A stretch of DNA of 64,000 nucleotides, from NCBI GenBank assembly GCA_052034405.1, contig JBPOIO010000023.1, positions 15,340 to 79,339 of the forward strand, in the 5' to 3' direction. This document shows positions 1 through 64,000 of this stretch, in pieces (the stretch's first letter is position 1; the number at the start of each line of letters is the position of its first letter). Below the pieces are notes generated by a model. The model was not told the origin of the DNA and made no database searches. It saw only the letters and a program-made list of their open reading frames with translations. The position numbers and the translations under genes were made by a program. Origin of the DNA: Candidatus Magasanikiibacteriota bacterium. Lineage in GTDB: Bacteria > Patescibacteriota > Patescibacteriia > Magasanikbacterales > UBA922.

Positions 1-590
1 CAGAATTTATGGGTGTTGTGATTGAAAAAATGAGTAAACGCAAGGGAAACATGACCCACATGCAAGCAACAGGAAACATGACTCGTATTATTTTTGAAAT
101 TCCAACTCGTGGACTTCTTGGATACCGTGGTGAATTTATCATGGATACACGCGGCGAAGGAATCCTCGCATCTCGTGTAATTGGATTCAAGCCTCACGTA
201 GGAACAATTGAAAAACGCTCTGTTGGTTCAATGATTTCAAGTGTGACAGGAAAAGCACTTGGATATTCACTGTGGAACCTCCAAGAACGAGGATCCCTCT
301 ATATTGGTCCAAATACAGATGTATACGAAGGAATGGTTATTGGAAACGTTGCCAAGGGCAATGACATGGCTGTGAACCCTACAAAAGGAAAGCAGCTCAC
401 CAACATGCGTGCTAGTGGATCTGACGATGCAATTATCCTCACTCCATTTTTGCCAATTACATTGGAGCGTGGTATGGAAATTATGACTGAAGATGAATAT
501 CTTGAAATTACTCCAAACAATATCCGCCTTCGTAAACAGTTTTTGACAGAAAATGATCGTGTACGCGCAGCGCGAAGTGGAAATAAGTAA
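1..590 (+). CDS. typA: Translational GTPase TypA/BipA, C-terminal fragment (5' end lies outside window)
   Basis: ORF open from the window edge (first ATG at 9). Sequence ...AIILTPFLPITLERGMEIMTEDEYLEITPNNIRLRKQFLTENDR... matches the conserved BipA C-terminal domain. Confidence 0.7.
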   Translation, partial: EFMGVVIEKMSKRKGNMTHMQATGNMTRIIFEIPTRGLLGYRGEFIMDTRGEGILASRVIGFKPHVGTIEKRSVGSMISSVTGKALGYSLWNLQERGSLYIGPNTDVYEGMVIGNVAKGNDMAVNPTKGKQLTNMRASGSDDAIILTPFLPITLERGMEIMTEDEYLEITPNNIRLRKQFLTENDRVRAARSGNK

Positions 591-624
591 GATTGACAAA
601 AAGTCCTCAAATAGGTTAGAATCT

Positions 625-894
625 ATGCCTATGATAACGCTTTTTTTCGTAGGCATTGCTGAGATGATCATCATTGCTGCTTGGACCAAAATGGTCTCTG
701 ACAACAAGATTTTGGCGAGTGGTGTCATTACCCTCATCAATATTGTGACCTGGTACTATGTTCTCGAACGTATTTTGCAGGACCTCGGAAATTGGAAAGT
801 GGTTGCGTTTTATGCAATAGGATGCGCACTTGGCACTATGCTCACCACTTGGTATTTCCAAGTAAAAGAAAAAAAAGAATCGGCAAGTCAATAA
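625..894 (+). CDS. Small hydrophobic membrane protein (2-3 predicted TM helices), unknown function
   Basis: ORF 553..894. Internal Met at 625 begins a hydrophobic stretch (MPMITLFFVGIAEMIIIAAW...). Followed by a terminator. Confidence 0.45.
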   Translation: MPMITLFFVGIAEMIIIAAWTKMVSDNKILASGVITLINIVTWYYVLERILQDLGNWKVVAFYAIGCALGTMLTTWYFQVKEKKESASQ

Positions 895-904
895 CCGCAA
901 CAAA

Positions 905-973
905 AAACCACCCGTATCTCCTTGCTTTATTTCCAAATACTTAGAAATAAAGGAATGTGTGCGGGTGGTTTTT
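905..973. terminator. Bidirectional intrinsic terminator, nested hairpin
   Basis: Outer stem AACCACCCG (905-913) pairs with CGGGTGGTT (962-970). Inner hairpin CTTTATTTC (925-933) pairs with GAAATAAAG (944-952). T-run follows on plus strand (969-973) and A-run precedes (901-906), so a U-run is present on both strands. Sits between convergent genes. Confidence 0.5.
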
Positions 974-1017
974 GATGTGTCGTCGGGCGGGGTTAAGGCA
1001 GGCTAGTTTATGAAGGT

Positions 1018-1161
1018 TTATCGCAGGAGGAGGCCAGCCAGTTGGAGAAGACAGCCTCCAATGGTCATCCCACTGAACAGGGCACAGACGATGAAGACGT
1101 AGTCTTCGACCTCTCGCCCTTGGAATTTCGAGGGGCTGAACTTTCCTTCTTTAGCAGACAT
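1018..1161 (-). CDS. Small GC-rich ORF, 47 aa, hydrophobic C-terminus (MSAKEGKFSPSKFQGREVEDYVFIVCALFSGMTIGGCLLQLAGLLLR)
   Basis: Not in ORF track (under 60 aa). Read directly: ATG is complement of 1159-1161, TAA is complement of 1018-1020. Local GC and GC3 (~60%) far above the window background. Own promoter upstream and the shared terminator downstream. Confidence 0.35.
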   Translation of the reverse strand: MSAKEGKFSPSKFQGREVEDYVFIVCALFSGMTIGGCLLQLAGLLLR

Positions 1162-1190
1162 GTTTTGCCTTTCGGGTTGACGAACAATTT

Positions 1191-1219
1191 ATAATATCAT
1201 TTTTTCTTGCTTTTGTCAA
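1191..1219 (-). promoter_or_regulatory. Sigma70-like promoter on minus strand, TTGACA-17-TATTAT
   Basis: Reverse complement of 1214-1219 is TTGACA. Reverse complement of 1191-1196 is TATTAT. Spacer is 17 nt. About 25 nt upstream of the small GC-rich ORF start; AAAGG SD-like motif precedes the ATG. Confidence 0.4.
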
Positions 1220-1235
1220 TATATCTTGCTACACT
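1207..1235 (+). promoter_or_regulatory. Candidate promoter TTGCTT-17-TACACT upstream of helicase gene
   Basis: TTGCTT at 1207-1212, 17-nt spacer, TACACT at 1230-1235. Same architecture recurs at 4449-4477 and 11188-11216. A hairpin AAGTC/GACTT plus T-run (1240-1260) lies in the leader. Confidence 0.35.
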
Positions 1236-1261
1236 AAGAAAGTCCCAAAAAGACTTTTTTT

Positions 1262-4135
1262 ATGTCCGAAAAAAAGCTCAATAAAGCCCAAGAAGAGGCT
1301 GTCCGCTATACGGATGGGCCGCTTTTGATTGTGGCTGGAGCTGGGACTGGGAAAACCACCGTTATTACCGAAAAGATAGCCTATTTGATAGAAAAAGAAC
1401 TGGCACATCCTGGACAGATTGTAGCGCTTACCTTTACCGACAAGGCTGCTCTTGAAATGCAGGATCGTGTGGACGAACGCCTTGAGTTGCCCTATAGCGA
1501 TATCCATATTTCCACTTTTCATACTTTTTGTCAGCGTTTACTCGAGCAGTATGCCCTTGAAATTGGTATTCCAAATAAATTCAAACTGATTACTGAGACT
1601 GATGCATGGCTTCTTATACGGGAGCATATCTATGAATTTGATCTCAAATATTTTCGTCCTCTTGGAAATCCCACACGCCATATACATGAATTTTTGAAGC
1701 ATTTTTCAAAATGTAAAGATGAAATTATTTCTCCCGAAGAATATATTCAGTATGTAAAATCTACATCCTTTGAAGATAGCGAAGAACAAGAACGTCTTGG
1801 TGAACTTGCTCATGCTTACCAAAAATATAACCAGCTCCTTCTTGAAAAAGGCTATTTGGATTTTGGCGATCTTATTTATTACTGTGTCAAACTGTTTCGT
1901 GAACGTCCAAATATTTTGAAACGTATTCAAAATCACTACAAATATATTTTGGTCGATGAGTTTCAGGATGTGAATTATGCGCAGTATCTTTTAACACAAT
2001 TACTTTCACAAAGTGCACAGCTTACAGTCGTGGGAGATGATGATCAAAGTATATACGCCTTTCGCGGAGCCTCTGTTTCAAATATTTTGAAGTTTCAAGA
2101 AGATTTTGGCAATGCAAAAAATATTGTCCTCAACGAAAATTATCGTTCGGATCAAAAAATATTGGATGCTGCCTATACATCGATTCAAAACAACAATCCT
2201 GATCGACTGGAAGTAAAATTACATATTGATAAAAAACTCAAGGCCGGAGTAAATTATCCAAAAGCGGCGGTTGTCCATTTGCATTCTCCTACACTTGCTG
2301 CAGAAGTAAAAAGTGTTGTTGAAGAAATTATACGTCTCAAAAATGAAAGTCTCTCTACGAGTTGGGACGATTTTGCAATTCTTGCACGTGCCAATAGTCA
2401 TGTAGAACCATTTATCCAGGGCCTTGAAAAAGCGGGGATTCCCTACGAATTTCTTTCGTCGATTGGACTCTTTCACCAACCCCTTGTGATGGATGCTATC
2501 AACTATTTCAAAATTTTGGATAATTATTTTGATTCTTCGGCATTGTATCGATTGCTGCGTATTGCATGTCTTGCTCTCTCAGAAGAGGATATGCAAAAAA
2601 TTACTTTCAATGCCCAAAAAAAATCTCTTTCTTATTATGAAGTCCTTTTGATCGCAGAAGAGCTCGAGCTTTCTGTAGAGGGTATTGAAAAATCAAAAAA
2701 GATTATTGAACTCATTCAAGAAGGTCTCATTGAATCTCGAAAAGAAAAACCTTCAATACTTTTGTATCACTTTCTTGAACGAAGTGGAGTACTCAAATAT
2801 TTGACAGACGAAGAGAGAAACGATAATCAATATATCATTCACCAGATTTATCAGCTTAATCAATTTTTTGAATTGCTCAAACAGTATGAAGAGAGCAATT
2901 CAGATGCGCATATACAAGGATTTTTGACGCAGTATAACTATACGATTGAATCGGGTGACGAAGGAAAAATGTACCAACCTGTTGACACTCCAGACTCGGT
3001 GAATATTTTGACTGTGCATGGATCTAAGGGGCTTGAGTTCAAGTATGTGTTTATTATCAACATGGTCGAAGAGCGTTTTCCTTCGCGTCGTCGAGGAGAA
3101 TCTCTTGAAGTTCCTGCCGCCCTCATCAAAGAAGGCCTTTCAGAAGGGGATTATCACTACCAAGAAGAACGTCGGCTTTTTTATGTTGCCATGACGCGTG
3201 CCAAAGAACGCTTGTATTTTACGAGCGCGAGTAGTTATGGTGGTGTACGAGAAAAAAAACTCAGTCGATTTTTGGATGAGCTCGGATATACAGCAATAAA
3301 AGGAGAAAAAATTCAGGCTTCAACAGAAATTATTGCCAGTCAAACGACTCCTCGACAGAGTATGAGCTATCAAATACCAGCATCATTTTCTTTTTCGCAG
3401 ATAAAATCCTATCAAACTTGTCCCTATCAATACAAACTCGCGCATATCATAAAAATTCCTACAAAAAGTAATGCCCATTTTAGTTTTGGAACCAGTATTC
3501 ACAGCACTTTCCAAAAATTTTATGAACAGGTGCAAGCGCTCAATACGCCAGCAACAAACTCAGTGATTGTTCCAAGTCTGGAGGAGCTTCTCGAAATCTA
3601 CAAAGCAAGTTTTATTTCCGATTGGTATAAAGATGCTGTGCAAAAAGAAAGTTACTTCAAAAAAGGACAGGAAATTTTGAAACTGTTTTATACTTCACAG
3701 GAAAATAATTGGCGCGTACCAGTAGCCCTTGAAAGTGCTTTCAAAATAAAAGTGGGGGACTATACACTGCGTGGACGCATTGATCGTATTGATCAGCTCC
3801 CAGATGGTACACTTGAAATTATTGATTACAAGACAGGAGAGAGTAAAGACAAGCTCACTGCCGAAGACAAAGAACAGCTTTTGATTTACCAAATAGCAGC
3901 CGAGACCAATCCGCAGTATCGTCATTTGGGTCGTGTTGAAAAGCTGACATTTTTTTATGTAAATGATACTATACAGATGTCTTTTGTGGGTAAAGAAAAA
4001 GAATTGGAAAAATTGAGTGAAAAACTCCACGAAACGATCAGGGCAATTCACTCAGGGGATTTTACTGCAAGTCCCTCTCCATTTATTTGCGCACATTGTG
4101 ATTTCAAAGATATTTGTGAATTTCGAAGCCTTTAG
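1262..4135 (+). CDS. UvrD/PcrA-family superfamily 1 helicase fused to C-terminal PD-(D/E)xK (RecB/AddB-like) nuclease domain with Cys cluster
   Basis: Walker A AGAGTGKTTV. UvrD motifs (VDEFQD, TVHGSKGLEF, YVAMTRAKERLY). C-terminal RIDRIDQLPDGTLEIIDYKTGE nuclease core. Terminal FICAHCDFKDICEF cysteines. Confidence 0.8.
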   Translation: MSEKKLNKAQEEAVRYTDGPLLIVAGAGTGKTTVITEKIAYLIEKELAHPGQIVALTFTDKAALEMQDRVDERLELPYSDIHISTFHTFCQRLLEQYALEIGIPNKFKLITETDAWLLIREHIYEFDLKYFRPLGNPTRHIHEFLKHFSKCKDEIISPEEYIQYVKSTSFEDSEEQERLGELAHAYQKYNQLLLEKGYLDFGDLIYYCVKLFRERPNILKRIQNHYKYILVDEFQDVNYAQYLLTQLLSQSAQLTVVGDDDQSIYAFRGASVSNILKFQEDFGNAKNIVLNENYRSDQKILDAAYTSIQNNNPDRLEVKLHIDKKLKAGVNYPKAAVVHLHSPTLAAEVKSVVEEIIRLKNESLSTSWDDFAILARANSHVEPFIQGLEKAGIPYEFLSSIGLFHQPLVMDAINYFKILDNYFDSSALYRLLRIACLALSEEDMQKITFNAQKKSLSYYEVLLIAEELELSVEGIEKSKKIIELIQEGLIESRKEKPSILLYHFLERSGVLKYLTDEERNDNQYIIHQIYQLNQFFELLKQYEESNSDAHIQGFLTQYNYTIESGDEGKMYQPVDTPDSVNILTVHGSKGLEFKYVFIINMVEERFPSRRRGESLEVPAALIKEGLSEGDYHYQEERRLFYVAMTRAKERLYFTSASSYGGVREKKLSRFLDELGYTAIKGEKIQASTEIIASQTTPRQSMSYQIPASFSFSQIKSYQTCPYQYKLAHIIKIPTKSNAHFSFGTSIHSTFQKFYEQVQALNTPATNSVIVPSLEELLEIYKASFISDWYKDAVQKESYFKKGQEILKLFYTSQENNWRVPVALESAFKIKVGDYTLRGRIDRIDQLPDGTLEIIDYKTGESKDKLTAEDKEQLLIYQIAAETNPQYRHLGRVEKLTFFYVNDTIQMSFVGKEKELEKLSEKLHETIRAIHSGDFTASPSPFICAHCDFKDICEFRSL

Positions 4136-4137
4136 CT

Positions 4138-4437
4138 ATGTCAATGACCCTTCTCGGTGACGCTCTCAAAAAACGAATGGGTATGGATAGACCTTTGCAA
4201 GCGCAGGCCGAGGCTGGTCTTTTGATTTCCCTTGCAGGAAGCATTCTCAATGATTTTGTGGGACCAGATAATAGCAAATATATAAAACCACTTTTTATCA
4301 AAAACCGTACGCTTACGATTACCTGTGCTTCTTCGGCACTTTCCCAAGAAATTCACCTCAATCAAGCAAAAATAATCAATCAAATCAATGAAAAGTTTGG
4401 TCAAAATGCCCTCGACCGTATTCGCTATTTGCTCTAG
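4138..4437 (+). CDS. DUF721-like (DciA-like) small protein
   Basis: 99 aa. Pattern LLGDALKKR...SILNDFVGPDNSKYIKPLFIKNRTLTITCASSALSQEIHLNQAKIINQINEKFG resembles the DUF721 family. Confidence 0.45.
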   Translation: MSMTLLGDALKKRMGMDRPLQAQAEAGLLISLAGSILNDFVGPDNSKYIKPLFIKNRTLTITCASSALSQEIHLNQAKIINQINEKFGQNALDRIRYLL

Positions 4438-4448
4438 GCCCTACTCGC

Positions 4449-4477
4449 TTGCCAAAAAGTCTAAAAAAGGCTACACT
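4449..4477 (+). promoter_or_regulatory. Candidate promoter TTGCCA-17-TACACT
   Basis: TTGCCA 4449-4454, 17-nt spacer, TACACT 4472-4477. Upstream of membrane protein gene at 4513. Confidence 0.35.
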
Positions 4478-4512
4478 AGAAGAGATGAAACAGTCTTTTT
4501 TTTGTAAACTCT

Positions 4513-4917
4513 ATGAATTTACGACAATACCTCTCTATCATGGCCTGTGCCACAGTTCTTGGCTGGGTTGCGTGGCTTTTTGTAATAATAAATGTAGACC
4601 CTTTTCAGGAAAACACTTTGGGCTTCTTTTTCTTTTATGTGAGTCTCTTTTTTTCTCTTATTGGGACAATTTCTCTGTTTTCATTTCTTATCACTCAAAT
4701 TTTTCCAAAACCCATGGTCCCGATGTACCGTTTGGTTCAAAAAAGTTTTCGTATTGGGCTTTTACTCTCTGGAATTCTCATTGTACTGCTTTTTCTCCAA
4801 GGAAAAGAAATTTTGACCAAATGGAATAGTATTTTACTCTTGTTTATTGGCGTTACCACAACTTGTTTTTTTCTTTCAACCAAATATTTCGTCAGTAAAG
4901 ATAACATGATTCAATAA
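4513..4917 (+). CDS. Polytopic membrane protein, unknown function
   Basis: 134 aa, several hydrophobic helices. Overlapping frame 4449..4829 is Cys-rich and judged spurious. Confidence 0.5.
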   Translation: MNLRQYLSIMACATVLGWVAWLFVIINVDPFQENTLGFFFFYVSLFFSLIGTISLFSFLITQIFPKPMVPMYRLVQKSFRIGLLLSGILIVLLFLQGKEILTKWNSILLLFIGVTTTCFFLSTKYFVSKDNMIQ

Positions 4918-4919
4918 GT

Positions 4920-6170
4920 ATGAAACAATCAAAATTATTTACCAAAACTCAAAAAGATATTAGTAAAGATGAAACAAGTGTCAATGCTCAATTTTTGCTT
5001 CGTGGTGGATTTGTGGATCGTCTGACTGCAGGTGTGTATAGTTATTTGCCTCTGGGACTTCGAGTTCTTCAAAAAATTGAAAACATTATTCGAGAAGAAA
5101 TGAATGCTGTTGGTGGACAAGAAATTTTGATGCCAGCACTTCATCCTCGTGAAAATTGGGATACTACTGGACGTTGGGATGTGGTAGATGTTTTGTTTAA
5201 ACTTATTGGTGCTGGTGAAAAAGAATATGCACTTGGAGCAACACATGAAGAAGTGGTGACACCTCTTTTGCAAAAAAGTATAACTTCCTATAAAGATTTG
5301 CCAACTTCCGTGTATCAAATTCAAACAAAATTTCGCAATGAAGCTCGTGCAAAATCTGGAATTCTTCGTGGACGAGAATTTCGTATGAAAGATTTGTATT
5401 CTTTTCATACAAACCAAGCAGATCTCGATCGATATTACGAAGAAGTTCATGCTGCGTACAATAAAATTTACGAACGTTGTGGACTTGGGGATACAACATA
5501 CTATACCTATGCATCTGGTGGAGCATTCTCAAAATTTTCTCATGAATTTCAAACTATTACTTCTGCAGGAGAAGATATTATTTATGTCTGTGATGCTTGT
5601 AGAGTTGCCTTGAATAAAGAAATTATTGAAGAAATTGGACTTCAATGTCCTGAATGTAAAAATACAGAGCTAAGAGAAGAAAAAGCAATTGAAGTTGGAA
5701 ATATTTTCAAACTTGGTACAAAATTTAGTGATGCCTTTCAATTTTCTTTTCAAGATGAACAAAATAACTTGTCTCCAGTGATTATGGGCTGCTACGGTAT
5801 TGGACCATCTCGTGTGATGGGAACTATTGTTGAGGTACATCATGACGACAATGGTATTATTTGGCCAAAGGCGATTGCGCCATACCAAGTACATTTGATA
5901 TCACTCTGTCGTGATGAAGCGGATATGCAAAAAGCAGAAGCATTATACCAAAGACTTTTGGAACAAAATATTGAAGTACTTTACGATGACCGTGACGGAG
6001 TTCGCGCTGGAGAAAAATTTGCAGATTCAGATTTGCTTGGAATCCCAGTGCGTCTTGTTATAAGTCCAAAAACAATTGAAAAAAATTCAGTCGAAGTAAA
6101 AATGCGAGCTGGTGCAGAGGCAAGTCTCGTTTCTCTTGATGAACTCGAAACATTTATACAATCAATCTAA
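4920..6170 (+). CDS. proS: Prolyl-tRNA synthetase, short form lacking INS editing domain, with zinc-ribbon insert
   Basis: Class II aaRS motifs (FRNEARAKSGILRGREFRMKDLYSFH). C-terminal anticodon-binding domain. CxxC...CxxC insert (YVCDACRVALNKEIIEEIGLQCPECK). Confidence 0.85.
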   Translation: MKQSKLFTKTQKDISKDETSVNAQFLLRGGFVDRLTAGVYSYLPLGLRVLQKIENIIREEMNAVGGQEILMPALHPRENWDTTGRWDVVDVLFKLIGAGEKEYALGATHEEVVTPLLQKSITSYKDLPTSVYQIQTKFRNEARAKSGILRGREFRMKDLYSFHTNQADLDRYYEEVHAAYNKIYERCGLGDTTYYTYASGGAFSKFSHEFQTITSAGEDIIYVCDACRVALNKEIIEEIGLQCPECKNTELREEKAIEVGNIFKLGTKFSDAFQFSFQDEQNNLSPVIMGCYGIGPSRVMGTIVEVHHDDNGIIWPKAIAPYQVHLISLCRDEADMQKAEALYQRLLEQNIEVLYDDRDGVRAGEKFADSDLLGIPVRLVISPKTIEKNSVEVKMRAGAEASLVSLDELETFIQSI

Positions 6171-6176
6171 TATCCT

Positions 6177-7223
6177 ATGTGGTTTTTAAAAAAAATGGGC
6201 AAAGATATTGGGGTTGATCTTGGTACTGCTTCAACTCGTGTGTATGTTGGGGAACGTGGTATTGTTATTCACGAACCAACGGTTGTTGCGGTGAACAATA
6301 AAACAAACCAAATTCTTTCTGTTGGTGCCGAAGCCAAACAAATGCTTGGGAAAATTCCACCGCATATTACAGTGACACGACCACTCAGTCACGGTATTAT
6401 TTCCGATTATGAAGCAGCAGAAAAACTCCTGAAATTTTTTCTTGATAAAATGCAAGAAGAAGGTGGGGCACTGCTCAATCGTCCACGAATTATTATCGGA
6501 GTACCGCTTGCGGTAACAGAGGTTGAAATCAAGGCCGTAGAAGATGCTGCTATTGCGGCAGGTGCACGGGATGTGTTTATTGTCCAAGAACCAATGGCAG
6601 CAGCTATTGGTGCTCGTATGCCTATTCAAGATGCCCTTGGAAACATGATTGTCGATATTGGTGCTGGAAAAACAGAAGTAGCTGTCATATCACTCCAGGG
6701 TGTGGTAGCATGGAAATCTACAAAAATTGCAGGAGATGAAATTAATAGAAATATTATCCAATACGCCCGAGATGTATTCAATCTTTTTGTCGGAGAAAGT
6801 CACGCAGAACAAATTAAAATAAAAATTGGATCAGCTGTAGAACTGCCAGAAACTTTGCAATTTGCAATGCGTGGACGAGATGTAATGTCAGGACTTCCAA
6901 AAGAATTGATGATTAGTGATGCACATATTCGTGAAGCCATCGAACGATCTTTGCGTGTTATTGTAGACACGATCAAAATGACACTTGAAATGACCCCGCC
7001 AGAGCTTACGGCAGATATTCACGAACGTGGAATTTTGCTTACTGGTGGAGGATCTCTCTTGCATGGAATTGACAAGCTTATTGCAGAAGCCACAGGTATT
7101 CCTGTACGTATTGCTGATGATCCAATTACTTCTGTAGTTCGTGGTACTGGAATTTTGCTTGATGATGCAGTACTTCTCAAAGAAATTGCATTACCATCGG
7201 CACGAGACATCCGTAAGTTATAG
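6177..7223 (+). CDS. mreB: Rod shape-determining protein MreB (actin homolog)
   Basis: DIGVDLGTASTRVYV phosphate-1 motif. MIVDIGAGKTEVAVISL. LTGGGSLLHGIDKLIAEATG. Confidence 0.9.
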   Translation: MWFLKKMGKDIGVDLGTASTRVYVGERGIVIHEPTVVAVNNKTNQILSVGAEAKQMLGKIPPHITVTRPLSHGIISDYEAAEKLLKFFLDKMQEEGGALLNRPRIIIGVPLAVTEVEIKAVEDAAIAAGARDVFIVQEPMAAAIGARMPIQDALGNMIVDIGAGKTEVAVISLQGVVAWKSTKIAGDEINRNIIQYARDVFNLFVGESHAEQIKIKIGSAVELPETLQFAMRGRDVMSGLPKELMISDAHIREAIERSLRVIVDTIKMTLEMTPPELTADIHERGILLTGGGSLLHGIDKLIAEATGIPVRIADDPITSVVRGTGILLDDAVLLKEIALPSARDIRKL

Positions 7224-7227
7224 ACGT

Positions 7228-8022
7228 ATGCATAAATCTCGTCTTCGGACATTTTTATCAATATTTTTTCTTATTGTTTTTTTTATTATTCTTCATTATA
7301 TTGGAGCTTTGAAAAAAACAGAATATTTTATACGTCAGGTATTATCTCCGCTTTCTTCTCGTATGTATCAAGGAAGTATAGCTCTCAAAGATGCTGAAAA
7401 TAACTTCCAAAGTGATCCAAAAATTGAGTTACAAAAAGCAGAAGAAAAACTTCTTTCTTGTCAGATTGATACAGCAAATATCAAAATTTTACAAGATGAA
7501 AATATAGAGTTGCGCAATCAGTTGAATTTTTTTACAACACAAAAATTTGTTCATGTAGGAGCCGAAGTTATTGGACGAAACATTGAACCACTTGGCAGTA
7601 CACTGATTATCAATCGTGGAGCAAAAGATGGTCTCAAAGATGGAAATGCCGTGGTTATTTCAAATGGAATACTTATTGGGAAAGTAGCCAAAGTAGAAGA
7701 AGAATCATCGCTTGTGCGTCTTCTCAATGACAATCAGAGTAAGGTTGCGGCGACTATTTTGAATCACGAAAAAAGTTTGGGGGTTATTGAAGGGGGATTT
7801 GGTATTAGTGTTCGTATGAATTTTATTCCACAGCAAGAAGATGTGCGGGTAGGGGATATGATTATTACTTCGGGTCTTGAACAGGGTATGCCTCGTGGTC
7901 TTCTTATTGGAAATGTAGCTGCGATTGAAAAAGAAGCCTACGAGCCTTTTCAAACAGCAACACTTTCTCCTGCCGCATCACTTTCTTCGGTTGCATTTGT
8001 CTCGGTTATTACGGGTAAATAA
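7228..8022 (+). CDS. mreC: Rod shape-determining protein MreC
   Basis: Internal ATG at 7228 just after mreB stop. N-terminal TM, coiled-coil, beta domain (VITSGLEQGMPRGLLIGNVAAIE). Confidence 0.8.
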   Translation: MHKSRLRTFLSIFFLIVFFIILHYIGALKKTEYFIRQVLSPLSSRMYQGSIALKDAENNFQSDPKIELQKAEEKLLSCQIDTANIKILQDENIELRNQLNFFTTQKFVHVGAEVIGRNIEPLGSTLIINRGAKDGLKDGNAVVISNGILIGKVAKVEEESSLVRLLNDNQSKVAATILNHEKSLGVIEGGFGISVRMNFIPQQEDVRVGDMIITSGLEQGMPRGLLIGNVAAIEKEAYEPFQTATLSPAASLSSVAFVSVITGK

Positions 8023-8066
8023 TGGACTCTTCGCACTATACTGTGCGAAGTAAGTGTACCCTTACT

Positions 8067-8597
8067 ATGAAAAATTTTCTTCGTTTTCTCTTTCTTTTTT
8101 TTATTACTCTTTTTGTTGTTGTTATACACTTTTTTATTGTGTATACCTTTTCATTTCCTTTTGACAAAGTGAATATACTTTTTATATATCTTATTTTTTA
8201 TTTACTGCTTACAGAACGTGGGAATGTGGTGTGGTTGGCATTTTTGACGCATATTTTTATCGAAGTATTTCCATCCAATATTTTTGGAGTAACACTTCTT
8301 TCAAGTTCATTGGCTTTTATATTTTCCTATTGGTTCCATATGTATTATATTACTAATAGAAAATGGTATGGAGCTACGACGCTTATTATTTCAACCTTGC
8401 TCTGTTATCGTATTTTGTATTCTGTATTTTTGTTTGTGTTTCATCGTATAGCACCAAGTAGTAGTCGGAGTATTCAATGGGCTGAACTGTGGCAATTGAG
8501 TGTGTATGAAATTGCTTTAACATCACTACTCTTTACATTTTTGTATCTTTTACTTTCAAAATTTTCAAAAACTTTTTCACGAGCACTGAGTAAATAA
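8067..8597 (+). CDS. mreD: Probable MreD-like polytopic membrane protein
   Basis: Position after mreC. Very hydrophobic 5-6 TM protein. Alternative start 8022. Confidence 0.5.
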   Translation: MKNFLRFLFLFFITLFVVVIHFFIVYTFSFPFDKVNILFIYLIFYLLLTERGNVVWLAFLTHIFIEVFPSNIFGVTLLSSSLAFIFSYWFHMYYITNRKWYGATTLIISTLLCYRILYSVFLFVFHRIAPSSSRSIQWAELWQLSVYEIALTSLLFTFLYLLLSKFSKTFSRALSK

Positions 8598-8599
8598 TT

Positions 8600-10597
8600 A
8601 TGTTTGCATTTTTGAAAAAAAGAAAATTCAAAAAACTCCAACAGGCTTCTTGGGTAGAAGATTCTTTTACTTTTGAAAATGGAGTTGGTCGTCAAGTTGC
8701 ATTACCACAAAGCGATCAATTTTTTGGAAGAAGTACCTCAAACAAAAGTATCTTTTATCTTTTTTTATTTTTTTGTTTTGCTTTTATTTTGTTATGGTCT
8801 CGTTTGGTGCATTTGCAGCTTGTGCAAGGAGCCTATTATCGTGAAAGAGCAGATATCAATAGTGAACGTATTGTTTCTATCCCATCCGAACGTGGTATTA
8901 TCTATGACCGCAATGATATTCCACTCACTCAAAATATTCCAAGTTTTTCTCTTGCCATTTCTCCCCAAGATCTTTCTCGAAAGAGTGAAGAGTTGTCACG
9001 GGTAGCCAAGCGATTAGCAGAACTGACAGGAAAGCCAGAACAAGAAATTTCTTCTACCCTCAATGATTTTCGATCAAATAAAAATAAATATCGTTCACTC
9101 ATTATTCAAGAAAATTTAGATTATGATACGGCGCTCAATTTTCAAGTAGAAGCATCGGATTTGCCAGGTATTCATATTGAGCGTGGAAGTAAACGCCTCT
9201 ATTATGAAAGTTATTCTCCCAATTGGACTCCACTTTTAGAAAAAAATGCAACGACAACAGTGAGTAGTTTGTCTCATGTACTTGGTTATTTAGCAAAAGT
9301 AAGTCCGAGTGAACTTTCAACTCTCGAAACAAAGGGGTATCTTTTGTCAGATAGTATTGGGAAAAATGGAATTGAAAAATTTTACGAAGAATATTTGCGA
9401 GGTATATATGGAAAACGACGTGTAGAAGTAGATACCTCGGGTCGTCAACAAGTTGTGCTTTCCGAAGAGGCTCCAAAACCGGGGAATCATGTTATTTTGA
9501 GTTTGGATCTTAAAATACAAAGCAAGCTCGAAGAAATAATGAAAGCAAACCTTGCAAAATTCAACAAACAAAAGGCAATTGCGGTAGCCATGAATCCGAA
9601 TACGGGTGAAATTTTGGCCATGGTAAGTTTACCAAGCTTCAACAACAATGATTTTTCTGGTGGAATCACTCAAGTAAATTATAGCAAATATATTGAAGAC
9701 AAAGATTTGCCATTATTTAATCGTGCTATTTCTGGAACCTATCCATCTGGTTCTACCATCAAACCTGCTGTTGCCGCTGCTGCTCTGCAAGAAAGAATCA
9801 TCACCCCGAACACAACAGTACGAAGTAGTGGTGGAATTCAAGTTGGTCCCTGGTTTTTTCCAGATTGGAAAGCTGGTGGACATGGTATAACCGATGTACG
9901 AAAATCTCTTGCCGAATCGGTCAATACTTTTTATTATACAATTGGTGGAGGAAATGGAAATATTACCGGTCTTGGTGTTGATAAAATTGACAGTTATTTG
10001 AAATTATTTGGTATTTCAAGTGAGCTCGGTATTGATGTACCAGGTGAAGCTTCTGGATTTTTGCCAAGTAAAAAATGGAAAGAAGAAACAAAAAAAGAAC
10101 GTTGGTATATTGGAGACACCTATAATCTTTCTATTGGACAGGGAGATTTACTCGTAACGCCTTTGCAAATTGCCAGTCTTACTGCGACAGTTGCCAATGG
10201 TGGAACTTTGTATCAACCGCACCTTTTGAAGGCCCTCATGGATCCAATAAGTAAAAAAGAAACGCCATTTGAAAACAAAATTATTCGTAAAGATTTTATT
10301 GATTCTCAATATTTTTCGACTATAAGACTTGGGATGCGTGATTGTGTACTTGCAAGTTCATGCCGAAGACTTTCGACGCTCCCTTTTGCTGTAGCTGCAA
10401 AAACAGGAACGGCACAGTGGAATAGTAACAAAGAAAATCATGCTTGGTTTACTTCTTTTGCTCCTTTTGAAAAACCAGAAATTGTCCTCACGGTACTCGT
10501 AGAAGAAGGACGTGAAGGAAGTGAAACTGCGGCGCCTATTGCCTATGATTTTTATAAATGGTGGGGAAGCTATCACCCTGTGGATAAAGAAATTTGA
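8600..10597 (+). CDS. mrdA: Penicillin-binding protein 2 (elongasome transpeptidase)
   Basis: N-terminal TM and dimerisation domain. Transpeptidase motifs STIKP (SxxK), SxN, KTGTAQ. Synteny with mreBCD. Confidence 0.85.
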   Translation: MFAFLKKRKFKKLQQASWVEDSFTFENGVGRQVALPQSDQFFGRSTSNKSIFYLFLFFCFAFILLWSRLVHLQLVQGAYYRERADINSERIVSIPSERGIIYDRNDIPLTQNIPSFSLAISPQDLSRKSEELSRVAKRLAELTGKPEQEISSTLNDFRSNKNKYRSLIIQENLDYDTALNFQVEASDLPGIHIERGSKRLYYESYSPNWTPLLEKNATTTVSSLSHVLGYLAKVSPSELSTLETKGYLLSDSIGKNGIEKFYEEYLRGIYGKRRVEVDTSGRQQVVLSEEAPKPGNHVILSLDLKIQSKLEEIMKANLAKFNKQKAIAVAMNPNTGEILAMVSLPSFNNNDFSGGITQVNYSKYIEDKDLPLFNRAISGTYPSGSTIKPAVAAAALQERIITPNTTVRSSGGIQVGPWFFPDWKAGGHGITDVRKSLAESVNTFYYTIGGGNGNITGLGVDKIDSYLKLFGISSELGIDVPGEASGFLPSKKWKEETKKERWYIGDTYNLSIGQGDLLVTPLQIASLTATVANGGTLYQPHLLKALMDPISKKETPFENKIIRKDFIDSQYFSTIRLGMRDCVLASSCRRLSTLPFAVAAKTGTAQWNSNKENHAWFTSFAPFEKPEIVLTVLVEEGREGSETAAPIAYDFYKWWGSYHPVDKEI

Positions 10598-10666
10598 CGA
10601 AAGAACACTTTCAGGATACTATTTATTTATCCGCTCCTTGCGGATTTATTTTATCTTTACCCAAAT

Positions 10667-11140
10667 ATGACTGATGATACTACTCAATATATCTCTGCAG
10701 AAAAATTGCAAGCTTTGAAAGATGAATTCAAACAACTTCGTGATGTTCGTGTCCCTGAAATTGCCAAACGTATTGATGATGCACGCCAAATGGGAGATCT
10801 TTCGGAAAATGCCGAGTACCATGCTGCACGCGAAGAAATGTCTTGGACACAAAGTCGTATAAAAGAACTTGAATTTATTTTGCAAAATGCGCAAATTATA
10901 AAAAGTGGTGGAGATGCTGGAAGTAAAAACATTACTATCGGGGCTGTTATTGTTGTAGAAGTAAATGGAAAAAAACGTGAATATACCATTGTTGGTGGCC
11001 AAGAAGCAGATCCAACACTTGGAAAGATCTCCAATGAGTCTCCACTTGGTTTGGCATTTTTGGGGAAAAAGAAAGGGGACAAGGTTTCGGTAACAGTTCC
11101 AGCGGGAGTACAAACCTATGAAATTTTGGAGATAAAGTAA
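10667..11140 (+). CDS. greA: Transcription elongation factor GreA
   Basis: 157 aa. N-terminal coiled-coil with GDLSENAEYHAAREE. C-terminal FKBP-like domain. Confidence 0.9.
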   Translation: MTDDTTQYISAEKLQALKDEFKQLRDVRVPEIAKRIDDARQMGDLSENAEYHAAREEMSWTQSRIKELEFILQNAQIIKSGGDAGSKNITIGAVIVVEVNGKKREYTIVGGQEADPTLGKISNESPLGLAFLGKKKGDKVSVTVPAGVQTYEILEIK

Positions 11141-11187
11141 CCTAATTTAAGCCAAATTTTACCAGTACCTCCGCTTGTCGGGGGTAT

Positions 11188-11216
11188 TTGCGTTTTATAG
11201 GGCATTATGATACACT
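11188..11216 (+). promoter_or_regulatory. Candidate promoter TTGCGT-17-TACACT upstream of lysS
   Basis: TTGCGT 11188-11193, 17-nt spacer, TACACT 11211-11216, ATG at 11243. Third instance of the same motif. Confidence 0.35.
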
Positions 11217-11242
11217 TTTAACGTAATTTAAAGCAAAAAGCT

Positions 11243-12727
11243 ATGACTATTCCAGAAATAAATATTAATGACGAACGATCTGTACGTCTCGGGAAAATAC
11301 AGGAACTTGAAAATCGTGGAGTGAATTGTTTTCCTGCACGAGTAAAACGTGAACATACACTTGCCGAGGCTCTTGAATCTGCAGAAACAAGCATTTGTTT
11401 TGTTGTTGGTCGTCTCATGACCAAACGCGACATGGGAAAACTCGCTTTTGCACATATTCAAGACGAAAGTGGCCGCATGCAGATTGCCTTCAAAAAAGAC
11501 GATCTTGGTGCAGAGTCATATGATTTATTTGCAAAACTTATTGATACTGGAGATATTTTACAAGTAACTGGTGAAAAATTTATTACGCATAAAGGTGAAC
11601 CATCGCTCCTCGTAAAAGAATGGAAACTCCTTGCAAAAGCAGTACTTCCACTTCCAGACAAATTTCATGGACTTCAAGACGAAGAAGTTCGCTACCGCAA
11701 ACGTTATCTCGATTTTCTCACAAACCCAGATCAAAAAGAAAAAATCATGGTACGCGCACGCATGCTTCAATCACTTCGTGGATTTTTGAATCGCAAAGGG
11801 TTTATTGAAGTAGAAACTCCAATGCTTGAATCTGTGGCATCTGGAGCTATGGCAGAATCTTTTGATACCCATCTCAATGCCTATGATCTTGATGTGCATC
11901 TTCGTATTTGTCTTGGAGAATTGTGGCAAAAAAGATTGATGGTTGGTGGATTTGAAAAAACATTTGAAATTGGTCGCGCCTTTCGTAACGAAGGCGTGGA
12001 TCACCAGCACAATCCAGAATTTACCATGATTGAATATTACTGGGCATATGCAGACTACGAGGATAATATGCGACTTCATGAAGAGATGATTCCGCTGCTT
12101 GTAAGTGAAAGTGTTGGAAAACTCGTGATTGAATCCGAAGGTCATACGATTGATTTTACCGCACCATATCCACGCGTGACTTTTCACGATACAGTGCTTG
12201 AACATTCTGGTATTGATATTAATGAGTACATGGATAGTGAGTCACTCAAATCTGTGATGCGAGAAAAAGGCTACGAAGTAGAAGAAACTGCAGAACGTGG
12301 AAAGCTTCTTGATAGTCTCTACAAACAGTCTGCTCGTCCGAGACTTATTCAACCAACATTCGTACTTGAATATCCAGTAGAACTCAAACCTTTGGCAAAA
12401 AAAGCAAGTGATCCACGCTATACAGAGATGTTTCAATTGATTGTTCGAGGATTTGAACTTTCAAATTCATACACCGAGCTCAATGATCCAATCGACCAAC
12501 GTTCACGCTTTGAAGAACAGGCGCGTATTGCAGCAACCGGTGAAGAAGAAGTCATGGCATACGACCGCGACTATGTAGAATCACTCGAACACGGTATGCC
12601 ACCAACAACTGGTACAGGTATTGGTATTGATCGTTTTGTGGCACTTATTACTGGATCACATACACTGCGCGAGACAATGGCATTTCCGATGATGAAACCG
12701 ATTGTTGAAGAAGAGGGTGAAAAATAA
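11243..12727 (+). CDS. lysS: Lysyl-tRNA synthetase, class II
   Basis: OB-fold N-domain. Class II motifs FRNEGVDHQHNPEFTMIEYYWAY and GIGIDRFVALITG. Confidence 0.9.
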   Translation: MTIPEININDERSVRLGKIQELENRGVNCFPARVKREHTLAEALESAETSICFVVGRLMTKRDMGKLAFAHIQDESGRMQIAFKKDDLGAESYDLFAKLIDTGDILQVTGEKFITHKGEPSLLVKEWKLLAKAVLPLPDKFHGLQDEEVRYRKRYLDFLTNPDQKEKIMVRARMLQSLRGFLNRKGFIEVETPMLESVASGAMAESFDTHLNAYDLDVHLRICLGELWQKRLMVGGFEKTFEIGRAFRNEGVDHQHNPEFTMIEYYWAYADYEDNMRLHEEMIPLLVSESVGKLVIESEGHTIDFTAPYPRVTFHDTVLEHSGIDINEYMDSESLKSVMREKGYEVEETAERGKLLDSLYKQSARPRLIQPTFVLEYPVELKPLAKKASDPRYTEMFQLIVRGFELSNSYTELNDPIDQRSRFEEQARIAATGEEEVMAYDRDYVESLEHGMPPTTGTGIGIDRFVALITGSHTLRETMAFPMMKPIVEEEGEK

Positions 12728-12733
12728 AATTAT

Positions 12734-13339
12734 ATGAATATTTCAGAATATATCGCTCATATTGAAAGTATTCCATACATAAAGGATTATACTTTTCCAT
12801 GGGAAATAACTGAAAATTTAAAAGATATAATTATAAAATTACAAGCTATTCTCCCAAAAGATCAATATATTATTGAAGATAGTATCGCAATTCATAAAAG
12901 CGCAGAAATTGAAGATAATGTTACTATAAAACCATTTACCATCATTGGAAAAGATTGTATCGTTCGAGCTGGAGCGTATTTGCGAGAGGGAGTGCTTCTC
13001 GGAGAAAACGTTATCATTGGTGCAAATTGCGAAATCAAACAAAGTCTTATCTGTACGGCTTCTCGAATTGCTCACTTAAATTATATTGGTAATTCAATTA
13101 TTGGAGAAGATGTAAATATCGAAGCAGGGGCTATTGTGGCAAATCATTTTAATGAACGTGAAGATAAAAAAATTACTGTTGTTATCAATGGAAAAACCAT
13201 GAAAACAGGTGTAACAAAATTTGGATCCCTTATTGGTGATGGTTGTAGAATTGGAGCAAATGCTGTTTTAAATCCGGGAACAATTTTAAAACCAGAATCA
13301 ATTATTGGTCGATTGACGCATATAGATCAAAATGTATGA
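12734..13339 (+). CDS. Left-handed beta-helix (hexapeptide-repeat) protein, acyltransferase / GlmU C-terminal-like
   Basis: Repeated [LIV]G-x-x-x-x-I hexapeptides (IIGKDCIVRAGAYLREGVLLGENVIIGANCEI...). No nucleotidyltransferase domain. Confidence 0.6.
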   Translation: MNISEYIAHIESIPYIKDYTFPWEITENLKDIIIKLQAILPKDQYIIEDSIAIHKSAEIEDNVTIKPFTIIGKDCIVRAGAYLREGVLLGENVIIGANCEIKQSLICTASRIAHLNYIGNSIIGEDVNIEAGAIVANHFNEREDKKITVVINGKTMKTGVTKFGSLIGDGCRIGANAVLNPGTILKPESIIGRLTHIDQNV

Positions 13340-13755
13340 AAACTGTCATGATATTTGGCACATTTGACATTGTCCACCACGGACATTTGAATCTTTTCAA
13401 ACAAGCACGAAAATATGGTGATAGGCTTGTTGCAGTGCTTGCACGAGATGAGCGTGTGAAAAATATCAAATCACGAGAGTCAGTTTATAATGAAAAAGAG
13501 CGAAAGTATTTTCTTGAACAAATTCGTCTCATTGATACGGTTGTGCTCGGCGATACAAAAGATGTTTACAAACGGATTAAAGAAATAAAACCAAATGTTA
13601 TTGTGCTTGGTTACGACCAAATGCATTTTACAGAAAAGCTTGAAGAAAAAATACAAGAATTCAAATTAAAAACAAAAATCGTACGAGCAAAGGCATATAA
13701 GCCAAAAGTTCTCAAAACAGGAAAGATTCGTACTATTTTGGAAACTAAAATTTAG
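13336..13755 (+). CDS. Cytidylyltransferase-like nucleotidyltransferase (TagD / RfaE-domain-II / RibL-like)
   Basis: GTFDIVHHGHLNLFKQARKYGDRLVAV (the (H/T)xGH motif). 139 aa. Confidence 0.6.
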   Translation: MKTVMIFGTFDIVHHGHLNLFKQARKYGDRLVAVLARDERVKNIKSRESVYNEKERKYFLEQIRLIDTVVLGDTKDVYKRIKEIKPNVIVLGYDQMHFTEKLEEKIQEFKLKTKIVRAKAYKPKVLKTGKIRTILETKI

Positions 13756-13756
13756 T

Positions 13757-14788
13757 ATGCGAAAACTTCTTATTGCCACCAGTAACCCTGGAAAATTCAA
13801 AGAAATGAAAGAATTTTTCAAAACTTCGGGTTTTGAAATTGTTTCACTTTCGGATCTTGGCATCACAGATGCACCAGAAGAACCCTATGATGTTATTGAA
13901 TACAATGCCATGCTCAAGGCCAAATATTACGCTGAGAAGACGGGGATCCTATCACTAGCAGATGATACGGGTCTTTTTATCCCAGCGCTGAATAACTGGC
14001 CAGGAGCCCACGCAGCACGAATTGCAGACACGACAGAAAAACGTCGTGAAACAGTTCTTGAAAAAATGAAAGGAATAGATGATCGAAAAGCATATTTTGA
14101 AGTTGCTTTAGCTCTTTATGATCCAACAGAAAAATTGAGTTTTTTGAGTTTTGGCCGTGTCGATGGAAGCATTCTCGAAACTCCACAAGGTGATGAGACA
14201 AAAGGTTTTGGATTTGATCAAATATTTTTTTCGAATGAATTGAACAAAGCGTTTTCCGAACTTTCTGTTCAAGAAAAAAATGCTACTAGTCATCGAGGAA
14301 AAGCCCTGATCAAGATGGAATATTTTTTGAAAAAACAATTTGGCGCACGAAATATCGTTGTGCCTTGTGCCATTGTTATTCAGAACGGAAAAATCCTCAT
14401 GCAAAAACGAAATGACCCGCATCGACCAAATTATCACGAAAAATGGGAATTTCCAGGTGGGGGAGTAGATTTCAAAGAACAGATCATTGAAAATGTAGTG
14501 CGAGAGACAAAAGAAGAAACAGGACTCATTGTAGAACCACTCAAATTACTTCAGCATATTGCAGTAGAATGGCAAGAATATCCGACATTTGCATACCAAG
14601 TGTATTTGATTCCTTATGTTTGCAAAATTGTTGGCGGTGAAATAAATCCACGCGATCACGAAGTCCTTGAAGCACGCTGGTTTGAACTTGATGAAGTGTC
14701 AAAGTATCCACTCGTCGGAGAAAATGCACGTATGTACGAAAAATTTTTACCAGAGCTCAAAGAAGTAATCAAAGAACATAATTTATAA
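13757..14788 (+). CDS. Fusion of non-canonical purine NTP pyrophosphatase (RdgB/Ham1) and NUDIX hydrolase
   Basis: N-terminal half has LLIATSNPGKFKEMKEF and a SHRGKAL-type end typical of Ham1/RdgB. C-terminal half has Nudix box GGGVDFKEQIIENVVRETKEETGL. Confidence 0.75.
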   Translation: MRKLLIATSNPGKFKEMKEFFKTSGFEIVSLSDLGITDAPEEPYDVIEYNAMLKAKYYAEKTGILSLADDTGLFIPALNNWPGAHAARIADTTEKRRETVLEKMKGIDDRKAYFEVALALYDPTEKLSFLSFGRVDGSILETPQGDETKGFGFDQIFFSNELNKAFSELSVQEKNATSHRGKALIKMEYFLKKQFGARNIVVPCAIVIQNGKILMQKRNDPHRPNYHEKWEFPGGGVDFKEQIIENVVRETKEETGLIVEPLKLLQHIAVEWQEYPTFAYQVYLIPYVCKIVGGEINPRDHEVLEARWFELDEVSKYPLVGENARMYEKFLPELKEVIKEHNL

Positions 14789-14794
14789 TCGCAT

Positions 14795-15142
14795 ATGCTT
14801 GACAGAGAAATAAAAAGAGAAATAAGTCCTTCAGAATTAACTCTTCTTATCAATGAAGAATTTCAAAATACATCACCTGCACTTTTAGATGAATGGGTAA
14901 TAAAACTTTTGGCAGAACCTAAAAATCATCCGAGTGTACGAACAGCCTTTCAAGAATTATGGAATGAAAAAGAGGAGCCGTCGATATATTTTCTCAAGGT
15001 TATGGCAATAATTCATAATTCTCCCTTCAAAGATCTTTGTCTGCAATATTCAAAAGATGGAAAATTTGGAACTCAAGAAATGGGAATTCATGAAATGGGT
15101 AATATCATGACAAATTATCGACAACTTACTCAACAAATATAA
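14795..15142 (+). CDS. Hypothetical protein
   Basis: 115-aa ORF filling the gap between neighbours. No recognisable motif. Confidence 0.4.
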   Translation: MLDREIKREISPSELTLLINEEFQNTSPALLDEWVIKLLAEPKNHPSVRTAFQELWNEKEEPSIYFLKVMAIIHNSPFKDLCLQYSKDGKFGTQEMGIHEMGNIMTNYRQLTQQI

Positions 15143-15151
15143 CTTAAATAT

Positions 15152-16408
15152 ATGATTGATATCAAATTTATACGCGAAAATGTAGAACTCATAAAACAAA
15201 ATTGTGCAAATCGTCATGTGAAAGTGGATATTGATGCACTTTTGTCAGCAGATGAAGAACGACGAAATATTTTGAAACAAATTGAAGACCTTCGTGCCAC
15301 TCGCAATAGTGGATCAAAAGGAAAACCTACTCCAGAAGAAATTGAAAAAATGAAGCTTGTCGGGGAGGAAATCAAAAAACTTGAAGAAACACAAGTTGGT
15401 GTCGATACAAAATATCGTGAACTCTTGATGCAAGTACCAAACCTGACACATCCAGATACTCCAGTTGGTGGTGAAGATGCATTCAAAGTCGTATTTGAAA
15501 AAACAGCAACTCCATTTGCATTTACTCCAAAAGATCACGAGGCTCTCATGCTCGACCTTGATATGATTGACTTTGAACGCGGTGCCAAAGTTGCAGGAGC
15601 CAAATTTTACTTTGCAAAAAATGATTTGGTTCGCCTCAATCAAGCCCTTGTGAATTATGGCATGGATATTGTAAGTAAACATGGCTACACGCTCATGGAA
15701 ACCCCAGACATGGCTAAAGTAGAAATTCTTGAAGGAATTGGTTTCAATCCACGTGGCGCAGAAACACAGGTTTACTCTGTAGAAAATACAGATCTTTGTC
15801 TGATTGGAACAGCAGAAATTACGGTTGGGGGATTTCACCAAAATGAAATGCTTGACCTTTCAAAAGGTCCAATCAAATATGTTGCCCTGTCACATTGCTA
15901 CCGCACCGAAGCGGGCGCATATGGCCGCACGAGTAAAGGACTCTACCGCGTACACCAATTTGCCAAACTTGAAATGTTTATCTATTGCCGACCAGAAGAG
16001 AGTGAAGCCTTGCACCAAGAATTGCTCGCTATTGAACGAGAAATCGCAGATGGTCTTGGATTCCCATATCGCGTGATTGACATCGCCAGTGGCGATTTGG
16101 GAGGTCCAGCGTATCGCAAATACGACATCGAGGCATGGATGACCATGAAGGGTGAAGGCGAAAATCAAGGGGACTATGGTGAAATTACTTCAACGAGTAA
16201 TTGTCTTGATTACCAATCACGCCGCCTCAATATCCGTTATAAAAAAGAAGACGGAACAACAGAATTTGTACATACCCTCAATGGTACTGCAGTGGTGCTC
16301 AGTCGTTTTCCAATCGCAATTCTCGAAAACTATCAAAATGCAGATGGATCAATCACTGTTCCAGAAGCACTCCGAAAATATATGGGTAAAGATCTAATCA
16401 CAAAATAA
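15152..16408 (+). CDS. serS: Seryl-tRNA synthetase
   Basis: N-terminal coiled-coil arm. Class II core (FRTEAGAYGRTSKGLYRVHQFAKLE, GTAVVLSRFPIAILENYQ). Confidence 0.9.
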   Translation: MIDIKFIRENVELIKQNCANRHVKVDIDALLSADEERRNILKQIEDLRATRNSGSKGKPTPEEIEKMKLVGEEIKKLEETQVGVDTKYRELLMQVPNLTHPDTPVGGEDAFKVVFEKTATPFAFTPKDHEALMLDLDMIDFERGAKVAGAKFYFAKNDLVRLNQALVNYGMDIVSKHGYTLMETPDMAKVEILEGIGFNPRGAETQVYSVENTDLCLIGTAEITVGGFHQNEMLDLSKGPIKYVALSHCYRTEAGAYGRTSKGLYRVHQFAKLEMFIYCRPEESEALHQELLAIEREIADGLGFPYRVIDIASGDLGGPAYRKYDIEAWMTMKGEGENQGDYGEITSTSNCLDYQSRRLNIRYKKEDGTTEFVHTLNGTAVVLSRFPIAILENYQNADGSITVPEALRKYMGKDLITK

Positions 16409-16409
16409 C

Positions 16410-17129
16410 ATGCAAAATAAAACACTCGTCATCATTCCAGGTTGGGGAGGAAGCCACGAAACATGGGCAGATTTTATGAACCTCATGAAGCCCTATTTCA
16501 AAGACGTCGTTTGTATTGATCTCCCTGGATTTGGTGGAGTTGATACTCCCAAAACTGTCTGGGGAGTAGAACAGTACGCTGAATATGTAAGGCGAAAAAT
16601 TGAAAAGTTACCAGAGGGACCAAAAGTTATCATGGGACATTCTTTTGGGGGGCAAGTATCAGCCTACCTCGTCGCCAATAACCCTCAAGTTGCCCAAAAA
16701 TATATTCTTGTAGCCGGAGCTGTTTTTCGTCCATCTCGTCCTATTCGCCGCGCCTTCTTTTTTATTATCGCAAAATTTGGTAAAATACTCTTCAAGATAC
16801 CCGTGATTGAAAATGTTGCTATTTGGGCCAAGAAAATACTCTACAAAACAGCAGACTCGCCAGACTATGCAGCCACAAGCGGCATCAAACGCGACATCTT
16901 CAAAAAGATTATTCGCCAAGACCTCAGCGAGCAGCTTCCAAAAATCACCATAGCAACCCTAATTGTCTGGGGAACACTCGATAGTTATCTTCCTGTCAAA
17001 GACGCATACAGAGCACAAAAATTGATAGCGCATTCCAAACTTGAAATTATTCCTGGTGGTACACACGGATTGCACCTTCACCAAAAACAAAAACTCCTTG
17101 AACTCATTACTAAATTTGTCTATGACTAA
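16410..17129 (+). CDS. Alpha/beta hydrolase fold protein
   Basis: GHSFGG nucleophile elbow. C-terminal HG...H. Confidence 0.7.
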   Translation: MQNKTLVIIPGWGGSHETWADFMNLMKPYFKDVVCIDLPGFGGVDTPKTVWGVEQYAEYVRRKIEKLPEGPKVIMGHSFGGQVSAYLVANNPQVAQKYILVAGAVFRPSRPIRRAFFFIIAKFGKILFKIPVIENVAIWAKKILYKTADSPDYAATSGIKRDIFKKIIRQDLSEQLPKITIATLIVWGTLDSYLPVKDAYRAQKLIAHSKLEIIPGGTHGLHLHQKQKLLELITKFVYD

Positions 17130-18693
17130 TAGTGTCGTAGTCTCTGGTTTTCTTATTATCTGTGCCTGGATTACTACAGCTCTTTTTGACTATCTCTCCT
17201 ACGCTTATTTTTGGCAGCTCAAAGAGTATCGACTTGATCGTTTCAAAGACTTTCTCAAAAGTAACCAAGGTGAAGAAATATGGAAGGACCCGCGTTTTTT
17301 GTGGCGGGGAATTGGAGCACTCGCACTTCTTATCTCACCCATAGCCTATATCGCAATTATCGTTTTAAGCTTGGATATTCTTTTTCTTTTCTTTTCAAAA
17401 AGAAAATTTCGTCGCCCAGTGTTCACTAAAAAAAGTATATTGATCCTTCTTTTTTCACTCCTTGCAGAAGTTTTTCTCTTTCAACTTTTTCCACTCAATC
17501 TTGCCTTGGTACTTTTCCTTCGATTTTTTATTATTTCTCTGTTGGTATTTTTATTTTATATTCCATCACGTCTTGCAAAATTATTTTTCATTTGGCGTGC
17601 TAGTACAAAGCTTGCCTCATATAAAAACCTTGTCACCATTGGCATTACCGGAAGTTATGGCAAAAGTTCAGTCAAAGAATTTTCTGCACATTTTCTTTCT
17701 GCAGACTTCAAAGTTATAAAAACTCCAAACAATATCAATAGTGAAATTGGTATTGCCAAATTTATTTTGAAAACAGATTTTACTGGAATTGATTTTTTTG
17801 TCTGTGAAATGGGAGCTTACCGAATAGGAGAGATCAAAACGATCTGTGATATGGTCAAACCAAAAGTGGGAATACTCACAACTATTGCCGAGCAACATCT
17901 TGCACTCTTTGGAAGTATCCAAAATATCCAATCTGCCAAGTACGAACTTCTTCGTGCAATTCCAAAGGATGGTTTAGTTATTACCAACGCAGATAATCCA
18001 CTGTGTACAGAATTCCTAAAGGATTTAAACTGCAAAAATATTGAAACCTGTGGAGTCGAAGAACGAAATCATCCAACATTTTTAATTGTACGCAACGAAG
18101 CAACTATCAAAGGCATTGAATTTGAAGGGATTTATCATGGACAAAGAGGGGATATGAATATTCCGGTTCTTGGTGCTCACCAAGCCTACAATGCAGCTCT
18201 CTCAGTCATGCTTGCTGTTAATATGGAAGTTGATCCACAACATATTGTTGAAGCCGGCAAAACAATTCCTCAAAACCTTCAAGGAACACTCAAAAAATAT
18301 AGCTATGGAAAAGCTACTATCATTGACGATAGTTACAATTCCAATCCAGCTGGTTTTCGTGCTGCTATCGAAGTACTCTCCATGTTTTCTTCCAAGAAAA
18401 AACGTATAGTCATTACACGTGGTATGCTCGAACTTGGGGATCAAAGTGATGAAATGCATGAAAAAATTGGCGAAGAAATTTCTTATTCCTGTGATGAACT
18501 TGTACTTATTACTCCAGATTTTGTGGATTCTATCAAAAAAGGAATTCGTGAAAAATATCACACCACGGTTCAATGTATTTTTACTCCAGAAAAACTTCTT
18601 GAATATATCAAAACTCTTAAAACAGAAGATTGTGTTGTTTTACTTGAAAATCGTATTCCAACACGAGTCAAAGAAGAACTGCACAAATCCTAA
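17122..18693 (+). CDS. Mur ligase family protein (MurF-like) with an N-terminal ~190-aa polytopic membrane domain
   Basis: Internal ATG at 17122 after the hydrolase stop. N-terminal hydrophobic helices. Then GITGSYGKSSVKEF P-loop and Mur ligase middle/C domains (DDSYNSNP). Confidence 0.7.
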   Translation: MTNSVVVSGFLIICAWITTALFDYLSYAYFWQLKEYRLDRFKDFLKSNQGEEIWKDPRFLWRGIGALALLISPIAYIAIIVLSLDILFLFFSKRKFRRPVFTKKSILILLFSLLAEVFLFQLFPLNLALVLFLRFFIISLLVFLFYIPSRLAKLFFIWRASTKLASYKNLVTIGITGSYGKSSVKEFSAHFLSADFKVIKTPNNINSEIGIAKFILKTDFTGIDFFVCEMGAYRIGEIKTICDMVKPKVGILTTIAEQHLALFGSIQNIQSAKYELLRAIPKDGLVITNADNPLCTEFLKDLNCKNIETCGVEERNHPTFLIVRNEATIKGIEFEGIYHGQRGDMNIPVLGAHQAYNAALSVMLAVNMEVDPQHIVEAGKTIPQNLQGTLKKYSYGKATIIDDSYNSNPAGFRAAIEVLSMFSSKKKRIVITRGMLELGDQSDEMHEKIGEEISYSCDELVLITPDFVDSIKKGIREKYHTTVQCIFTPEKLLEYIKTLKTEDCVVLLENRIPTRVKEELHKS

Positions 18694-18696
18694 ATT

Positions 18697-19944
18697 ATGA
18701 ATTTTTTCAAAACTCCAGTTTTTACGGGATTTATGCCAAATCTCCTCGCAAAAGAAGTGCTTCTCGCTCTCTCTTTTATGTTTCCTTGGAATTGGTCAAA
18801 ACTGCAATCGGGGAAAGCGCTCTCTTTACTCGAAAAACAATTCGAAACATTTTTTGGAATAAACTCTGTTATTGCTTTTGATAGTGGCCGTAGTAGCCTC
18901 CAAATTGCCCTAGAAAGCCTTGAAATGTCACAAAACGATGAAGTACTCCTCCAAGCCTATACCTGCTCTGTTGTGTCAAATGCCGTCATTTGGTCTGGGG
19001 CTCGTCCAGTATATGTTGATATAAACAAAAATTTCAACATGGACCCAAGTGATTTGGAGAAAAAAATCACTCCTCGTTCCAAAGTTCTCATTATTCAACA
19101 CACATTTGGAATTCCCGCAGATCTTGAAGCACTTGTAGCCATTGCCCAAAAACATAATCTTACTATCATTGAAGATTGTGCGCATGTCATTGGTGGTATG
19201 TATAAAAATAAAATGCTCGGAACTTGGGGAGATATTGCTATGCTCAGCTTTGGAACAGACAAATCTATTTCCTGTGGTCGAGGTGGAGCTTTGCTTACAA
19301 ATAATACAAATCTAGCAGAAAAATTTCGCAAAAGACAAAAAACACTTCCTCATCTTTCAAAAAAATATATTCTGCAACAACTCTACACTTTTATTCTTTT
19401 TTTTCTTTGCAAAGCACTGTATACTATTGGTATTGGAAAATTTGTACTCGCACTTTCAAAAAAATTGCATCTGAGTAGTCGAATTATTGAACAAAATGAA
19501 AAAAAAGGAAAGCAAAGTCCAAAATTTCCTGCACAATTGGCAAATACATTGGCAGAAATTGCACTTCATCAAATGAAACATTTGAATGAATTTAATGAGC
19601 ACAGAATTGCTCTTGCAGAAAACTATAAAAAAAATATACAAAATTCTCAAATAGAAACCCCAGAAAAAATTCAAAATATTCCATTTTTACGTTTTCCAAT
19701 TTTAGTCAAAAATCCAGCAAAACTTCACAAAATGGCGCAAAAAGAGGGGATACTCCTTGGAGATTGGTATACCACAGTTATTGCACCTTCTGATGTAGAT
19801 GAAAGTAAAATGGGCTATACAAAAGGATCTTGTCCCAATGCAGAAAAACTTGCGCAAAGATCAATAAATCTCCCAACACATATTCATATTTCTCAAAAAA
19901 ATCAAGAAAAAATCATCAAGATTGTAAATTCTTATGCCGAATAA
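18697..19944 (+). CDS. DegT/DnrJ/EryC1/StrS-family PLP-dependent sugar aminotransferase
   Basis: Fold-type I motifs (LLQAYTCSVVSNAVIWSGARPVYVD, AMLSFGTDKSISCGRGGALLTN). Confidence 0.8.
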   Translation: MNFFKTPVFTGFMPNLLAKEVLLALSFMFPWNWSKLQSGKALSLLEKQFETFFGINSVIAFDSGRSSLQIALESLEMSQNDEVLLQAYTCSVVSNAVIWSGARPVYVDINKNFNMDPSDLEKKITPRSKVLIIQHTFGIPADLEALVAIAQKHNLTIIEDCAHVIGGMYKNKMLGTWGDIAMLSFGTDKSISCGRGGALLTNNTNLAEKFRKRQKTLPHLSKKYILQQLYTFILFFLCKALYTIGIGKFVLALSKKLHLSSRIIEQNEKKGKQSPKFPAQLANTLAEIALHQMKHLNEFNEHRIALAENYKKNIQNSQIETPEKIQNIPFLRFPILVKNPAKLHKMAQKEGILLGDWYTTVIAPSDVDESKMGYTKGSCPNAEKLAQRSINLPTHIHISQKNQEKIIKIVNSYAE

Positions 19945-20965
19945 GCTGCGTATTCAAGAGATAGAAAGCCCACAAATTTGGGAATCTTTTGTTCGATCCC
20001 AAAAATCTACAGTTTTTGTACAAGCTCCTCAATATGGAGAATTTTATAAATCTCTTGGTGAAAATTTTTTTATTCTCGGAATTTTAAAAGAAGGGGAGCT
20101 TGTTGGAGGTTCTTTGGTAGTGACAACACATGCACGTCGTGGCAATTTCCTCTATCTTCCCTATGGTCCATTTTTACCAGAACAAAATAGGCAAGAAGCC
20201 CTGCAACTTTTCACAGAACACCTTGAAACATACGCAAAAAAACACAAATATTCTTTTATTCGTGTGAGTCCTTTTCTCGAGGAAAATGCTGAAAACATTG
20301 CTCTTTTCAAACATTGCAAATACCACCCTGCTCCCATGCATGCTCTTGCAGAAACAACATGGATTTTGAATATACAAGCATCCGAAGAAACACTTCTCAA
20401 AAACATGAACAAAAATCATCGTAATTTGATTCGTCGTTGTGAACGTGAAGGAGTTGTGATTACACAATCAACAAACCCAAAAGATCTTGATGGTCTTGAC
20501 GAAATGCTTGAGGTAACAGCACAAAGACATAACTTTACAAAATTTTCAAAAAAATATATTACTTCAGAATTCAAGAGTTTTCTCCCAGATAATACGGTTT
20601 TATTTGAAGCCAGACTTCCAGATGGTCGGCTCGATGGAGCTGCTATTATCATGTTTTATGGTACTATGGCCTGTTATCGTCATAGTGCTTCACTTGGCCT
20701 AGATAACAAGCTTCCAACCTCATATCTTCTTCAATGGAAAGTAATTCAAGAAGCTCAAAAAAGAGGCATGCACTGGTATAATTTTTGGGGTATTGCTCCC
20801 CTTGATGCCCACAAAAAACATCCATTTTTTGGTATTACCCATTTCAAAAAAGGTTTTGGTGGAGAAATACGAAATATTTTGCACTGTCAGGATTTTGTTG
20901 TCAGCAAAAAATATTATCTCAATTGGATTATAGAACAATTTCGAAAACGAAAACGTGGTTTCTAA
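19934..20965 (+). CDS. FemAB/FemX-family aminoacyl-tRNA-dependent peptidoglycan peptidyltransferase
   Basis: GNAT-duplication architecture. Motifs HRNLIRRCEREGV and ...AAIIMFYGTMACYRHSAS. Confidence 0.65.
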   Translation: MPNKLRIQEIESPQIWESFVRSQKSTVFVQAPQYGEFYKSLGENFFILGILKEGELVGGSLVVTTHARRGNFLYLPYGPFLPEQNRQEALQLFTEHLETYAKKHKYSFIRVSPFLEENAENIALFKHCKYHPAPMHALAETTWILNIQASEETLLKNMNKNHRNLIRRCEREGVVITQSTNPKDLDGLDEMLEVTAQRHNFTKFSKKYITSEFKSFLPDNTVLFEARLPDGRLDGAAIIMFYGTMACYRHSASLGLDNKLPTSYLLQWKVIQEAQKRGMHWYNFWGIAPLDAHKKHPFFGITHFKKGFGGEIRNILHCQDFVVSKKYYLNWIIEQFRKRKRGF

Positions 20966-20968
20966 AAT

Positions 20969-21925
20969 ATGAGAGATTTTTTTCATAAAAAAAATAAACA
21001 GACAGGACATATTCCACCGGGATATCGTTCTTTTGAACATAGCACGACAATTCCTGAAAAAAATAAACAAAGATCATGGAAATGGTATAGCAAAATTATC
21101 GTTATTTGTATTACTTTTTTGGGAACTTTTGGACTTCTTTTTTTACACCCTTTTTTTCAGATTCATACAATTCAAATTCGAGGTCTGCATCGTATTGAAG
21201 AAGGGGATATACGTGATACCGTAAATGGTATTCTCTCCTATAAACGTTTTTTGATTTTCCCACAAAATAATTTTTTTGTTCTTGATATTGATGATCTCCA
21301 TACTATTTTGGAACAAAAATTTGGTCTTCAAAAATTAACTATTACAAAACGCTTTCCCCATAGTGTACATATTGTTTTAGAAGAAAAACTTTCTTCTATC
21401 ATGTATGATAATGGCGAACAATATGCCATGATTGATGCGAAAGGAAAGGTTTCTGAAATTTTACGCATTATTGATGATAGTGAATGGCGTGTTATCAAAA
21501 AACGTGTTACAAGTACGAGTGAAGGTGGCACAGAAGTTTCTACTGAACAAATTGTTTCACGATTTCACACTCCAAATTATAAAAAAATTATCAGCGAAGT
21601 AGGGGACTATCCCCTCGTGTATGATAACAGAAGTAAAAAGGTAGGAAAAGGTGAACAAGTTTTGAATGAAAATACAGTCCAAGAAATCATTGAGTGGTAT
21701 GAAGCCCTCAAAAAAACAGATATTCCTTTTACTTATTTTTACTTGGAACAAGAGGTTGGTGATGTAACAATCAAAACCACAGAAGGTTGGAATATCAAAG
21801 CCAAACTCGATAAAAACATTCCAGAACAATTTCAAACCTTAGAATATATTTTGAAACAAAAAGTAAAACGTCCAGACATCCAATATATTGATGTTCGTTT
21901 TTCGGGTCGTGCTTTTTGGTTGTAA
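20969..21925 (+). CDS. ftsQ: Cell division protein FtsQ/DivIB-like (TM helix plus POTRA domain)
   Basis: N-terminal TM. POTRA-like IHTIQIRGLHRIEEGDIRDTV. Beta-domain PHSVHIVLEEK. Follows murF and fem genes. Confidence 0.55.
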   Translation: MRDFFHKKNKQTGHIPPGYRSFEHSTTIPEKNKQRSWKWYSKIIVICITFLGTFGLLFLHPFFQIHTIQIRGLHRIEEGDIRDTVNGILSYKRFLIFPQNNFFVLDIDDLHTILEQKFGLQKLTITKRFPHSVHIVLEEKLSSIMYDNGEQYAMIDAKGKVSEILRIIDDSEWRVIKKRVTSTSEGGTEVSTEQIVSRFHTPNYKKIISEVGDYPLVYDNRSKKVGKGEQVLNENTVQEIIEWYEALKKTDIPFTYFYLEQEVGDVTIKTTEGWNIKAKLDKNIPEQFQTLEYILKQKVKRPDIQYIDVRFSGRAFWL

Positions 21926-21990
21926 GAGAGGAGAGTGGGACTTCTTTTTGGCAGCGACTGTATGCTTGGTTTAAGGTATAAATATAGTGT

Positions 21991-22396
21991 CGCAGAATAT
22001 ATCTTATGCGACATGATTAAATGAGGCGCTTAAAACCACAGGTGTCAGTATACCACTCACTTTGAGAACTTTTCTAGGTCAGTCTTTAAAGAGCCTCTTA
22101 ATAGAAACCTGACAATCGATAATCCTTCTTTATATCTCTTTATTATATACAAATATATCAAAATCTCTTTGTAAAATCTGTTTTTAAAATTTTTTTTGTA
22201 CAAAATCCTTTTTGTTTTTTCAAAATTATTTTTTTAAAAGTTTCTCCGTATTTCAAATGATTCAAACAAAATTATTATATATAAAATATCTCTCACAAAA
22301 AAGAATTTTAAAATTGAAGAAGCATCTTTTTCAAGCTTTTGAATATTCCCCTGTCTCGTACTTCCCTTTTTGAATAATATTGTGCGACACTAGATA
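21991..22396. repeat. Imperfect inverted repeats flanking an AT-rich noncoding segment
   Basis: ATAGTGTCGCAGAATA at 21991-22006 versus reverse complement of TATTGTGCGACACTAG at 22377-22394 (14/16 identical). Local hairpin TGTCGCA(N12)TGCGACA at 21996-22021. No ORF over 60 aa. Confidence 0.3.
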
Positions 22397-22418
22397 AGTA
22401 GCAATAATTTTTTACACA

Positions 22419-22456
22419 TAAAAAAACAACCTAGCTTTTTTATGCCAGGTTGTTTT
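22419..22456 (-). terminator. Intrinsic terminator of dsbA-like gene
   Basis: Stem AACAACCT (22425-22432) pairs with AGGTTGTT (22447-22454). On the minus strand it is followed by a U-run (plus-strand A-run 22419-22424). Confidence 0.55.
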
Positions 22457-22473
22457 AAATTTATAGAGTAGTC

Positions 22474-23256
22474 TTATTTCAAGTATTGTTGGAGTTTTGC
22501 TTCTACAGAAGAGAAAGGTTCTGCTCCGTTAACAATAGTCGTTTCGCCATTTGGCCCAACGATAATGGTATTTGGAGTTCCTCGTACTCCCCCTTCGGCA
22601 CCACTGGTACTATCTCGTTGTACACGATCAGCATATTTTTTGCTGTCCACACAAGATTGAAATTTTGAAATATTTTTTACACCAGCTTCTTTTGCATAGT
22701 TTCCAAGTTGTGAAAGGTCAAGGCCATCATTTCCTGGGGTAACAGCATAAACTTTGTCAATAAATTCCCAAAATTTACCTTGTTCAGCCGCACATTCAGA
22801 GGCAATAGCTTCTGGTCGTGCTTGACTGTGAATACTATCAAGTGGGAAATGACGGAATACCCAGCGTACTTGTGTCCCATATTTTGCCATGATTTGTTGC
22901 ATGGTTGGGTGAAAAGTTTTACAAAATGGACATTCAAGATCACTATATTCGATCAAAGTTACTTTTGCATTGGCATTACCACGGATATGGTCAACTTTTG
23001 GGTCAACTGCTGCAACGGTTATTTTTGTTGGGGCAGCATTATTATCTGCAGCACTTGGGTTTTGTGCATTGTTGTTGAGAACAATGGGTGAGTTACTTCC
23101 ACTATCACTATCATTTGATTGAAAATACACTCCAATCATGATAAAAAAACCAAGTGTACAAAGAACGAGAATCGCTTCGACCACTCCAAAAATAAAAACC
23201 TGGATCGGACTCATGGTCGAGAGGAATCCGGATTTAGGCGCAACTGTGTTGTCCAT
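22474..23256 (-). CDS. DsbA-family thiol:disulfide oxidoreductase, membrane-anchored
   Basis: N-terminal TM. Thioredoxin CPFC active site. Low-complexity linker. Confidence 0.75.
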   Translation of the reverse strand: MDNTVAPKSGFLSTMSPIQVFIFGVVEAILVLCTLGFFIMIGVYFQSNDSDSGSNSPIVLNNNAQNPSAADNNAAPTKITVAAVDPKVDHIRGNANAKVTLIEYSDLECPFCKTFHPTMQQIMAKYGTQVRWVFRHFPLDSIHSQARPEAIASECAAEQGKFWEFIDKVYAVTPGNDGLDLSQLGNYAKEAGVKNISKFQSCVDSKKYADRVQRDSTSGAEGGVRGTPNTIIVGPNGETTIVNGAEPFSSVEAKLQQYLK

Positions 23257-23300
23257 AGGTGTATAAAAATAAAAAATGAATACACCTTATGATAGCATAT

Positions 23301-24254
23301 TTAGATATAGGGCTGCAAGAGTCCACGGAGCTCTGCAAGCGTTTTTACTTGAACAAGCTGCATACGAAGAGCTTTCATCTGAGATGGGTCTTCGCTGAGG
23401 CGACTTGCCTTAAAATACCAAGATAGATGTTTGCGAAAAGTCATCATTCCACGTTCACCATATTGAGCAATATGAAGTTCTGCATGTTCGAGAACACGAC
23501 GAACTCTTTCAGACATTTCAACTGTCTCTATCCCCTGTTTATAGAGAGAAAAAAACCAAGGATTTCCCAAAGCACCACGCGCAATCAAAACACCATCTGC
23601 TTTTGTTTGTTCCAAAACTTCACGCACGTGATGTGGCTCGTGAACATCTCCATTGGCAAGCAGTGGAACCCGAGCCATTGCTTTCGCCTGTGCAATTCGA
23701 GCCCAATCACTTTTTCCAGAATATCCCTGGGCTTTGGTACGACCATGCACCGTAATAAGATCTGCTCCAGCTTCTTCGATCACTGGAATAAAACGTTTGA
23801 AATCATCTGGATCACTCCAACCCAAACGAATTTTTACAGAAAGTGGAGTATCCCACAATACTGATTTCATTTCTCGAATAATAGCAGCCGCGCGTTCAGG
23901 CTCTTTCATAAGAGCACAGCCATTAAAATTACTGGTAATTTTATAGACAGGACAACCCATGTTAATATCAATACCTTCTGGAGCTGCATGTTTCATGACA
24001 ATTTCAGCAGCACGGGCCATGGTAAGTGGGTCAGAACCAAAAATTTGTTGCACAATAGGTCTCTCCCCTGCTACAAAGTCAGTCATCCCCAAAGTCTTGG
24101 CACTATCTCGAACAAGAGCCTCACTGCTCACCATTTCGCGAAAAACAACATCCGCTCCACCAATATTTCGTACAACCTGACAAAAAGCAGAGTCAGTCAT
24201 ATCTGCCATTGGTGAAAGCGCCAAAATAGGTTTTTGAAAATCAGTCCATTTCAT
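23301..24254 (-). CDS. dus: tRNA-dihydrouridine synthase
   Basis: TIM-barrel Dus motifs (LALSPMADMTDSAFC, IDINMGCPV). Start is 24254 or 24275. A TATAAT (minus strand, 24264-24269) favours 24254. Confidence 0.8.
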   Translation of the reverse strand: MKWTDFQKPILALSPMADMTDSAFCQVVRNIGGADVVFREMVSSEALVRDSAKTLGMTDFVAGERPIVQQIFGSDPLTMARAAEIVMKHAAPEGIDINMGCPVYKITSNFNGCALMKEPERAAAIIREMKSVLWDTPLSVKIRLGWSDPDDFKRFIPVIEEAGADLITVHGRTKAQGYSGKSDWARIAQAKAMARVPLLANGDVHEPHHVREVLEQTKADGVLIARGALGNPWFFSLYKQGIETVEMSERVRRVLEHAELHIAQYGERGMMTFRKHLSWYFKASRLSEDPSQMKALRMQLVQVKTLAELRGLLQPYI

Positions 24255-24281
24255 AAAAATGCCATTATACGACAAACATAT

Positions 24282-24312
24282 AAAAAAAGCAAGTCATAAA
24301 ACCTGCTTTTTT
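24282..24312 (-). terminator. Candidate intrinsic terminator (hairpin with U-runs on both strands)
   Basis: GCAAG (24289-24293) pairs with CCTGC (24302-24306) with one G-U. Flanked by A-run and T-run. Confidence 0.35.
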
Positions 24313-24331
24313 GTCTTTATAGAGAGAAGAT

Positions 24332-25726
24332 TTAACCAAATTTGGTATCTTTTGCAAATGAACCACCCTGTACACCACTATCCATAAAAATCTCTTCGGG
24401 GGCATTTGAAGGCGCAAGGAGTGATTCAATAGGAAGTCCCATTGGAGGTTCTGCACTTTTCATTTTTGTTTTTTGAAGTGATGGGGTTTTTACATGAGAC
24501 ATTGGAAAATGCCAAATAGTTGCGAGTTCTTCTACATTGAGAACACAGGGATTCGCCCCAGTACCAATTTTTCGTTTTTTATAAGCCTTCATGAGCAATT
24601 TTTTACGATCATTGCTTCGCTTTTTGGCAAACATATAGTGAGCCCCACTTGAAAATTTTGGTACAATAGAATTTGATGTTGGAATATTATATTGATGCAG
24701 TGCCCCAATAATAGCATTAACGGCACGACCAGGTTGAAAGACTTCTTTTCGTGCCAAATAAAGCGCACGCATTTTGGTTTTGAAGCCAAGCATGCTAATT
24801 TTTTTCTCCATAGCCTCAACTAAAGTTTTTTGGCCAGGAGTTAGAAAACTCAAATTATTCATAGGTCCACCATGATCGTCATGAGACTCCGAAGCTTCAC
24901 GTGCAAAAACTTGATCTCCTACTTGTTCAAGAAGTTTAAAGGGAGCCGAAGTAATAGCATCAACAATTTTATTTCCTCCATGGTGATGTGACTCGGCACC
25001 AATAATTTCGTTTATTTTTTCCATGGCGTGATGTTTCCAACTATTGGAAATTGGTTCGATCAAAATCTGAAACCAAATTTGTTCTCCAGGGCCAATACGT
25101 GTAAAACTCTCCAAAAATGCTCCCATTGGATCTTTTAAGACAGTATCTTTGGAAATGCTATGTTCAAATTCACGATAAGTACGAATAGGATAGGCATCGT
25201 CTGTTGCAAGAGTAAAATCCCCTGCCCACATGTCATACTCTGAATCTGGAAAAGTATCCGGAGCCTTGGTCACATAATCTTCTACTTCAATGACTTCAAT
25301 ATCAGGGTACTGTGCATACAGAGCCGCTTCAACCAAATCACGATAACTCTCTTCGGTACGAATCAAAAATTGAATATAACCCTCTATACTAATAATTTCA
25401 AAACTAAACCATTTTTGTTTGTAACCATGCCAAAATTTTTCACCAATACCAGGGTCATTGAAAGCTCCAGCAAGATGAAAGAAAAATTGTTCTACAGCCT
25501 TTGGTGTTTGTACATTAATAGCAGGAGTATCAACAGCAAGCAAAACCCATTTCCAACTATGTTTATAAAGCTCCTGACGATATTCTAGAAAGTATTCTTC
25601 AAATACAAGAGCAATAAGCCAAAAAAATATAAGATAGCCAAACATGGCAAAAAGTTGGGTGACGACTTCAAATGGAGTTTGAAGAAAAAAAACACTGATT
25701 GTATCCAAAATTGTTGCAAAGTCCAT
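24332..25726 (-). CDS. Hypothetical protein, N-terminal TM helices plus large soluble domain
   Basis: 464-aa ORF. No P-loop or other recognisable catalytic motif. Confidence 0.5.
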   Translation of the reverse strand: MDFATILDTISVFFLQTPFEVVTQLFAMFGYLIFFWLIALVFEEYFLEYRQELYKHSWKWVLLAVDTPAINVQTPKAVEQFFFHLAGAFNDPGIGEKFWHGYKQKWFSFEIISIEGYIQFLIRTEESYRDLVEAALYAQYPDIEVIEVEDYVTKAPDTFPDSEYDMWAGDFTLATDDAYPIRTYREFEHSISKDTVLKDPMGAFLESFTRIGPGEQIWFQILIEPISNSWKHHAMEKINEIIGAESHHHGGNKIVDAITSAPFKLLEQVGDQVFAREASESHDDHGGPMNNLSFLTPGQKTLVEAMEKKISMLGFKTKMRALYLARKEVFQPGRAVNAIIGALHQYNIPTSNSIVPKFSSGAHYMFAKKRSNDRKKLLMKAYKKRKIGTGANPCVLNVEELATIWHFPMSHVKTPSLQKTKMKSAEPPMGLPIESLLAPSNAPEEIFMDSGVQGGSFAKDTKFG

Positions 25727-25730
25727 AGTG

Positions 25731-25906
25731 CTTTAGTGTCCACCTGCAGCGTGTACAATCTTGTAGGTAATCATATAAATAAAAATGAGACCAAATCCTG
25801 TCCACCACCAACCATGAGTACCACTGATATAAGCCGCAGCATATACCAAAATACAAAGAAGCATGGCCAGAAATGAAACAAGATGTCGTACAAAACCATC
25901 TGTCAT
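25731..25906 (-). CDS. Possible small 2-TM membrane protein, 58 aa (MTDGFVRHLVSFLAMLLCILVYAAAYISGTHGWWWTGFGLIFIYMITYKIVHAAGGH)
   Basis: Read directly. Fills the gap between the hypothetical gene and secF. No SD. Confidence 0.25.
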
Positions 25907-26005
25907 AAAATAAAGCTATGAAATATATACATAGTATAACATAGCGCACAAAAAAAGAAAAACCTCGGATGAGATTTTTCTTTTTGAAAGAGAGCAAAGA
26001 CAAAA

Positions 26006-26926
26006 TTATTTTCTTGTTTTTCTCCATTCTTCCCAAGATACCAGAAGAGAACTTGCAATAAAAATTGATGAATAAGTTCCAAAGAATACTCCGATAATCA
26101 GTGCAAGTGAAAAAGATCTTGTTGTTTCTCCACCAAAGAAATACAGAGCAATCAAAGTCAATTGTACTGTAAGTGAAGTGTTGACAGAACGACCAATCGT
26201 TTCATTGACAGCAAGATTCACTGTCTGAGCAAAATCTTTGATACCTTTGAGCAATACTTTTTCACGAATACGATCAAATACTACGATCGTATCGTTAACA
26301 GAATAACCCAAGATTGTCAGCAAGGCTACAACAAAAGAAATATCTACTTCAATACCCAGAAAATGTCCAAGAAGTGAGAAAATACCCATTGTAATTACTA
26401 CATCGTGCAAGAGCGCTACAACAGCCGTTACACCATATTTCCATGAAGGAACAGATTTTGAGACCTTACGAAAGGCATAGGCAATAAAGAGCACAATACC
26501 AATAGATACGGCCAAAATAGCATAGAGTGATCGAGTTTTGAGCTGTTCACTAAATGCTGGTCCAATAGTTTCAAGACGTTCTTCACGAACTTGGACAGTA
26601 TCTTTTTGAAATTGATCACGAAGACCAAGAAGAATCTTTTGGTGTTCTGCTTCTGAAATAAATGGCAATTTTATAATAATAGATTGATCACCAGAAAATT
26701 GCAGTTTTGATGGAGTAAATCCAGTTTTTTCAATAGTTGTCCTTATTTCAGTTGTCTGTGGACGAGCGCCACCAGTAAAACTCACTTCAAGAAGTGAACC
26801 ACCAGTAAAATCAAGTCCGGGTTTCAGACCAAAAACAAATAAAGAAATAAGACTGGTCACGAATAAAATTCCTGAAAAGATAAAGGCAATATTTCTTTTT
26901 TTAATAATTTCGTACAACATAGACAA
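26006..26926 (-). CDS. secF: Protein translocase subunit SecF
   Basis: 6-TM SecF pattern (LDFTGGSLLEV, ...YSVNDTIVVFDRIRE). Confidence 0.85.
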   Translation of the reverse strand: MSMLYEIIKKRNIAFIFSGILFVTSLISLFVFGLKPGLDFTGGSLLEVSFTGGARPQTTEIRTTIEKTGFTPSKLQFSGDQSIIIKLPFISEAEHQKILLGLRDQFQKDTVQVREERLETIGPAFSEQLKTRSLYAILAVSIGIVLFIAYAFRKVSKSVPSWKYGVTAVVALLHDVVITMGIFSLLGHFLGIEVDISFVVALLTILGYSVNDTIVVFDRIREKVLLKGIKDFAQTVNLAVNETIGRSVNTSLTVQLTLIALYFFGGETTRSFSLALIIGVFFGTYSSIFIASSLLVSWEEWRKTRK

Positions 26927-28987
26927 TTATTTGGATGAATTATTTTTGTCACCTTGTTTGAAACCAAGAAACAAAAAGTGAGCACGATTTTCAAACCAAG
27001 GAGCAATAAATCGAAGCATAACACGAGTCACTGTAATCGCAGTAAACAAACTCACCAAGATACCAAGAGACAATGTTACCGCAAAACCTTTGACAAAACT
27101 TGAACCAAACCACATAAGAAGGACACAGGTAATAAGTGTTGACATGTTTCCATCGCGAATAGAAGACCAAGCACGAATAAATCCTTCTTCAATACCTGTT
27201 TTCAATGATTTACCAAGACGAAGTTCTTCTTTCAAGCGTTCGAAGATCAAAATATTTGCATCAATCGCAATACCAATAGACAGGATAAAACCAGTAATAC
27301 CTGAAAGTGATAGTGTTACTCCAATAAATTTGAATACCGCAAGTGTGAGTACAATGTACAGACCAAGTGAGAATACAGAAAGAAGTCCTGGTAAACGGTA
27401 ATAAAGAACCATGAAGATAAAGATGAGCAGTACTGCGATTTCAGCCGCTCTCAAACTCTTATACAGAGAATCAGCACCAAGACTCGCACCAATACTTTGC
27501 TGAGAAAGAAGTGTTACTGGTACAGGAAGAGCTCCAGCATTGAGACGTTGTGAAAGAAGTTTTGCTTCTGTTACATTGAATCCTCCAGTAATAACAGCTT
27601 GACCACCAGTAATTGCTTGATTCACATTTGGTGAACTAATTACTTCTCCATCAAGGAAAATACCCACAGGTTTTCCAACATTTTTTCGAGTGATTTCTTC
27701 AAAGAGTTTGGCACCTTCTTCATTAAATTGAAGAGATACTTGAATTTCTGAAGTTTGAGGATTTGTTGTAACTTCTGCTTTTTTCAATTGTTTTCCAGAT
27801 AATGCTGTTGTTTTCCAAGCATCAGTTGGTGGAAGTACTTCTTCTTTTGTTTTTTTGTCCAAGAAAATTTTCCAAATTTCGTAATCTTTGGTTACATTTT
27901 CTGCTGTTTTATAAATAATATGATAACCAAATTGTGTTTCTACTGGTCCAACAATTTCTCCAGCCTTGGCAGCAAATAATACATTTTCAAATTCTGAAAT
28001 CATGACTCCTTTTGGGAATGTTCCAAGTTCACCACCTTTTACAGCAGTTGAACGATCTGTTGAGTATTGTTTTGCAAGATCAGAAAAGTTTTTTGCATTT
28101 GCTTGTGCATACACATCTTGTGCAATTTTGAGCGCATCTGCTTTTGTAGATGTTGCAGTACAACCAGGAGCTCCACTAAAACAAATCAAAATATGTTTTG
28201 ATGTTACTTCTACTTCACCAGATTGTTCTTTTCCACGTTTCAAAATATAGTATCCATCTGCTTCGTCAAGAACTTTATCTGTAAGTTGACCTTCTTTGGC
28301 TTTTTCTGCCCAAGGATATGCAATTTGATTATTTTGTGCATATTTTTTTACAAACCCCATATATCCTCCATTGTTTTTTGTTGCTTCATCTTCTGAATAT
28401 TGTTTGGCAACATTTTCAAATGGAGTTTTTTTCTTGAGATCAATAAGTGCAGTATCTGCTTTTGTTTTTTGAGCCGCATTAAAATCTGCAATCATTTTTT
28501 TCTCATCTGCAGTCAAATCACGTGGGACTTCTTTATTTTCTTCTTTAAATTCCAAAATTGGAGTTTCACCAATCAATTTTGTTGCTTCGCTAACATCGGT
28601 TACTCCAGGAAGTTCTACATTAATATGATATTCATTTCCTACTTTACTTGTTTCAATGTTTGGTTCCCCTACTCCAAAACCATTGATACGACGTTCAATA
28701 ACATCGCGGGCACCTTCAACCGCTCCACTACGTTCTGTTTGTGCAAGATTTTCTACATTTGCGTTATAAACAAGATGTACACCACTTTGAAGATCAAGCC
28801 CAAGACGAAATTTTTTCTCTGGAACATGTGGAATACTCATGTGAATTTTTGAGTTGACCTTGTCAACACCACGATTTACTTGTTCTGGAACAACAAAAGA
28901 GAGACTGGCAAGAAAGAGAACGATAACTCCAGCAATTCCCCAACGGATTTGTGAACGAAGGTTAACTTGTGTTTTTTGTGCTTTCAT
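26927..28987 (-). CDS. secD: Protein translocase subunit SecD with parvulin-type PPIase-like insert in periplasmic domain
   Basis: SecD TM core at C-terminus. Periplasmic region has PpiC-like segment (SKHILICF...AKQYSTDRSTAVKGGELGTFPKGVMISEFENVLFAAKAGEIVGPVETQFGYHIIYKT) and a second degenerate copy upstream. Confidence 0.85.
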   Translation of the reverse strand: MKAQKTQVNLRSQIRWGIAGVIVLFLASLSFVVPEQVNRGVDKVNSKIHMSIPHVPEKKFRLGLDLQSGVHLVYNANVENLAQTERSGAVEGARDVIERRINGFGVGEPNIETSKVGNEYHINVELPGVTDVSEATKLIGETPILEFKEENKEVPRDLTADEKKMIADFNAAQKTKADTALIDLKKKTPFENVAKQYSEDEATKNNGGYMGFVKKYAQNNQIAYPWAEKAKEGQLTDKVLDEADGYYILKRGKEQSGEVEVTSKHILICFSGAPGCTATSTKADALKIAQDVYAQANAKNFSDLAKQYSTDRSTAVKGGELGTFPKGVMISEFENVLFAAKAGEIVGPVETQFGYHIIYKTAENVTKDYEIWKIFLDKKTKEEVLPPTDAWKTTALSGKQLKKAEVTTNPQTSEIQVSLQFNEEGAKLFEEITRKNVGKPVGIFLDGEVISSPNVNQAITGGQAVITGGFNVTEAKLLSQRLNAGALPVPVTLLSQQSIGASLGADSLYKSLRAAEIAVLLIFIFMVLYYRLPGLLSVFSLGLYIVLTLAVFKFIGVTLSLSGITGFILSIGIAIDANILIFERLKEELRLGKSLKTGIEEGFIRAWSSIRDGNMSTLITCVLLMWFGSSFVKGFAVTLSLGILVSLFTAITVTRVMLRFIAPWFENRAHFLFLGFKQGDKNNSSK

Positions 28988-29067
28988 AAATAAAAAAAAT
29001 ACAACAGATGTGTGCTATCTTACGTTATTTCAAAAAAAAGGTCAATACGTCTATACACAGGCTTCAA

Positions 29068-31908
29068 CTAGCCCCCACGCTCCATGCGTTGGCGCTTTCT
29101 TCGGTCTTTTTTACTCTCATGCTTTTTTCCATCATTTTGAACTGTGCGTACTGCTTTTTGGGATACCTCACTACTTCCCTCTTGGACCAAGTTGTCGTTG
29201 GCCATAATTGTTGGCACGAGTTCAATTCCATGCTGTACCTTATAAAATGCATAGACCACCTCTTTTTGGATATTGAGAAGAAGTGCTTGAAACATTTGAT
29301 AGGCCTCGCGTTTGTATTCAATAAGTGGATCACGCTGTCCATATCCACGAAGACCAATACCGGTGCGCAAATAATCGATATTGATAAGATGTTCTACCCA
29401 AAGCGTATCAATACTACGAAGAAGCAATGACTTTTCAATCGAATGCATTATTTTGTTTGCTTCTTCGGGATTCACTTGTAATTTTTGAATTGAGTTTTCA
29501 ATTTTTGTATATTCTTCTTTTGCTCGACCAAAAAGATACTGGATTATTTCTTCTTTTGCTTCGATTTCTTCGAGTTTTCCAGATTGCTGATGCGCTCCCA
29601 TTTCAAAAACTTTTGCCTTATCAGCTTCTGTAAATGAATATATTGTTGCCATTACCTGACAAATTTCTTGAAGATTCCAATCTCCATGTTCACGACTTTC
29701 TTCATTCTCAACTTCTACTTCCAATTTTTGAGTATGAAATTGTACAACTTGTTCGATTTCATTTTCTACAGAATTCAAAATCATGTCTTTAAGTGAGACA
29801 AATTTTACTTCTTCAACTTTTTCCAATTCTTCATCAACTTCTTCTTCGTCACTCACAAGAGGACTTGGTTTTTCTGTTATACCAATTTCCATGTCGTAGA
29901 GTTCCAAAATATTTTTTCGTTTTTTATATATAACAGAGCGATGACGATTGAGCACATCATCATATTCAAGCAAATGTTTACGAATATCAAAGTTATGACC
30001 TTCTACTTTTTTTTGTGCATTCTCAAGAATTCTTGAAATCATGTTTTGTTCAATCGGCATGTCGTCTGGCACCTTCATGCGTGTCATCACATTTTTGAGA
30101 CGATCCCCAGCAAAAATACGCATCAAGTCATCGTCTGTTGAAACAAAAAATTGTGTTTCTCCAGGATCTCCCTGACGACCAGAACGTCCACGAAGCTGAT
30201 TGTCGATACGACGCGCTTCATGACGCTCGGTTCCAAGGACAAAAAGTCCACCAGCAGATTTTACAATTTCAATATCCTCTGCACTCGCTGGCGTTCCACC
30301 AAGTTTGATATCCACACCACGTCCAGCCATATTGGTAGCGAGGGTCACTGCTCCAGGTCGTCCGGCTTGGGCAATAATTTCTCCTTCACGTTCATGATTT
30401 TTTGCATTCAAAATTTCGTGAGTGATACCAAGACTATTCAAATAGTTACTCAAACGTTCATTTTTTTCTACAGAAATAGTACCCACCAAAATTGGCTGTT
30501 GTTTTTCTCTACATTCTTGAATTTTTTTTGCAACGGCTTTGAATTTTACGACTTCATCTTTATAGATTCGATCTGGCAAATCCACGCGTGCAGCAACTTT
30601 ATTGGTTGGGATAACCAACACATCGAGGTTATAAATACGACGAAATTCTTCTTCTTCTGTTTGCGCAGTACCTGTCATACCAGACAACTTTTTGTACATG
30701 CGGAACAAATTTTGAAATGTAATCGTCGCAAGTGTTTGACTCTCACGTTGAATTTTTACATTTTCTTTTGCTTCAATTGCTTGGTGAAGTCCTTCACTAT
30801 AACGGCGACCTTCCATTTTTCGTCCAGTAAACTCATCAATAATCATGACTTCATCTCCATCAACCACATAATCTTTGTCACGTTTGAAAAGCACTTCGGC
30901 TTTGAGCGCTTGTTCAATATGATGAATTGTTCGAATACCAGCTTCTACATAAATATTTTCAATACCGAGCCATTTTTCAAATTTTTCAATACCTTGCTCA
31001 GTCAAATTCACACTGCGCATTTTTTCATCTTTGTTATAATCGGTATTTTCCGAAAGTCCACGAACGAGTTTTGCAAATTGATAATATTGATCATTGGCAT
31101 CTTCATTTGGTGCAGAAATAATAAGCGGTGTACGAGCTTCGTCTACCAAAATAGAATCAATTTCATCGACAATCGCATAATGCATTTCATTGCCTGGTCG
31201 CATAACCATTTCTGAAATATCCTGGACCATGTTATCACGCAAATAATCAAAACCATATTCGTTATTGGTTCCGTAGGTAATATCACAAAGATATGCTTCT
31301 TGACGACTCGAAGCTCGCAAATATTCATTTTCTACTTTGAATACTTGTACTTCATTTTCTTCACTCGAAATAGTTTCTGCGCTTGGAGCGATAACACTTG
31401 GGTCAAAAACATAACTCACACGCATGTTTTGGATAATACCCGTAGACATGCCAAGAAAATGATAAATTTTCCCCATCCATACAGCATCACGACGTGCGAG
31501 ATAATCATTGACTGTTACTACGTGTACACCTTTGCCTTCAAGTGCATTGAGATAGGCCGGAAGTGTTGCTACCAATGTTTTTCCTTCACCAGTTCGCATT
31601 TCAGAAATCATACCATTATGAAGTGCCATACCACCAATCAGCTGCACATCAAAATGACGCATACCCGAAACGCGTTTTGCTGCTTCACGCACAGTGGCAA
31701 AAGCCTCGGGAAGAATATCATTCAAAACTTCTCCCTCTGAGAGACGTTTTTTGAATTCAGCTGTTTTGGCTTTGAGTGCATCATCTGAAAGCGCAGAAAA
31801 ATCAGCTTCTAGAGCATTGATTTGTTCAACAACTTTTTGATATTGCTTAATAATCTTGGAATTTTGACTCCCAAACACTCCTTCGTAGACAGATTTTAAA
31901 AGACTCAT
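29068..31908 (-). CDS. secA: Preprotein translocase ATPase SecA
   Basis: MRHFDVQLIGGMALHNGMISEMRTGEGKTLVATLPAYLNAL. DEAD-like motor. 946 aa. Confidence 0.9.
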   Translation of the reverse strand: MSLLKSVYEGVFGSQNSKIIKQYQKVVEQINALEADFSALSDDALKAKTAEFKKRLSEGEVLNDILPEAFATVREAAKRVSGMRHFDVQLIGGMALHNGMISEMRTGEGKTLVATLPAYLNALEGKGVHVVTVNDYLARRDAVWMGKIYHFLGMSTGIIQNMRVSYVFDPSVIAPSAETISSEENEVQVFKVENEYLRASSRQEAYLCDITYGTNNEYGFDYLRDNMVQDISEMVMRPGNEMHYAIVDEIDSILVDEARTPLIISAPNEDANDQYYQFAKLVRGLSENTDYNKDEKMRSVNLTEQGIEKFEKWLGIENIYVEAGIRTIHHIEQALKAEVLFKRDKDYVVDGDEVMIIDEFTGRKMEGRRYSEGLHQAIEAKENVKIQRESQTLATITFQNLFRMYKKLSGMTGTAQTEEEEFRRIYNLDVLVIPTNKVAARVDLPDRIYKDEVVKFKAVAKKIQECREKQQPILVGTISVEKNERLSNYLNSLGITHEILNAKNHEREGEIIAQAGRPGAVTLATNMAGRGVDIKLGGTPASAEDIEIVKSAGGLFVLGTERHEARRIDNQLRGRSGRQGDPGETQFFVSTDDDLMRIFAGDRLKNVMTRMKVPDDMPIEQNMISRILENAQKKVEGHNFDIRKHLLEYDDVLNRHRSVIYKKRKNILELYDMEIGITEKPSPLVSDEEEVDEELEKVEEVKFVSLKDMILNSVENEIEQVVQFHTQKLEVEVENEESREHGDWNLQEICQVMATIYSFTEADKAKVFEMGAHQQSGKLEEIEAKEEIIQYLFGRAKEEYTKIENSIQKLQVNPEEANKIMHSIEKSLLLRSIDTLWVEHLINIDYLRTGIGLRGYGQRDPLIEYKREAYQMFQALLLNIQKEVVYAFYKVQHGIELVPTIMANDNLVQEGSSEVSQKAVRTVQNDGKKHESKKDRRKRQRMERGG

Positions 31909-31925
31909 AAAAAACAGGGTTTAAA

Positions 31926-31954
31926 TAGTTGCCGTATTATAGCATGGTAGAGCT
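31926..31954 (-). promoter_or_regulatory. Sigma70-like promoter for secA, TGGACA-17-TATAAT on minus strand
   Basis: Reverse complement of 31949-31954 is TGGACA. Reverse complement of 31926-31931 is TATAAT. Spacer 17 nt. About 18 nt upstream of secA ATG. Confidence 0.45.
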
Positions 31955-31955
31955 C

Positions 31956-31988
31956 TTTTGTCCATATAAAAAAAGTGGCTAAAATAAG
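31956..31988 (-). terminator. Intrinsic terminator downstream of hpf
   Basis: AAGTGGCT (31963-31970) pairs with AGCCACTT (31977-31984). U-runs on both strands. Confidence 0.55.
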
Positions 31989-32013
31989 CCACTTTTTGTG
32001 AATTTCCCAAGGT

Positions 32014-32400
32014 TTAGCCCCCTTCGTATTCTTCACTATAGTCGTCGTTATCTTCGTCTACATCATACTCTTTTTGACCCCGAATTTCATCTTTATCAAT
32101 ACGACGCATTCTTTCTTTGACATCTTCAAGTTCTACTTTGAGATGATCTTTTACTTTATCAATTGCTTTATAAAGGTCTTGTTCTTCTTTGACCACACGA
32201 AGAGTGCGACCAGGAATATCAAGAGTCACTTCTGCATAAAAAATTTCACCTTTGTTGTGATGATGACTTTGCATCCCCACATCTATTTCTGCTTTTGTTA
32301 TATTATCAAAAAATTTTTCAAGACTTGTGATTTTTTCTTCAGCATATTCTCGAATTGCTGGAGTGAGTTCTATTCCTGTTCCGTGGATTGTGATAATCAT
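32014..32400 (-). CDS. hpf: Ribosome hibernation promoting factor (HPF/RaiA family) with acidic tail
   Basis: MIITIHGTGIELTPAIREYAEEKITSLEKFF matches the HPF N-terminal beta-alpha-beta-beta-beta-alpha fold. Confidence 0.8.
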   Translation of the reverse strand: MIITIHGTGIELTPAIREYAEEKITSLEKFFDNITKAEIDVGMQSHHHNKGEIFYAEVTLDIPGRTLRVVKEEQDLYKAIDKVKDHLKVELEDVKERMRRIDKDEIRGQKEYDVDEDNDDYSEEYEGG

Positions 32401-32417
32401 ACATTGTACGGTTAAAA

Positions 32418-33353
32418 CTAAATCAATTGAATTTCTTCTTCTATAGATATTCCAAATTTATTGTACACTTTTTCTTTTATTTCATCAATGAGAGTCAAAA
32501 CATCACTCGAACTTGCACTCCCAAGATTTATAATAAAATTTCCATGCGTATCGCTTACTTTTGCATTTCCTACCTGAGCCCCTTTCATACCCGCTTTATC
32601 AATAAGCCATCCTGCAGAAATAATTCCTTTTTGTTTGAATTCTTCAGGTACTTCAAAATTGAGTTTTGCTTGTCCAATTTCAAAATTTTTAAAAATACAA
32701 CCGGTAGATGCAAATCCCTGTGGTTGAGTCTTGCTGCGATATTGCAAAAACTCCAATGCTTTTTTCATGCCGTCTTTGTTTTCGGATTTTTCAAGTTTTA
32801 AATGCACTCGTAGTACCACAGCACCACTGTCTTTGAACATACTATGACGATAGTGAAAATCACACTGCGCATTGCTCAGCATTACCAGCTCACCATCCAT
32901 ATAGGCTTCGATCTTTTCTACATTATTACTCATGTCACTTCCCATAGCTCCTGCGTTTCCTCGAACCGCGCCACCAATAGTACCAGGCACTCCCACGCCC
33001 CATTCAAATCCAATAAAACCTTCTTTCATGGAGAGATTGGCAATGGCAACGGTACTGCATCCAGCATCTGCAATGATCCCAGTATCTGTCACTTCTGTTT
33101 TTTTTGTGTTGATATTGATCACAACACCTGTATATTCACTATCAGAAGCAAGCATATTACTACCACCACCGAGGATAAATCGTTCAATCCCCTCTTCGTC
33201 AAGAAATTTGAGGAGATCTACCAGCTTGTCAGTTTCGTCAACAACAACAAAAAGTTGGACTGGTCCACCAATTTTGAAGGTTGTATGCTTACTCATGGGC
33301 TCATTGAGCTTCACTTTTCCGTAGTTTTTGAGCTTTTTATAAAGTTCCATCAT
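32418..33353 (-). CDS. murB: UDP-N-acetylenolpyruvoylglucosamine reductase
   Basis: FAD-binding domain (TTFKIGGPVQLFVVV, ILGGGSNML) and C-terminal MurB domain. Confidence 0.85.
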   Translation of the reverse strand: MMELYKKLKNYGKVKLNEPMSKHTTFKIGGPVQLFVVVDETDKLVDLLKFLDEEGIERFILGGGSNMLASDSEYTGVVININTKKTEVTDTGIIADAGCSTVAIANLSMKEGFIGFEWGVGVPGTIGGAVRGNAGAMGSDMSNNVEKIEAYMDGELVMLSNAQCDFHYRHSMFKDSGAVVLRVHLKLEKSENKDGMKKALEFLQYRSKTQPQGFASTGCIFKNFEIGQAKLNFEVPEEFKQKGIISAGWLIDKAGMKGAQVGNAKVSDTHGNFIINLGSASSSDVLTLIDEIKEKVYNKFGISIEEEIQLI

Positions 33354-33354
33354 A

Positions 33355-33383
33355 TTGCCATAATCAAATTTTTGTCCTATACT
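33355..33383 (+). promoter_or_regulatory. Candidate promoter TTGCCA-17-TATACT for ATP-grasp gene
   Basis: TTGCCA 33355-33360, 17-nt spacer, TATACT 33378-33383. Predicted TSS ~33390, i.e. about 94-nt leader. Confidence 0.45.
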
Positions 33384-33385
33384 AA

Positions 33386-33483
33386 GGTCTACGCATTTAA
33401 CCTTTTCGCTTTCCTCGCCCTGGGCTCGGGGATGCCCTCTGCGGAGGTCGTAACCCGCTCAAAGGTCAAATGCTTACGCCCTT
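33386..33483 (+). promoter_or_regulatory. GC-rich structured 5' leader (candidate riboswitch or cis-regulatory RNA) of ATP-grasp gene
   Basis: About 65% GC in an AT-rich genome. Long-range helix GCATTTAACC (33393-33402) with GGTCAAATGC (33464-33473), 9/10 bp. Several internal GC hairpins (GGGC...GCCC, GCGG...CCGC). Lies between promoter and ATG at 33484. Confidence 0.35.
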
Positions 33484-34689
33484 ATGCATATGCCAAAAAT
33501 ACTTTTTTACATTACTCGAGATATCGAAAGAGCACTTGGCCTTTCTGTAGATAATGAAGGCTATTTTATTATCTCAAATTCTACCCCCTTTAGCAAGCAA
33601 ATCGCTCTTTTACATCCAAATGTTTTACTTGTTGAAGAAAGCCAACTTCTTGATACCCATGAACTTTTGCAAAAGCAGAGTGTTCAAGATTTTATTACGC
33701 AAAATTCAAATAACATGAAGCCAAATATTTTGGTTTTCAAAAATACTTCTATTATTGAAAAAATTTGTACAGAAAACAATTGGAATCTCCTCAATCCAAG
33801 TGCAAAACTCTCTCAAATGATCGAAGAAAAAATTACACAAGTTGAATGGCTCGGGAGTCTCACAAAATATCTTCCTCCACACAAAATTCAAATTGCCCAT
33901 GATGTTGTGTATGACGGCATGCCATTTATTTTGCAGTTCAATCGTGCACACACGGGACTAGGAACGATGATGATTTCTTCGACTGAACAACTTGCCGAAA
34001 TACAAAATAAATTTCCGGATCGTCCTGTTCGCATCACGCAGTTTATTGATGGTGCCATGCTGACGAGTAACAATGTTGTCTGTCCTGATAAAGTTTTGGT
34101 TGGCAATATCAGCTACCAGATTACCGGTACGCCACCATTTACAGATAATCCATTTACAACTATTGGCAATGATTGGGCCCTTCCACATGTTTTGTTGAAT
34201 GATGAGTTGAAAGCGCAATACCATACGATTGCCACAGAGATTGGAAACAAACTTCGTGAAAGCGGATGGAAAGGACTCTTTGGAATTGACGTTATACTCG
34301 ATACAGCAGAAAATAAATTGTATTTGATCGAAATCAATGCAAGGCAACCAGCAAGTACCACTTACGAAAGTATTTTGCAAGAAAAAAATACAACTTTTGC
34401 TGCACACCTCTCAGCGCTCACAGATACTCCAAGTAACGAATTAACTCAAATCACAACAGGTGCGCAGATTATTGTTCGCAATGGTGAACTCATGCAAGAC
34501 AAAACCCAAGATACGATTATCCAAAACTTAAAAAACCTCAATTTTGATCTGAACATCATCCCCTACACCAATACAGACCCAGGTTCAGATTGGATTCGCA
34601 TTCAGACAACCCAGTCTTTATTTACAGAACATAATAAACTCAACGAACTTGGAGAAAAAATAAAAAAAACTCTTGAAGAGTCTCTATAA
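33484..34689 (+). CDS. ATP-grasp fold ligase (possibly a divergent D-Ala-D-Ala ligase or other peptidoglycan amino-acid ligase)
   Basis: C-terminal ATP-grasp signature GLFGIDVILDTAENKLYLIEINARQPAS, analogous to Ddl RVDFF...YLNEINTMPGFT. Adjacent to murB. N-terminal Ddl motif GGxSxEHEVS absent. Confidence 0.7.
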   Translation: MHMPKILFYITRDIERALGLSVDNEGYFIISNSTPFSKQIALLHPNVLLVEESQLLDTHELLQKQSVQDFITQNSNNMKPNILVFKNTSIIEKICTENNWNLLNPSAKLSQMIEEKITQVEWLGSLTKYLPPHKIQIAHDVVYDGMPFILQFNRAHTGLGTMMISSTEQLAEIQNKFPDRPVRITQFIDGAMLTSNNVVCPDKVLVGNISYQITGTPPFTDNPFTTIGNDWALPHVLLNDELKAQYHTIATEIGNKLRESGWKGLFGIDVILDTAENKLYLIEINARQPASTTYESILQEKNTTFAAHLSALTDTPSNELTQITTGAQIIVRNGELMQDKTQDTIIQNLKNLNFDLNIIPYTNTDPGSDWIRIQTTQSLFTEHNKLNELGEKIKKTLEESL

Positions 34690-34702
34690 AATGAAGGGTA
34701 AC

Positions 34703-34828
34703 GGACGGGCTGTGGTAAGTTGAGATGCTCGACCAAATCAACTATTCCATCTTCAGTTGGTATGCGTGTTGGAGTGACAACAAGCTTACCTACTGATAAA
34801 GGAAACCATTCGGCTACCCAGCCCGTCC
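34703..34828 (+). ncRNA. Candidate structured GC-rich RNA element (unknown class)
   Basis: Closing helix GGACGGGCTG-(T)-GGTA (34703-34717) with TACC-CAGCCCGTCC (34815-34828), 14 bp. Internal hairpins CAACT/AGTTG and TGTTG/CAACA. No ORF. GC far above background. Ends just before a TATATAAT box. Confidence 0.3.
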
Positions 34829-34865
34829 GCCCATATATAATCACAACACAGCATAATTGTCAACT

Positions 34866-35660
34866 ATGAACAACAAAACTCTCTCACAACCCGCACTCGA
34901 TATTATCAAAAATTATTCTCAGCTTGTCTTTGGCGACAAAAAAATAAACTGCCCCTACTTCAACAACCGCCGCAGCAAAGTTCGCGCAGGGTTGCGGGTA
35001 ATGATTGGAAAAGGCAACCCAGAAGAAATTATTGACGAAGCAAATCTTTTTGCACTCCGAGAAAAAATTGATCTCAAAAATTTATCAAGCGAGGCAATAA
35101 AACAATTTCTCGTTGATCACAATCTTGGACTTGATTGTTCTGCCTTTGCCTATTATATTTTGGCAGCAGAATACGCAAGCAAGACAAAAAATAAACTTTC
35201 TTCCAAGATATTTTATCCAAATATTGGACTTTTGCGAAAACTTCTCACCAAACTTCGCCCTGTAGAAAATATTGGGGTCAAAACTTTGGCACAGGAAAAA
35301 AACTCACATCTTGTTTCGCTCTCTGACACTGCTCCGGGAGACTTTGTAAGTATTTTAAATTCAGGAAAAGAACACAACCTCAATCATATCCTCGTCATTT
35401 ACAAAGTTGAATACGAAGAAAACCAGCCAAAAACATTGTACTATGTACATTCTTTTCAATGGTCCACAGATGGAAAATATAATCATGGAATAAAAACAGG
35501 GCGCATTGAAATTACTGATACGAAAAAAACACTGCTCGAGCAAAAATGGATTGAATCCGAAAAAACAGCTGAACAAAATGAAACTTACCTCCGAGCAAGT
35601 GATGCCGAAGTACTCGAACTCAAACGACTGAATGTATTATTAACAAAAAATCCTGCTTGA
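34866..35660 (+). CDS. Hypothetical protein (265 aa)
   Basis: ORF track 34857 (TTG) with first ATG at 34866. Followed by a terminator. Confidence 0.5.
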   Translation: MNNKTLSQPALDIIKNYSQLVFGDKKINCPYFNNRRSKVRAGLRVMIGKGNPEEIIDEANLFALREKIDLKNLSSEAIKQFLVDHNLGLDCSAFAYYILAAEYASKTKNKLSSKIFYPNIGLLRKLLTKLRPVENIGVKTLAQEKNSHLVSLSDTAPGDFVSILNSGKEHNLNHILVIYKVEYEENQPKTLYYVHSFQWSTDGKYNHGIKTGRIEITDTKKTLLEQKWIESEKTAEQNETYLRASDAEVLELKRLNVLLTKNPA

Positions 35661-35680
35661 GTGCAGGTTTTTTTATTTTT
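35645..35680 (+). terminator. Intrinsic terminator
   Basis: CCTGC (35652-35656) pairs with GCAGG (35663-35667). Then TTTTTTT (35668-35674). Overlaps the stop codon. Confidence 0.55.
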
Positions 35681-35777
35681 CTTCTAAATACCTCCGAGGA
35701 GATTTTCAAAAGGAAGGTCCGCGCGAAGTGCACGGAAGGATGGCGGCCCAATATCCGCCAGAATAGGGTTGTTTCGC

Positions 35778-36197
35778 CTAGAGCTTGCGCAGCTCGGCGA
35801 GGACGACCCACATATTCGAGACGTAGAGGTAGTAGCGCTGGAACAGATCGCTCGTGGCGGTCGGGATTCGTTCAAAATCCCCAGTCGCCAGATCTGCGGG
35901 CTCATTGCTGTAGCCCATTTCACGGAGGCAGCGCATCACCTCGGCAATGACCGACTGAATCCGCTGGTACTTCACGCCCATCGGATCAGCGTTCTTCACC
36001 CAGTTGAGCAGCAGCCCACGGATGGCCGAGAGGTGTTCCGCCTCCGAGTCATCACGATCCGCGCCAAAAACCTCTCGCAGTCGAAGTCCGTACATGACGG
36101 AAAAACTCCTGGCCCCGTCTGGGACAGGGCGAACTTGGTGTGGCTTTTGGCCACCATGGCCGCCAGCCTTTGTCGTTCCAGGACAATGGGGCACCAA
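35778..36197 (-). CDS. Hypothetical protein on a high-GC island (probable horizontally acquired gene)
   Basis: Region 35700-36230 is ~60% GC. Minus-frame codon third positions are strongly GC-biased (over 70%), whereas the antisense plus ORF 35769..36326 is not. Possible internal start at MYGLRL... Confidence 0.45.
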   Translation of the reverse strand: MVPHCPGTTKAGGHGGQKPHQVRPVPDGARSFSVMYGLRLREVFGADRDDSEAEHLSAIRGLLLNWVKNADPMGVKYQRIQSVIAEVMRCLREMGYSNEPADLATGDFERIPTATSDLFQRYYLYVSNMWVVLAELRKL

Positions 36198-36334
36198 TTA
36201 AACGAACGAGCACCAAATAAGGAGTTTATTATATTTTTAAAATTTATATGTGGACGAATGGAACGACCCACAAATCTACCACAATTCCTCTCCCTTGTCA
36301 ATCCCCACATTCTCTGCTATACTTGAAGAAAAAT

Positions 36335-37465
36335 ATGCCTATTTCAGCAGAATCTATCTCTCTTCTTCGAGAAGCCATTTTATTTGGTCTTGTTTCTTGT
36401 TTTTCAGCATTTCTATGGGCACCAGCACTCACCAAGATCCTCTACAAATACAAAATCGTCCGCAACAACCCCTACGACCCAACCCTCGCTATGGAAGGAC
36501 GCAAAGACAAATCTGGCATCCCTATTATGGGAGGCCTTTTGATTATCATCACCGTTGCAGTCATTACTATGCTCTTCAACTGGGAGCGCAAATTTACTTG
36601 GGTACCAATCTCGGTCATGCTCCTCGCGGCACTGCTCGGTGGCGTTGACGACGTACTCAATATCTATGGTGAAAAACGCCGCAATCGTGACCTCAAACAT
36701 ACCCTGCGTCTCATCCGCATTCACAAAAATATTTTTACCCGCATCTGGCTGACTCTCACACTGCCATGGGCCCTGTTCAAACGCACTTCCCTTTGGCTGG
36801 GTTCACATCCTGGCAAAGGTATGCAGGTTCATGAACGACTACTCCTCCAATTTGTCGCAGGCGCTATCACAGCATGGTGGGTCTACTTCAAGCTTGGTGA
36901 ACACTGGAGAGAAATTCATATTCCATTTGATGGCTTTCTCAATATTGGCTGGTGGATTATTCCGCTCATCATTTTCTTTGTCATGTTTACCGCCAATGCA
37001 GTGAACATCGCAGATGGTATGGATGGTCTTGCAGGAGGATCTCTGATCACCACTTTTTCTGCTCTCACAATTCTTTCTTGGATTGCAGGGTACCACGAGA
37101 TTACACTGCTCAATGCTACGGTTGTTGGGGCACTTATTACCTATACCTATTTCAATATCAAACCAGCGCGTTTTCAAATGGGCGACGTTGGCTCACTTGG
37201 CATGGGCGCACTGCTTGCGATCAATGCTATTGTGATAAATCACATGCTCCTCTTGCCGCTTCTTGGTTTTATTTTTTATGTAGAAATTTTGAGCGTGATA
37301 GTCCAAATCTTTGGCCGCACTTTTCTCGGGAAGCGTATTTTCAAAATGGCGCCACTCCACCACCACTTTGAACTCATGGGTTGGGGCGAAGAAAAAACTG
37401 TCATGCGTTTTTGGATTATTCATGCAGCGTTTGTACTGCTTGGTATTTGGGTTGCCTTGTACTAA
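36335..37465 (+). CDS. mraY: Phospho-N-acetylmuramoyl-pentapeptide transferase
   Basis: NAVNIADGMDGLAGG, MGDVGSLGMGALLA, KMAPLHHHFE. ATG at 36335 (ORF track start 36248 lies in the GC island). Confidence 0.9.
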   Translation: MPISAESISLLREAILFGLVSCFSAFLWAPALTKILYKYKIVRNNPYDPTLAMEGRKDKSGIPIMGGLLIIITVAVITMLFNWERKFTWVPISVMLLAALLGGVDDVLNIYGEKRRNRDLKHTLRLIRIHKNIFTRIWLTLTLPWALFKRTSLWLGSHPGKGMQVHERLLLQFVAGAITAWWVYFKLGEHWREIHIPFDGFLNIGWWIIPLIIFFVMFTANAVNIADGMDGLAGGSLITTFSALTILSWIAGYHEITLLNATVVGALITYTYFNIKPARFQMGDVGSLGMGALLAINAIVINHMLLLPLLGFIFYVEILSVIVQIFGRTFLGKRIFKMAPLHHHFELMGWGEEKTVMRFWIIHAAFVLLGIWVALY

Positions 37466-37476
37466 ACAAAAATAGT

Positions 37477-38178
37477 ATGAAAGAATATCTGAAATGGGAT
37501 GAACAAATAATTACAGACTTCTCAGACGAAAACATCAATAACCTTTATGACAAAGGTTATGTTTTTACTCGAAAAGAAAAAGGCCTGATGCATCAAACCC
37601 GCAGTGTCCGAATAAATCTCTCCAAATTTGACCTCAGTAGCGAAAATCGCCGCATTTTGCGAAAAACCGAAAATATTCAAATGGGCATCATCCCACTTCC
37701 CTTTCCAGATTATCATTGGAGTATTGGTAAACTTGCCAAAGATTTTTATGATACAAAATTTGGTGACGGGACATTTAGTGCAAACAAAGTCAAAGAATTG
37801 TTGACTGACAGAAATAAAAGCAACTTTACTTCGCTTTTTGTTTATTTTTCTGTAGCAATTCCAAAAGACCCAACAGCACCTATTGCAGTTGATCCTGAAA
37901 ATATTTTTGGATATTGCATTGCCATTGAAACAAACAAGATTCTCCATTATTCTTATCCTTTTTATGATCTTGAAACCGCTCCAAAAGACATGGGAATGGG
38001 TATGATGACCCGTGCCATTCAATCTGCCAAAGCAAGTGACAAAAAATATATCTACCTTGGTAGTGCACAGCGCCCAAACGATACCTACAAATTTCAATTT
38101 GAAGGTATTGAGTGGTTTGATGGTGAAAAGTGGCAGACTGATTTTGAAGAGTTGAAAAGTATTTTACAAAAAATATGA
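37477..38178 (+). CDS. Aminoacyl-tRNA--protein transferase family protein (ATE1/Bpt-like, GNAT fold)
   Basis: C-terminal YIYLGSAQRPNDTYKFQFEGIEW resembles the ATE_C/Bpt motif YLGYWI...KM.YK..F.P.E. N-terminal region is ATE_N-like. Start at internal ATG 37477. Confidence 0.5.
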   Translation: MKEYLKWDEQIITDFSDENINNLYDKGYVFTRKEKGLMHQTRSVRINLSKFDLSSENRRILRKTENIQMGIIPLPFPDYHWSIGKLAKDFYDTKFGDGTFSANKVKELLTDRNKSNFTSLFVYFSVAIPKDPTAPIAVDPENIFGYCIAIETNKILHYSYPFYDLETAPKDMGMGMMTRAIQSAKASDKKYIYLGSAQRPNDTYKFQFEGIEWFDGEKWQTDFEELKSILQKI

Positions 38179-38618
38179 AGGAAAAAGAATACCTTACAAA
38201 AGAAATAATAATCCAAAATATTTTGGCAAAATCTTCGTATTTTCCCCAAAATAAAGAAAAAAAAGAAAATTATCCTGAAAAAGGTTACATTTTATTTGAG
38301 TATGGCACAAAAGTATTAGAATTAGGTTATGAATTCGACTCAAATGGTATTGTCGCTGTCACTTTTATAAAATCCAAAAATGATGAAAATGAACATAAAC
38401 CAGAAGAAACAACCCTTCTATATGAGGCAGCAAAACAGACTATGCAAAAACTATCAAACAATTTTAAAAGACTCCTTCATTATCAAATGATAACCGCTGA
38501 CAAAAAAATGCTTGCGTGGGCACAAACGACAGGGAGAAACTTATTTCATTGGGAAAGTGAAGAACACACAGAAACGGAAGCCCAAAGGTTTTCTGTTACC
38601 ATTTATCCAAATTTATAA
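38175..38618 (+). CDS. Hypothetical protein, tandem paralog A
   Basis: 147 aa. Shares clear similarity with the next ORF (LYEAAKQTMQKL...WAQTTGRNLFHWESEE vs LYKAAKILLQRV...WAQSQGNEIFDWDSME). Confidence 0.5.
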   Translation: MKEKEYLTKEIIIQNILAKSSYFPQNKEKKENYPEKGYILFEYGTKVLELGYEFDSNGIVAVTFIKSKNDENEHKPEETTLLYEAAKQTMQKLSNNFKRLLHYQMITADKKMLAWAQTTGRNLFHWESEEHTETEAQRFSVTIYPNL

Positions 38619-38659
38619 AATACTTTTTTCTTTTCCAAACATAAACAAAATTTACCTTT

Positions 38660-39079
38660 ATGAATTCAGAAAACGAAAGATACACCTCCATTTCTCAAAA
38701 TATTCTTGCAGAGGTAAAAGAAAAAAAACAACACAATACAGAATACATCCTTAAATTTGGGGGAAGACGTCTTACTCTTTTGATCATAGAAAGTCAAAAA
38801 GAGATTATGGACTATCTTGAAAATACCAGCGATACTCCAGAAATAGGCTCTACTACAGAACTCTACAAGGCAGCAAAAATTTTACTCCAAAGAGTCGTCA
38901 ACACAAGACGAGAAAGCCTCAAATATGTTATGAGAACCAAAAGTTCTTCAATCCGTGAGTGGGCCCAAAGTCAAGGAAATGAAATTTTTGACTGGGATAG
39001 TATGGAAATAGACGAGCGTCGAGGTGCTGACTCTCTTTTTTACAAAACATTTAGCCCTGAAAATAACGACACTGTATGA
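38660..39079 (+). CDS. Hypothetical protein, tandem paralog B
   Basis: 139 aa. Paralog of 38175..38618. Confidence 0.5.
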   Translation: MNSENERYTSISQNILAEVKEKKQHNTEYILKFGGRRLTLLIIESQKEIMDYLENTSDTPEIGSTTELYKAAKILLQRVVNTRRESLKYVMRTKSSSIREWAQSQGNEIFDWDSMEIDERRGADSLFYKTFSPENNDTV

Positions 39080-40464
39080 AACACATTCACTTCATCGGCA
39101 TTTGCGGAGTCGCCATGAGCGCACTTGCCATTGCTTTCAGCAAAAAAGGCTATACCGTCACTGGAAGTGATGCGGGTTTTTATCCTCCGGTTTCCACCAA
39201 TCTTCTCGCACACAAAATTCCTTTTTATCCTGGCTGGCATGTAGACAAAATGACCAAAAACGGTGTCCCAGATCTTGTCATAGTTGGAAATGTTGCTAGT
39301 TCAAGCAACCCAGAATGGCTCTATGTTCAAGAACAAAAAATCCCCTACCTCTCATATCCAGAAGCAATCGCCGAATATTTTCTTGGAAAAAATTCTATTG
39401 TCTGCGCTGGAACCTATGGCAAAACTACCAGTTCAACTTTGCTTGCTTGGATCCTGCGCAATGCCAAGTTTGACCCAAGCTATATGTTTGGTGGCGTGCC
39501 TGTCAACGAATTTGATTCTGCGTCAATATCTGATGCCCGTGAATATAGCGTGCTTGAAGGAGACGAATACAAAACTTCAGGCTGGGACAATCGTCCAAAA
39601 TTTGCACTCTATGCGCCAACACATTTGCTTCTCACCAGTGTGAGCTGGGATCATGCGGATGTGTATCCAACAGAGCAAAGTTATTTTGATGCATTCAAAA
39701 CACTGGTTGCGACTATCCCAAAAACAGGCCTGCTTGTTGCATGTACCGAAGGAAAAAACATAGATCTTGTTTTGCCTTCTTGCAAATCACAAATTGTTTT
39801 TTATGGCAAAGCCAAACATGCAGACTACATGTATCGCGACGTACAACAAACCGAAAAAGGCCTCTACTTTGATATCCTCAACAAAAAAGAAGTCTACCAT
39901 ATAAAAACTTCAATTCTTGGTGAATACAATGTTGAAAATATGGTTGGATGTTTTGCCATGGCCCGTGAAATTGGCATTGATGCAAAAACAATTCTCGAGA
40001 GTTTTGCATCTTTTCGTGGTATCAAACGCCGTCTTGAAAAACGCCTCACTGGACCAATCACGGTGATCGACGATATTGCACATTCCCCTGCCAAAGCGGC
40101 GTCACTTCTCGAAACTCTTCGCAAAACATACAAAGGAAAAATCATTGCTGTTTTTGAACCAAATACTGGGAACCGTCAACAAGAAGCAATTCCACAATAC
40201 GATCAGGCTTTCAAATACGCCGATACCGTCGTTATTCCACGCCTCACCAAGCTCAAAATCGATCCAAATGATACAGAAAGCCCCCTTGAAGGACAGGATT
40301 TACGAGATGTGATTCATACAACACATAAAGATGTTGAATATATTGAACAAGACGAAACCCTCGTCAAATATCTTATCCAAAATAGCAAAAAAGGCGATGT
40401 TATTGCCTTTCTTGGTTCACATGGATTTCGTGGTATGATTGAAGAAACTATAAAACAACTTTAA
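39076..40464 (+). CDS. MurC/Mpl-family UDP-N-acetylmuramate--amino acid/peptide ligase
   Basis: HFIGICGVAMSALA N-terminus. GTYGKTTSSTLLAWIL P-loop. EGDEYKTSGWDNRPKF...WDHADVY resembles the Mpl/MurC EADEYD...FDHADIF block. Confidence 0.8.
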   Translation: MKHIHFIGICGVAMSALAIAFSKKGYTVTGSDAGFYPPVSTNLLAHKIPFYPGWHVDKMTKNGVPDLVIVGNVASSSNPEWLYVQEQKIPYLSYPEAIAEYFLGKNSIVCAGTYGKTTSSTLLAWILRNAKFDPSYMFGGVPVNEFDSASISDAREYSVLEGDEYKTSGWDNRPKFALYAPTHLLLTSVSWDHADVYPTEQSYFDAFKTLVATIPKTGLLVACTEGKNIDLVLPSCKSQIVFYGKAKHADYMYRDVQQTEKGLYFDILNKKEVYHIKTSILGEYNVENMVGCFAMAREIGIDAKTILESFASFRGIKRRLEKRLTGPITVIDDIAHSPAKAASLLETLRKTYKGKIIAVFEPNTGNRQQEAIPQYDQAFKYADTVVIPRLTKLKIDPNDTESPLEGQDLRDVIHTTHKDVEYIEQDETLVKYLIQNSKKGDVIAFLGSHGFRGMIEETIKQL

Positions 40465-40468
40465 CTCT

Positions 40469-41107
40469 ATGCTTAATATTCCACCAGGTCTTGCCCTTGA
40501 TATTGATGATACACTTTGTCACACACTTATACATCTTTTAGATCAGCTTCAAAAAAACTTTGGCAGTCCAGAAAATCTCACAGCAGCAGAACTTGTAAAC
40601 AAATATTCACATACTTCAAAAATCCCTTACTGGAATGAACCAGAACATCACACATGGAAACTCGCACTCCTTGAAACAGATGAACTCTACGAAAATTTAG
40701 ATATTATTGAAAATGCAAATTATATCATACAAAAAATTGAAGCAGTAATACCAATATCTTGTTATATTACTGCACGACCAGAAGGTACAACAGCAGTAAG
40801 TAAACGCTGGCTCAAAAAATATAACTTTCCTGAACGAGAAGTCATTAGTAAACCAAACTCAGTAGCATACGAAGACGGCAACAAATGGAAAGCCCAACTC
40901 CTCACACAATACCATCCTCAATTGCTCGGGATTGTAGACGATAATCCTGGAATAATTTCAGCGCTTCCCGAAAATTACAAAGGGACTGTATTTTTGTACA
41001 GTCACCTTGAATACACAGGTCCAACACCAATCAACGTCATCCCCTGCAAAGATTGGGATACTGTCTACAACAAAATTATTTCCCTTCGTCCACAATCTCA
41101 GCCATAA
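40469..41107 (+). CDS. HAD-superfamily hydrolase (5'(3')-nucleotidase-like)
   Basis: LALDIDDTL (DxDxT motif I). About 212 aa. Confidence 0.6.
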   Translation: MLNIPPGLALDIDDTLCHTLIHLLDQLQKNFGSPENLTAAELVNKYSHTSKIPYWNEPEHHTWKLALLETDELYENLDIIENANYIIQKIEAVIPISCYITARPEGTTAVSKRWLKKYNFPEREVISKPNSVAYEDGNKWKAQLLTQYHPQLLGIVDDNPGIISALPENYKGTVFLYSHLEYTGPTPINVIPCKDWDTVYNKIISLRPQSQP

Positions 41108-41243
41108 CCTCATCTCCATCAATTTTTTCGATAATAAGAGAAATTCCACACATTCCACATTCAACGATCTGACCAACCGTAAGTTCTGCGTAAGAACTCA
41201 AATCAACTGGATTTTTGCATTCAGGACAAATAAGATGCATACT
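41086..41243 (-). CDS. Small zinc-ribbon protein, LysW-like architecture (52 aa, MHLICPECKNPVDLSSYAELTVGQIVECGMCGISLIIEKIDGDEVMAEIVDEGK)
   Basis: Read directly (under 60 aa). CPEC...CGMCG four-Cys ribbon and acidic C-terminus as in LysW/ArgW carrier proteins. Overlaps the 3' end of the HAD gene by about 20 nt. Confidence 0.4.
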
Positions 41244-41261
41244 TGATTTTTAAAAGTAATA

Positions 41262-41287
41262 ACAGTATTATATCAAGATATTACTGT
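41262..41287. promoter_or_regulatory. Palindromic candidate operator in divergent promoter region
   Basis: ACAGTATTAT (41262-41271), 6-nt spacer, ATATTACTGT (41278-41287). 9/10 inverted repeat between the zinc-ribbon gene and the PLP enzyme gene. Confidence 0.35.
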
Positions 41288-41298
41288 ATTTTCAAGCT

Positions 41299-42180
41299 AT
41301 GAAAACACCACAAAAACCCTACGGAGAATTGGCAAAAAAAATGGGCCTCACTGAGCTCTGGTTCAAACGTGAAGACCTGCACCCATATGGCTCCCACAAA
41401 GGTCGATCGATTCCACAGATGATCAAAGAATACGCCAAACTTGGAAGCACGCAATTTGTGATTTCTTCTTCTGGAAACGCAGCGCTCGCGGCTATTATTG
41501 CTGTCCAAAAACACAATCAAAATAACCCAACACATGTGAATCTTACTGTGTACGTTGGACAACACATTGATGCAGAAAAATTGACCCGTCTCAAAAAAGA
41601 AATTACAGATACTTCTATTACAATCGAACAAGTTGAAAATCCAAAACAAATGGCTTTTCAAAAAGATAAAAGTGCAGAAGCCAAGAATCTTCGCCAATCC
41701 ACTGATGACCTCGCCCTTCGCGGATATGCCGAACTCGCAGACGACCTCTCCAAAATTCCAAATCTCGAGGCAGTTTTTATCCCTACTTCTTCTGGTACCA
41801 CTGCCCAAGCACTTGGCGAGGCATTCCAAAAAATGAATCTTCCTATTCAAATACACATTGTGCAAACTACAACAACCCACCCAATCGCAGAAGCATTCGA
41901 TACAACATTTACTCACAGCGACGAAACATCTCTCGCTGGCGCGATCGTTGACAAGATTGCTCACAGAAAAGACAAAGTTGTGGAAGCAATAAAAAACACC
42001 CATGGTTCTGGGTGGGTTATAACAAATACTGAAATTGAAAACGCAATGAATTTGGTCAAAGAAAATACTGATTTTACACTTTCATCAAACAGCGCACTGT
42101 CTCTCGCAGGCCTTCTCAAAGCGCAAAAAAATGACTGGAAATGGACCGGTCCGGTCGCCTGCCTAATTACTGGTAGATAA
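41299..42180 (+). CDS. PLP-dependent enzyme, fold type II (Trp-synthase-beta/Thr-synthase/Cys-synthase superfamily)
   Basis: HPYGSHKGRS resembles the PALP lysine motif (PTGSFKDRG). Gly-rich IPTSSGTTAQALG loop. Confidence 0.65.
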   Translation: MKTPQKPYGELAKKMGLTELWFKREDLHPYGSHKGRSIPQMIKEYAKLGSTQFVISSSGNAALAAIIAVQKHNQNNPTHVNLTVYVGQHIDAEKLTRLKKEITDTSITIEQVENPKQMAFQKDKSAEAKNLRQSTDDLALRGYAELADDLSKIPNLEAVFIPTSSGTTAQALGEAFQKMNLPIQIHIVQTTTTHPIAEAFDTTFTHSDETSLAGAIVDKIAHRKDKVVEAIKNTHGSGWVITNTEIENAMNLVKENTDFTLSSNSALSLAGLLKAQKNDWKWTGPVACLITGR

Positions 42181-42600
42181 TTTATTTCGCACCAACTCAA
42201 TAATTTCATTTTGCTCCTCGTAGGGCGTTGTCACTTCTTCGTCAAACAAGTCAAACCATTTTCCTCTGTGCACCTTGTCTGACGGGATTAAATGCATTTC
42301 CACCTGCACAGTCTCAAACAAAAAATAATGAATAACCTTATATTCAGAACGCAACATACTCATGCGTTCTTTTTTCCCAAGATATTCAACTAATTTCAAT
42401 TCAGCGATACCCACCTCTTCTTCAATTTCTCTTCGGGCAGCAGCTTCGAAGTCCTCGCCTTCTTCTACATGGCCCTTTGGCAAAAACCAAGCGCCATCCA
42501 TATATTTTTCTTGCTGCTCCATCGCAATCATATAGCGATCGCCTTCTTTACGAAGCACCACCCCGCCAGCAGAGACTCGTGTAGGAATTTCTTCTGTCAT
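42163..42600 (-). CDS. NUDIX hydrolase
   Basis: Nudix box GHVEEGEDFEAAARREIEEEVGI. Confidence 0.8.
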   Translation of the reverse strand: MTEEIPTRVSAGGVVLRKEGDRYMIAMEQQEKYMDGAWFLPKGHVEEGEDFEAAARREIEEEVGIAELKLVEYLGKKERMSMLRSEYKVIHYFLFETVQVEMHLIPSDKVHRGKWFDLFDEEVTTPYEEQNEIIELVRNKLSTSN

Positions 42601-42610
42601 AATAATATAT

Positions 42611-42844
42611 TTACTTTCTCTTCATATCACCAAGAACATCCCGCAGCGACACAATCGCCCAAACCCCATTCAAAACCAAAAATGGATAACTGCGCAGCAA
42701 CACAGCATATACTATCAAGAGTGCACTCCCAATCAAATTCAGTACATCATATTTCAAATCCGTATCTTTCCAGCGATGTGTTTGCTCCAAAATAAATGCG
42801 ATCAAAATAAGTGCAGCCCCACTTGCCCCAATAAAAGTCGTCAT
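42611..42844 (-). CDS. Small membrane protein (2 TM)
   Basis: 77-aa hydrophobic ORF filling the gap between NUDIX and methyltransferase genes. Confidence 0.4.
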   Translation of the reverse strand: MTTFIGASGAALILIAFILEQTHRWKDTDLKYDVLNLIGSALLIVYAVLLRSYPFLVLNGVWAIVSLRDVLGDMKRK

Positions 42845-43539
42845 AGATGTGCGATAGTAATAATATTTTCTCCATTCGCTTTATCCGAGCGATTTTCTTT
42901 TTTTGTATAATACTGTTCGTCCACTACAAATCCAGCACCTGTAAACAAAGAATCCAGCTCTTCCAGAGTAAATCCATGATAATAGCGCTCACCCAAAATA
43001 GAACCTTCTGCATCTCTCCATGGCACCAAAAAATCTCCATTTCCAAGGTCCTGATATTTTCCGAGTCGTACTTGCTTCAATCCCCATTCTCCAAACAAAT
43101 TCCAATTGGATAAAATTACTTTTCCATCAGGCTTCAAAACTCGTTTCATTTCTTCGAGGGCTTTATTTTGAAAATCCAGTCCAGGAATATGCTGCAGTGC
43201 AGCGATACAAAAAATCACATCCACACTTTTATCTTCCAAAGGAATGGCCGTCATAGTTCCTTGTATAAAAGTCCCCTCACGAAACTGTTTTCGGGCCAAA
43301 ACCAATAATTCTTCACTTTGGTCTACCCCAATATAGGATATTGGCAAATCCGTAAATATCTGGTATAATCGTCCATTACCACAGCCAAGGTCAAGTACCA
43401 CGTCATTTTCTTTGACAAAAGCATGAAAAGGCTTGAGCTCTTGCCACACATACTGACGAGTATCGGAAAAGTGTTTGGCTATGGTATTATATACCTGTAA
43501 ATTTTGTTCAATAAGTTGGCCCGCAACAAGTTTATCCAT
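42841..43539 (-). CDS. Class I SAM-dependent methyltransferase
   Basis: VLDLGCGNGR motif I. Start at 43539 or 43575 (ORF track). Confidence 0.7.
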   Translation of the reverse strand: MDKLVAGQLIEQNLQVYNTIAKHFSDTRQYVWQELKPFHAFVKENDVVLDLGCGNGRLYQIFTDLPISYIGVDQSEELLVLARKQFREGTFIQGTMTAIPLEDKSVDVIFCIAALQHIPGLDFQNKALEEMKRVLKPDGKVILSNWNLFGEWGLKQVRLGKYQDLGNGDFLVPWRDAEGSILGERYYHGFTLEELDSLFTGAGFVVDEQYYTKKENRSDKANGENIITIAHL

Positions 43540-45216
43540 ATGGATACAGTTCAGATAGAAGAAATGATGATACAAATTTTAGAAAAAAAGCCCTCTACAA
43601 AAGACGAGCTCAATTTTTGGCGGACAAAAATGGCAAGTGAATTCAAGACCAACCAGCCACCCACTCGCCTTCTTCTCGTAGCATATCAGAATTTACTCAA
43701 AAAGAAAAGAATCAAACGCCACAAAGATTTTGAAAAGCTCCTCACCAAAGCAGATATTCGCAGTAGCTCGGGAATTTCTGTTATTACGACACTTCTGAAA
43801 CCCTATACCTGCCCAGGAAAATGCATCTATTGTCCAACAGAAGTCCGTATGCCAAAAAGTTATTTGGCAAGCGAACCAGCAGCCGCACGATCTCTGGCCC
43901 TCAACTTCAACCCCTACAAGCTCATGCAATTGCGTATAGAGATGCTCGAGCGCAATGGCCATTCTACAGACAAAATTGAATATATCACCAAAGGTGGAAC
44001 CTGGAATGCCTATCCACTCAAATACCAATACTGGTTTATTTTGGAATCCTTCAAAGCCTGCAATAATTTTTCTCGCCGAAAACAAATTCCAGAAAGCGAA
44101 GAATCTGACTGGAATGATCGACCACTTGAAGAACTCCAAAAAGCACTCGACATTGAAATCAAATACAATGAAAAATGCGCGCATCGTATTATTGGACTTA
44201 CCCTCGAAACACGACCAGACGCCATCTCGCCAAAAACTATTTACCACATGCGCCGCCAAGGTTGCACCCGTGTAGAACTTGGTCTGCAAGCACCTGACGA
44301 TAAAATTCTCGAACTCATCAAACGTGGTCATACAGTAGAGCAATTTCGCAAAGCGATTTATTTGCTTCGCCAGGCTGGATTCAAAGTCGACCTTCACTTT
44401 ATGCCAGATCTCCCAGGAACTACCCCAGAGCACGATGTAGAAATGTACAAACTGCTTTTTAGCGACCTAGGCCTTCGACCTGACATGGTCAAAATTTATC
44501 CAAATGCAGTCATCCCCTCTGCCGAACTCTACCAATGGTTTCTTGATGGACGCTTCAAACCATATGGCGAAGAAGCACTCTTCAAATCCCTTCTCGAAAT
44601 GAAACTTGCGACTCCTCGCTACTGCCGCATATCACGCCTCATTCGCGACATTCCAGCAAACGAAATTGAAGGTGGAAACAAAATCACCAACCTGCGTGAA
44701 ATGCTCGAGACAGAACTCAAAAAACGCGGGCGACACTGCGTCTGTTTGCGTTGCCGTGAAATCTCTCGCCAAAAAGACAATATTCCTCTTGAAACAGAAC
44801 CCACACTTTTTGCGGATGAGTATGATACTATTGGTGGAAAAGAATATTTCATTACACTCGAAGACCCAAAACGCGTAGCCGTATTTGGATTTTTGCGTCT
44901 TCGTATCCCCGACCAAGCAAACAAAATTGATACGATTCAAAAACAGTTTGATAGCTATCTCCCAGAACTCAAAGACTGCGCATTTGTCCGCGAACTTCAC
45001 GTTTACGGAACATTGGTTGGAATCGGCAAACGAAATGTTGATGCCAGTCAGCATAAAGGATATGGAAAAAGACTTATGGCAGCAGCAGAAAAGATTGCCG
45101 CAGAAAATGGATACGGCAAAGTCGCTGTTATTTCTGGAGTTGGCGTGCGTGGATATTACCGCAAACTTGGCTACAAACTTCGAGGTACTTATATGATAAA
45201 AAACCTCTTTATATAG
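43540..45216 (+). CDS. elp3: Elp3-family radical-SAM plus GNAT protein (tRNA uridine-34 modification enzyme homolog)
   Basis: Radical SAM CPGKCIYC (Cx3Cx2C). Central Elp3-like region. C-terminal GNAT (GYGKRLMAAAEKIAAENGYGKVAVISGVGVRGYY). Start at 43540 or 43504. Confidence 0.8.
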   Translation: MDTVQIEEMMIQILEKKPSTKDELNFWRTKMASEFKTNQPPTRLLLVAYQNLLKKKRIKRHKDFEKLLTKADIRSSSGISVITTLLKPYTCPGKCIYCPTEVRMPKSYLASEPAAARSLALNFNPYKLMQLRIEMLERNGHSTDKIEYITKGGTWNAYPLKYQYWFILESFKACNNFSRRKQIPESEESDWNDRPLEELQKALDIEIKYNEKCAHRIIGLTLETRPDAISPKTIYHMRRQGCTRVELGLQAPDDKILELIKRGHTVEQFRKAIYLLRQAGFKVDLHFMPDLPGTTPEHDVEMYKLLFSDLGLRPDMVKIYPNAVIPSAELYQWFLDGRFKPYGEEALFKSLLEMKLATPRYCRISRLIRDIPANEIEGGNKITNLREMLETELKKRGRHCVCLRCREISRQKDNIPLETEPTLFADEYDTIGGKEYFITLEDPKRVAVFGFLRLRIPDQANKIDTIQKQFDSYLPELKDCAFVRELHVYGTLVGIGKRNVDASQHKGYGKRLMAAAEKIAAENGYGKVAVISGVGVRGYYRKLGYKLRGTYMIKNLFI

Positions 45217-45236
45217 CGAATTTGTAGCATTTTCTA

Positions 45237-45265
45237 TTGACAAAACGAGCAAAATCATGTATACT
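45237..45265 (+). promoter_or_regulatory. Consensus sigma70 promoter TTGACA-17-TATACT
   Basis: TTGACA 45237-45242, 17-nt spacer, TATACT 45260-45265. Drives the GC-rich unit downstream. Confidence 0.5.
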
Positions 45266-45335
45266 GCAAGGTCCTTGTTTGGATGTTCTTTGCAAGGGTG
45301 GCACTATTTTCTTTTTATAAAGTGAAAAAAAGAGA

Positions 45336-45584
45336 ATGTTGCCACCCTTGACCACTGACCCAACTGAGGAGAATGTCGTGATTTTTCGCGTGAATTTGGA
45401 AGAGGCACGCCGTATGCGTGCAATGCTGGAGTGGTGGGATAAAAACCACCACAAGATGCACATCATCAAGCCGATCATCACAAACCACAACAACAACCAA
45501 GGGACGCTCGACGTCGAGCTCCCGATCTCGCCCGACGATTCGTGCGACCTCCTCCCCTCGGCCAGCGGCGAATTCCGCCTCTGA
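45336..45584 (+). CDS. Small GC-rich ORF (82 aa), possible horizontally acquired gene fragment or coding part of an sRNA-like unit
   Basis: GC3 about 80% in the 3' half (ATC ATC AAG CCG ATC ATC ... GAC GTC GAG CTC CCG). Start codon enclosed by 11-bp hairpin CAAGGGTGGCA (45291-45301) with TGCCACCCTTG (45339-45349). Tandem terminators downstream. Confidence 0.35.
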   Translation: MLPPLTTDPTEENVVIFRVNLEEARRMRAMLEWWDKNHHKMHIIKPIITNHNNNQGTLDVELPISPDDSCDLLPSASGEFRL

Positions 45585-45616
45585 GCAAAACACGGCGCCA
45601 CGCGCCCACGACAGCC

Positions 45617-45685
45617 CCCGTCCGCCCTCACTTCGAGGCGCGGACGGGACAAGAAAAAAGCAGCTTTTTCAAAGGCTGTTTTTTG
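45617..45685 (+). terminator. Tandem intrinsic terminators
   Basis: 13-bp GC stem CCCGTCCGCCCTC (45617-45629) with GAGGCGCGGACGGG (45635-45648). Then CAGC (45661-45664) with GCTG (45675-45678) plus TTTTTT. Confidence 0.55.
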
Positions 45686-45743
45686 TTGCCTTAGCTATAG
45701 AAAAATGATACACTTAGTGCGATAATTTTGATCTAAGTTTTTA

Positions 45744-47009
45744 TTGTTATTAATGAATTTTATGAATACTCAAAAAATCGCCCAGTTTGATCCCGAGCTC
45801 CAAGCCGCTATCACCCACGAATTGCAGCGTCAAGAATCTGGTCTTGAAATGATCCCATCGGAAAATTTTGTTTCTCTTCCCGTTCTCGAAGCACTTGGGA
45901 GTGTCCTCACCAACAAATATTCCGAAGGCTACATTGGCAAACGCTATTATGGTGGATGTGAATTTATTGATGTTGCAGAAGGCCTTGCTATTGACCGTGC
46001 CAAACGACTTTTTGGAGCAGAACATGTCAATGTACAACCACTCTCTGGTGCACCAGCCAATGTAGCCGTATATTTTGCCCTCCTTGAGCCAGGCGATACA
46101 ATTTTGGGAATGGATCTCTCTCATGGCGGACACCTCACCCACGGGCATCCTGTGACCTATATGGCCAAGGTATTCAACTTTATTCGATACAAAACAAACG
46201 CTGAGGGAAACATTGACCTCGACAATCTCCGTGCCATGGCACTTGAACACAAACCAAAAATGATTTTGGTTGGATATAGCGCCTATTCTCGTGAAATTGA
46301 TTATGCTGCAGTCAAAGCCATTGCCGATGAAGTTGGAGCTCTCACCATGGCAGATATTGCTCATATTGCAGGACTTATCGCTGGAGGCGAAATGAACAAT
46401 CCAGTGCCACTTTTTGATGTCGTCACCACAACCACCCACAAAACACTTCGTGGACCTCGTGGTGGTATGATCATGTGTAAAGAAAAACATGCCAAAGCAA
46501 TCGATAAAGCAGTTTTCCCAGGACTCCAAGGTGGCCCACACGAAAACAACATTGCAGCAAAAGCAATTGCCTTCAAAGAAGCACTCGAACCAGAATTCAA
46601 AACATATGCACGCCAAATTCGCCTCAATGCCAAGACACTCGAGCGTAAATTTCGTGAATACGACTACAAACTGATGTTTGGTGGCACTGACAATCACCTC
46701 CTGCTCATCGATGTCACTCCAAAAGGCATTACAGGAAAAGAAGCACAACATGCACTTGACCTTGCGGGTATTACCGTCAACAAAAATATGATTCCAGACG
46801 ATCCACGCTCCCCAATGGACCCAAGTGGTATTCGTCTTGGTACTCCAGCGCTCACCACTCGTGGCATGAAAGAATCTGAAATGGAAATAGTTGCGGATCT
46901 TATCAATCGCGTTATTATGAGTTTCAAAGACGAGAAAGTACTTGCAGAGGTTCGCGAAGAAGTACGCAGTCTCGCTGCAAAATTTCCTCTCTATCCTGAA
47001 CTTCACTAA
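45744..47009 (+). CDS. glyA: Serine hydroxymethyltransferase
   Basis: [26 protein letters not shown] (PLP-lysine). Confidence 0.9.
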
Positions 47010-47012
47010 TCT

Positions 47013-48212
47013 ATGCTTCGCCATACAAAGCACAAAATTGCAACGCAGCACCAAAGTCCAGATGGCCGGGTATTTTCTTGGCTGTCACTTATTACAGCGA
47101 TCGGAAACGGAATATTTTTTACTATATTCCCTATCATTCTTTTGGATAAACTCAAAAATGAAAGCCTCGTTGGCTATTACTACTCGGCAATTGCTGTGGT
47201 TATTCTCTTTGCTTGTGTCTATAGCACCGTACTCTTTCAAAAATACTCACGTGTGCTTATTGCCAAAACAGCTCTTATTGGAACAGCGAGTGTACTATTT
47301 CTCATGACACTCCTTGAACAAGTATGGTCTCTTGCTGGTTTTGATATTATACGCAATATTAGTATTATCACCCTTGGAGTAGCACTAAGTATTTTTATTG
47401 ATGACTTTACAGAAAGAAAAAATCTTGCCAAAGCCGAAGGAAAGTTTTACATGTTCAATAACATTGGACTTTTGATCGGGCCAGTCATCGGAGGCTATAG
47501 CGCCAAATATTTTGGAGATTCATCTATATTTATTTTAGCTGGATTTTTTTATCTCATTGCACTCTTTGTTTTTTTGTACCAACATCTCTACCAAAAGAAT
47601 CCTCGTATCACTCATGGCAAACATGAGGAAGACATTCACGAATTGTTTCAAAATATAAAAACATTTTTTCAGAACAAAGAATTTCGTAAAGTTTTTATTC
47701 TTGCTTTTGGCCTCAACTACTGGTGGGCAGTAAGCTTGATTTATATTCCTCTTGAAATAAAAAATCTTGGCTTTGGAGATAATATTGTTGGTTGGATCGT
47801 TGCGGCCATGGCTATTCCACTTATTCTCTTTGAACGAAATACTGGACGAGTCGCTGATAAACGTGGCATCCGATTCCCTGCAACACTTGGATTTTCACTC
47901 CTCGTACTTTTTGTCCTCAGTTTTCCACTCTTGTACTTCAAACCAATCCTTGCACTTATTGCCTTTGCGATAGTAAATTTTGGTGCAGCATGGGTTGAAC
48001 CACTCCAAGAAACATATTTTTTCAAAGTTGCAAAAAAAGAAGAGCGTGAAAAGCTCTATGGAATCTATAATGCAGCACAACCATTTTCATCTATTGTGAG
48101 TCCCTTTATAGGAGGTTTTCTCTACTTTCTTGGTGGATCCAAAGGACTTTGGCTTGGTACAGCAGGCTTTTTGCTTTTGTTTGTCTATAACGCACTACGC
48201 ATCAAAAAATAA
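47013..48212 (+). CDS. MFS transporter
   Basis: 12 predicted TM helices. 399 aa. Confidence 0.75.
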   Translation: MLRHTKHKIATQHQSPDGRVFSWLSLITAIGNGIFFTIFPIILLDKLKNESLVGYYYSAIAVVILFACVYSTVLFQKYSRVLIAKTALIGTASVLFLMTLLEQVWSLAGFDIIRNISIITLGVALSIFIDDFTERKNLAKAEGKFYMFNNIGLLIGPVIGGYSAKYFGDSSIFILAGFFYLIALFVFLYQHLYQKNPRITHGKHEEDIHELFQNIKTFFQNKEFRKVFILAFGLNYWWAVSLIYIPLEIKNLGFGDNIVGWIVAAMAIPLILFERNTGRVADKRGIRFPATLGFSLLVLFVLSFPLLYFKPILALIAFAIVNFGAAWVEPLQETYFFKVAKKEEREKLYGIYNAAQPFSSIVSPFIGGFLYFLGGSKGLWLGTAGFLLLFVYNALRIKK

Positions 48213-48216
48213 ATAC

Positions 48217-49443
48217 TTACTTCTTCAAATAGTCCCGTCCTTTGAGTTCAGGTGGAAAATAGTCCTGCTCCACAGGGCCATCAAAATCAGGGTTATATTT
48301 ATAGCCCTTACCATAATCAAGTTCCTTCATAAATTTGGTCGGAGCATTGCGTATATGCAATGGCACCCCGAGATGTGAAGTCGTCTTGGCATCATCCGAG
48401 GCTTTTTTGTATCCAGTATACAAAATATTTGACTTTGCAGACTTTGCACAGTATACCACAGCCTGGGCCAGATTTACTGCACATTCTGGCATACCAATCT
48501 TGTGCGTTGCATCATAAGCTGCGTTTGACTGAATCAAAGCCTCACTATTGGCCATACCAATATCTTCACTTGCGAATCGTATCACACGACGTGCCACATA
48601 AAGCGGATCCACTCCCCCTTCAAGCATCCTCGCAAGCCAATAGAGTGCCGCATTGGCATCACCTCCACGCATAGACTTGTGAAGAGCAGAAATAATATTA
48701 TAAAACTCTTCACCCTTGTTATCAAAAACCAAATGACTTCGCTGCAGTGCTTCTTTGATATCTTCTTTTTGCAAAATTATTTTTGTATTTTTTCCATATG
48801 CTGCAACAGCAAGTTCAAGTCCATTGAGGGCACGACGCGCATCACCACCAGAAAGGTTCGCCAAAAGTTCCAATATTTCGTCACTGATTTCAATCTCTCG
48901 ATTCCCCAATCCAAATTCTTTATTAGACAAAGCTCGTTTCAAAAGCGTTACAATATCCTGCACTTCCAAATTTTTTAATACAAAAACCTGTGAGCGTGAA
49001 AGCAAAGCGTTGATCACTTCAAAAGACGGATTTTCTGTTGTCGCGCCAATCAGGGTCAGTGTTCCATTTTCTACATATGGGAGCAATGCATCTTGCTGTG
49101 ATTTACTCCAACGATGAATCTCGTCAATAAACAAAATTGTTTTTTGACCTTTTTGAAGTAATACTTCAGCTTCTTTTATAATTTTTACAAGTTCTGCTTT
49201 TCCACTCGAAACTGCCGAAATTTGTACAAAAAAAGACCCTGTTTGCGCAGCAATAATACTTGCAAGCGTTGTTTTTCCTACCCCTGGAGGTCCCCAAAAA
49301 ATAAGAGAACGAACTTGATCTGTTTCAATAAGTTTTCGTAGCAGTGCACCTTCGCCGACAATGTCAACTTGACCAACAAAATCATTGAGGCTTTTTGGTC
49401 TCATCTTGTCCGCGAGTGGGATGTGTGTAAGATTCAAAGTCAT
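48217..49443 (-). CDS. rarA: Replication-associated recombination protein A (RarA/MgsA, AAA+ ATPase)
   Basis: GPPGVGKTTLA Walker A. ILFIDEIHRWSKSQQDALL. C-terminal MgsA domain. Start trimmed to 49443 to avoid overlap with the PLD gene. Confidence 0.85.
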   Translation of the reverse strand: MTLNLTHIPLADKMRPKSLNDFVGQVDIVGEGALLRKLIETDQVRSLIFWGPPGVGKTTLASIIAAQTGSFFVQISAVSSGKAELVKIIKEAEVLLQKGQKTILFIDEIHRWSKSQQDALLPYVENGTLTLIGATTENPSFEVINALLSRSQVFVLKNLEVQDIVTLLKRALSNKEFGLGNREIEISDEILELLANLSGGDARRALNGLELAVAAYGKNTKIILQKEDIKEALQRSHLVFDNKGEEFYNIISALHKSMRGGDANAALYWLARMLEGGVDPLYVARRVIRFASEDIGMANSEALIQSNAAYDATHKIGMPECAVNLAQAVVYCAKSAKSNILYTGYKKASDDAKTTSHLGVPLHIRNAPTKFMKELDYGKGYKYNPDFDGPVEQDYFPPELKGRDYLKK

Positions 49444-50614
49444 AATTATTTTCAAGTTTTGCCTTTCGAAACCAAATAGTATAGAGCTTGTAGGCAAACC
49501 ATTCTTTGAGTTTATGCCACCAACTTCGTTTATCCCAATGAACCGTATCAAGGTCATCCGAATCTTTGAGCCATTCTTCAAGTTTTGTTTTGAGTCGTTT
49601 TACAAAATCTGGATCTTTGATCAAAATATTTGCTTCATAACAATCATAAAAACTTGTATGATCGAGATTACTACTTCCAACCATAGCAAAATCATCATCA
49701 ATCACTACACCTTTTCCATGCATCATTTGTTTGGTCAAGTGAATTTTGACACCAAATTTTTTCATGAGTGCAAACAAAAAATACGACGCGTAGGTCACAA
49801 TACGCAAGTCATTTCGAAAGGGAATGAGTAAATCAATACGAATTCCCCTGCGTCGTGCTGCCCACAATGCCTTCAAAAATTCTTTGTCGGGGAAATAATA
49901 GGGCGAAAAAAGTATAATTCGTTCACGTGCTTTGATAAAACCTTCGGTATATTTTTCACGTACATGTGAAGCAGAGCTTGATGGATCATCATAAATAAAA
50001 TCCACCCCATCCTCGCGTACTCGAAAATGATACTTGAGCAAATGATCGACATTTTTTTTGTCACCACCACAAATAATATACATCTTGGCAAAAGAACGTA
50101 ACAGTGATCGGACAACTTTTCCCTCCACCTTTACATGAAGATCCAACCAATCTTCCATACGTTTTTGAACATTCACTCCGCCAATAAATCCAATATGTTC
50201 GTCAACAACCAAAATTTTCCGATGAGTTCTTGACCAAAGACGTTTCCACCAACCACGATATTTCTTTTTGCGTTTATGAAAAAACAAAAGATCTACTCCA
50301 GAAGCTTTGAGCGATTCAACACGAGATTTGGAAAACCAAAAAGTCCCCAGCGAATCAATAATAAGTATCACCTTCACTCCTTCACGAGCTTTTTGCTCCA
50401 AAATATCAAAAAATGGATGTCCCGCTTCGTCATCTGCAAAAGTAAAAACCTCCCAATAAATAGACTTTTTTGCCTCAAGAATAGCCTTTTTCATGGCCCC
50501 CCAGGCTTCTTGGGTACTGCTATAAATATCGTAGACTGACTTGGTCATACGGGCAGAGAAAATAAAAAAGTAGAATGATAATTCTACTTTACTCCAGACA
50601 TAAATTTTTTTCAA
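49382..50614 (-). CDS. Phospholipase D family protein (cardiolipin synthase-like)
   Basis: Two HKD motifs (HRKILVVDEHIGFIGGVN and HGKGVVIDDDFAMVGSSNLD). Alternative start 50548. Confidence 0.75.
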   Translation of the reverse strand: MKKIYVWSKVELSFYFFIFSARMTKSVYDIYSSTQEAWGAMKKAILEAKKSIYWEVFTFADDEAGHPFFDILEQKAREGVKVILIIDSLGTFWFSKSRVESLKASGVDLLFFHKRKKKYRGWWKRLWSRTHRKILVVDEHIGFIGGVNVQKRMEDWLDLHVKVEGKVVRSLLRSFAKMYIICGGDKKNVDHLLKYHFRVREDGVDFIYDDPSSSASHVREKYTEGFIKARERIILFSPYYFPDKEFLKALWAARRRGIRIDLLIPFRNDLRIVTYASYFLFALMKKFGVKIHLTKQMMHGKGVVIDDDFAMVGSSNLDHTSFYDCYEANILIKDPDFVKRLKTKLEEWLKDSDDLDTVHWDKRSWWHKLKEWFAYKLYTIWFRKAKLENNYDFESYTHPTRGQDETKKPQ

Positions 50615-50620
50615 GAGATA

Positions 50621-51310
50621 CTATTCAATAATCGTTCCATCAAACTTCTTTCCCGAAAGTGCGGCCTCAAGAGTCTTGAGATTCCGACCATCAACAAAAA
50701 ATACCTTCAAGCCCAATTTTCTTGCAAGTTTACTTGCCATTGGGTCAAAGGGTGTATTCATGCCTGGTTTTCGTTCTTTTGGAATAACATTATCACAAAA
50801 ATATTTCCAGTCTGTACGTTCAATCTTCACTGCATCTTTGAACTGATTTGGATCTTTGTCATAAACATAGGAAATATTTGACAAATTGCACACTTCTTTC
50901 ACCCCATAGGTCTCGGCCAACTTCACAGCACTATGGTCAGTCGTAAACCCTGGTTTCCAGCCAGCTGCAATAATAAGAGATTTATTTGTTTTTACTTTCA
51001 CTCGTGGATCCATCACAATATGTGGATAAGCAAGATCTCCAAAAAGTGCATGCACAAAACGTGCATTGGTATAGGTCACTGCAATTCCCAGCCAATCGAG
51101 CTCTTCCTCCGTCATTTTTACTACTTCCGATGCTGCATTTTGATACTGACGGCAGGTTGCTCCACCACCAATAACAATAATAAATTTTTCACCGCGTTTG
51201 ATACGTTTCAAAAGCATTGCTCGAAATCCTCGAAGAAATTCAATATCAAAACCAGTCTTCGGAATAATAATAGAACCACCAACAGACAAAACTTTGAAAT
51301 TATTTTTCAT
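50621..51310 (-). CDS. pyrH: UMP kinase
   Basis: Amino-acid kinase fold (KVLSVGGSII, IVIGGGATCR). Synteny with frr. Confidence 0.85.
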   Translation of the reverse strand: MKNNFKVLSVGGSIIIPKTGFDIEFLRGFRAMLLKRIKRGEKFIIVIGGGATCRQYQNAASEVVKMTEEELDWLGIAVTYTNARFVHALFGDLAYPHIVMDPRVKVKTNKSLIIAAGWKPGFTTDHSAVKLAETYGVKEVCNLSNISYVYDKDPNQFKDAVKIERTDWKYFCDNVIPKERKPGMNTPFDPMASKLARKLGLKVFFVDGRNLKTLEAALSGKKFDGTIIE

Positions 51311-51319
51311 GGTGTATAT

Positions 51320-51487
51320 TTAGTGAGAAAAAGGACTTGGATGTGCTCGAAATTTTTTATTTGTTGCCTTTATATGTACATGAGCATTTTGACTTTTCAA
51401 AAGTTCGGGTCGATTTGATTTGAAAGTGCTTGGAGTTCTATAGGCAGTTTTGCCTTTTCCAGCACGACTTGAGGCATGATTTTTCAT
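51320..51487 (-). CDS. Possible small basic protein, 55 aa (MKNHASSRAGKGKTAYRTPSTFKSNRPELLKSQNAHVHIKATNKKFRAHPSPFSH)
   Basis: Read directly (under 60 aa). Lys/Arg-rich. Fills the gap between the holin-like gene and pyrH. Confidence 0.25.
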   Translation of the reverse strand: MKNHASSRAGKGKTAYRTPSTFKSNRPELLKSQNAHVHIKATNKKFRAHPSPFSH

Positions 51488-51499
51488 ATGTAAATAGAG

Positions 51500-51853
51500 C
51501 TAAATATTCTGAGAATTTTTTTTGAAAATACTATGAACCAATATATTCACAAAACTCATAATCAGCGCTCCAAAAAATGCTGCTTGAAAACCACTTACAT
51601 CAAAACCTTTGACAATAGTTCCTGCGAATTTAAATAGAATAGCATTGATAATCAACGTAAAAAGTCCAAGTGTCAAAATATTAACCGGTAATGTCAATAT
51701 CACCAAAATTGGCTTCAAAATAATATTTATAAGGCCAAGGACAAGGGCTGCAACAAAGGCCGCATACCAACCACTCACATGAATACCCGAAACATACTGT
51801 GAAATGATAAGAAGCGTTGCAGCATTCAAAATCCACCGTAAAAATATATTCAT
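51500..51853 (-). CDS. Phage_holin_4_2 / DUF360-family 4-TM membrane protein
   Basis: GWYAAFVAALVLGLINIILKPILVILTLPVNILTLGLFTLIINAILFKFAG matches this family. Confidence 0.55.
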   Translation of the reverse strand: MNIFLRWILNAATLLIISQYVSGIHVSGWYAAFVAALVLGLINIILKPILVILTLPVNILTLGLFTLIINAILFKFAGTIVKGFDVSGFQAAFFGALIMSFVNILVHSIFKKNSQNI

Positions 51854-51908
51854 AAGAAAATATTATTAATAATTTTAAAGAAAGCACCTCATCGGTGCCT
51901 TCTAAAAA

Positions 51909-52463
51909 TTAAATCGTTTGAATTTCAGTTTCTTTTTCTTCTCCAATACGTTTGATATGATCATTTTGATCACGAACCATACGTTCAAGTTCATCCTGAA
52001 GTGAAAACTTTTCATCTTCGGCGAGTTCTTTTTCTTTGTAGGCTTTATCAATCACAGAACGAACATCTTCACGAACCTGACGAAGTGCGATACGACCTGC
52101 TTCGAGTTTTTGGTGCAAAACTTTGATAAGATCAGCGCGTCTTTCGTGAGTCAAATCTGGAAGAGAAAGACGAATCAATTTTCCATCGTTTACTGGGTTA
52201 ATTCCAAGTGGAGAATTTCGAAGACCTATTTCTACTACCTGCATCAAACCTTTGTCCCAAGGGTCAATATTGAGTGTTTTGGCATCAGCCACAGAAATAG
52301 ATGCTACGGCTTTGAGAGGTTGTCTTCCTCCATAGGCTTCAATAGGAATATCCTCAACAATAGCAGGAGTAGCACGACCTGTACGAAGTGAACTAATATC
52401 TGTTTTGAGGTGTTCTACAACAGCTGAAAATTCTCCTTTGTGCATTTCTAGAATTTGGTGCAT
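51909..52463 (-). CDS. frr: Ribosome recycling factor
   Basis: 184 aa. RTGRATPAIVEDIPIEAYGG...PLTHERRADLIK. Confidence 0.9.
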   Translation of the reverse strand: MHQILEMHKGEFSAVVEHLKTDISSLRTGRATPAIVEDIPIEAYGGRQPLKAVASISVADAKTLNIDPWDKGLMQVVEIGLRNSPLGINPVNDGKLIRLSLPDLTHERRADLIKVLHQKLEAGRIALRQVREDVRSVIDKAYKEKELAEDEKFSLQDELERMVRDQNDHIKRIGEEKETEIQTI

Positions 52464-52483
52464 ATTCAGTAAATATTAATTAT

Positions 52484-53563
52484 TTATTGCTTTGGGGGTA
52501 CCGTAAAGCCGATATACAGTATATTATCTTGTTCTGGGTGAATCAAGAGGGCTGTAGGGATCTGGTCTGTTGGTAATTTCTTTGTAATCCAGTTTATACC
52601 ACCATCTATGGTTTTATACAAGACCGAGCGATTTTCGATAGTACCGGTATAATACATTTCTCGGTCGTTTTTTGGATTAATAGCAAAGGCATAAATTTTG
52701 ATCGTACCAGGGGCATTGAGGGTGTTCATAGCTTCCCAGGTATCTCCACGGTCAGATGAAGACAAAATACCATAGCTTGAAATCCAATATACCTGGCCTT
52801 CTTTGGTTGGACTGATTATAAATTTACGAAATTCCACAGCACCACTGAATTTTTTCAAAGCTTTGAGACTACTCGTCCATGTTTTTCCTCCGTCATCACT
52901 GCGATACAAACCAGCATCACTCGTAGCAACATACAAAACGCCTTCTTTGTAAGGATCTACATAAAAAGATAAAACTGAAGTTTTGAAACGTTTCAAAAGT
53001 TGTGTACTAATACCGGTATCGTTACTTACGAGCAAATCTCCTTTTGATTTCAAAATATACACGCGACCTGGTGAAAATGGATCAGTAGATACATTCACGA
53101 TACGGTCATTTGAGGGTTCACGATAAATTTCACTCCAACTTCGATTACAATCCGTACTTTCAAATAACTTTGTACCATCAGTAGCATACAAAATACATTT
53201 GTCTTTTGGATTGATAGCAATACTATAGATAAATCCACTGTTCAATGGCTCAGGAGAAAGCTGCCAAGTTTTACCAGAATCATAGGAATAGAACATTCCA
53301 TTTCCACGAGATCCCCAATACAGGGTATTTGGTGCTTGTGGGTCATTTAAAAGTTTGTATACACTCACTTTTGAAAGACTTGTCGCAGCTCCAGGACCTG
53401 GCAAAATAGAAATAGATTTCCATGTTTCGGCTTTGTCAGTCGAAACAAAAACTCCAGCCGGCCCAACACTCGTTGGAGTATCACTTGAAAATGGTGAACA
53501 TCCAGCTCCTAAAAGAAGGAGTCCTGCTACAGCAGCAAGCCCCCAAGAGAGGTTTTTCTTCAT
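52484..53563 (-). CDS. Lipoprotein with BNR/Asp-box repeats (beta-propeller, Ycf48-like)
   Basis: Signal peptide with lipobox LLGAGCS. Repeated S-x-D-x-G-x-T-W motifs (YDSGKTWQ, SDDGGKTWT, SDRGDTWE, DGGINWI). Confidence 0.6.
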   Translation of the reverse strand: MKKNLSWGLAAVAGLLLLGAGCSPFSSDTPTSVGPAGVFVSTDKAETWKSISILPGPGAATSLSKVSVYKLLNDPQAPNTLYWGSRGNGMFYSYDSGKTWQLSPEPLNSGFIYSIAINPKDKCILYATDGTKLFESTDCNRSWSEIYREPSNDRIVNVSTDPFSPGRVYILKSKGDLLVSNDTGISTQLLKRFKTSVLSFYVDPYKEGVLYVATSDAGLYRSDDGGKTWTSSLKALKKFSGAVEFRKFIISPTKEGQVYWISSYGILSSSDRGDTWEAMNTLNAPGTIKIYAFAINPKNDREMYYTGTIENRSVLYKTIDGGINWITKKLPTDQIPTALLIHPEQDNILYIGFTVPPKQ

Positions 53564-53578
53564 AAAAAAAGTTAAATA

Positions 53579-54487
53579 TTATGGAATTGAAAGAAGTAAA
53601 TTTTCCATTACGAGTCTTGGATGAATATTTTGCCCAAGCCTTGCAATAGTTTCCTCTATAATATCATACAATGCCACAAGTGTACCAGAGGAACACTGGG
53701 GAAAGCTTTGTTCCGATCGTAGTAAAGTATCCAAAGAGGCTTCCCAAATCTGCAAAATATCTTTGAGTTCTTCACGTCCTTCAATATGTGCCTTTTTATC
53801 CCCAAAGAGTGGTTCAACTATAGCAAGTTTTTCAAAAAATGCTTTATGAAACAGTGAAAAAAATCTTTCAACTTCTTTTTTGTATATTTCAAAAGTTTCT
53901 GGATTTTCAATCCAAGTGAGCGCAAGTCCAGGCAATCCTCTTGAAGACTCCACTATTTCTGGCAGATTTTTTTCTTGAGGAAAAAGTCCCTGAAGTTCTG
54001 TCAGCAATTTTTCTTTTGGTACTGACAAAAGTTGTATTGTCTGCACACGAGAGCGAATTGTCGATACTATTTTTTCTTCGTTATTTGTCAACAAAAAAAA
54101 GAGAGTTGGAGTTGTTGGTTCTTCAAGTGTTTTGAGTAGTGAGTTTGCAGCATAGGCATTCATTTTTTCTGCATCTGGAATCAAAACAATGTTATATTTT
54201 CCAGCAATTGGTGAACGTGCTGCTTTACTCAAAACGAACTGGATATGCTCCACCATAATATCACGTTTCAACTTTCCATCTTCGTCAACCCGTTCTAGCT
54301 CCAAAAAATCTGGATGAATGGCAAGTTTTTCAAGTGCAATTTCAAAAATATTCGCAATAATTTGTTTTGCCAAAGTTGTTTTGCCAACATGTTCTGGTCC
54401 TACAAAAAGATAGGCATGGTGCATGCTCTTGTTTTTTTGCAATGTTTCAAAATAGCTCAGTTGTTTGCTGTGGCCAATAATTTGCAT
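53579..54487 (-). CDS. holB: DNA polymerase III delta-prime subunit (clamp loader)
   Basis: HAYLFVGPEHVGKTTLA. SRC-like TIRSRVQTIQL. Start at 54487, 4 nt after GT4 stop. Confidence 0.75.
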   Translation of the reverse strand: MQIIGHSKQLSYFETLQKNKSMHHAYLFVGPEHVGKTTLAKQIIANIFEIALEKLAIHPDFLELERVDEDGKLKRDIMVEHIQFVLSKAARSPIAGKYNIVLIPDAEKMNAYAANSLLKTLEEPTTPTLFFLLTNNEEKIVSTIRSRVQTIQLLSVPKEKLLTELQGLFPQEKNLPEIVESSRGLPGLALTWIENPETFEIYKKEVERFFSLFHKAFFEKLAIVEPLFGDKKAHIEGREELKDILQIWEASLDTLLRSEQSFPQCSSGTLVALYDIIEETIARLGQNIHPRLVMENLLLSIP

Positions 54488-54491
54488 AAGT

Positions 54492-55607
54492 TTAGAATGA
54501 TAAAAGAATCTGCACTGTTTCACGAGCACACTTCTCCCAAGAAAAATCTTGTACACGAATACGACCTTTTTCAATAAGTTTTTGTCTCAAATCTGCGTTT
54601 GTACACAATGTTTGCATCGCGTCAGCAATGTCTTCAATATCTTGAGGTTCTACCAGTATGGCGGCATCCCCTGCTATTTCTTCGGTACTGGTATTTTTTG
54701 AAGTTATGAGCGGTACTCCTGCTGCAAATGCCTCGAGTACTGGAATTCCAAACCCTTCGTAAAGCGTCGGAAAGACAAAAACTTCAGCTGCTTGAAAAAT
54801 CGCAGAAATATCTGCTTGCTCAACATATCCTGGGTGAATAATATCTTTTGCAAATTTGCTTGTATGTATTGCTGCTTCAACTTTTTCTCCTCCATATCCA
54901 GGTTTTCCAATGAGGACAAGTTGCATTTCATCGTGATGATAAGACTGTCGAAGCCTTTCAAAAGCTCGAATAGTAGCAACATTATTTTTCTTTTCTTCAA
55001 GACGTCCAACAGAGAGTAAAAATGGTTTTTTGATCTTGTATTTTTTGAGTGTTTCTACAATTTCTGTTTCAGATTTTTGCTCTGTAAATTTTTGATCAAA
55101 TCCATGATTCACGAGCACAATATTTTTTTGATCGCTGTCTATCAAAGCTTTGAGTTCGTTCTTTGTAAAAATACTTGGGACAATCACACGCCACAATTTT
55201 TTTACTGCATATTTGGCACTCCACAAACTATACCAACGTTCAAAAAAATTATAACTTTTGGGAAATCGCAGTGCAGCTACATCGTGAACTGTCATCACAG
55301 TTTTGCGAGGGTGAATCAATGGAAAAACGTGAGCCGGCACAAACAATACGTCAGGAGCATGAAACAGCATCTCGTAACTCATACGAATTTGTGTCCAAAA
55401 TCTTCGTGGGGGCCAGCGCAATACTTTACTTGACCAATTTACCGGTAACTTCGCCAAATCCCCTTCCAATGGTTTTTCGGAATACAAAACAACATTCACA
55501 CTCTCAGGGACAATTTTTTTCATCTCTTCAATCAAAAAAAAGGCGTACCATTCAACGCCTGTTTTTTGTGCATTATTTGCTCGTGATGCATCAATACCTA
55601 TTATCAT
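54492..55607 (-). CDS. Glycosyltransferase family 4
   Basis: GT4 C-terminal E-x7-E region (FPTLYEGFGIPVLEAFAAGVPLI). Confidence 0.75.
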   Translation of the reverse strand: MIIGIDASRANNAQKTGVEWYAFFLIEEMKKIVPESVNVVLYSEKPLEGDLAKLPVNWSSKVLRWPPRRFWTQIRMSYEMLFHAPDVLFVPAHVFPLIHPRKTVMTVHDVAALRFPKSYNFFERWYSLWSAKYAVKKLWRVIVPSIFTKNELKALIDSDQKNIVLVNHGFDQKFTEQKSETEIVETLKKYKIKKPFLLSVGRLEEKKNNVATIRAFERLRQSYHHDEMQLVLIGKPGYGGEKVEAAIHTSKFAKDIIHPGYVEQADISAIFQAAEVFVFPTLYEGFGIPVLEAFAAGVPLITSKNTSTEEIAGDAAILVEPQDIEDIADAMQTLCTNADLRQKLIEKGRIRVQDFSWEKCARETVQILLSF

Positions 55608-55610
55608 AGC

Positions 55611-56618
55611 TTACTTCGTAGCCAAAATACTGCGTTTATATGTTTCCAAATTTTCAAGCGCAATACCAGTCCCCTTTGCCACACAAAGCAGTGGTTCATC
55701 CGCAACATAACAGGCAACACCAGTCGCTTCCGAAATAAGCGCGTCGAGGTTGCGAAGCATGCTCGATCCCCCTGCCATCATAATTCCTTTGTCCATCACA
55801 TCTGCAGAGAGTTCTGGTGGCGTCTCATGTAATACTTCTTTGACCGCTTCAATAAGCCCCTGCAAATCATGCTGCAAAGCTTCGGTGGTATCATTACTCG
55901 TCACCGTAATCGTACGAGGAAGTCCTGTCACATTATCACGCCCTTTTACTTCCATGGTAAGTGGTGTATCCATGTACATTGCTGAACCAACTTTAATTTT
56001 TACCTCTTCCGATGATCGATCACCAATCGCCATACCATACTTACGACGAATAAATTCAGCGATAGAAGCGTCAAATCGTGTTCCTCCGATACGCACTGAA
56101 CCACAAGATACAATTCCACCGAGCGAAATCACAGCAATTTCTGCAGTTCCTCCACCAATATCCACAATCATATGACCCGATGGACTCCCAATTGGGATAT
56201 CTGCTCCAATAGCAGATACAATCGGTTCTTTGATAATATACGCAGCTCGCGCTCCTGCTGCCATAGCAGCATCAATTACCGCACGTCTTTCGGTTGAAGT
56301 AATACCAGCTGGTACCGCAATCATTACCTCTGGACGAAAAATACGCACCCCACCAAGGGCTTTGTTGATAAAATAACGCAGCATGGCTTCTGTTGTACGA
56401 TAATTGGCAATCACACCATCTTTGAGTGGACGCTCAGCCACAATAGTGTCTGGAGTACGCCCAATCATTTCTTTTGCTTCAATTCCAACTGCCAATACTT
56501 TTTTTTCTAATTTTGAAACTGCTACAACAGATGGTTCGTTAATTACAATACCACGCTTTGGTACATACACCAGCACATTTGTTGTCCCAAGATCAATTGC
56601 AACTTTTTTTACCCACAT
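55611..56618 (-). CDS. Second MreB-like actin-family protein
   Basis: AIDLGTTNVLVYV. IVDIGGGTAEIAVISLG. MAGGSSMLRNLDALISEATG. Paralog of 6177..7223. Confidence 0.85.
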   Translation of the reverse strand: MWVKKVAIDLGTTNVLVYVPKRGIVINEPSVVAVSKLEKKVLAVGIEAKEMIGRTPDTIVAERPLKDGVIANYRTTEAMLRYFINKALGGVRIFRPEVMIAVPAGITSTERRAVIDAAMAAGARAAYIIKEPIVSAIGADIPIGSPSGHMIVDIGGGTAEIAVISLGGIVSCGSVRIGGTRFDASIAEFIRRKYGMAIGDRSSEEVKIKVGSAMYMDTPLTMEVKGRDNVTGLPRTITVTSNDTTEALQHDLQGLIEAVKEVLHETPPELSADVMDKGIMMAGGSSMLRNLDALISEATGVACYVADEPLLCVAKGTGIALENLETYKRSILATK

Positions 56619-56630
56619 AATAATTTATTT

Positions 56631-58130
56631 TTATAAACCAACGTCAAAAGTTCTATCCACTTTCAAATTTGTTTTTAATGTATAGAAAGTATTGCCCCAA
56701 TCTTTTTTCTCTTCTGCAGGAACAGCAGACTGTATATTTTTAGCAAAATTCAAGTTCAAGGTCAATGCGGTATCAACAATTCCAAGTTCTTTTTGAACCA
56801 AAAGTGAATATTTTTTTGCTTTTATCTGATCGCTCACAGAATTTGGCAAAATATAGCTAAATTCCAAAGTTCCAACCTTTCCAGGTTCAATAGCGATAAA
56901 GGTCCCAAACCAATGGTGCGCCAATTCTTCGCCTTCGTCAACTACCCCAGGAAGTGGACTACGATCTGTCTTCATCGCACCTTTGACATCAAGCAGCTTA
57001 GCACCACTAGGTACATAGACCCGAGCATAGGTTCTATAACGACTCGTACGCCAATCAAATTTTCCTGTATGAGTGTAGGTCATTTTGGCATGTGCCACAA
57101 AATCATTTCCACGAGGCTCAATACTATATTCCAAATTTCGTACTATGGCATGATCGGTTTTGAGTGCTGCCAAATTGGCATCAACCCACAGAAGATAATC
57201 ACTTGCTGGAGCTTTGACTCTACCTGTCCAACCAAGGTTATTGATCACACGTTCAAGTTCTGCATCTTTTGAATAAAAAATAATATGTTTTTCATTTCCA
57301 AGATCACGAAGCAAACTACTATAATCTCCAAAATGTAAAAAGGCATCTGTTTTGAGATGCGACAAAAGCGCATCCATAAATGTTTTTATAATTCCTTTTC
57401 GATTTTCAAAATCACGACCACTTTTTTCCCAATCATATTCTACGGTATATTCCAATTTTTCTATTACATTCTCTGAGGTAAACAAATCTCCCTCAACAGT
57501 AAAAGGTCCTGTGATTTTCATAAGCCTCTCGAGTACTGTCGGAGTAAACGCAACCACGGTATCAATTTCATCGGCGGCAATACCATTTTCACCTTTATAC
57601 AGTTCCAAGGCTTTTTGTGCAGAAACTGCAAAATCTGGTGACCAATTGGAATCACGAAAATACCAACGATCAACGCCAAGATGATCTGTCAAAACCTGTG
57701 GCGCTGTTGGTTTCCAAGAAGCTGGCGTCTGGTGATCCAAAACTTCTGTTCCTTCAATTTTGAGTACATGTATTTTTCCTTGATCCACCCGAATTGCAGC
57801 ATAGAGTCCCAAAAATCCACCTCCGGGACGCATTTCTGTATTATTTTGAAACAAAAATAAATAAGTTCGAGGTTTGGTAAAACCCAAAAATTGAGGAAGT
57901 AGTGCAGAAAAATCACCACTTGGATCACCTACCAAAGTATTTACTTTGTTTTGTACTACAGCACTTGTCAAAAGCTGTTCTGGAGAAATATTTTTTATCT
58001 TGTAATAAGCATAGGCAGAGGCACTTCCAACGAGTGCTGCAATAATACAAACGAAGATAAATCCTTTAAAGCCTTTGAACATATTTTTTCTTTTAAATAA
58101 TGATAAATATTTCTCTTTTATTTGCCTCAT
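56631..58130 (-). CDS. DUF4012-domain protein (membrane-anchored, cell-envelope polysaccharide-associated family)
   Basis: N-terminal TM. QNNTEMRPGGGFLGLYAAI hallmark. Confidence 0.7.
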   Translation of the reverse strand: MRQIKEKYLSLFKRKNMFKGFKGFIFVCIIAALVGSASAYAYYKIKNISPEQLLTSAVVQNKVNTLVGDPSGDFSALLPQFLGFTKPRTYLFLFQNNTEMRPGGGFLGLYAAIRVDQGKIHVLKIEGTEVLDHQTPASWKPTAPQVLTDHLGVDRWYFRDSNWSPDFAVSAQKALELYKGENGIAADEIDTVVAFTPTVLERLMKITGPFTVEGDLFTSENVIEKLEYTVEYDWEKSGRDFENRKGIIKTFMDALLSHLKTDAFLHFGDYSSLLRDLGNEKHIIFYSKDAELERVINNLGWTGRVKAPASDYLLWVDANLAALKTDHAIVRNLEYSIEPRGNDFVAHAKMTYTHTGKFDWRTSRYRTYARVYVPSGAKLLDVKGAMKTDRSPLPGVVDEGEELAHHWFGTFIAIEPGKVGTLEFSYILPNSVSDQIKAKKYSLLVQKELGIVDTALTLNLNFAKNIQSAVPAEEKKDWGNTFYTLKTNLKVDRTFDVGL

Positions 58131-58175
58131 ACATTTTTACTTGTCCATGACTGTGGTCAATACAAGTAAAAATGT
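58131..58175. promoter_or_regulatory. Perfect 14-bp inverted repeat abutting the DUF4012 start codon
   Basis: ACATTTTTACTTGT (58131-58144), 17-nt spacer, ACAAGTAAAAATGT (58162-58175). No U-run, so more likely an operator or RBS-occluding hairpin than a terminator. Confidence 0.4.
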
Positions 58176-58225
58176 ATCTCGGCTCCATAAAATGAAATAT
58201 TTATCTGTGTCTCAAAAGTAAAAAA

Positions 58226-59725
58226 CTACAACGATTTTCTCTTTTTTTGAGAAACATTAAATCCCAAATATTTTCCAAACATCAAATGGGTAATCGAATC
58301 AATTGCGGGAATAGCCCCCACCAAAATCAAAGTAACAGGAAGCAGCGCCCACTGCAAAATCATGGAAATATAAGCATGTTTTGAAAAACTCTGTGGTCTT
58401 TTTGGAAGAAGCAAAAAACTCAGTGTAGCTGAAACAAATAAACCAATGAGCGCAATACGCATCAAAATTTGTAAGATATGTGGCGTATTGAAATACAGAG
58501 CACTCTCACGCACCCAGTCTGGAGCAAACCAAATTGGAAAACGTCCAAGTACCGTAATCAAAATAGCCACAACAGCCCAAGACCACTTCCCTTCCCACTG
58601 TGAAAACATCCATTTTGCTTTTGTAGCAAATGGCATATCTTTTCCTTTGCCATTTTTTCCAAATTCCCAAAGCAAATAAGGAATATGTTCTGTACCCCAA
58701 GCCCAACGTCTCTTTTGCTTGTACAAATTTACAATACTTTTCCACCAAGAATCATCACGCACCGTATCCATAGAAACAGGAATATACATTGGTGTTACCT
58801 CGTAGTCTCCATTATAGCGCAAAAGACATTGAAAAAAAATACGTGAATCTTCACTGACAATACGTTTGTCATGATATCCTGCATCAAATAAGGCTTGAAA
58901 ACTCATGGAATGTGAAGAAAAAGTCACCAGCGTATCTTGACGAGACAGTGCATTGAGCATCCAAAAAGTTGTACCAAATGCCATAATACGAAGTACCATT
59001 GGCGATTCCCAAATATTATTGTTATAGAGCACCACTGGTTGAAATGAACTGTGTGTTGGGTTTGGATGCGTACAATACAAATAGGTCAAATAACTAAAAT
59101 ATTCTTTATGACAAATCGTATCAATATCAAAAACCGTTACAATCACATCCGCATAGTCAAGACCTTTTTTATCAATATAACTTTTCATTTGTGCTTCGGC
59201 ATAATTCAAATTGGAACCTTTTCCAGGAATTTCATCGGGTAAATCCTTTGGGTGCAAAATTCCCACAATATCACCAAAACAAGTTCCAAATTTTTCTTGT
59301 GCATTTTTCAAAACTTCTTCATAGCGTTCTTTTGCTCGTTCTTCTCCAGCAATTACAATAGTAAATTTACTTTTATCATAAATAGAATCACAAACACTTT
59401 GCATTGCTGTTTCTACCACTTCCCAATCTTCTTTGTACAATGTCAAAAATATAACATGATGTTTGCTTTCCCAGCCCTTTGCTTCTTCAAATAAAACTTG
59501 TTTCCAATGTACTTGACTCACTTTACGAAAACGCATCCATGCAAGTATCAGATAAAAAGAAAAATAAATAACTTTGGTAAGCCAATAAATATCAAAAACA
59601 ATAACAAAATAAATCATCGCAAGTGGATGAGTAAAAGACAAAACAGCCGCACCGATCAAAGTGAGCCAAACCGTAATACCCGGCAACATTTCAAAAAAAC
59701 GATACTTGTGATAATTACTCAGCAT
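58226..59725 (-). CDS. Family 2 membrane glycosyltransferase (processive synthase-like)
   Basis: D,D,D and QKRRWAWG (QxxRW) motifs. N- and C-terminal TM bundles. Confidence 0.75.
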   Translation of the reverse strand: MLSNYHKYRFFEMLPGITVWLTLIGAAVLSFTHPLAMIYFVIVFDIYWLTKVIYFSFYLILAWMRFRKVSQVHWKQVLFEEAKGWESKHHVIFLTLYKEDWEVVETAMQSVCDSIYDKSKFTIVIAGEERAKERYEEVLKNAQEKFGTCFGDIVGILHPKDLPDEIPGKGSNLNYAEAQMKSYIDKKGLDYADVIVTVFDIDTICHKEYFSYLTYLYCTHPNPTHSSFQPVVLYNNNIWESPMVLRIMAFGTTFWMLNALSRQDTLVTFSSHSMSFQALFDAGYHDKRIVSEDSRIFFQCLLRYNGDYEVTPMYIPVSMDTVRDDSWWKSIVNLYKQKRRWAWGTEHIPYLLWEFGKNGKGKDMPFATKAKWMFSQWEGKWSWAVVAILITVLGRFPIWFAPDWVRESALYFNTPHILQILMRIALIGLFVSATLSFLLLPKRPQSFSKHAYISMILQWALLPVTLILVGAIPAIDSITHLMFGKYLGFNVSQKKRKSL

Positions 59726-59728
59726 AAC

Positions 59729-60406
59729 TTAAACAGCATTTAGAACAATAACAAACTCCCCTTTTTCCGACATATTTATTTTTGCAATATCCGAAATTTT
59801 TCCACGATAGACCGTCTCAAACTTTTTTGTGAGTTCACGAACAATCATCACTTTTCGCTCCGCTGCTACAAATTCTGAGAGACTCGCAATAGCTTTTTTG
59901 ATGCGATGATTGGATTCAAAAAATACTACCGTATATTCTGAATCTGCCACGATCTTAAAAAATTGTTGACGTTTATTTTTATGTGGAGGAAAACCAAGAA
60001 ACAAAACCTTGTCTGTTGGAAATCCAGAAATACTCAGAGCCGCAGTCAATGCTGACACTCCTGGAATTGGTACCACTTCAATGACAGAATTTGTATCGCT
60101 TGACGTCAAAAACTCTATGAGGATATTTCCTGGGTCACTAATACCCGGAGTCCCAGCATCACTCACAAGAGCAATATCTTTACCATCTTCAAGCATCTCT
60201 CGAATTTCCATCATTTTACTCATATCACTATGATGATGATAACTCATGGTTGGAGTCTTGATTTCAAAATGATTGAGCAAGTTTATTGTCACACGTGTAT
60301 CTTCACACAAAATACAATCAACGCTCCTGAGGGTTTCAAGAGCGCGAAAAGTCATATCTGACAAATTCCCAATCGGCGTAGCGACAATAAAAAGTTTTCC
60401 TGGCAT
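59729..60406 (-). CDS. rsmI: 16S rRNA (cytidine1402-2'-O)-methyltransferase
   Basis: Tetrapyrrole-methylase fold (LFIVATPIGNLSDMTFRALETL, ALVSDAGTPGISDPG). Confidence 0.85.
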   Translation of the reverse strand: MPGKLFIVATPIGNLSDMTFRALETLRSVDCILCEDTRVTINLLNHFEIKTPTMSYHHHSDMSKMMEIREMLEDGKDIALVSDAGTPGISDPGNILIEFLTSSDTNSVIEVVPIPGVSALTAALSISGFPTDKVLFLGFPPHKNKRQQFFKIVADSEYTVVFFESNHRIKKAIASLSEFVAAERKVMIVRELTKKFETVYRGKISDIAKINMSEKGEFVIVLNAV

Positions 60407-60414
60407 AGATACTT

Positions 60415-60771
60415 TTATTTTTTTTGGTTAAGAGATCTTTCAAAGGCATCAACATCGCCCCCCAATTCAGTGTCATCCTCCCAAAAACCATGACCTATAG
60501 GAGCTTCATCAATAGTACGATGCTTTTTATATTTGGGATCTTTAGGATTCCCGATAACACGAGCAGTTGGATGTACAATTTCTGCAGGAGGATGGGATTC
60601 TGAAACTGGTTTTATTTCAACTCCAGTAGCATCCAAATCTTCAAGTGTTTCTAAAACAGCATGGAGACCCATTCCTTCTCCTCGAGCACCTGATTTTGAA
60701 GCATCTTCCTCTGCTTGAGTAGCTTCCTTTATCCAACTCTTTGGTTCTCCTTCTAGTTTTTTCTCACTCAT
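60415..60771 (-). CDS. Hypothetical acidic protein
   Basis: 118-aa ORF filling the gap. Confidence 0.4.
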   Translation of the reverse strand: MSEKKLEGEPKSWIKEATQAEEDASKSGARGEGMGLHAVLETLEDLDATGVEIKPVSESHPPAEIVHPTARVIGNPKDPKYKKHRTIDEAPIGHGFWEDDTELGGDVDAFERSLNQKK

Positions 60772-60851
60772 ATAAATATGTTTAAAATTTCCTCTATCCT
60801 ACCAATAAATATCAAAAAAAGCAACTCTCAACTTTTGAGATATTCAAAAAT

Positions 60852-63173
60852 ATGTTATACTTGAAATATATGAAAAAAGGCATCCAAATACCTCTTATTT
60901 TCGTTCTACTTCTTGGTAATATACTTCCACAAAGTGTTTTGGCATCTGATTTTAACCCCAACTACCTCATCAGTGATGAGCAAATGCAAGACTATACAAG
61001 CATGACCAAGAGCGATATTGATCTCTTCCTTGACCAAAAAGGAAGCTATTTGCATACCTACAAAACAACAGACAAAAATGGAGAAAAAAAGAAAGCCGCT
61101 GATATTATTTATCAAGCTGCCCACGAATACAAAATCAATCCAAAATATCTTCTCGTAAAACTCCAAAAAGAACAAAGTCTCATTAGTGACCAAAATCCAA
61201 GCGAAAAACAACTCAACTGGGCAACAGGCTACGGTGTTTGCGATGCCTGTTCTATGGACGATCCAAAAATTCAAAAATGGAAAGGTTTTGGCAACCAAAT
61301 AGATAGTGCGGCAGGAATCATACGTTGGTACTACGACCACGAAGATGAACAAAATTGGATAAAGACCGCAAACAATACCTATACCATAGATGGACAAAAC
61401 GTTACTCCCACCAACAATGCCACTGCATTTCTCTATACCTACACCCCACATATCCAAGGAAACCAAAATTTTTGGAATCTTTGGCAAAAATGGTTTCAAG
61501 GTGGATACCCAGATGGAACCCTTTTTCGTTCTGCCCAAGATCCAACCATATACCTTCTTCAAAATGGAAAAAAACGTGCATTCAAAAGCATGACTTCTCT
61601 GGTGACACGTTATGATCCAAAACGTATTCTTACGGTTCCCGAAGCTGAAATCAATCGCTACCCTCTTGGGACAGCTATCAACTTCCCAAATTTTTCTCTT
61701 CTCAAACTAGATTCCAAATATTATTTACTCGACGACGATACCCTGAGACCCTTTGATTCAGAAAAAACCGTTCAAAAAATTGGATACAATCCAGACGAAA
61801 CTATTGATATCGAAGCAAGTGATATTGAAGGCATGCCTATTGGTGAAACCATTACAGTCAAAAATTCCGACAACCCACTCGGAGAAGTTGTTTATATAAA
61901 AGAAACTCAAGGTTGGTATTTTATAAAAAACGGAATTTCACATGCTATTATTGATCCACAACTGAGCAAAATTGCATTTCCTGGAATCAAAACCAGAAAT
62001 GCCCTTCTGGCAGATCTCCAAGATGCTACAGCTGGTGACCCTATCAAATTCCCAGATGGAACCCTTCTCAAAACTCCAACCAGTCCAAAAATTTATGTTG
62101 TAGAGCACGGCAAAAAACGCCATATTAGCGATGAAAAAATGTTTTTGGCTCTTGGCTACCAATGGAGTAACGTCATCACCACAAACGAACTCATGAGTTC
62201 ACTCTACCCTATTGGACCAGCACTTTCTCTTCCAGATTCTATTGCCAGTACCCTTGATGGTCCAAGTAGTCCAGGAGAAAATCCAAGTACTTCAAATAAT
62301 ACACAAAAAACTTTTGATACTGTAAAAAAAGGCAGTGATGGACTCCCTATTTTTGTAGATACTGGAAGTATGTATTCTATAAATCCAAGTAGTACGACGT
62401 ACGTTGGAAAACAATTTGATACAAATGTAAATACCTATCTTGTTGCAGATGCAAGTACTGGAAAAATTTTGGCTGGAAAAAATATTGATGTGGTTCGCCC
62501 CCTTGCATCATTCACCAAAGTCATGACTGCGAATCTTTTGATGAAAAAAAATATTTCACTTTCCAAATCAGTAACATTCAACAAAGCAGAACACCAGGGT
62601 CTTTATGGTTCATTTCGCCTCGTTGACGGAGAAAAAGTTCGCAATGCAGATATTCTCTCCACCATGCTCGTATCTTCAAATAATACTGCCACACGCATGA
62701 TTGTGGATGGTATAGAAAAAAACGAAGCCACATTTACCAAAGACATGAATGCTCTTGCCAAACTCTGGAATCTCAAATCAACAAAATTTTCCGAACCAAG
62801 TGGAGCAGATCTTGGTAATATTTCAACAGCACGAGATTATCTCAAAATTTTTACTGAAGCAACAAAAAACAAAACACTCCTTGATTTCCTTGGAGCAAAA
62901 AGCTACAAATATGACGAGGTTCTTGACAAAGACAACAACCCAAACCACTTTGATAGCAATAGTAATGAACTGATGAAACGAAATGACCTCTCTTTTACAA
63001 TACTTGCCAGTAAAACCGGATATCTGATAGAATCAGGCGCAGGCCTTGCTATGCGAATAGAACGCAAAAGTGATAAAAAACAATTTATTATCATTACTAT
63101 GGGCAACCCAGACTATGACCGCAGATTTCTTGCCCCAGAAAAATTGAGCGAATGGACTTTGAAAAACTTTTAA
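60852..63173 (+). CDS. Secreted multidomain protein: N-terminal repeats plus C-terminal S11 D-Ala-D-Ala carboxypeptidase (PBP5/DacA-like)
   Basis: Signal peptide. Duplicated module (PDGTLFRSAQDPTIYLLQNGKKRAFKS vs PDGTLLKTPTSPKIYVVEHGKKRHIS). C-terminal SFTK (SxxK), SSNN (SxN), KTG motifs. Confidence 0.75.
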   Translation: MLYLKYMKKGIQIPLIFVLLLGNILPQSVLASDFNPNYLISDEQMQDYTSMTKSDIDLFLDQKGSYLHTYKTTDKNGEKKKAADIIYQAAHEYKINPKYLLVKLQKEQSLISDQNPSEKQLNWATGYGVCDACSMDDPKIQKWKGFGNQIDSAAGIIRWYYDHEDEQNWIKTANNTYTIDGQNVTPTNNATAFLYTYTPHIQGNQNFWNLWQKWFQGGYPDGTLFRSAQDPTIYLLQNGKKRAFKSMTSLVTRYDPKRILTVPEAEINRYPLGTAINFPNFSLLKLDSKYYLLDDDTLRPFDSEKTVQKIGYNPDETIDIEASDIEGMPIGETITVKNSDNPLGEVVYIKETQGWYFIKNGISHAIIDPQLSKIAFPGIKTRNALLADLQDATAGDPIKFPDGTLLKTPTSPKIYVVEHGKKRHISDEKMFLALGYQWSNVITTNELMSSLYPIGPALSLPDSIASTLDGPSSPGENPSTSNNTQKTFDTVKKGSDGLPIFVDTGSMYSINPSSTTYVGKQFDTNVNTYLVADASTGKILAGKNIDVVRPLASFTKVMTANLLMKKNISLSKSVTFNKAEHQGLYGSFRLVDGEKVRNADILSTMLVSSNNTATRMIVDGIEKNEATFTKDMNALAKLWNLKSTKFSEPSGADLGNISTARDYLKIFTEATKNKTLLDFLGAKSYKYDEVLDKDNNPNHFDSNSNELMKRNDLSFTILASKTGYLIESGAGLAMRIERKSDKKQFIIITMGNPDYDRRFLAPEKLSEWTLKNF

Positions 63174-63182
63174 TTTTCTGCT

Positions 63183-63974
63183 ATGTCACTTGTTTTTGCC
63201 GGACTTACCCCACACCCACCGCTTCTTATTGAAAATATCGGAAAAGAAAATTTGAATAAACTCAAAAATACAAAAGAAGCCCTTGAGCGACTTGAAGAAG
63301 AACTCTACCTTTCACATCCTCAAGTATTATTTGTTATTTCACCTCATGAAGGAATTCACGAAAGAGCTTTTGTTATCAATGTACATGAAAACTTTACATC
63401 CAATTTTGAAGAATTTGGCGACCTTGTCACAACAAAAACATGGATGAGTGCTGGAGACTTTGGGGCTCGTATTGCACACGAAGGACAAAAATTTCACTTG
63501 CCTATTCGTCTTATCAACGAAGAAAAAATTCGTTATGGAGCCACTATACCGCTTCATTATTTGACAGCACATTTACCCAATATAAAAATTGTACCTATTG
63601 GATACAGTGGACTTTCTACCAAAGATCATATGGCTTTTGGAGAACTTCTCAAAGAAATTATTTTGCTCTCTGGAAAACGCATTGCAGTCATTGCCAGTGG
63701 TGATATGTCACATTGTATGAGCAAAAAATCTCCCATGCCCTATAATCCAAAAGGAAAAGAATTTGATGAAACACTCCAAACACTTCTTCATACTCGAAAT
63801 ACTCTCGGCATTAGTCAAATTGACACAACACTTATTGAACAAGCTCAAGAGTGTTGCTACAAGTCCCTTCTTATACTCCTTGGAATTCTCAAAAATGTAG
63901 ATTATCAATTTGAAAATTATTGCTACGAACATCCATTTGGTGTTGGATACCTGACTGGAAATTTTAGATTATAG
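63183..63974 (+). CDS. LigB-type class III extradiol dioxygenase / Memo-like family protein
   Basis: TPHPPLL near N-terminus. ASGDMSH metal-binding-like motif. 263 aa. Confidence 0.55.
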   Translation: MSLVFAGLTPHPPLLIENIGKENLNKLKNTKEALERLEEELYLSHPQVLFVISPHEGIHERAFVINVHENFTSNFEEFGDLVTTKTWMSAGDFGARIAHEGQKFHLPIRLINEEKIRYGATIPLHYLTAHLPNIKIVPIGYSGLSTKDHMAFGELLKEIILLSGKRIAVIASGDMSHCMSKKSPMPYNPKGKEFDETLQTLLHTRNTLGISQIDTTLIEQAQECCYKSLLILLGILKNVDYQFENYCYEHPFGVGYLTGNFRL

Positions 63975-64000
63975 AGTATTGAAAATAGTTTTTATGGAAC

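Follow-up and report, generated by a model that had tools for sequence, protein, structure and literature searches.

A lineage-restricted insertion between two cell-wall-related genes of Magasanikbacteria and its possible role as an antisense small RNA gene

What does a compact, strongly folded stretch of DNA do between two genes that most related bacteria keep joined, and how did it come to lie there? The question is raised by a locus in a window of 64,000 nucleotides (64 kb) from a Candidatus Magasanikiibacteriota bacterium, the window being the whole stretch of DNA that was analysed. On the plus strand of this window, an ATP-grasp gene (33484–34689, with its stop codon at 34687–34689) is followed by gene B (34866–35660), which encodes a C40-peptidase-like protein of 264 amino acids; some homologues of gene B have an NlpC/P60 (C40 peptidase) domain (PF00877). 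A family-4 glycosyltransferase (GT4) gene neighbours the pair, and the genes for SecA (29068–31908) and MurB (32418–33353) are on the minus strand. Gap sizes were counted in 80 genome loci containing the ATP-grasp gene: in more than 60 of these, ATP-grasp and gene B overlap (as ATGA), abut or are fused, and seven homologues are ATP-grasp–B fusion proteins of 668–674 amino acids. ATP-grasp and gene B are cell-wall-related, and in most relatives they are normally translationally coupled or fused.

In the window, the two genes are separated by a discrete insertion of 189 nt (34676–34864), hereafter the cassette, whose limits were obtained from blastn breakpoints and from the junction sequences. 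When the window is compared by blastn with its close relatives L003 and L004, the alignment stops and resumes precisely at 34675|34865. An empty site has the sequence CTCTTG|TATGAAC, which includes the ATGA stop/start overlap, and an occupied one has CTCTTG[AAGAG...GTCAAC]TATGAAC. The cassette provides the last four codons of ATP-grasp (EESL) together with its stop codon, and puts 176 nt between ATP-grasp and gene B, inside what relatives keep as an operon. Comparison of empty and occupied junctions revealed no target-site duplication at the cassette ends, and the arms of its inverted repeat are subterminal, being set in by 27 nt from the boundary at 34676 and by 36 nt from that at 34864. The first-pass annotation had picked out the structured element 3′ of the ATP-grasp gene; it had missed the discrete insertion that splits two normally coupled or fused genes. 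The locus is an example of how two cell-wall-related genes can lose their translational coupling or fusion through a small insertion that brings putative expression signals of its own.

The cassette is rare. Looking up close protein homologues revealed occupied sites, besides the window, in L001/L002, L209, L211 and L214; the sites in L003, L004, L210, L212, L213 and L215 are empty, as are most of the 80 genome loci. L001/L002 are conspecific with the window (overall nucleotide identity 94.5%) and have an identical core, and the occupied loci comprise four distinct core sequences, on which the interpretation given here rests. The cassette is a lineage-restricted insertion found in a few closely related Magasanikbacteria. 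Neither the rest of the 64-kb window nor related loci totalling about 0.57 Mb contain a further copy, and BLAST searches of phage and plasmid collections gave no match to it. When viral sequences were scanned, the two-arm helix pattern gave five chance matches, the constant 3′ end gave none, and the constant 5′ end gave one, inside an unrelated coding region. A metagenome scan for GGACGGGCTG-N91-121-CAGCCCGTCC gave at least 120 matches, from GC-rich contigs (GC 0.5–0.8), all of them due to chance, with similarity confined to the arms.

Occupied and empty loci are interleaved in the neighbour-joining trees of both flanking genes, and the two trees are discordant with each other, which implies that homologous recombination among these lineages is frequent. 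L209 and L210, for example, are 95% identical in the B protein and 83% identical in the ATP-grasp protein, and blastn shows a mosaic of identity between the window and L003/L004. On this comparison of sequences, recombination can account for the patchy distribution of the cassette without transposition. The same ATP-grasp/B junction has also taken up other insertions, in L216, L005 and L059; that in L216 is an AT-rich ORF unrelated to the cassette. Other junction gaps of about 400–570 nt (or 1.8 kb) contain different insertions or a NUDIX domain, gaps at the junction in L009, L039, L008 and some further loci contain short hairpins or repeats unrelated to the cassette, and the P0007 locus has a gap of 154 nt.

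The structure within the cassette had been described as a 14-bp closing helix around about 100 nt with at least two internal hairpins, and it is present as described. The closing helix, P1, is formed by GGACGGGCUG-U-GGUA (34703–34717) pairing with UACC-CAGCCCGUCC (34815–34828), with one bulged U. It comprises 14–15 bp and encloses an interior of 97 nt (34718–34814; 94–100 nt in homologues), which in the minimum-energy fold has three hairpins, giving a four-way junction. The predicted energy of the plus-strand fold is −64 kcal/mol, compared with −36.7 ± 3.9 kcal/mol for 200 dinucleotide shuffles (z −7.05), and no shuffle equals it; the trimmed region 34696–34835 gives a z of −7.47. The minus strand is equally foldable (−65.4 kcal/mol, z −6.6). 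The fold in the window contains no G–U among its 45 pairs. GC content, which had been called far above the background, is above it to a smaller degree: 0.49 in the helix-to-helix core and 0.42 in the interior, against 0.38 in the window. A 9-mer, GCGGACGGG, is shared with a hairpin at 45617–45648, and 11 of 100 shuffles reach the same count, which is not significant.

The element belongs to none of the RNA families that were searched. The Rfam search that had been suggested as a check found nothing at gathering score across the 64 kb with Rfam 15; between 34500 and 35000 there was noise alone (E of at least 0.13, all far under gathering), including a weak SIB_RNA match (14.8 bits, E = 3), and at the L209, L211 and L214 loci there was only noise at E up to 10. 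Searched with ARAGORN, the whole window yielded neither a tRNA nor a tmRNA. The earlier opinion that the element is not a tRNA, SRP RNA or tmRNA is borne out by these searches, and 6S RNA and RNase P RNA are rejected likewise.

Nor does the cassette code for protein. It had been stated that there is no ORF; strictly, mechanical ORFs of 80 amino acids on the minus strand (34602–34844) and 49 amino acids on the plus strand (34720–34869) cross the region, and neither is conserved, so there is still no gene. Six-frame translations of all variants kept no frame or sequence in common, and in whichever open frame L209 and L214 are compared, virtually every difference between them is non-synonymous.

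The cassette has changed unevenly. Four-fold degenerate sites in the flanking genes are 0.48–0.60 identical between variants. By comparison, identity between variants is 0.86–0.93 in the 5′ flank of the cassette, 0.85–0.96 in P1 and 0.84–1.00 in the 3′ flank. Because the ends and P1 lie so far above the four-fold sites, selection must be acting on the promoter-like, helix, linker and terminator-like parts described below; both the ends and the closing helix are under strong purifying selection. The interiors of the window and L211 share 0.60 identity. Two types of interior can be told apart, type A (window, L001 and L211) and type B (L209 and L214), and from one type to the other identity drops to 0.46–0.49. 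In blastn comparisons of the two types, 41 nt at the start of the cassette and 53 nt at its end align at 92–98%, and the interiors are unalignable. The flanking genes are closer between the window and L209 than between the window and L211, yet it is the interiors of the window and L209 which are unalignable. It follows that types A and B differ by a replacement, or by a much older allele, and not through simple drift.

The structure has nevertheless been kept. Of the 15 pairs in P1, nine are invariant, two have changed on both sides with pairing kept (C–G to A–U in L209 and U–A to G–C between types A and B) and one has changed from G–C to G–U (in L211). In the interior, P2 is AGUUGA/UCAACU in the window and AGUCGA/UCGACU in L211, a double change from U–A to C–G that also keeps the pairing. 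Every interior still folds well (z −3.4 to −7.5), and the interiors are richer in GC than the four-fold sites (0.42–0.59 compared with 0.33). The interior is therefore under loose selection only, for foldability and for a length of 94–100 nt. The search for homologues and covariation suggested with the first-pass annotation yielded four other occupied loci and compensatory changes in P1; shuffle controls for covariation in P1 are not significant with five sequences (four distinct). The cassette is non-coding, with a structure maintained by selection; the feature is real and under selection, and is without a match in Rfam 15, the RNA database searched.

Which strand would carry the functional RNA? 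The strands themselves give no answer: apart from the exceptions in L211 and type B taken up below, energies, G–U counts and base composition are the same on both, and neither thermodynamics nor G–U counts nor base skew tells them apart. The promoter-like and terminator-like signals, overlooked in the first-pass annotation, are on the minus strand, opposite to the genes. A perfect −35 hexamer, TTGACA (34858–34863), lies beside the start codon of gene B, and 17 nt after it is a TG-extended −10-like block, TGaTTATAT (34835–34843); both are invariant in the five occupied loci. An alternative reading of the −10 is TATATA with an 18-nt spacer. The whole minus-strand 3′ flank reads CATAG-TTGACA-ATTATGCTGTGTTGTGA-TTATAT-ATGGGC-GGACGGG, with about 6 nt from the −10 block to the first base of P1, and substitutions in this flank among the five loci are confined to the middle of the spacer and to the stretch between −10 and helix. 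The −10 is non-canonical, as TTATAT lacks A2 and TATATA lacks T6, and a simple promoter scan, which requires A2 and T6, skips this candidate. The window has just two occurrences of the pattern TTGACA-N12-TGTGR, against 0.38 expected (two are reached in 5 of 100 shuffles): one in the cassette and one at 36301–36279, both on the minus strand. Apart from one stray match, all its occurrences over 217 loci belong to these two kinds of site. Hexamers resembling −35 are not enriched upstream of inverted repeats generally in these genomes (30, compared with 34 in the control); the one arrangement to stand out is TTGACA-N12-TGTGR.

At the other end of P1, the minus strand continues as P1-GUUACCCUUCAUUUUAU-AGAGACUCU-UCA-AGAGUUUUU-UUUAUUUUUU. 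The first element is a conserved linker, GUUACCCUUCAUUUUAU (34686–34702), which is predicted to be single-stranded and is A/U- and C-rich (UACCCUUCAUUUUAU). It leads to a terminator-like hairpin, AGAGACUCU-UCA-AGAGUUUUU (34655–34685; −6.7 kcal/mol), which runs into U8-A-U6. This hairpin has 9 bp and is A/U-rich; its having only two G–C pairs is the reason why the terminator scan skips it, and it is weaker than the terminator after gene B (−6.7 compared with −11.6 kcal/mol). The U-run is antisense to the Lys-rich end of ATP-grasp, and part of it corresponds to a conserved coding stretch. Eight bases to the left of the insertion junction, however, all occupied alleles have the codon AAA and all empty alleles have TCN; the AAA codon lengthens the run to A8/U8 in the occupied alleles. 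As regards targets elsewhere, matches to the complement of the linker, ATGAAGGGTA, number 45 in the window against an expectation of 54, so that there is no enrichment.

From these signals, we infer which strand is transcribed and where the transcript begins and ends. The cassette would be a minus-strand small RNA gene with a product of about 165–175 nt, antisense to the ATP-grasp/B junction; this is the reading to which we tentatively incline, and we hold it as possible rather than probable. The putative promoter (TTGACA, 17 nt, TG-extended −10) adjoins the start codon of gene B, and the transcript would start at, or a few bases from, the first G of the closing helix. The sequence at 34815–34828, the 3′ arm of P1 on the plus strand, would be the 5′ arm in this RNA, and that at 34703–34717 its 3′ arm; between them would come about 97 nt of fast-evolving hairpins and, after them, the linker, the short hairpin and U8-A-U6. 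The proposed full-length RNA (34829–34655, 175 nt) has a predicted energy of −68.1 kcal/mol (z −7.5).

An RNA antisense to the ATP-grasp/B junction makes cis-antisense control the simplest mechanism. Transcription of the plus strand presumably still runs through the ATP-grasp/B operon, and the small RNA would pair with the read-through mRNA; the pairing might uncouple or lower the expression of gene B, or trigger processing of the duplex. As both partners would be made from the same DNA, the interior could drift and yet remain foldable on both strands. An antisense RNA would thus explain the free interior, the equal folding of the two strands with few wobbles, and the constant frame. The earlier suggestion of an independent small non-coding RNA remains the best fit; what it lacked were the promoter-like and terminator-like signals, on the strand opposite to that considered. 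We would place the cassette among the bacterial small structured RNA genes, as a new member that is restricted to one lineage and belongs to no existing family. A literature search on regulatory RNAs of the Patescibacteria (CPR) found nothing relevant, and the topic appears to be little described. The locus offers a testable candidate for a CPR regulatory RNA, with exact boundaries, natural alleles with and without the cassette, and predicted transcript ends.

The reading which survives best beside the antisense RNA, and which is itself on the doubtful side, is that the structure acts in cis on the plus strand as an intercistronic element, either stabilizing the 3′ end of the mRNA of the upstream cistron or serving as a processing site (e.g. 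for RNase III). The 3′ UTR stability element proposed in the first-pass annotation is of this kind, and is a live rival without being the leading reading. The insertion would in addition give ATP-grasp a stop codon and gene B a new initiation region, and perhaps a TATAAT promoter. The position of the cassette, in what is an operon in relatives, suits such an element. The box which had been noticed upstream of the next gene is there (TATATAAT at 34834–34841) and includes a perfect, invariant TATAAT (34836–34841), 24 nt before the start codon of gene B and made of bases that also belong to the minus-strand −10-like block, but this has neither a −35 nor a TG and is not called by the promoter scan. 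Where the strands do differ, they favour plus: the wobbles are G–U on that strand (P1 of L211, and GCGAC/GUCGU and UGCGC/GCGUA in type B), so that the G–U in P1 of L211 would be A–C in a minus-strand RNA, and L211 folds better as plus by 8 kcal/mol. The flanks, too, extend the helix outward in all five loci (GGG/CCC, AUG/CAU), and the outer GGG/CCC helix can form in a plus transcript only; against this, outward pairing that is rich in AU arises easily and has little significance. A plus-strand element has no U-run after its helix, and it leaves unexplained the TTGACA, the conserved linker and the AAA linked to the occupied allele (A8/U8). The two models are compatible, as both strands could be transcribed. 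A simpler plus-strand role, as the intrinsic terminator of the ATP-grasp gene, is rejected: the helix is followed by GCCCAUAUAUAAUCAC, there is no U-run and the terminator scan finds nothing, in agreement with the earlier remark that this is not a canonical terminator.

It is also conceivable, and in our judgement unlikely, that the cassette is a palindromic, non-autonomous DNA insertion, either resembling a MITE or left behind by illegitimate recombination, in which the hairpin matters in the DNA or not at all. Such an insertion would have been spread by homologous recombination or by a recombinase acting in trans, and the expression signals would be incidental. The distribution of the cassette fits this, with presence and absence interleaved among close relatives, discordant trees and rife recombination; empty sites look identical to the ATGA overlap of the outgroup, and the same junction hosts the other insertions in L216, L005 and L059. 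Both strands fold alike with nearly pure Watson–Crick pairing, as expected of a DNA palindrome. The anatomy speaks against it, as the repeat is subterminal and without a target-site duplication, there is one copy in the 64-kb window and none in the roughly 0.57 Mb of related loci, and the phage, plasmid and viral collections hold no matches. A dead insert should decay evenly, whereas here the ends are kept at 84–100% and the interior is at or beyond neutral divergence, and P1 has undergone compensatory changes. Should the antisense reading be wrong, the locus would still be a clean intergenic palindromic insertion with selected ends and an interior that is not.

The two types of interior invite a bolder version of the small RNA gene, which we consider improbable. 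The cassette would be modular: a selected, constant frame (promoter, 14-bp helix, linker, terminator) around a structured module of about 100 nt that is swapped or diversified, the whole being gained and lost at one precise site. The basis for this is that types A and B are unalignable in spite of ends that are 92–98% identical. If it were true, the locus would be a new kind of exchangeable or programmable RNA locus of CPR bacteria, whose RNA might, for example, determine specificity as an antisense, a decoy or a guide.

Two further readings have very little left in their favour. A riboswitch or ligand-sensing leader for gene B, which the first-pass annotation had entertained as an aptamer and which the presence of a compact multi-stem junction beside a gene start might suggest, is very improbable: the interior, where a ligand pocket would lie, is unconserved (junction and interior nucleotides 0.46–0.60, types A and B unalignable), the element is missing from most orthologous operons including those of close relatives, the window, L209, L211 and L214 have no Rfam aptamer match, the sole plus-strand −10 (34836–34841) is downstream of the structure, and there is no expression platform, neither a terminator nor a sequestered ribosome-binding site. 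Introns have been reported to be frequent in Patescibacteria (PMC13011429), and exact loss of 34676–34864 from an RNA would recreate the ATGA overlap of the empty alleles, or the fused frame that some relatives have (668–674 amino acids), but a self-splicing intron is scarcely credible for an element of 189 nt, which is too small for either catalytic core, whose upstream exon ends in G rather than U and which itself ends in C rather than G (unlike group I), which starts with AAGAG instead of GUGYG (unlike group II), and which has no match to an Rfam intron model and no conservation of the interior in which a core would lie.

How does the cassette compare with systems that are already known? 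CopA and RNAI, which control plasmid copy number, and Sok and Sib, which belong to type I toxin–antitoxin pairs, are cis-encoded antisense RNAs that interact through kissing stem-loops. In its proposed working, the cassette is most like these. Each is a short structured RNA with its own promoter and a terminator-like end, opposite to its target (all predicted here), and in each the sense and antisense RNAs come from one DNA, which can drift quickly, with stems foldable both ways. The cassette differs from CopA/RNAI, Sok and Sib in having no toxin ORF or replication gene opposite to it, and from known cis-antisense RNAs in that the putative target is the intercistronic junction of a chromosomal cell-wall operon.

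Among palindromic DNA elements, the Correia elements of Neisseria, the ERIC sequences of enterobacteria and the RUP and BOX elements of pneumococci are multi-copy, with terminal inverted repeats and duplicated target sites; palindromic repeats and MITEs can carry outward promoters and form RNA hairpins. The cassette is like Correia, ERIC, RUP and BOX in being a palindromic insertion of 100–200 bp in transcription units, variably present at orthologous sites, and unlike them in occurring at one locus within the DNA searched (the 64-kb window and the related loci), with a subterminal repeat, no duplication, and conserved ends around a variable interior. Integron attC sites are recognized by the core sites RYYYAAC and GTTRRRY. 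Similarly to attC, the cassette has an imperfect palindrome just 3′ of a gene, and its ends are conserved around a centre of about 100 nt that varies. An identity with attC is rejected, as GGGTAAC departs from RYYYAAC in having G where two pyrimidines are called for, and the opposite end lacks a GTTRRRY; moreover, unlike attC, the cassette has no integrase or cassette array and has a branched fold rather than a single hairpin.

Among RNAs, Y RNAs (with bacterial YrlA) and the msr-msd RNA of retrons have ends that pair in a closing stem around a variable module. Like these, the cassette has a long closing helix made from both ends; its stem is conserved and its multi-branched interior varies. 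It is set apart from them by the lack of an Rfam match. A retron msr-msd is rejected: there is no reverse transcriptase adjoining the cassette, the neighbours being ATP-grasp, the C40-like gene B, MurB, SecA and GT4.

Two stem-closed units nearby offer parallels in architecture. One, in L217 (1492–1338, minus strand), consists of a 14-bp helix enclosing about 125 nt, then a linker of 15 nt and then a clear terminator, and folds with a z of −5.1; this is the same order of closing helix, linker and terminator as proposed for the cassette. The other is a stem-closed leader in the window (36267–36172, minus strand), preceded by the promoter motif at 36301–36279. The scan recognizes a promoter both at this motif (10 of 12 matches) and at the homologous site in L217 (11 of 12), each with the TG present. 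In both units, the promoter is followed by about 5 nt and then by the 5′ arm of a long closing helix, and both, like the signals of the cassette, are on the strand opposite to the ATP-grasp/B/GT4 operon. The arrangement common to the cassette and the two units is TTGACA-N12-TGTGR-hexamer, 5–6 nt, closing helix; beyond the promoter consensus, neither unit has sequence similarity to the cassette. Both units, unlike the cassette, sit downstream of gene B, and the unit at 36.2 kb in the window runs into a GC-rich ORF without a terminator end. Taken together, the three units hint at a recurrent layout in this clade, in which a TG-extended promoter is followed by a long closing helix.

The junction between the ATP-grasp gene (33484-34689) and gene B (34866-35660, C40-peptidase-like), in which the 189-nt insertion with its stem-closed RNA-like core is located (34676-34864), is a hot spot. 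The two genes are fused in seven homologues (668-674 aa) and overlap in most. Comparison of window positions 30485-37679 with L001, a locus from the same species, revealed a mosaic of identity, in which long stretches of 99-100% alternate with blocks of 61-85% (e.g., 33534-33733 and 33984-34283), and this sequence pattern suggests that recombination in the population is frequent.

Several related loci have other material at this junction. In some there is a NUDIX domain or gene, and in some the gap is ~400-570 nt; L216 has an unrelated 181-aa minus-strand ORF (1869-2500), and L005 and L059 each have an insertion of ~1.8 kb. In L009 (4197-4287), small hairpins repeated as GGATTCCCGCCTACGCGGGAATGAC-like units separate the ATP-grasp gene from B, and L028 has a 144-nt palindrome of repeated CATTCTGGCGAAAGCCAGAATCCAGAATT units 3′ of B (4989-5132); both differ in sequence from the 34676-34864 element and are unrelated to it.

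The whole window (1-64000) lacks tRNA and tmRNA genes, and none of the Rfam families was matched at its gathering score. The divergently oriented MurB and ATP-grasp genes flank a second GC-rich structured element (33355-33483, core 33386-33480), the core of which is preceded by TTGCCA-17-TATACT at 33355-33382. In L004, from another genome, the same ~80-nt element (2134-2213) is inverted relative to the window, with a reverse-strand identity of 87.5%, and its closing helix carries a compensatory change (ACCUUU/AAAGGU vs AGCUUUU/AAAAGCU). A search of Rfam with this element at E ≤ 5 gave no match. It could be a leader or a small RNA, the orientation of which varies from strain to strain.

Between gene B and the family-4 glycosyltransferase (GT4) gene there is a GC-rich island (35700-36301; GC 0.55-0.61 vs a background of 0.38), which is also carried by L001 and L002, both of the same species as the window. 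On its minus strand, a TG-extended promoter, TTGACA-17-TAGATT (36301-36273), is followed by a stem-closed leader of 96 nt (36267-36172) and then by an ORF, MYGLRLREVF...AELRKL (ATG at ~36095, to 35778), which had no match in Pfam. Divergent from it, on the plus strand, is a promoter, TTGTCA-17-TATACT (36295-36323), that has the palindromic −35 in common with the minus-strand promoter and probably drives the GT4 gene; thus, the real GT4 start is likely to be ~87 nt downstream of 36248.

In another GC-rich island (45237-45700), TTGACA-17-TATACT (45237-45265) forms a promoter; the island also has a long hairpin/terminator (45293-45350), an 82-aa ORF without a Pfam match (45336-45584), and a 13-bp hairpin (45617-45648) followed by a bidirectional terminator. 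The arms of this hairpin include the 9-mer GCGGACGGG, which also occurs in an arm of the 34676-34864 element, a match that is not statistically significant.

A well-defined candidate small RNA gene is present in a related genome, on the minus strand of L217 (1270-1530), 3′ of that genome's gene B. Its promoter is TTGACA-17-TATATT (11/12 matches, TG present), and a 14-bp closing helix, GUUCCUGCGUAUUG/CAAUACGCAGGAAC, encloses ~125 nt, followed by a linker and then a terminator, AAAAACACCC...GGGUGUUUUU (z −5.1). The candidate RNA had no match in Rfam, and the 163-aa ORF called across its gene is probably spurious.

Follow-up and report, generated by a model that had tools for sequence, protein, structure and literature searches.

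To our knowledge, enzymes of the ATE1/Bpt type are known only as modifiers of protein N-termini in N-degron pathways. Cell-wall synthesis makes use of aminoacyl-tRNA transferases of the Fem family, among them FemX of W. viridescens, which works in the cytoplasm on UDP-MurNAc-peptide, and an evolutionary link between arginyltransferases and the Fem proteins has reportedly been proposed earlier from sequence. Patescibacteria are largely uncultured and host-dependent. Enzymes of the peptidoglycan pathway also occur as natural Mur ligase chimeras, namely MurC-Ddl, MurG-MurC, MurC-MurB and MurE-MurF (PMC10214165). Here we analyse a 64-kb stretch of Patescibacteria DNA (the window), in which an ATE/Bpt-like protein (the transferase) is encoded between mraY and the gene of a Mpl-type Mur ligase, an arrangement that recurs in hundreds of Patescibacteria. 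Literature searches for the transferase family or its context found no published description of either.

Results

The transferase, whose C-terminal end reads ...KKYIYLGSAQRPNDTYKFQFEGIEWFDG..., is matched by the Pfam ATE_C model (PF04377) at 21.1 bits (E 5e-4, residues 140-212), below the gathering cut-off of 25. Precomputed PF04377 matches exist for about a third of its listed homologues, and the family thus straddles the Pfam threshold. Seven NCBIfam arginyltransferase models match with E-values down to 5e-11, all far under their cut-offs, the best equivalog score being 42.8 bits (NF002341) against a cut-off of 252. Homologues, counted as clusters at 90% identity, number 1785 (55-88% identity), the family is present in at least 404 species-level genomes, and JGI pipelines label its members arginyl- or leucyl-tRNA protein transferase. 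A tblastn search of plasmids returned no match.

A profile built from the family alignment retrieved neither ATE1 nor Bpt from the PDB sequences and gave only one marginal GNAT match, and a fold search was thus needed. The AF2 model (pLDDT 92.9) has human ATE1 as its top Foldseek match in the PDB (E 1.9e-8, TMq 0.69), and nearly all next-best matches are aminoacyl-tRNA transferases as well: L-PGS/MprF, the K. lactis and yeast ATE1, FemX, Sba18/Sbb17 and L/F-transferase, with the strongest matches spanning E 1.9e-8 to about 1e-4. Alignment to Pseudomonas Bpt by hhalign (77.7%, E 1.9e-5) covers residues 43-221 and leaves residues 1-42 outside. Judged from the structural neighbours of the predicted model, the protein is an ATE/Bpt-like member of the GNAT-like aminoacyl-tRNA transferase fold, in agreement with the preliminary description of this locus.

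Across 30 diverse family members 47 alignment columns are invariant, including R59, Y204 and K205, while R58 is conserved in at least 90% of the sequences. The catalytic lysine of the Tyr-Lys motif is thereby kept: K205 aligns with K217 of Bpt in hhalign, the equivalents of which, K304 in klAte1 and K305 in FemX, are the catalytic lysines (PMC9351520). The HYxYPFYD motif is invariant or nearly so, as is the basic helix at residues 55-63 (SENRRILRK, with R58-R59-I-L-R62-K63), which aligns with NRQQRRILKR of Bpt, is positively charged and is predicted to bind tRNA. Other hallmarks of the arginyltransferases are missing. The ATE_N domain (PF04376) finds no match in the transferase, and the four metal-binding cysteines, C23, C26, C95 and C96 in klAte1 (PMC9351520), are absent, with no invariant cysteine in the 30-sequence alignment. 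In klAte1, R80, the second arginine of GWRRSG, provides the basic side chain of the pocket in which an acidic N-terminal residue is recognised (PMC9351520). In a hand alignment of this region, which lies outside the hhalign coverage, the GFRRSG motif reads GYVFTR, which would place the invariant F30 at the R80 position, with invariant R32, R42 and R45 nearby. The equivalent of the donor side-chain pocket is formed by Tyr/Met/Ala/Ile, a composition that speaks against arginine as the donor and in favor of a small or hydrophobic amino acid. PF02388 (FemAB) gave no match for the transferase, which has a single GNAT-like domain rather than two.

The gene is the second in a run on one strand comprising mraY, the transferase, two small paralogs (B1 and B2), the Mpl-type ligase and a HAD-like hydrolase (Table 1). 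Every element lies where the preliminary description had placed it. It follows mraY after 11 nt, and ATGA overlaps are found at 38175 (transferase/B1) and 39076 (B2/ligase), while 41 nt separate B1 from B2. The true start of mraY is likely the ATG at 36335, yielding 376 residues; a promoter-like site lies just 5' of this codon, and the mraY orthologue of a related locus (L089) also measures 376 residues. By its consensus match, this predicted promoter is the probable start of a transcription unit that extends from mraY through the HAD gene. The surroundings are conserved too, with the ATP-grasp ligase and the NlpC/P60-like protein present upstream in 48/52 and 43/52 related loci, respectively, and the PLP-dependent enzyme downstream in all 45 of 45. 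Elsewhere in the window, the FemXAB-family protein reported previously is real, as its PF02388 match attests, and sits in a unit with murF (17041-18693), a DegT aminotransferase and an ftsQ-like gene, itself being the femX-like member. Scanning the window for Rfam families and tRNAs returned nothing relevant, and exact look-ups of three of its proteins gave no record.

Table 1. Features of the transferase locus and of the FemAB-bearing unit, in window coordinates.
Feature	Position	Strand	Evidence
FemAB-family transferase	19934..20965	+	PF02388 E 2e-35
murB, divergent from the cluster	32418..33353	-	conserved position in related loci
ATP-grasp ligase, specificity unassigned	33484..34689	+	profile matches (Pfam, NCBIfam)
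Cytoplasmic NlpC/P60-like protein, GLDCSAF Cys motif	34857..35660	+	weak PF00877 match
Bidirectional terminator-like hairpin, closing the upstream ATP-grasp/NlpC-like unit	35652..35667	.	
mraY	36248..37465	+	TIGR00445 E 3e-56
Predicted sigma-70-like promoter, TTGTCA-17-TATACT with TG, ahead of mraY	36295..36323	+	consensus match only
ATE/Bpt-like aminoacyl-tRNA transferase homologue, 233 aa	37477..38178	+	Pfam/NCBIfam weak matches, AF2, Foldseek, hhalign
B1, small paralog, 147 aa, divergent GNAT-fold, accessory	38175..38618	+	
B2, small paralog, 139 aa, same family as B1	38660..39079	+	
Mpl-type Mur ligase (UDP-MurNAc:amino acid or peptide ligase)	39076..40464	+	three Mur ligase domains
HAD-like hydrolase, 4 nt 3' of the ligase	40469..41107	+	weak Pfam matches
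PLP-dependent fold-type II enzyme (Thr synthase/Ser-Thr dehydratase-like)	41299..42180	+	PF00291 E 1e-29, NCBIfam

We then compared 80 related Patescibacteria loci, with fractions referring to those evaluable. Directly upstream of the transferase gene lies mraY (72/73), and a Mur ligase gene is found downstream without exception (62/62). The gap between transferase and ligase is at most 110 bp in 41 of 65 loci, and an overlap of 4 bp is frequent. Mean identities to the window proteins amount to 67.8% for MraY, 58.6% for the transferase and 54.9% for the ligase. In two cases transferase and ligase are fused in frame, independently and with differing junctions, into proteins of 713 (L007) and 685 residues (L058). 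In another locus (L005) the order is ftsI, HAD, murF, mraY, transferase, ligase. The link of the transferase to cell-wall genes suggested earlier is no one-off: the gene order is kept in essentially every evaluable locus and is reinforced by the two fusions.

The preliminary description had located the transferase between mraY and 'murC/mpl'; the position was right, and of the two names only mpl survives. The ligase scores 210 bits against E. coli Mpl (31% identity, full length) and 125 bits against E. coli MurC, and in all 72 of 72 loci Mpl outscores MurC for the ligase. Characteristic Mpl motifs are present (GICG, TGSDAxxYPPxST, the DEY...D.R.KF insertion, DDxAHxP, EPxxxN and GSHGFRG), and the best PDB matches are 3hn7 and 3eag, both Mpl structures (PMC3060825). 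The protein falls under both equivalog cut-offs, with 250.8 vs 388.7 for TIGR01081 (mpl) and 270.1 vs 335.1 for TIGR01082 (murC). At the level of sequence it is clearly Mpl-type and not MurC-type, while by role it may be the MurC-type enzyme of the organism. In nine loci with the transferase a divergent MurD-like ligase is additionally encoded at a distance of 3-6 kb, and murD is its best model (122-146 bits).

B1 and B2 are indeed paralogous, as stated before (BLASTP 35% identity over 124 residues, E 1e-11). The nearest relative has one copy at the same position, a B2 orthologue of 65% identity, and lacks B1, which rules out a recent tandem duplication given the 35% between the two paralogs. 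Both proteins have the GNAT fold and gave no Pfam, NCBIfam or PHROG match; hhalign against a canonical GNAT from the same slot gave 0.1%, and their conserved ETTxLYxAAK segment has no G-x-G, and with it no acetyl-CoA motif A (Q/R-x-x-G-x-G/A). They are divergent GNAT-fold proteins. A phage or defense connection was rejected, as PHROG matches were not significant, and a resemblance over 30 residues to the colicin E3 RNase motif (W..KGRKIYEWDS) at E 0.69 was taken as chance. The family occupies the slot between transferase and ligase in only 3/65 loci fetched via the transferase, in 3/4 contigs of close relatives chosen on purpose, and occurs at unrelated loci as well. Elsewhere the slot holds cyanophycin-synthetase-like ATP-grasp and RimK-like ligases, a RimI-like GNAT or methyltransferases. 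Thus, the slot is a variable insertion point and B1/B2 are accessory, neither core components nor required partners; their proposed role as substrates or immunity partners does not agree with this distribution, nor with the single copy in the nearest relative.

Discussion

The conserved gene order and the two fusions make a tRNA-dependent role in peptidoglycan-peptide chemistry the best reading of the data. We put the probability at about 0.55 that the transferase is an active aminoacyl-tRNA-dependent enzyme of the ATE1/Bpt branch and a fixed part of the cytoplasmic peptidoglycan-precursor pathway of Patescibacteria; activity, acceptor and donor alike are what we infer. Most likely, the residue it takes from charged tRNA goes into the making or decoration of the cell-wall peptide and does not mark proteins for degradation. 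The transferase would be co-transcribed and translationally coupled with MraY and the Mpl-type UDP-MurNAc ligase, with the latter of which it probably associates physically. The RRILRK helix would bind the acceptor stem of the charged tRNA, Lys205 would stabilise the tetrahedral intermediate, and a free amine on the stem peptide or its precursor would receive the aminoacyl group, presumably that of a small or hydrophobic amino acid. The likeliest acceptor would be the position-3 diamino acid, through its side-chain amine, or a branch residue already in place, in a Fem-like step; less likely, it would be the alpha-amine of an N-terminal acidic residue, the free peptide then being loaded onto UDP-MurNAc by the Mpl-type ligase. 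B1 and B2 would act as accessory GNAT-fold proteins in a variable 'tailoring' slot, and in favor of a peptidoglycan role, occupants of this slot elsewhere modify amino acids or peptides. Against it, the closest characterised relatives act on protein N-termini, and since the genome already encodes a FemX-family enzyme, the cell could strictly do without another one that adds branches. Conserved dcw-type clusters also hold genes without cell-wall chemistry, such as mraZ and rsmH, and synteny alone is therefore no proof of a cell-wall role. Similarly, known Mur chimeras unite enzymes of non-consecutive steps (PMC10214165), hence the transferase-ligase fusions indicate a shared pathway or complex and not a shared substrate.

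The transferase could instead be a genuine Bpt-type N-degron enzyme that places leucine (or another residue) on N-terminal Asp or Glu for ClpS/ClpAP-type degradation, or modifies protein N-termini in another manner, and be a passenger in the cell-wall operon. Its nearest relatives in sequence and structure, Bpt and ATE1, the JGI pipeline names and the unrelated housekeeping genes of dcw clusters would all fit such a function. It would however have to be exerted without ATE_N (PF04376), without any of the four metal-binding cysteines and, according to the hand alignment (GYVFTR), with an invariant phenylalanine in place of the essential acid-binding arginine (roles from PMC9351520). Considering also the equivalog score (42.8 bits where 252 are required), the two fusions to Mur ligases, the 4-bp overlaps with the ligase gene and the lack of a ClpS-like gene among the annotated genes of the window, we regard this as unlikely. 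Loss of the metal site, together with the fusions and the tight coupling to the ligase, would also be congruent with a protein that has lost catalysis, keeps the fold alone and serves a Mur-ligase/MraY complex as scaffold or regulatory subunit, but Tyr-Lys, the basic helix and HYxYPFYD are invariant or nearly so, as expected of an active enzyme, and render this very improbable.

In a different tRNA-dependent chemistry, part of the stem peptide would come together before it is attached to the nucleotide. Here, the ATE-like enzyme would take L-Ala (or Gly/Ser) from tRNA and attach it to D-Glu, at the alpha-amine, within a free gamma-D-Glu-X peptide, made by the ATP-grasp ligase or salvaged from the host, or form another backbone bond on such a peptide, and the fused or adjacent Mpl-type ligase would load the product onto UDP-MurNAc, bypassing MurC and MurD. 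This would agree with a ligase that is Mpl-type in 72/72 loci and shares Mpl-specific motifs, with the conserved cytoplasmic NlpC/P60-like and ATP-grasp proteins, with the transferase gene taking the post-mraY position of murD in classical dcw clusters (compare L005), and with the chemistry of ATE/Bpt enzymes, which acylate an acidic residue on its amine at the N-terminus (PMC9351520). Replacement of MurD is nevertheless weakened by the nine transferase loci with a MurD-like ligase, which suggest that the MurD step, and hence a MurC-like activity, probably exists, and the arginine binding the acidic residue may be lost; we consider the proposal improbable. The chances are equally slim for aminoacylation of an amine or hydroxyl outside peptidoglycan, for instance of a membrane lipid, as by MprF, or of an amino sugar in another envelope polymer: the best structural matches include L-PGS/MprF domains and a DegT aminotransferase adjoins femX elsewhere in the window, yet the transferase has no membrane domain, and the genes conserved beside it encode MraY and a UDP-MurNAc ligase instead of enzymes of lipid synthesis.

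If the peptidoglycan role is correct, it would represent a second, independent recruitment of aminoacyl-tRNA transferases into cell-wall synthesis beside the Fem family, and mean that the cell wall of Patescibacteria has a chemical feature not yet described. Were the stem peptide assembled via tRNA, a partly nucleotide-independent precursor route would replace or parallel MurC/MurD. The size of the family and the near invariance of its key motifs suggest that the transferase is probably important for these cells, and the family makes the link between arginyltransferases and Fem proteins directly testable.

Compared with known systems, the transferase is closest to Bpt and ATE1 (PF04376 and PF04377). 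It has their fold and is homologous in sequence along a stretch of about 165 residues, with the catalytic Tyr-Lys pair, the FYD motif and the basic helix RRIL(K/R) retained, and is similar to Bpt in size as well (233 vs 235 residues). It differs in the ATE_N domain, the cysteines and, by hand alignment, the GFRRSG motif described above, in scores far under the curated cut-offs, in the donor pocket (Tyr/Met/Ala/Ile vs Ala/Ala/Gln/Leu in Bpt and Ser/Ser/Glu/Tyr in ATE1), and in a context of peptidoglycan operon and Mur ligase fusions instead of an N-degron pathway. With FemX/FemAB/MurM (PF02388) it has the superfamily and the catalytic lysine logic in common, and the proposed role would be the same, from aminoacyl-tRNA to an amine of a peptidoglycan precursor. 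However, it lacks a PF02388 match, comprises one GNAT-like domain in 233 residues rather than two in about 335-430, is structurally more distant from FemX (TMq about 0.51) than from ATE1 (0.69), and coexists with a true FemAB protein encoded separately.

The adjacent ligase resembles Mpl of Gram-negative cell-wall recycling in identity and motifs, but scores under the TIGR01081 cut-off and slightly higher on the murC model, and is part of a biosynthetic cluster with mraY and murB. As in the natural Mur chimeras, some lineages have a putative enzyme of the peptidoglycan pathway fused to a MurC-type ligase and others have the two side by side; the combination of a transferase with a Mpl-type ligase is however absent from the catalogued types (PMC10214165), and the ligase would have as its partner a transferase that depends on tRNA instead of an enzyme that uses ATP or handles sugars.

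Genomic context of the transferase

One genome per species was scanned for relatives of the transferase (ATE-like, related to ATE1/Bpt aminoacyl-tRNA transferases), yielding 404, and the best 80 of the 404 loci were analysed. In these 80 the gene order is strikingly constant: murB (minus strand), ATP-grasp, NlpC/P60-like, mraY, ATE-like, Mur ligase and PALP. Among the loci whose flanks extend far enough to judge, mraY lies immediately upstream of the transferase in 72/73, a Mur ligase downstream in 62/62 and the PALP gene farther downstream in 45/45, with ATP-grasp and NlpC-like genes upstream in 48/52 and 43/52, respectively. The transferase-ligase distance is at most 110 bp in 41 of 65 loci, many with a 4-bp overlap. 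Moreover, the two genes are fused in-frame in two genomes, with junctions unlike each other. These neighbours and fusions uphold the cell-wall placement proposed in the preliminary description. Such fusions are absent from the catalogued Mur chimeras, which often unite non-consecutive steps (PMC10214165), and therefore indicate that the partners share a pathway or complex, though not necessarily a substrate. The transferase is conserved to about the same degree as its neighbours: its mean identity to the window protein is 58.6%, compared with 67.8% in the case of MraY and 54.9% in that of the ligase.

Features of the window and of related loci (L numbers)
Feature	Source	Coordinates	Strand or position	Remark
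Terminator-like hairpin	window	35652-35667		
MraY	window	36248-37465	upstream of transferase	TIGR00445, E 3e-56
Sigma-70-like promoter	window	36295-36323		
Transferase	window	37477-38178	+	ORF, 233 aa
B1	window	38175-38618	+	ORF, 147 aa
B2	window	38660-39079	+	ORF, 139 aa
Three-domain Mur ligase	window	39076-40464	downstream of B2	
Transferase-ligase fusion	L007	5620-7761		713 aa, direct junction ...LKNILKTNKHIHFIGICG...
Transferase-ligase fusion	L058	386-2443		685 aa, linker KKSVDNSQ
MurD-like ligase	L038, L062, L067, L068, L071, L074, L076, L077, L080		opposite strand, downstream of cluster	
MurD-like ligase, example	L080	13236-14552	minus	

In the window, the transferase and the small genes B1 and B2 are tightly packed on the plus strand, with ATGA stop/start overlaps at 38175 and 39076, and the ligase is followed by a HAD-like and then a PLP-dependent (PALP) gene. 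A transcription unit starting at mraY, set off by the hairpin and the promoter, is likely, with ATG 36335 as the probable true mraY start. The mraY-transferase gap is just 11 nt, in contrast to the two closest relatives, L089 and L091, where a small membrane or secreted protein rich in Cys intervenes (5687-5992, 101 aa; 5566-5994, 142 aa).

In L046 (9647-11062) the ATE-like ORF runs on into about 120 aa of extra C-terminal region (…ILDGLHRLVKAYILG…), which may reflect a genuine fusion or the loss of a stop codon; the long L040 ORF is artefactual, created by a run of N. Among L001-L080, many records of metagenome-assembled genomes with this cluster, which is typical of Patescibacteria, bear the title 'uncultured Gammaproteobacteria', and one homologue each is labelled Kapabacteria and Arenimonas; these taxonomic labels look unreliable. 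For the window, base composition and the genes present both indicate a Patescibacteria (CPR) genome near Magasanikbacteria.

Fold and family of the transferase

Sequence evidence by itself is weak for an ATE-type assignment: Pfam ATE_C gives 21.1 bits (E 5e-4; cut-off 25), seven NCBIfam arginyltransferase models match with E values from 5e-11 to 3e-3 and scores well under their cut-offs, and PF04376 (ATE_N) does not match. The family is large and very conserved, comprising 1785 clusters at E <= 1e-3, with 55-88% identity to the transferase among the members listed and 47 invariant columns in a 30-member alignment. The confident AlphaFold model built on that alignment (pLDDT 92.9, pTM 0.89) has human ATE1 as best PDB match in Foldseek (8tzv, E 1.9e-8, TMq 0.69), and nearly all of the next-strongest matches are transferases that depend on aminoacyl-tRNA: L-PGS/MprF, K. 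lactis and yeast ATE1, FemX, Sba18/Sbb17 and L/F-transferase. Profile-profile alignment (hhalign) to genuine Pseudomonas Bpt proteins carrying both PF04376 and PF04377, the set used for residue-level comparison, pairs residues 43-221 with Bpt 69-233 (probability 77.7%, E 1.9e-5). The earlier reading of the 233-aa protein as ATE/Bpt-like is thus borne out by fold and profile alike. The family has no conserved Cys, and hence no Zn or Fe-S site. As key ATE/Bpt-type residues are kept and the protein falls outside several formal family definitions, it is best described as a predicted ATE/Bpt-type transferase in mode of action, of a distinct Cys-less subfamily.

A variable slot between transferase and ligase

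B1 and B2, which had been taken for paralogs, are indeed 35% identical (E 1e-11). An exhaustive HMMER search retrieved 433 representative clusters, 235 at E <= 1e-10, and the members listed measure 82-211 aa, with one exception of 376 aa. Pfam, NCBIfam and PHROG yielded no matching family, and GNATs share neither sequence similarity nor the acetyl-CoA motif with B1/B2. Family members occupy the transferase-ligase junction in the window, L022, L031, L066, L082, L084 and L089, and are also found at unrelated loci (L081, L083, L085/L086). In the nearest relative (transferase 88% identical) the family is represented by one copy, a B2 orthologue (65% identity), and B1 is missing; in the next relative an unrelated membrane protein fills the slot. 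Other genomes have SAM methyltransferases, a cyanophycin-synthetase-like ATP-grasp, a RimK-like glutamate ligase or a RimI-like GNAT at this junction. Since occupants differ across genomes, the junction is a variable slot, often filled by small-molecule or peptide-tailoring enzymes, several occupants being unannotated and one a membrane protein. B1 and B2, with a GNAT fold as predicted by modelling, are accessory occupants, not fixed cluster parts; no evidence was found for the roles suggested before, as substrates, immunity proteins or specificity factors. Their conserved C-terminal motif WA..kG..IF.WDs (38175-39079) resembles W..KGRKIYEWDSQ of the colicin E3 RNase over about 30 residues; kinship was rejected (E 0.69, not significant; predicted fold GNAT-like, not colicin-like).

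Other features of the window

A 500-bp island (35700-36200) of 57-61% GC, against 36-39% in the rest of the genome, separates the terminator behind the NlpC-like gene from the mraY promoter. It bears a minus-strand ORF (35778-36197, 139 aa) with a terminator-like hairpin after it (35736-35718). Pfam, NCBIfam, PDB and Rfam gave no match, and nothing similar at the DNA or translated level occurs in L001-L086; the island is probably an orphan gene gained by horizontal transfer. A second cell-wall unit (17041-21925) encodes a 550-aa murF-like protein whose N-terminal 195 aa or so are divergent, a DegT/EryC1-type aminotransferase, a FemAB-family transferase and an FtsQ-like POTRA protein, the amino-sugar aminotransferase between murF and femX being an unusual arrangement. 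In SecD (26927-28987, minus strand), a PpiC-type peptidyl-prolyl isomerase (rotamase) domain at residues of about 248-362 separates the N-terminal P1 segment from the P1 head, an uncommon pairing of domains. An Elp3-like protein (43504-45216), which combines radical SAM, Radical_SAM_C and GNAT domains and is a bacterial homologue of Elp3-family tRNA modifiers, has orthologues at unchanged position in L089 and L091, and a 343-aa protein (13757-14788) fuses Ham1/ITPase and NUDIX domains.

Proposed role and comparison with known systems

The best-supported reading, with a probability of roughly 0.55, is an active aminoacyl-tRNA-dependent transferase dedicated to the peptidoglycan-precursor pathway, which would add an amino acid, small or hydrophobic, to an amine on the stem peptide or on a precursor. 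The adjacent ligase bears on a different, doubtful role, namely backbone building. Of its initial label, murC/mpl, the Mpl half stands, with both curated cut-offs above its scores and the murC model slightly above the mpl model: it matches E. coli Mpl over its full length (210 bits, 31% identity; MurC 125 bits, 27%), 72/72 transferase-adjacent ligases score better to Mpl than to MurC, Mpl-specific motifs include a 7-residue insertion that MurC lacks, and the best PDB sequence matches are 3hn7 and 3eag, the two Mpl structures (PMC3060825). The ligase is thus Mpl-type, so the transferase could make a peptide that the ligase loads onto UDP-MurNAc, skipping MurC and MurD. In favour, the transferase gene takes the spot behind mraY that murD has in classical clusters, and L005 reads ftsI, HAD, murF, mraY, transferase, ligase. 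However, in nine of the loci with the transferase a divergent MurD-like ligase is encoded 3-6 kb from the cluster (best model murD, TIGR01087, 122-146 bits; cut-off 212), which weakens the bypass.

A conventional N-degron-type protein transferase is unlikely, though the likeliest alternative to the precursor-pathway transferase; aminoacylation of another envelope molecule is as doubtful as backbone building, and an inactive scaffold is the least probable. Homologues are publicly annotated as hypothetical or, automatically, as arginyl- or leucyl-tRNA protein transferase, and full-text literature searches turned up no paper on the family, on its setting among cell-wall genes or on the fusions; there is a modest but real chance that the transferase represents a genuinely new step in making the cell wall.

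With the functional residues of klAte1 as reference (PMC9351520), the catalytic Lys is retained (invariant Y204-K205; klAte1 K304, FemX K305, Bpt K217). The putative tRNA-binding basic helix is nearly identical to that of Bpt (SENRRILRK, Bpt NRQQRRILKR) and the FYD motif is kept (HYSYPFYD, Bpt AVYTFYDP), whereas by hand alignment, in a region outside the hhalign match, GYVFTR would replace the GFRRSG motif of ATE/Bpt and invariant F30 would take the place of the essential acid-binding Arg (klAte1 R80). The donor side-chain pocket, Ser/Ser/Glu/Tyr in ATE1 and Ala/Ala/Gln/Leu in Bpt, corresponds by hhalign to Y158, M176, A180 and I192, which speaks against Arg as donor.

Follow-up and report, generated by a model that had tools for sequence, protein, structure and literature searches.

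The closest described counterparts of the locus analyzed here are the mRNAs of type I toxins (hok/sok, tisB/istR-1, and aapA1/IsoA1), in which a strong promoter serves a small open reading frame (ORF), the transcript folds its 5' end onto the ribosome-binding region, terminal structures are stabilizing, and ribonucleolytic activation is required, the nascent mRNA being repressed by intramolecular structure until it is processed (PMC11228461, PMC7708055, PMC5416894). A second group of related systems, the riboregulators that mask a Shine-Dalgarno (SD) sequence, includes the ROSE and fourU thermometers as well as RNase III-activated leaders, and in these, as is predicted here, the SD is occluded by a complementary strand in cis. 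The phage lambda N leader is an RNase III-activated leader. Two other kinds of loci are also relevant: GC-rich islands, which provide a principle for finding noncoding RNAs (ncRNAs) in AT-rich hyperthermophiles, and polymorphic loci with conserved flanks that swap alleles, such as pherotype or immunity-type loci. An SD-masking leader before a small ORF, the arrangement that we describe below, is of a known general kind and has no known family membership; the unusual parts of the locus are its maintained GC3-rich codon usage and the incongruence of its alleles.

The locus lies in the genome of a member of Candidatus Magasanikbacteria, within a window (the whole stretch of 64,000 nucleotides that was analyzed; its copy of the locus is called W) that has a GC content of ∼38% and belongs to a low-GC genome. 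Positions 45237-45687 most likely constitute a real feature, a separately transcribed gene unit (Table 1), and the GC profile climbs from ∼36% at 45250 to 72% at 45550-45650 before dropping to 29% beyond. Taken as a whole, the unit is best explained as a translationally gated, lineage-restricted orphan gene for a small protein, an interpretation that draws on sequence comparison and that we regard as probable. On one side is an Elp3-like radical-SAM/GNAT gene (43540-45216), whose closest kin are the versions in Candidatus Magasanikbacteria, part of the candidate phyla radiation (CPR), and on the other is glyA (ATG at 45762), which is on the same strand as the unit. The 527-bp gap upstream of glyA given in the preliminary description holds as far as the first possible TTG of glyA, and extends to 545 bp if measured to the ATG that is the start in relatives.

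Table 1. Features of the GC-rich unit and its downstream boundary (window positions; all on the plus strand)
Feature	Position	Strand	Basis or remark
Sigma-70-type promoter, TTGACA (45237-45242)-17 nt-TATACT (45260-45265)	45237..45265	+	11/12 match
Predicted transcription start	∼45272	+	Predicted from the promoter
Structured 5' leader, ∼100-nt rod	45272..45371	+	Fold -46 kcal/mol, z = -6.8
Basal stems of leader	45272-45287 paired with 45357-45370	+	Predicted fold
Apical helix, 23 bp, 1x1 mismatch	45293-45316 with 45327-45350	+	Loop 45317-45326
cis anti-SD UCCUUG, predicted transcript 5' end	45272..45277	+	Pairs with UGAGGA (45365-45370) in folds
Shine-Dalgarno GAGGAG	45366..45371	+	6 nt 5' of GTG; read from sequence
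Small-protein gene, 68 codons + TGA: VIFRVNLEEARRMRAMLEWWDKNHHKMHIIKPIITNHNNNQGTLDVELPISPDDSCDLLPSASGEFRL	45378..45584	+	Conserved SD and GTG, periodicity, homology
Small GC hairpin GGCGC-CAC-GCGCC in 3' UTR	45594..45606	+	Fold; L100 counterpart GGCGCCAAGCGCC
GC-rich pre-terminator hairpin CCCGUCCGCCCUC...GAGGCGCGGACGGG	45617..45648	+	13 pairs, one bulge, no U-tract
Intrinsic terminator AAAAAAGCAGCUUUUUCAAAGGCUGUUUUUU(G)	45655..45687	+	13-bp stem, A-run 5', U-run (U6) 3'
Not part of unit: TGATACACT, extended -10-like motif for glyA	45706..45714	+	Read from sequence

Relatives of the locus were reached via the neighboring Elp3 gene, by protein searches and look-ups of exact proteins. Elp3 scans of genomes and metagenomes returned one close relative, L001, and ∼100 distant ones, with the metagenome scan yielding no relative above 70% identity and no leader homologues. 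The loci compared, with the identities of their Elp3 proteins to that of the window, are L001 (92%), L100 (ERZ27254754; 92%), L102 (GCA_964884485.1; 87%), L101 (SRR32548945; 86%), L103-L106 (84%), L107 (79%), L111 (72%), and L112 (71%); L108 derives from the same source as L101 (SRR32548945). The full unit (promoter, leader, GC-rich ORF, GC hairpin, and terminator) is common to W, L001, L100, and L102, the W clade, whereas L107 and L111 have the same terminator and overall layout with different leaders and ORFs; the slot and terminator are represented by five sequences, and the leader by four. The small gene is missing from L103-L106, where its place is taken by two genes, one GGDEF-like and one NUDIX.

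The promoter reported in the preliminary description is present, and matches the consensus at 11 of 12 positions. It had also been described as rare in the window, and it is indeed uncommon but not unique, with seven sites matching at 11 or more of 12 positions on the two strands of the whole window, compared with 3.5 ± 2.3 in shuffled sequences. Judged by sequence, conservation across relatives is stronger evidence for the promoter than its rarity within the window: L001, L100, and L102 all have TTGACA-17-TATACT, and L107 has TGGACA-17-TATAGT.

A transcript starting at the predicted position would begin with a leader that is a single copy within the window, includes the sequence GGATGTTCTTTGCAAGGGTGG, and is predicted to fold into a long rod. 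The 11-bp hairpin noted earlier is real, but lies ∼2 nt from the position first given and is part of a larger structure, in which 11 bp (45293-45303 with 45340-45350) are stacked on 12 bp (45305-45316 with 45327-45338), the whole being carried on a basal stem. The ATG at 45336, which had been proposed to be a start codon buried by the hairpin, does fall inside it; we nevertheless rejected it as the start, as L001 has CTG in its place, L102 has it in another frame, and it is not preceded by an SD. What the fold is predicted to hide is not that codon but the SD of a downstream GTG, which is covered by the 5' anti-SD in the basal stem, with five of the six SD bases paired in the predicted leader fold.

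The same rod is predicted in W, L001, L100, and L102 (z = -6.8, -6.6, -5.0, and -5.3, respectively), and the RNAalifold consensus of the four sequences contains 35 pairs, 10 of which have compensatory changes on both sides, falling in the anti-SD/SD stem and in the apical helix. The anti-SD and SD covary (UCCUUG/UGAGGA in W, CCUCCU/GAGAGG in L100, and CCUUUU/GAAAAGG in L102), and the SD equivalents preceding GTG are GGAGGA in L001, GAGAGGAA in L100, and AAAGGAA in L102, at SD-GTG distances of 4 to 6 nt. The predicted consequence is that the ribosome-binding site is trapped within a conserved RNA hairpin. When 760 kb were scanned with a covariance model built on the leader (R1), W, L001, L100, and L102 were the only matches. 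Because L107 masks its SD by a different, local hairpin, and the SD of L111 is not masked at all, gating of the SD in this manner is, according to the predicted folds, specific to the W clade.

At the other end of the unit, the double 3' hairpin of the preliminary description is borne out, as a 13-pair GC hairpin with one bulge followed by a 13-bp stem with a T-run. The first of these retains its structure across relatives despite changes in sequence (arms CCCGUGCUCCU/AGGAGCACGGG in L001, CCCGCAUUG/CAAUGCGGG in L102, and CCCCGAGCC/GGUUCGGGG in L107), and is probably a 3' stabilizer. The terminator is a single copy within the window and is kept in L001, L100, L102, L107, and L111; the GGDEF-like gene ends with it in L104 and L112. 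Because an A-run precedes the stem and a U-run follows it, the terminator could act in both directions. The extended -10-like motif beyond it appears, from the sequence, to be the downstream boundary of the unit, and motifs of the TGATACACT type are also found upstream of glyA or NUDIX in L001, L100, L104, L107, and L111.

In W, L001, L100, and L107 the unit is directly upstream of glyA and has the same orientation, which raises the question as to whether it is a cis-regulatory leader in which translation or termination sets the read-through into glyA. We consider this to be extremely improbable. First, the strong terminator, with its 13-bp stem and U6 run, intervenes, and glyA retains its own conserved extended -10-like motif. 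Second, L103-L106 express glyA or NUDIX without the unit, and in L102 another small gene separates the unit from glyA.

A plausible mechanism for the unit can be proposed from this anatomy. The near-consensus promoter would direct synthesis of an mRNA of ∼415 nt that starts near 45272 and whose first bases form the base of the 100-nt rod capped by the 23-bp helix. Because these first bases, UCCUUG, pair with the SD, the nascent mRNA is predicted not to be translated; the SD would be captured once it is transcribed, leaving the 5' end base-paired and protected. The GC-rich, hairpin-studded body, together with the 3' GC hairpin and the strong terminator, would make for a long-lived mRNA, and translation would depend on opening or cutting of the leader. 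Activation would most likely take the form of a double-strand-specific cut of the RNase III type in the 23-bp helix, after which the anti-SD would be held only by short basal stems, and a helicase or other trans-acting factor would be an alternative. RNase III could find a substrate in this long perfect helix, as it does in the leaders that it activates, although the involvement of RNase III itself is something that we purely infer. In contrast to ROSE and fourU elements, the leader appears too stable (-46 kcal/mol, with a 23-bp helix) to be melted physiologically, and it has no Rfam match.

The small ORF that this leader would control is shorter than was initially thought. The preliminary description had 82 codons, but because the conserved start is the GTG at 45378, the ORF has 68; an SD and GTG are present at equivalent spacing in W, L001, L100, and L102. 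The ORF is GC-rich as described (GC1/2/3 of 0.55/0.35/0.78, compared with a GC3 of 0.30 to 0.40 in neighboring genes), and the GC3 bias is greater in its 3' half (0.86, and 0.71 in the first half). Because the GC-rich DNA at this locus is stop-free in nearly every frame, an open frame alone is no evidence of coding. Three independent signals in the sequences, however, support translation. First, in each of the five ORFs at the orthologous position, GC3 exceeds GC1 and GC1 exceeds GC2 when the frame is the one defined by the SD (combined z = 8.8), with per-gene periodicity p values from <0.0002 to 0.03, and <0.0002 for the ORF in the window. Second, the W and L102 products are homologous across 50 residues (BLASTP, 7e-12) and have the common pattern V-[IF]-F-R-x3-E-E-x-R-x2-R-x4-W-W-D-x2-H-x2-M-H; identities at codon positions 1, 2, and 3 are 0.46, 0.68, and 0.40, with position 2 the most conserved, as would be expected for translated sequence. 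Third, a C-terminal motif, TLDVELP..DS.DL, is common to W and L100 (z = 5).

Several other interpretations of the frame were tried and rejected. A 147-residue ORF on the minus strand was regarded as an artefact of GC richness, as its third positions coincide with those of the plus frame, its GC1 is lower than its GC2, and it lacks an SD and a promoter. The possibility that the ORFs of L001 and L100 match W after a frameshift was rejected, with no homology in any frame, and so was an origin of the ORF from the 3' end of the neighboring GGDEF-like gene.

That the unit encodes a structured small RNA with an ORF that is simply an accident of GC-rich sequence was also suggested initially, and we regard this as quite unlikely. 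The whole transcript folds well beyond its shuffles (z = -8.8), segments of the ORF in W and L001 have unusually stable folds (z = -2.7 to -5.9), the GC content of the 3' UTR matches that of the ORF (64 to 74%), and stop-free stretches occur in most frames; moreover, the part of the suggestion that stands is that conservation is higher in the UTR structures than in the ORF, so that the RNA itself could have a function. Against it are the coding signals, namely three-base periodicity in the SD-defined frame of five out of five lineages, the conserved SD and GTG, and the protein-level homology of W and L102 with codon position 2 most conserved. In addition, the ORF body has no conserved RNA structure, because it is unalignable between close relatives. 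The sharp GC peak and strong predicted folding are reminiscent of the GC-rich ncRNA islands, from which the unit differs in its codon periodicity, translated-looking frame, and lack of an RNA family match. No Rfam family, whether 6S, SRP, tmRNA, RNase P, riboswitch, or leader, was found at the gathering threshold in the whole window or in 17 related loci, and the E-value mode returned only spurious microRNA hairpins (MIR3627 and similar, at 30 bits versus a gathering score of 64). An ARAGORN scan found no tRNA or tmRNA.

Searches with the protein, run with both the 82-residue and the 68-residue products, place it outside known families. No homologue was found in a word-indexed search of 5.8 billion proteins, and the sole HMMER match among 1.84 billion representatives was a Calx-beta repeat artefact. 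Profile searches of Pfam, PHROGs, PADLOC, NCBIfam, and PDB gave no family match for the small protein, searches of phage DNA and viral contigs gave no meaningful match, and the plasmid search gave only a 35-nt terminator-like match. A search of the literature on GC-rich small genes in CPR bacteria found nothing relevant.

The 68-residue product, whose tryptic peptides include AMLEWWDK and MHIIKPIITNHNNNQGTLDVELPISPDDSCDLLPSASGEFR, is predicted to be soluble. A single-sequence AF2 model of low confidence (pLDDT 58) has a strand at residues 2 to 6, a helix at 7 to 23, and a disordered acidic tail, and does not predict a second helix. In this the protein somewhat resembles ribbon-helix-helix (RHH) proteins, the small DNA-binding proteins and antitoxins of the CopG/Arc/MetJ type, with a predicted short N-terminal beta-strand, then a helix with an acidic start (VIFRVNLEEARR...), and a disordered tail. 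It differs from them in having no Pfam or NCBIfam RHH match even at E = 1 and no PDB profile match, and in having no second helix predicted and no partner toxin gene. More generally, the small proteins at the locus have 62 to 86 residues, are acidic or basic, and are largely disordered, and those of the W clade have GRAVY values of -0.4 to -1.0 and no transmembrane segment, with a maximum Kyte-Doolittle 19-residue window of 0.39 or less in all of them.

These properties bear on how far the comparison with type I toxins can be taken. By analogy, the unit may work like a type I toxin mRNA, with a primary transcript made inert by pairing of the ribosome-binding site, as is predicted here in four sequences with covariation. 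Its strong promoter, structured SD-masking 5' UTR, small ORF, and stable 3' end do resemble those of hok, tisB, and aapA1 (PMC11228461, PMC7708055, PMC5416894), and it is an accessory gene of patchy distribution. That it is itself a toxin mRNA of a type I-like toxin-antitoxin system, blocked by mRNA folding together with an unseen antisense RNA, is nevertheless highly unlikely, and we do not call it a member of the class because its product is something other than a membrane peptide and we detect no antisense gene. Type I toxins are short hydrophobic membrane peptides, whereas none of the W-clade proteins has a hydrophobic or transmembrane segment, their size, charge, and disorder are as given above, and they have no relation to known toxin families, with PADLOC and NCBIfam both lacking a match. 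Type I modules also have an antisense RNA gene, and a consensus scan of 45237-45700, which weak promoters may escape, detected no promoter-like site on the minus strand; a bidirectional terminator would furthermore shield the unit from downstream antisense transcription.

The protein-coding segment evolves quite differently from its flanks. At Elp3 four-fold sites, identities to W are 0.61 for L001, 0.56 for L100, and 0.45 for L102; the leader (0.83, 0.79, and 0.63, respectively) and the 3' UTR (0.74, 0.75, and 0.66) are better conserved than these sites and than the ORF body, which at 0.58, 0.63, and 0.58 is barely above the 0.53 to 0.55 of shuffled ORF controls. By this measure, the protein appears to be very fast-evolving, with a turnover at least as quick as that of silent sites, and constraint on most of the protein seems weak, because the divergence of the ORF is similar to that of neutral sites. 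The relationships among the ORFs also conflict with those of the flanks: the N-terminal module of W resembles that of L102 and, whatever the frame, not those of L001 and L100, the more closely related loci, and the C-terminal motif of W resembles that of L100. With five alleles known, this suggests that divergent alleles have been exchanged through conserved flanks. Fast turnover and allele exchange would be more in keeping with an accessory or conflict-related role than with housekeeping.

The third positions are also unusual. ORF GC3 is 0.66 to 0.86 in five lineages, compared with a usual genome GC3 of 0.30 to 0.42, and it remains high even though third positions are saturated between the W and L102 ORFs (40% identical). 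As read from these sequences, a simple recent transfer that is ameliorating to host composition does not explain the maintained GC3.

A related possibility, put forward initially as a remnant of horizontal transfer, is that the unit is a functionless, decaying piece of DNA from a high-GC donor. The GC3 of 0.78 in a host with genes at 0.30 to 0.40, the nearly neutral rate of ORF divergence, the absence of the gene from L103-L106, and the occurrence of other domainless GC3-rich ORFans in related genomes would all be in keeping with this. In its simple form, however, it is unsupported and we think it very unlikely, as the unit is syntenic, the promoter, leader, and terminator are clearly constrained, and no donor-like homologue is present among the 5.8 billion or 1.84 billion proteins searched. 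Furthermore, neutral DNA should drift to host composition and lose its periodicity, whereas high GC3 is held in five lineages although 39 to 55% of Elp3 four-fold sites have been substituted, and is held between W and L102 although their homologous third positions have turned over. Of the readings offered in the preliminary description, we thus favor the regulated small protein, for which the conserved promoter, SD, and GTG, the periodicity in five lineages, and the homology of the W and L102 proteins all speak.

The window contains a second GC-rich gene, on the minus strand at 35778-36095, which is syntenic beside mraY in relatives; its protein is 70 to 79% identical, its third positions are 45% identical, and its GC3 is still 0.61 to 0.75. 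Other GC3-rich ORFans without detectable domains are present in related genomes. A multi-copy GC-rich palindromic or mobile element was considered and rejected, as an all-against-all BLAST of 96 GC-rich segments gave only same-locus orthologous groups.

A more elaborate account, which we offer tentatively and think rather unlikely, is that the locus is a polymorphic small-protein cassette: the promoter, the SD-masking leader, and the terminator would be conserved as a frame, the coding body between them would be exchanged trans-specifically, and GC3 and hairpins would be actively maintained. Either mRNA selection or biased gene conversion, the latter at a recombining site, would then keep GC3 high, the product would serve an episymbiotic bacterium in conflict or in interaction with its host, and the unit would be part of a wider undescribed class of GC-rich ORFans at fixed hotspots in Magasanikbacteria. 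Like the allele-swapping loci, the unit has conserved regulatory flanks around a coding body with a conflicting phylogeny; unlike them, it has no signal or leader peptide, processing motif, or partner genes, with five alleles sampled here.

The small genomes of CPR bacteria contain many genes without known function, and to our knowledge almost nothing is known about post-transcriptional control of gene expression in this group. If the simple reading of the locus as a gated orphan gene is true, then it adds one more lineage-specific hypothetical small protein. It is, nonetheless, a concrete case in CPR bacteria of an SD-masking leader, supported by covariation, that would drive expression of an orphan small protein, and if the persistence of GC3-rich codon usage in a low-GC genome and the conflict between coding alleles and conserved flanks are general, they would bear on the origin and upkeep of orphan and accessory genes in episymbionts.

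The interval between Elp3 and glyA, which in the window holds the GC-rich small-protein gene, is a variable slot. In relatives it is occupied by a gene encoding a GGDEF-like protein (384 to 411 residues), a NUDIX gene (135 residues), or both; neither is present in the window or in the two related loci L001 and L102, where the small gene stands alone save for an additional gene in L102. An extended -10-like motif, TGATACACT, is kept ahead of glyA or NUDIX in the window and in loci L001, L100, L104, L107, and L111. The true promoter of glyA is probably this motif and not the GATAAT site (45721-45726) that the promoter scan picked out. At the other end of Elp3, this plus-strand gene and a minus-strand methyltransferase gene are divergent with abutting start codons (CAT|ATG, window 43537-43542), and the gene calls agree in relatives; because this leaves no intergenic DNA, each of the two promoters must lie inside the partner's coding sequence.

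Coordinates of features in the window and in related loci (each locus in its own numbering)
Feature	Location	Position	Strand	Description
Variable slot	L100	2498-3733		
Variable slot	L101	2124-3176		
Variable slot	L103-L107	~5178-6398		
Variable slot	L111	5205-5612		
Additional 60-residue gene	L102	5216-5398		Own promoter and terminator; between the small-gene unit and glyA
Extended -10-like motif	window	45706-45714		TGATACACT; upstream of glyA
Second GC-rich island	window	35690-36200		57-60% GC; between terminator (~35652-35675) and mraY
Gene in second island	window	35778-36095	minus	105-residue all-helical product, MYGLRLREVFGADRDD...LAELRKL
Larger GC3-rich ORF	L044 (= L088)	1307-1942 (= 307-942)		
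Larger GC3-rich ORF	L062	5136-6797		
Larger GC3-rich ORF	L060	4817-5344		
Larger GC3-rich ORF	L064	699-1244		

The coding body of the small gene (window 45381-45584) is studded with short GC-rich palindromes, such as CACGCCGUAUGCGUG, GGUGGG..CCACC, and GCUCGACGUCGAGC, and its L001 counterpart (3931-4158) contains a 14-bp hairpin (GGUCGCACUGGCGCGC..GCGCCAUGCGACC) together with CUCGAGGUGA..UCACCUCGAG. Folding z-scores for these two coding bodies range from -2.7 to -5.9, and the palindrome positions are not conserved among relatives.

In many more distant Magasanikbacteria, an island of 59 to 69% GC with a small ORF on either strand directly follows Elp3, 0 to 400 nt downstream (loci L003, L004, L005, L006, L007, L009, L011-L014, L021, L026, and L049). 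The island sequences form several families unrelated to one another, and several have, as judged by eye, TTGACx-like promoters, Shine-Dalgarno sequences, and a GC hairpin 3' of the stop codon. The L003 and L004 products share PLGIGFG...RDQxHLR, and each has a transmembrane helix and a His/Arg-rich tail. GC3 periodicity is clear in the ORFs of L005, L026, L013, and L012, and is absent from those of L004, L006, L009, and L011, so some of these ORFs may be non-coding.

The window has a second GC-rich gene, beside mraY, with a GC3 of 0.75 and a TTGACA-17-TAGATT promoter-like site upstream on the same strand. Its protein has five homologues (70 to 100% identity), and relatives' copies of the gene also adjoin mraY; third positions are only 45% identical, yet GC3 is still 0.61 to 0.75. 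Pfam, PDB, and fold searches with the protein gave no match. Larger ORFs with GC3 of 0.70 to 0.88 lie on other Magasanikbacteria contigs of 37 to 43% GC, and their products have no Pfam domains except for a sub-threshold NUDIX match in L044. GC-rich ORFans seem to recur in the Magasanikbacteria.
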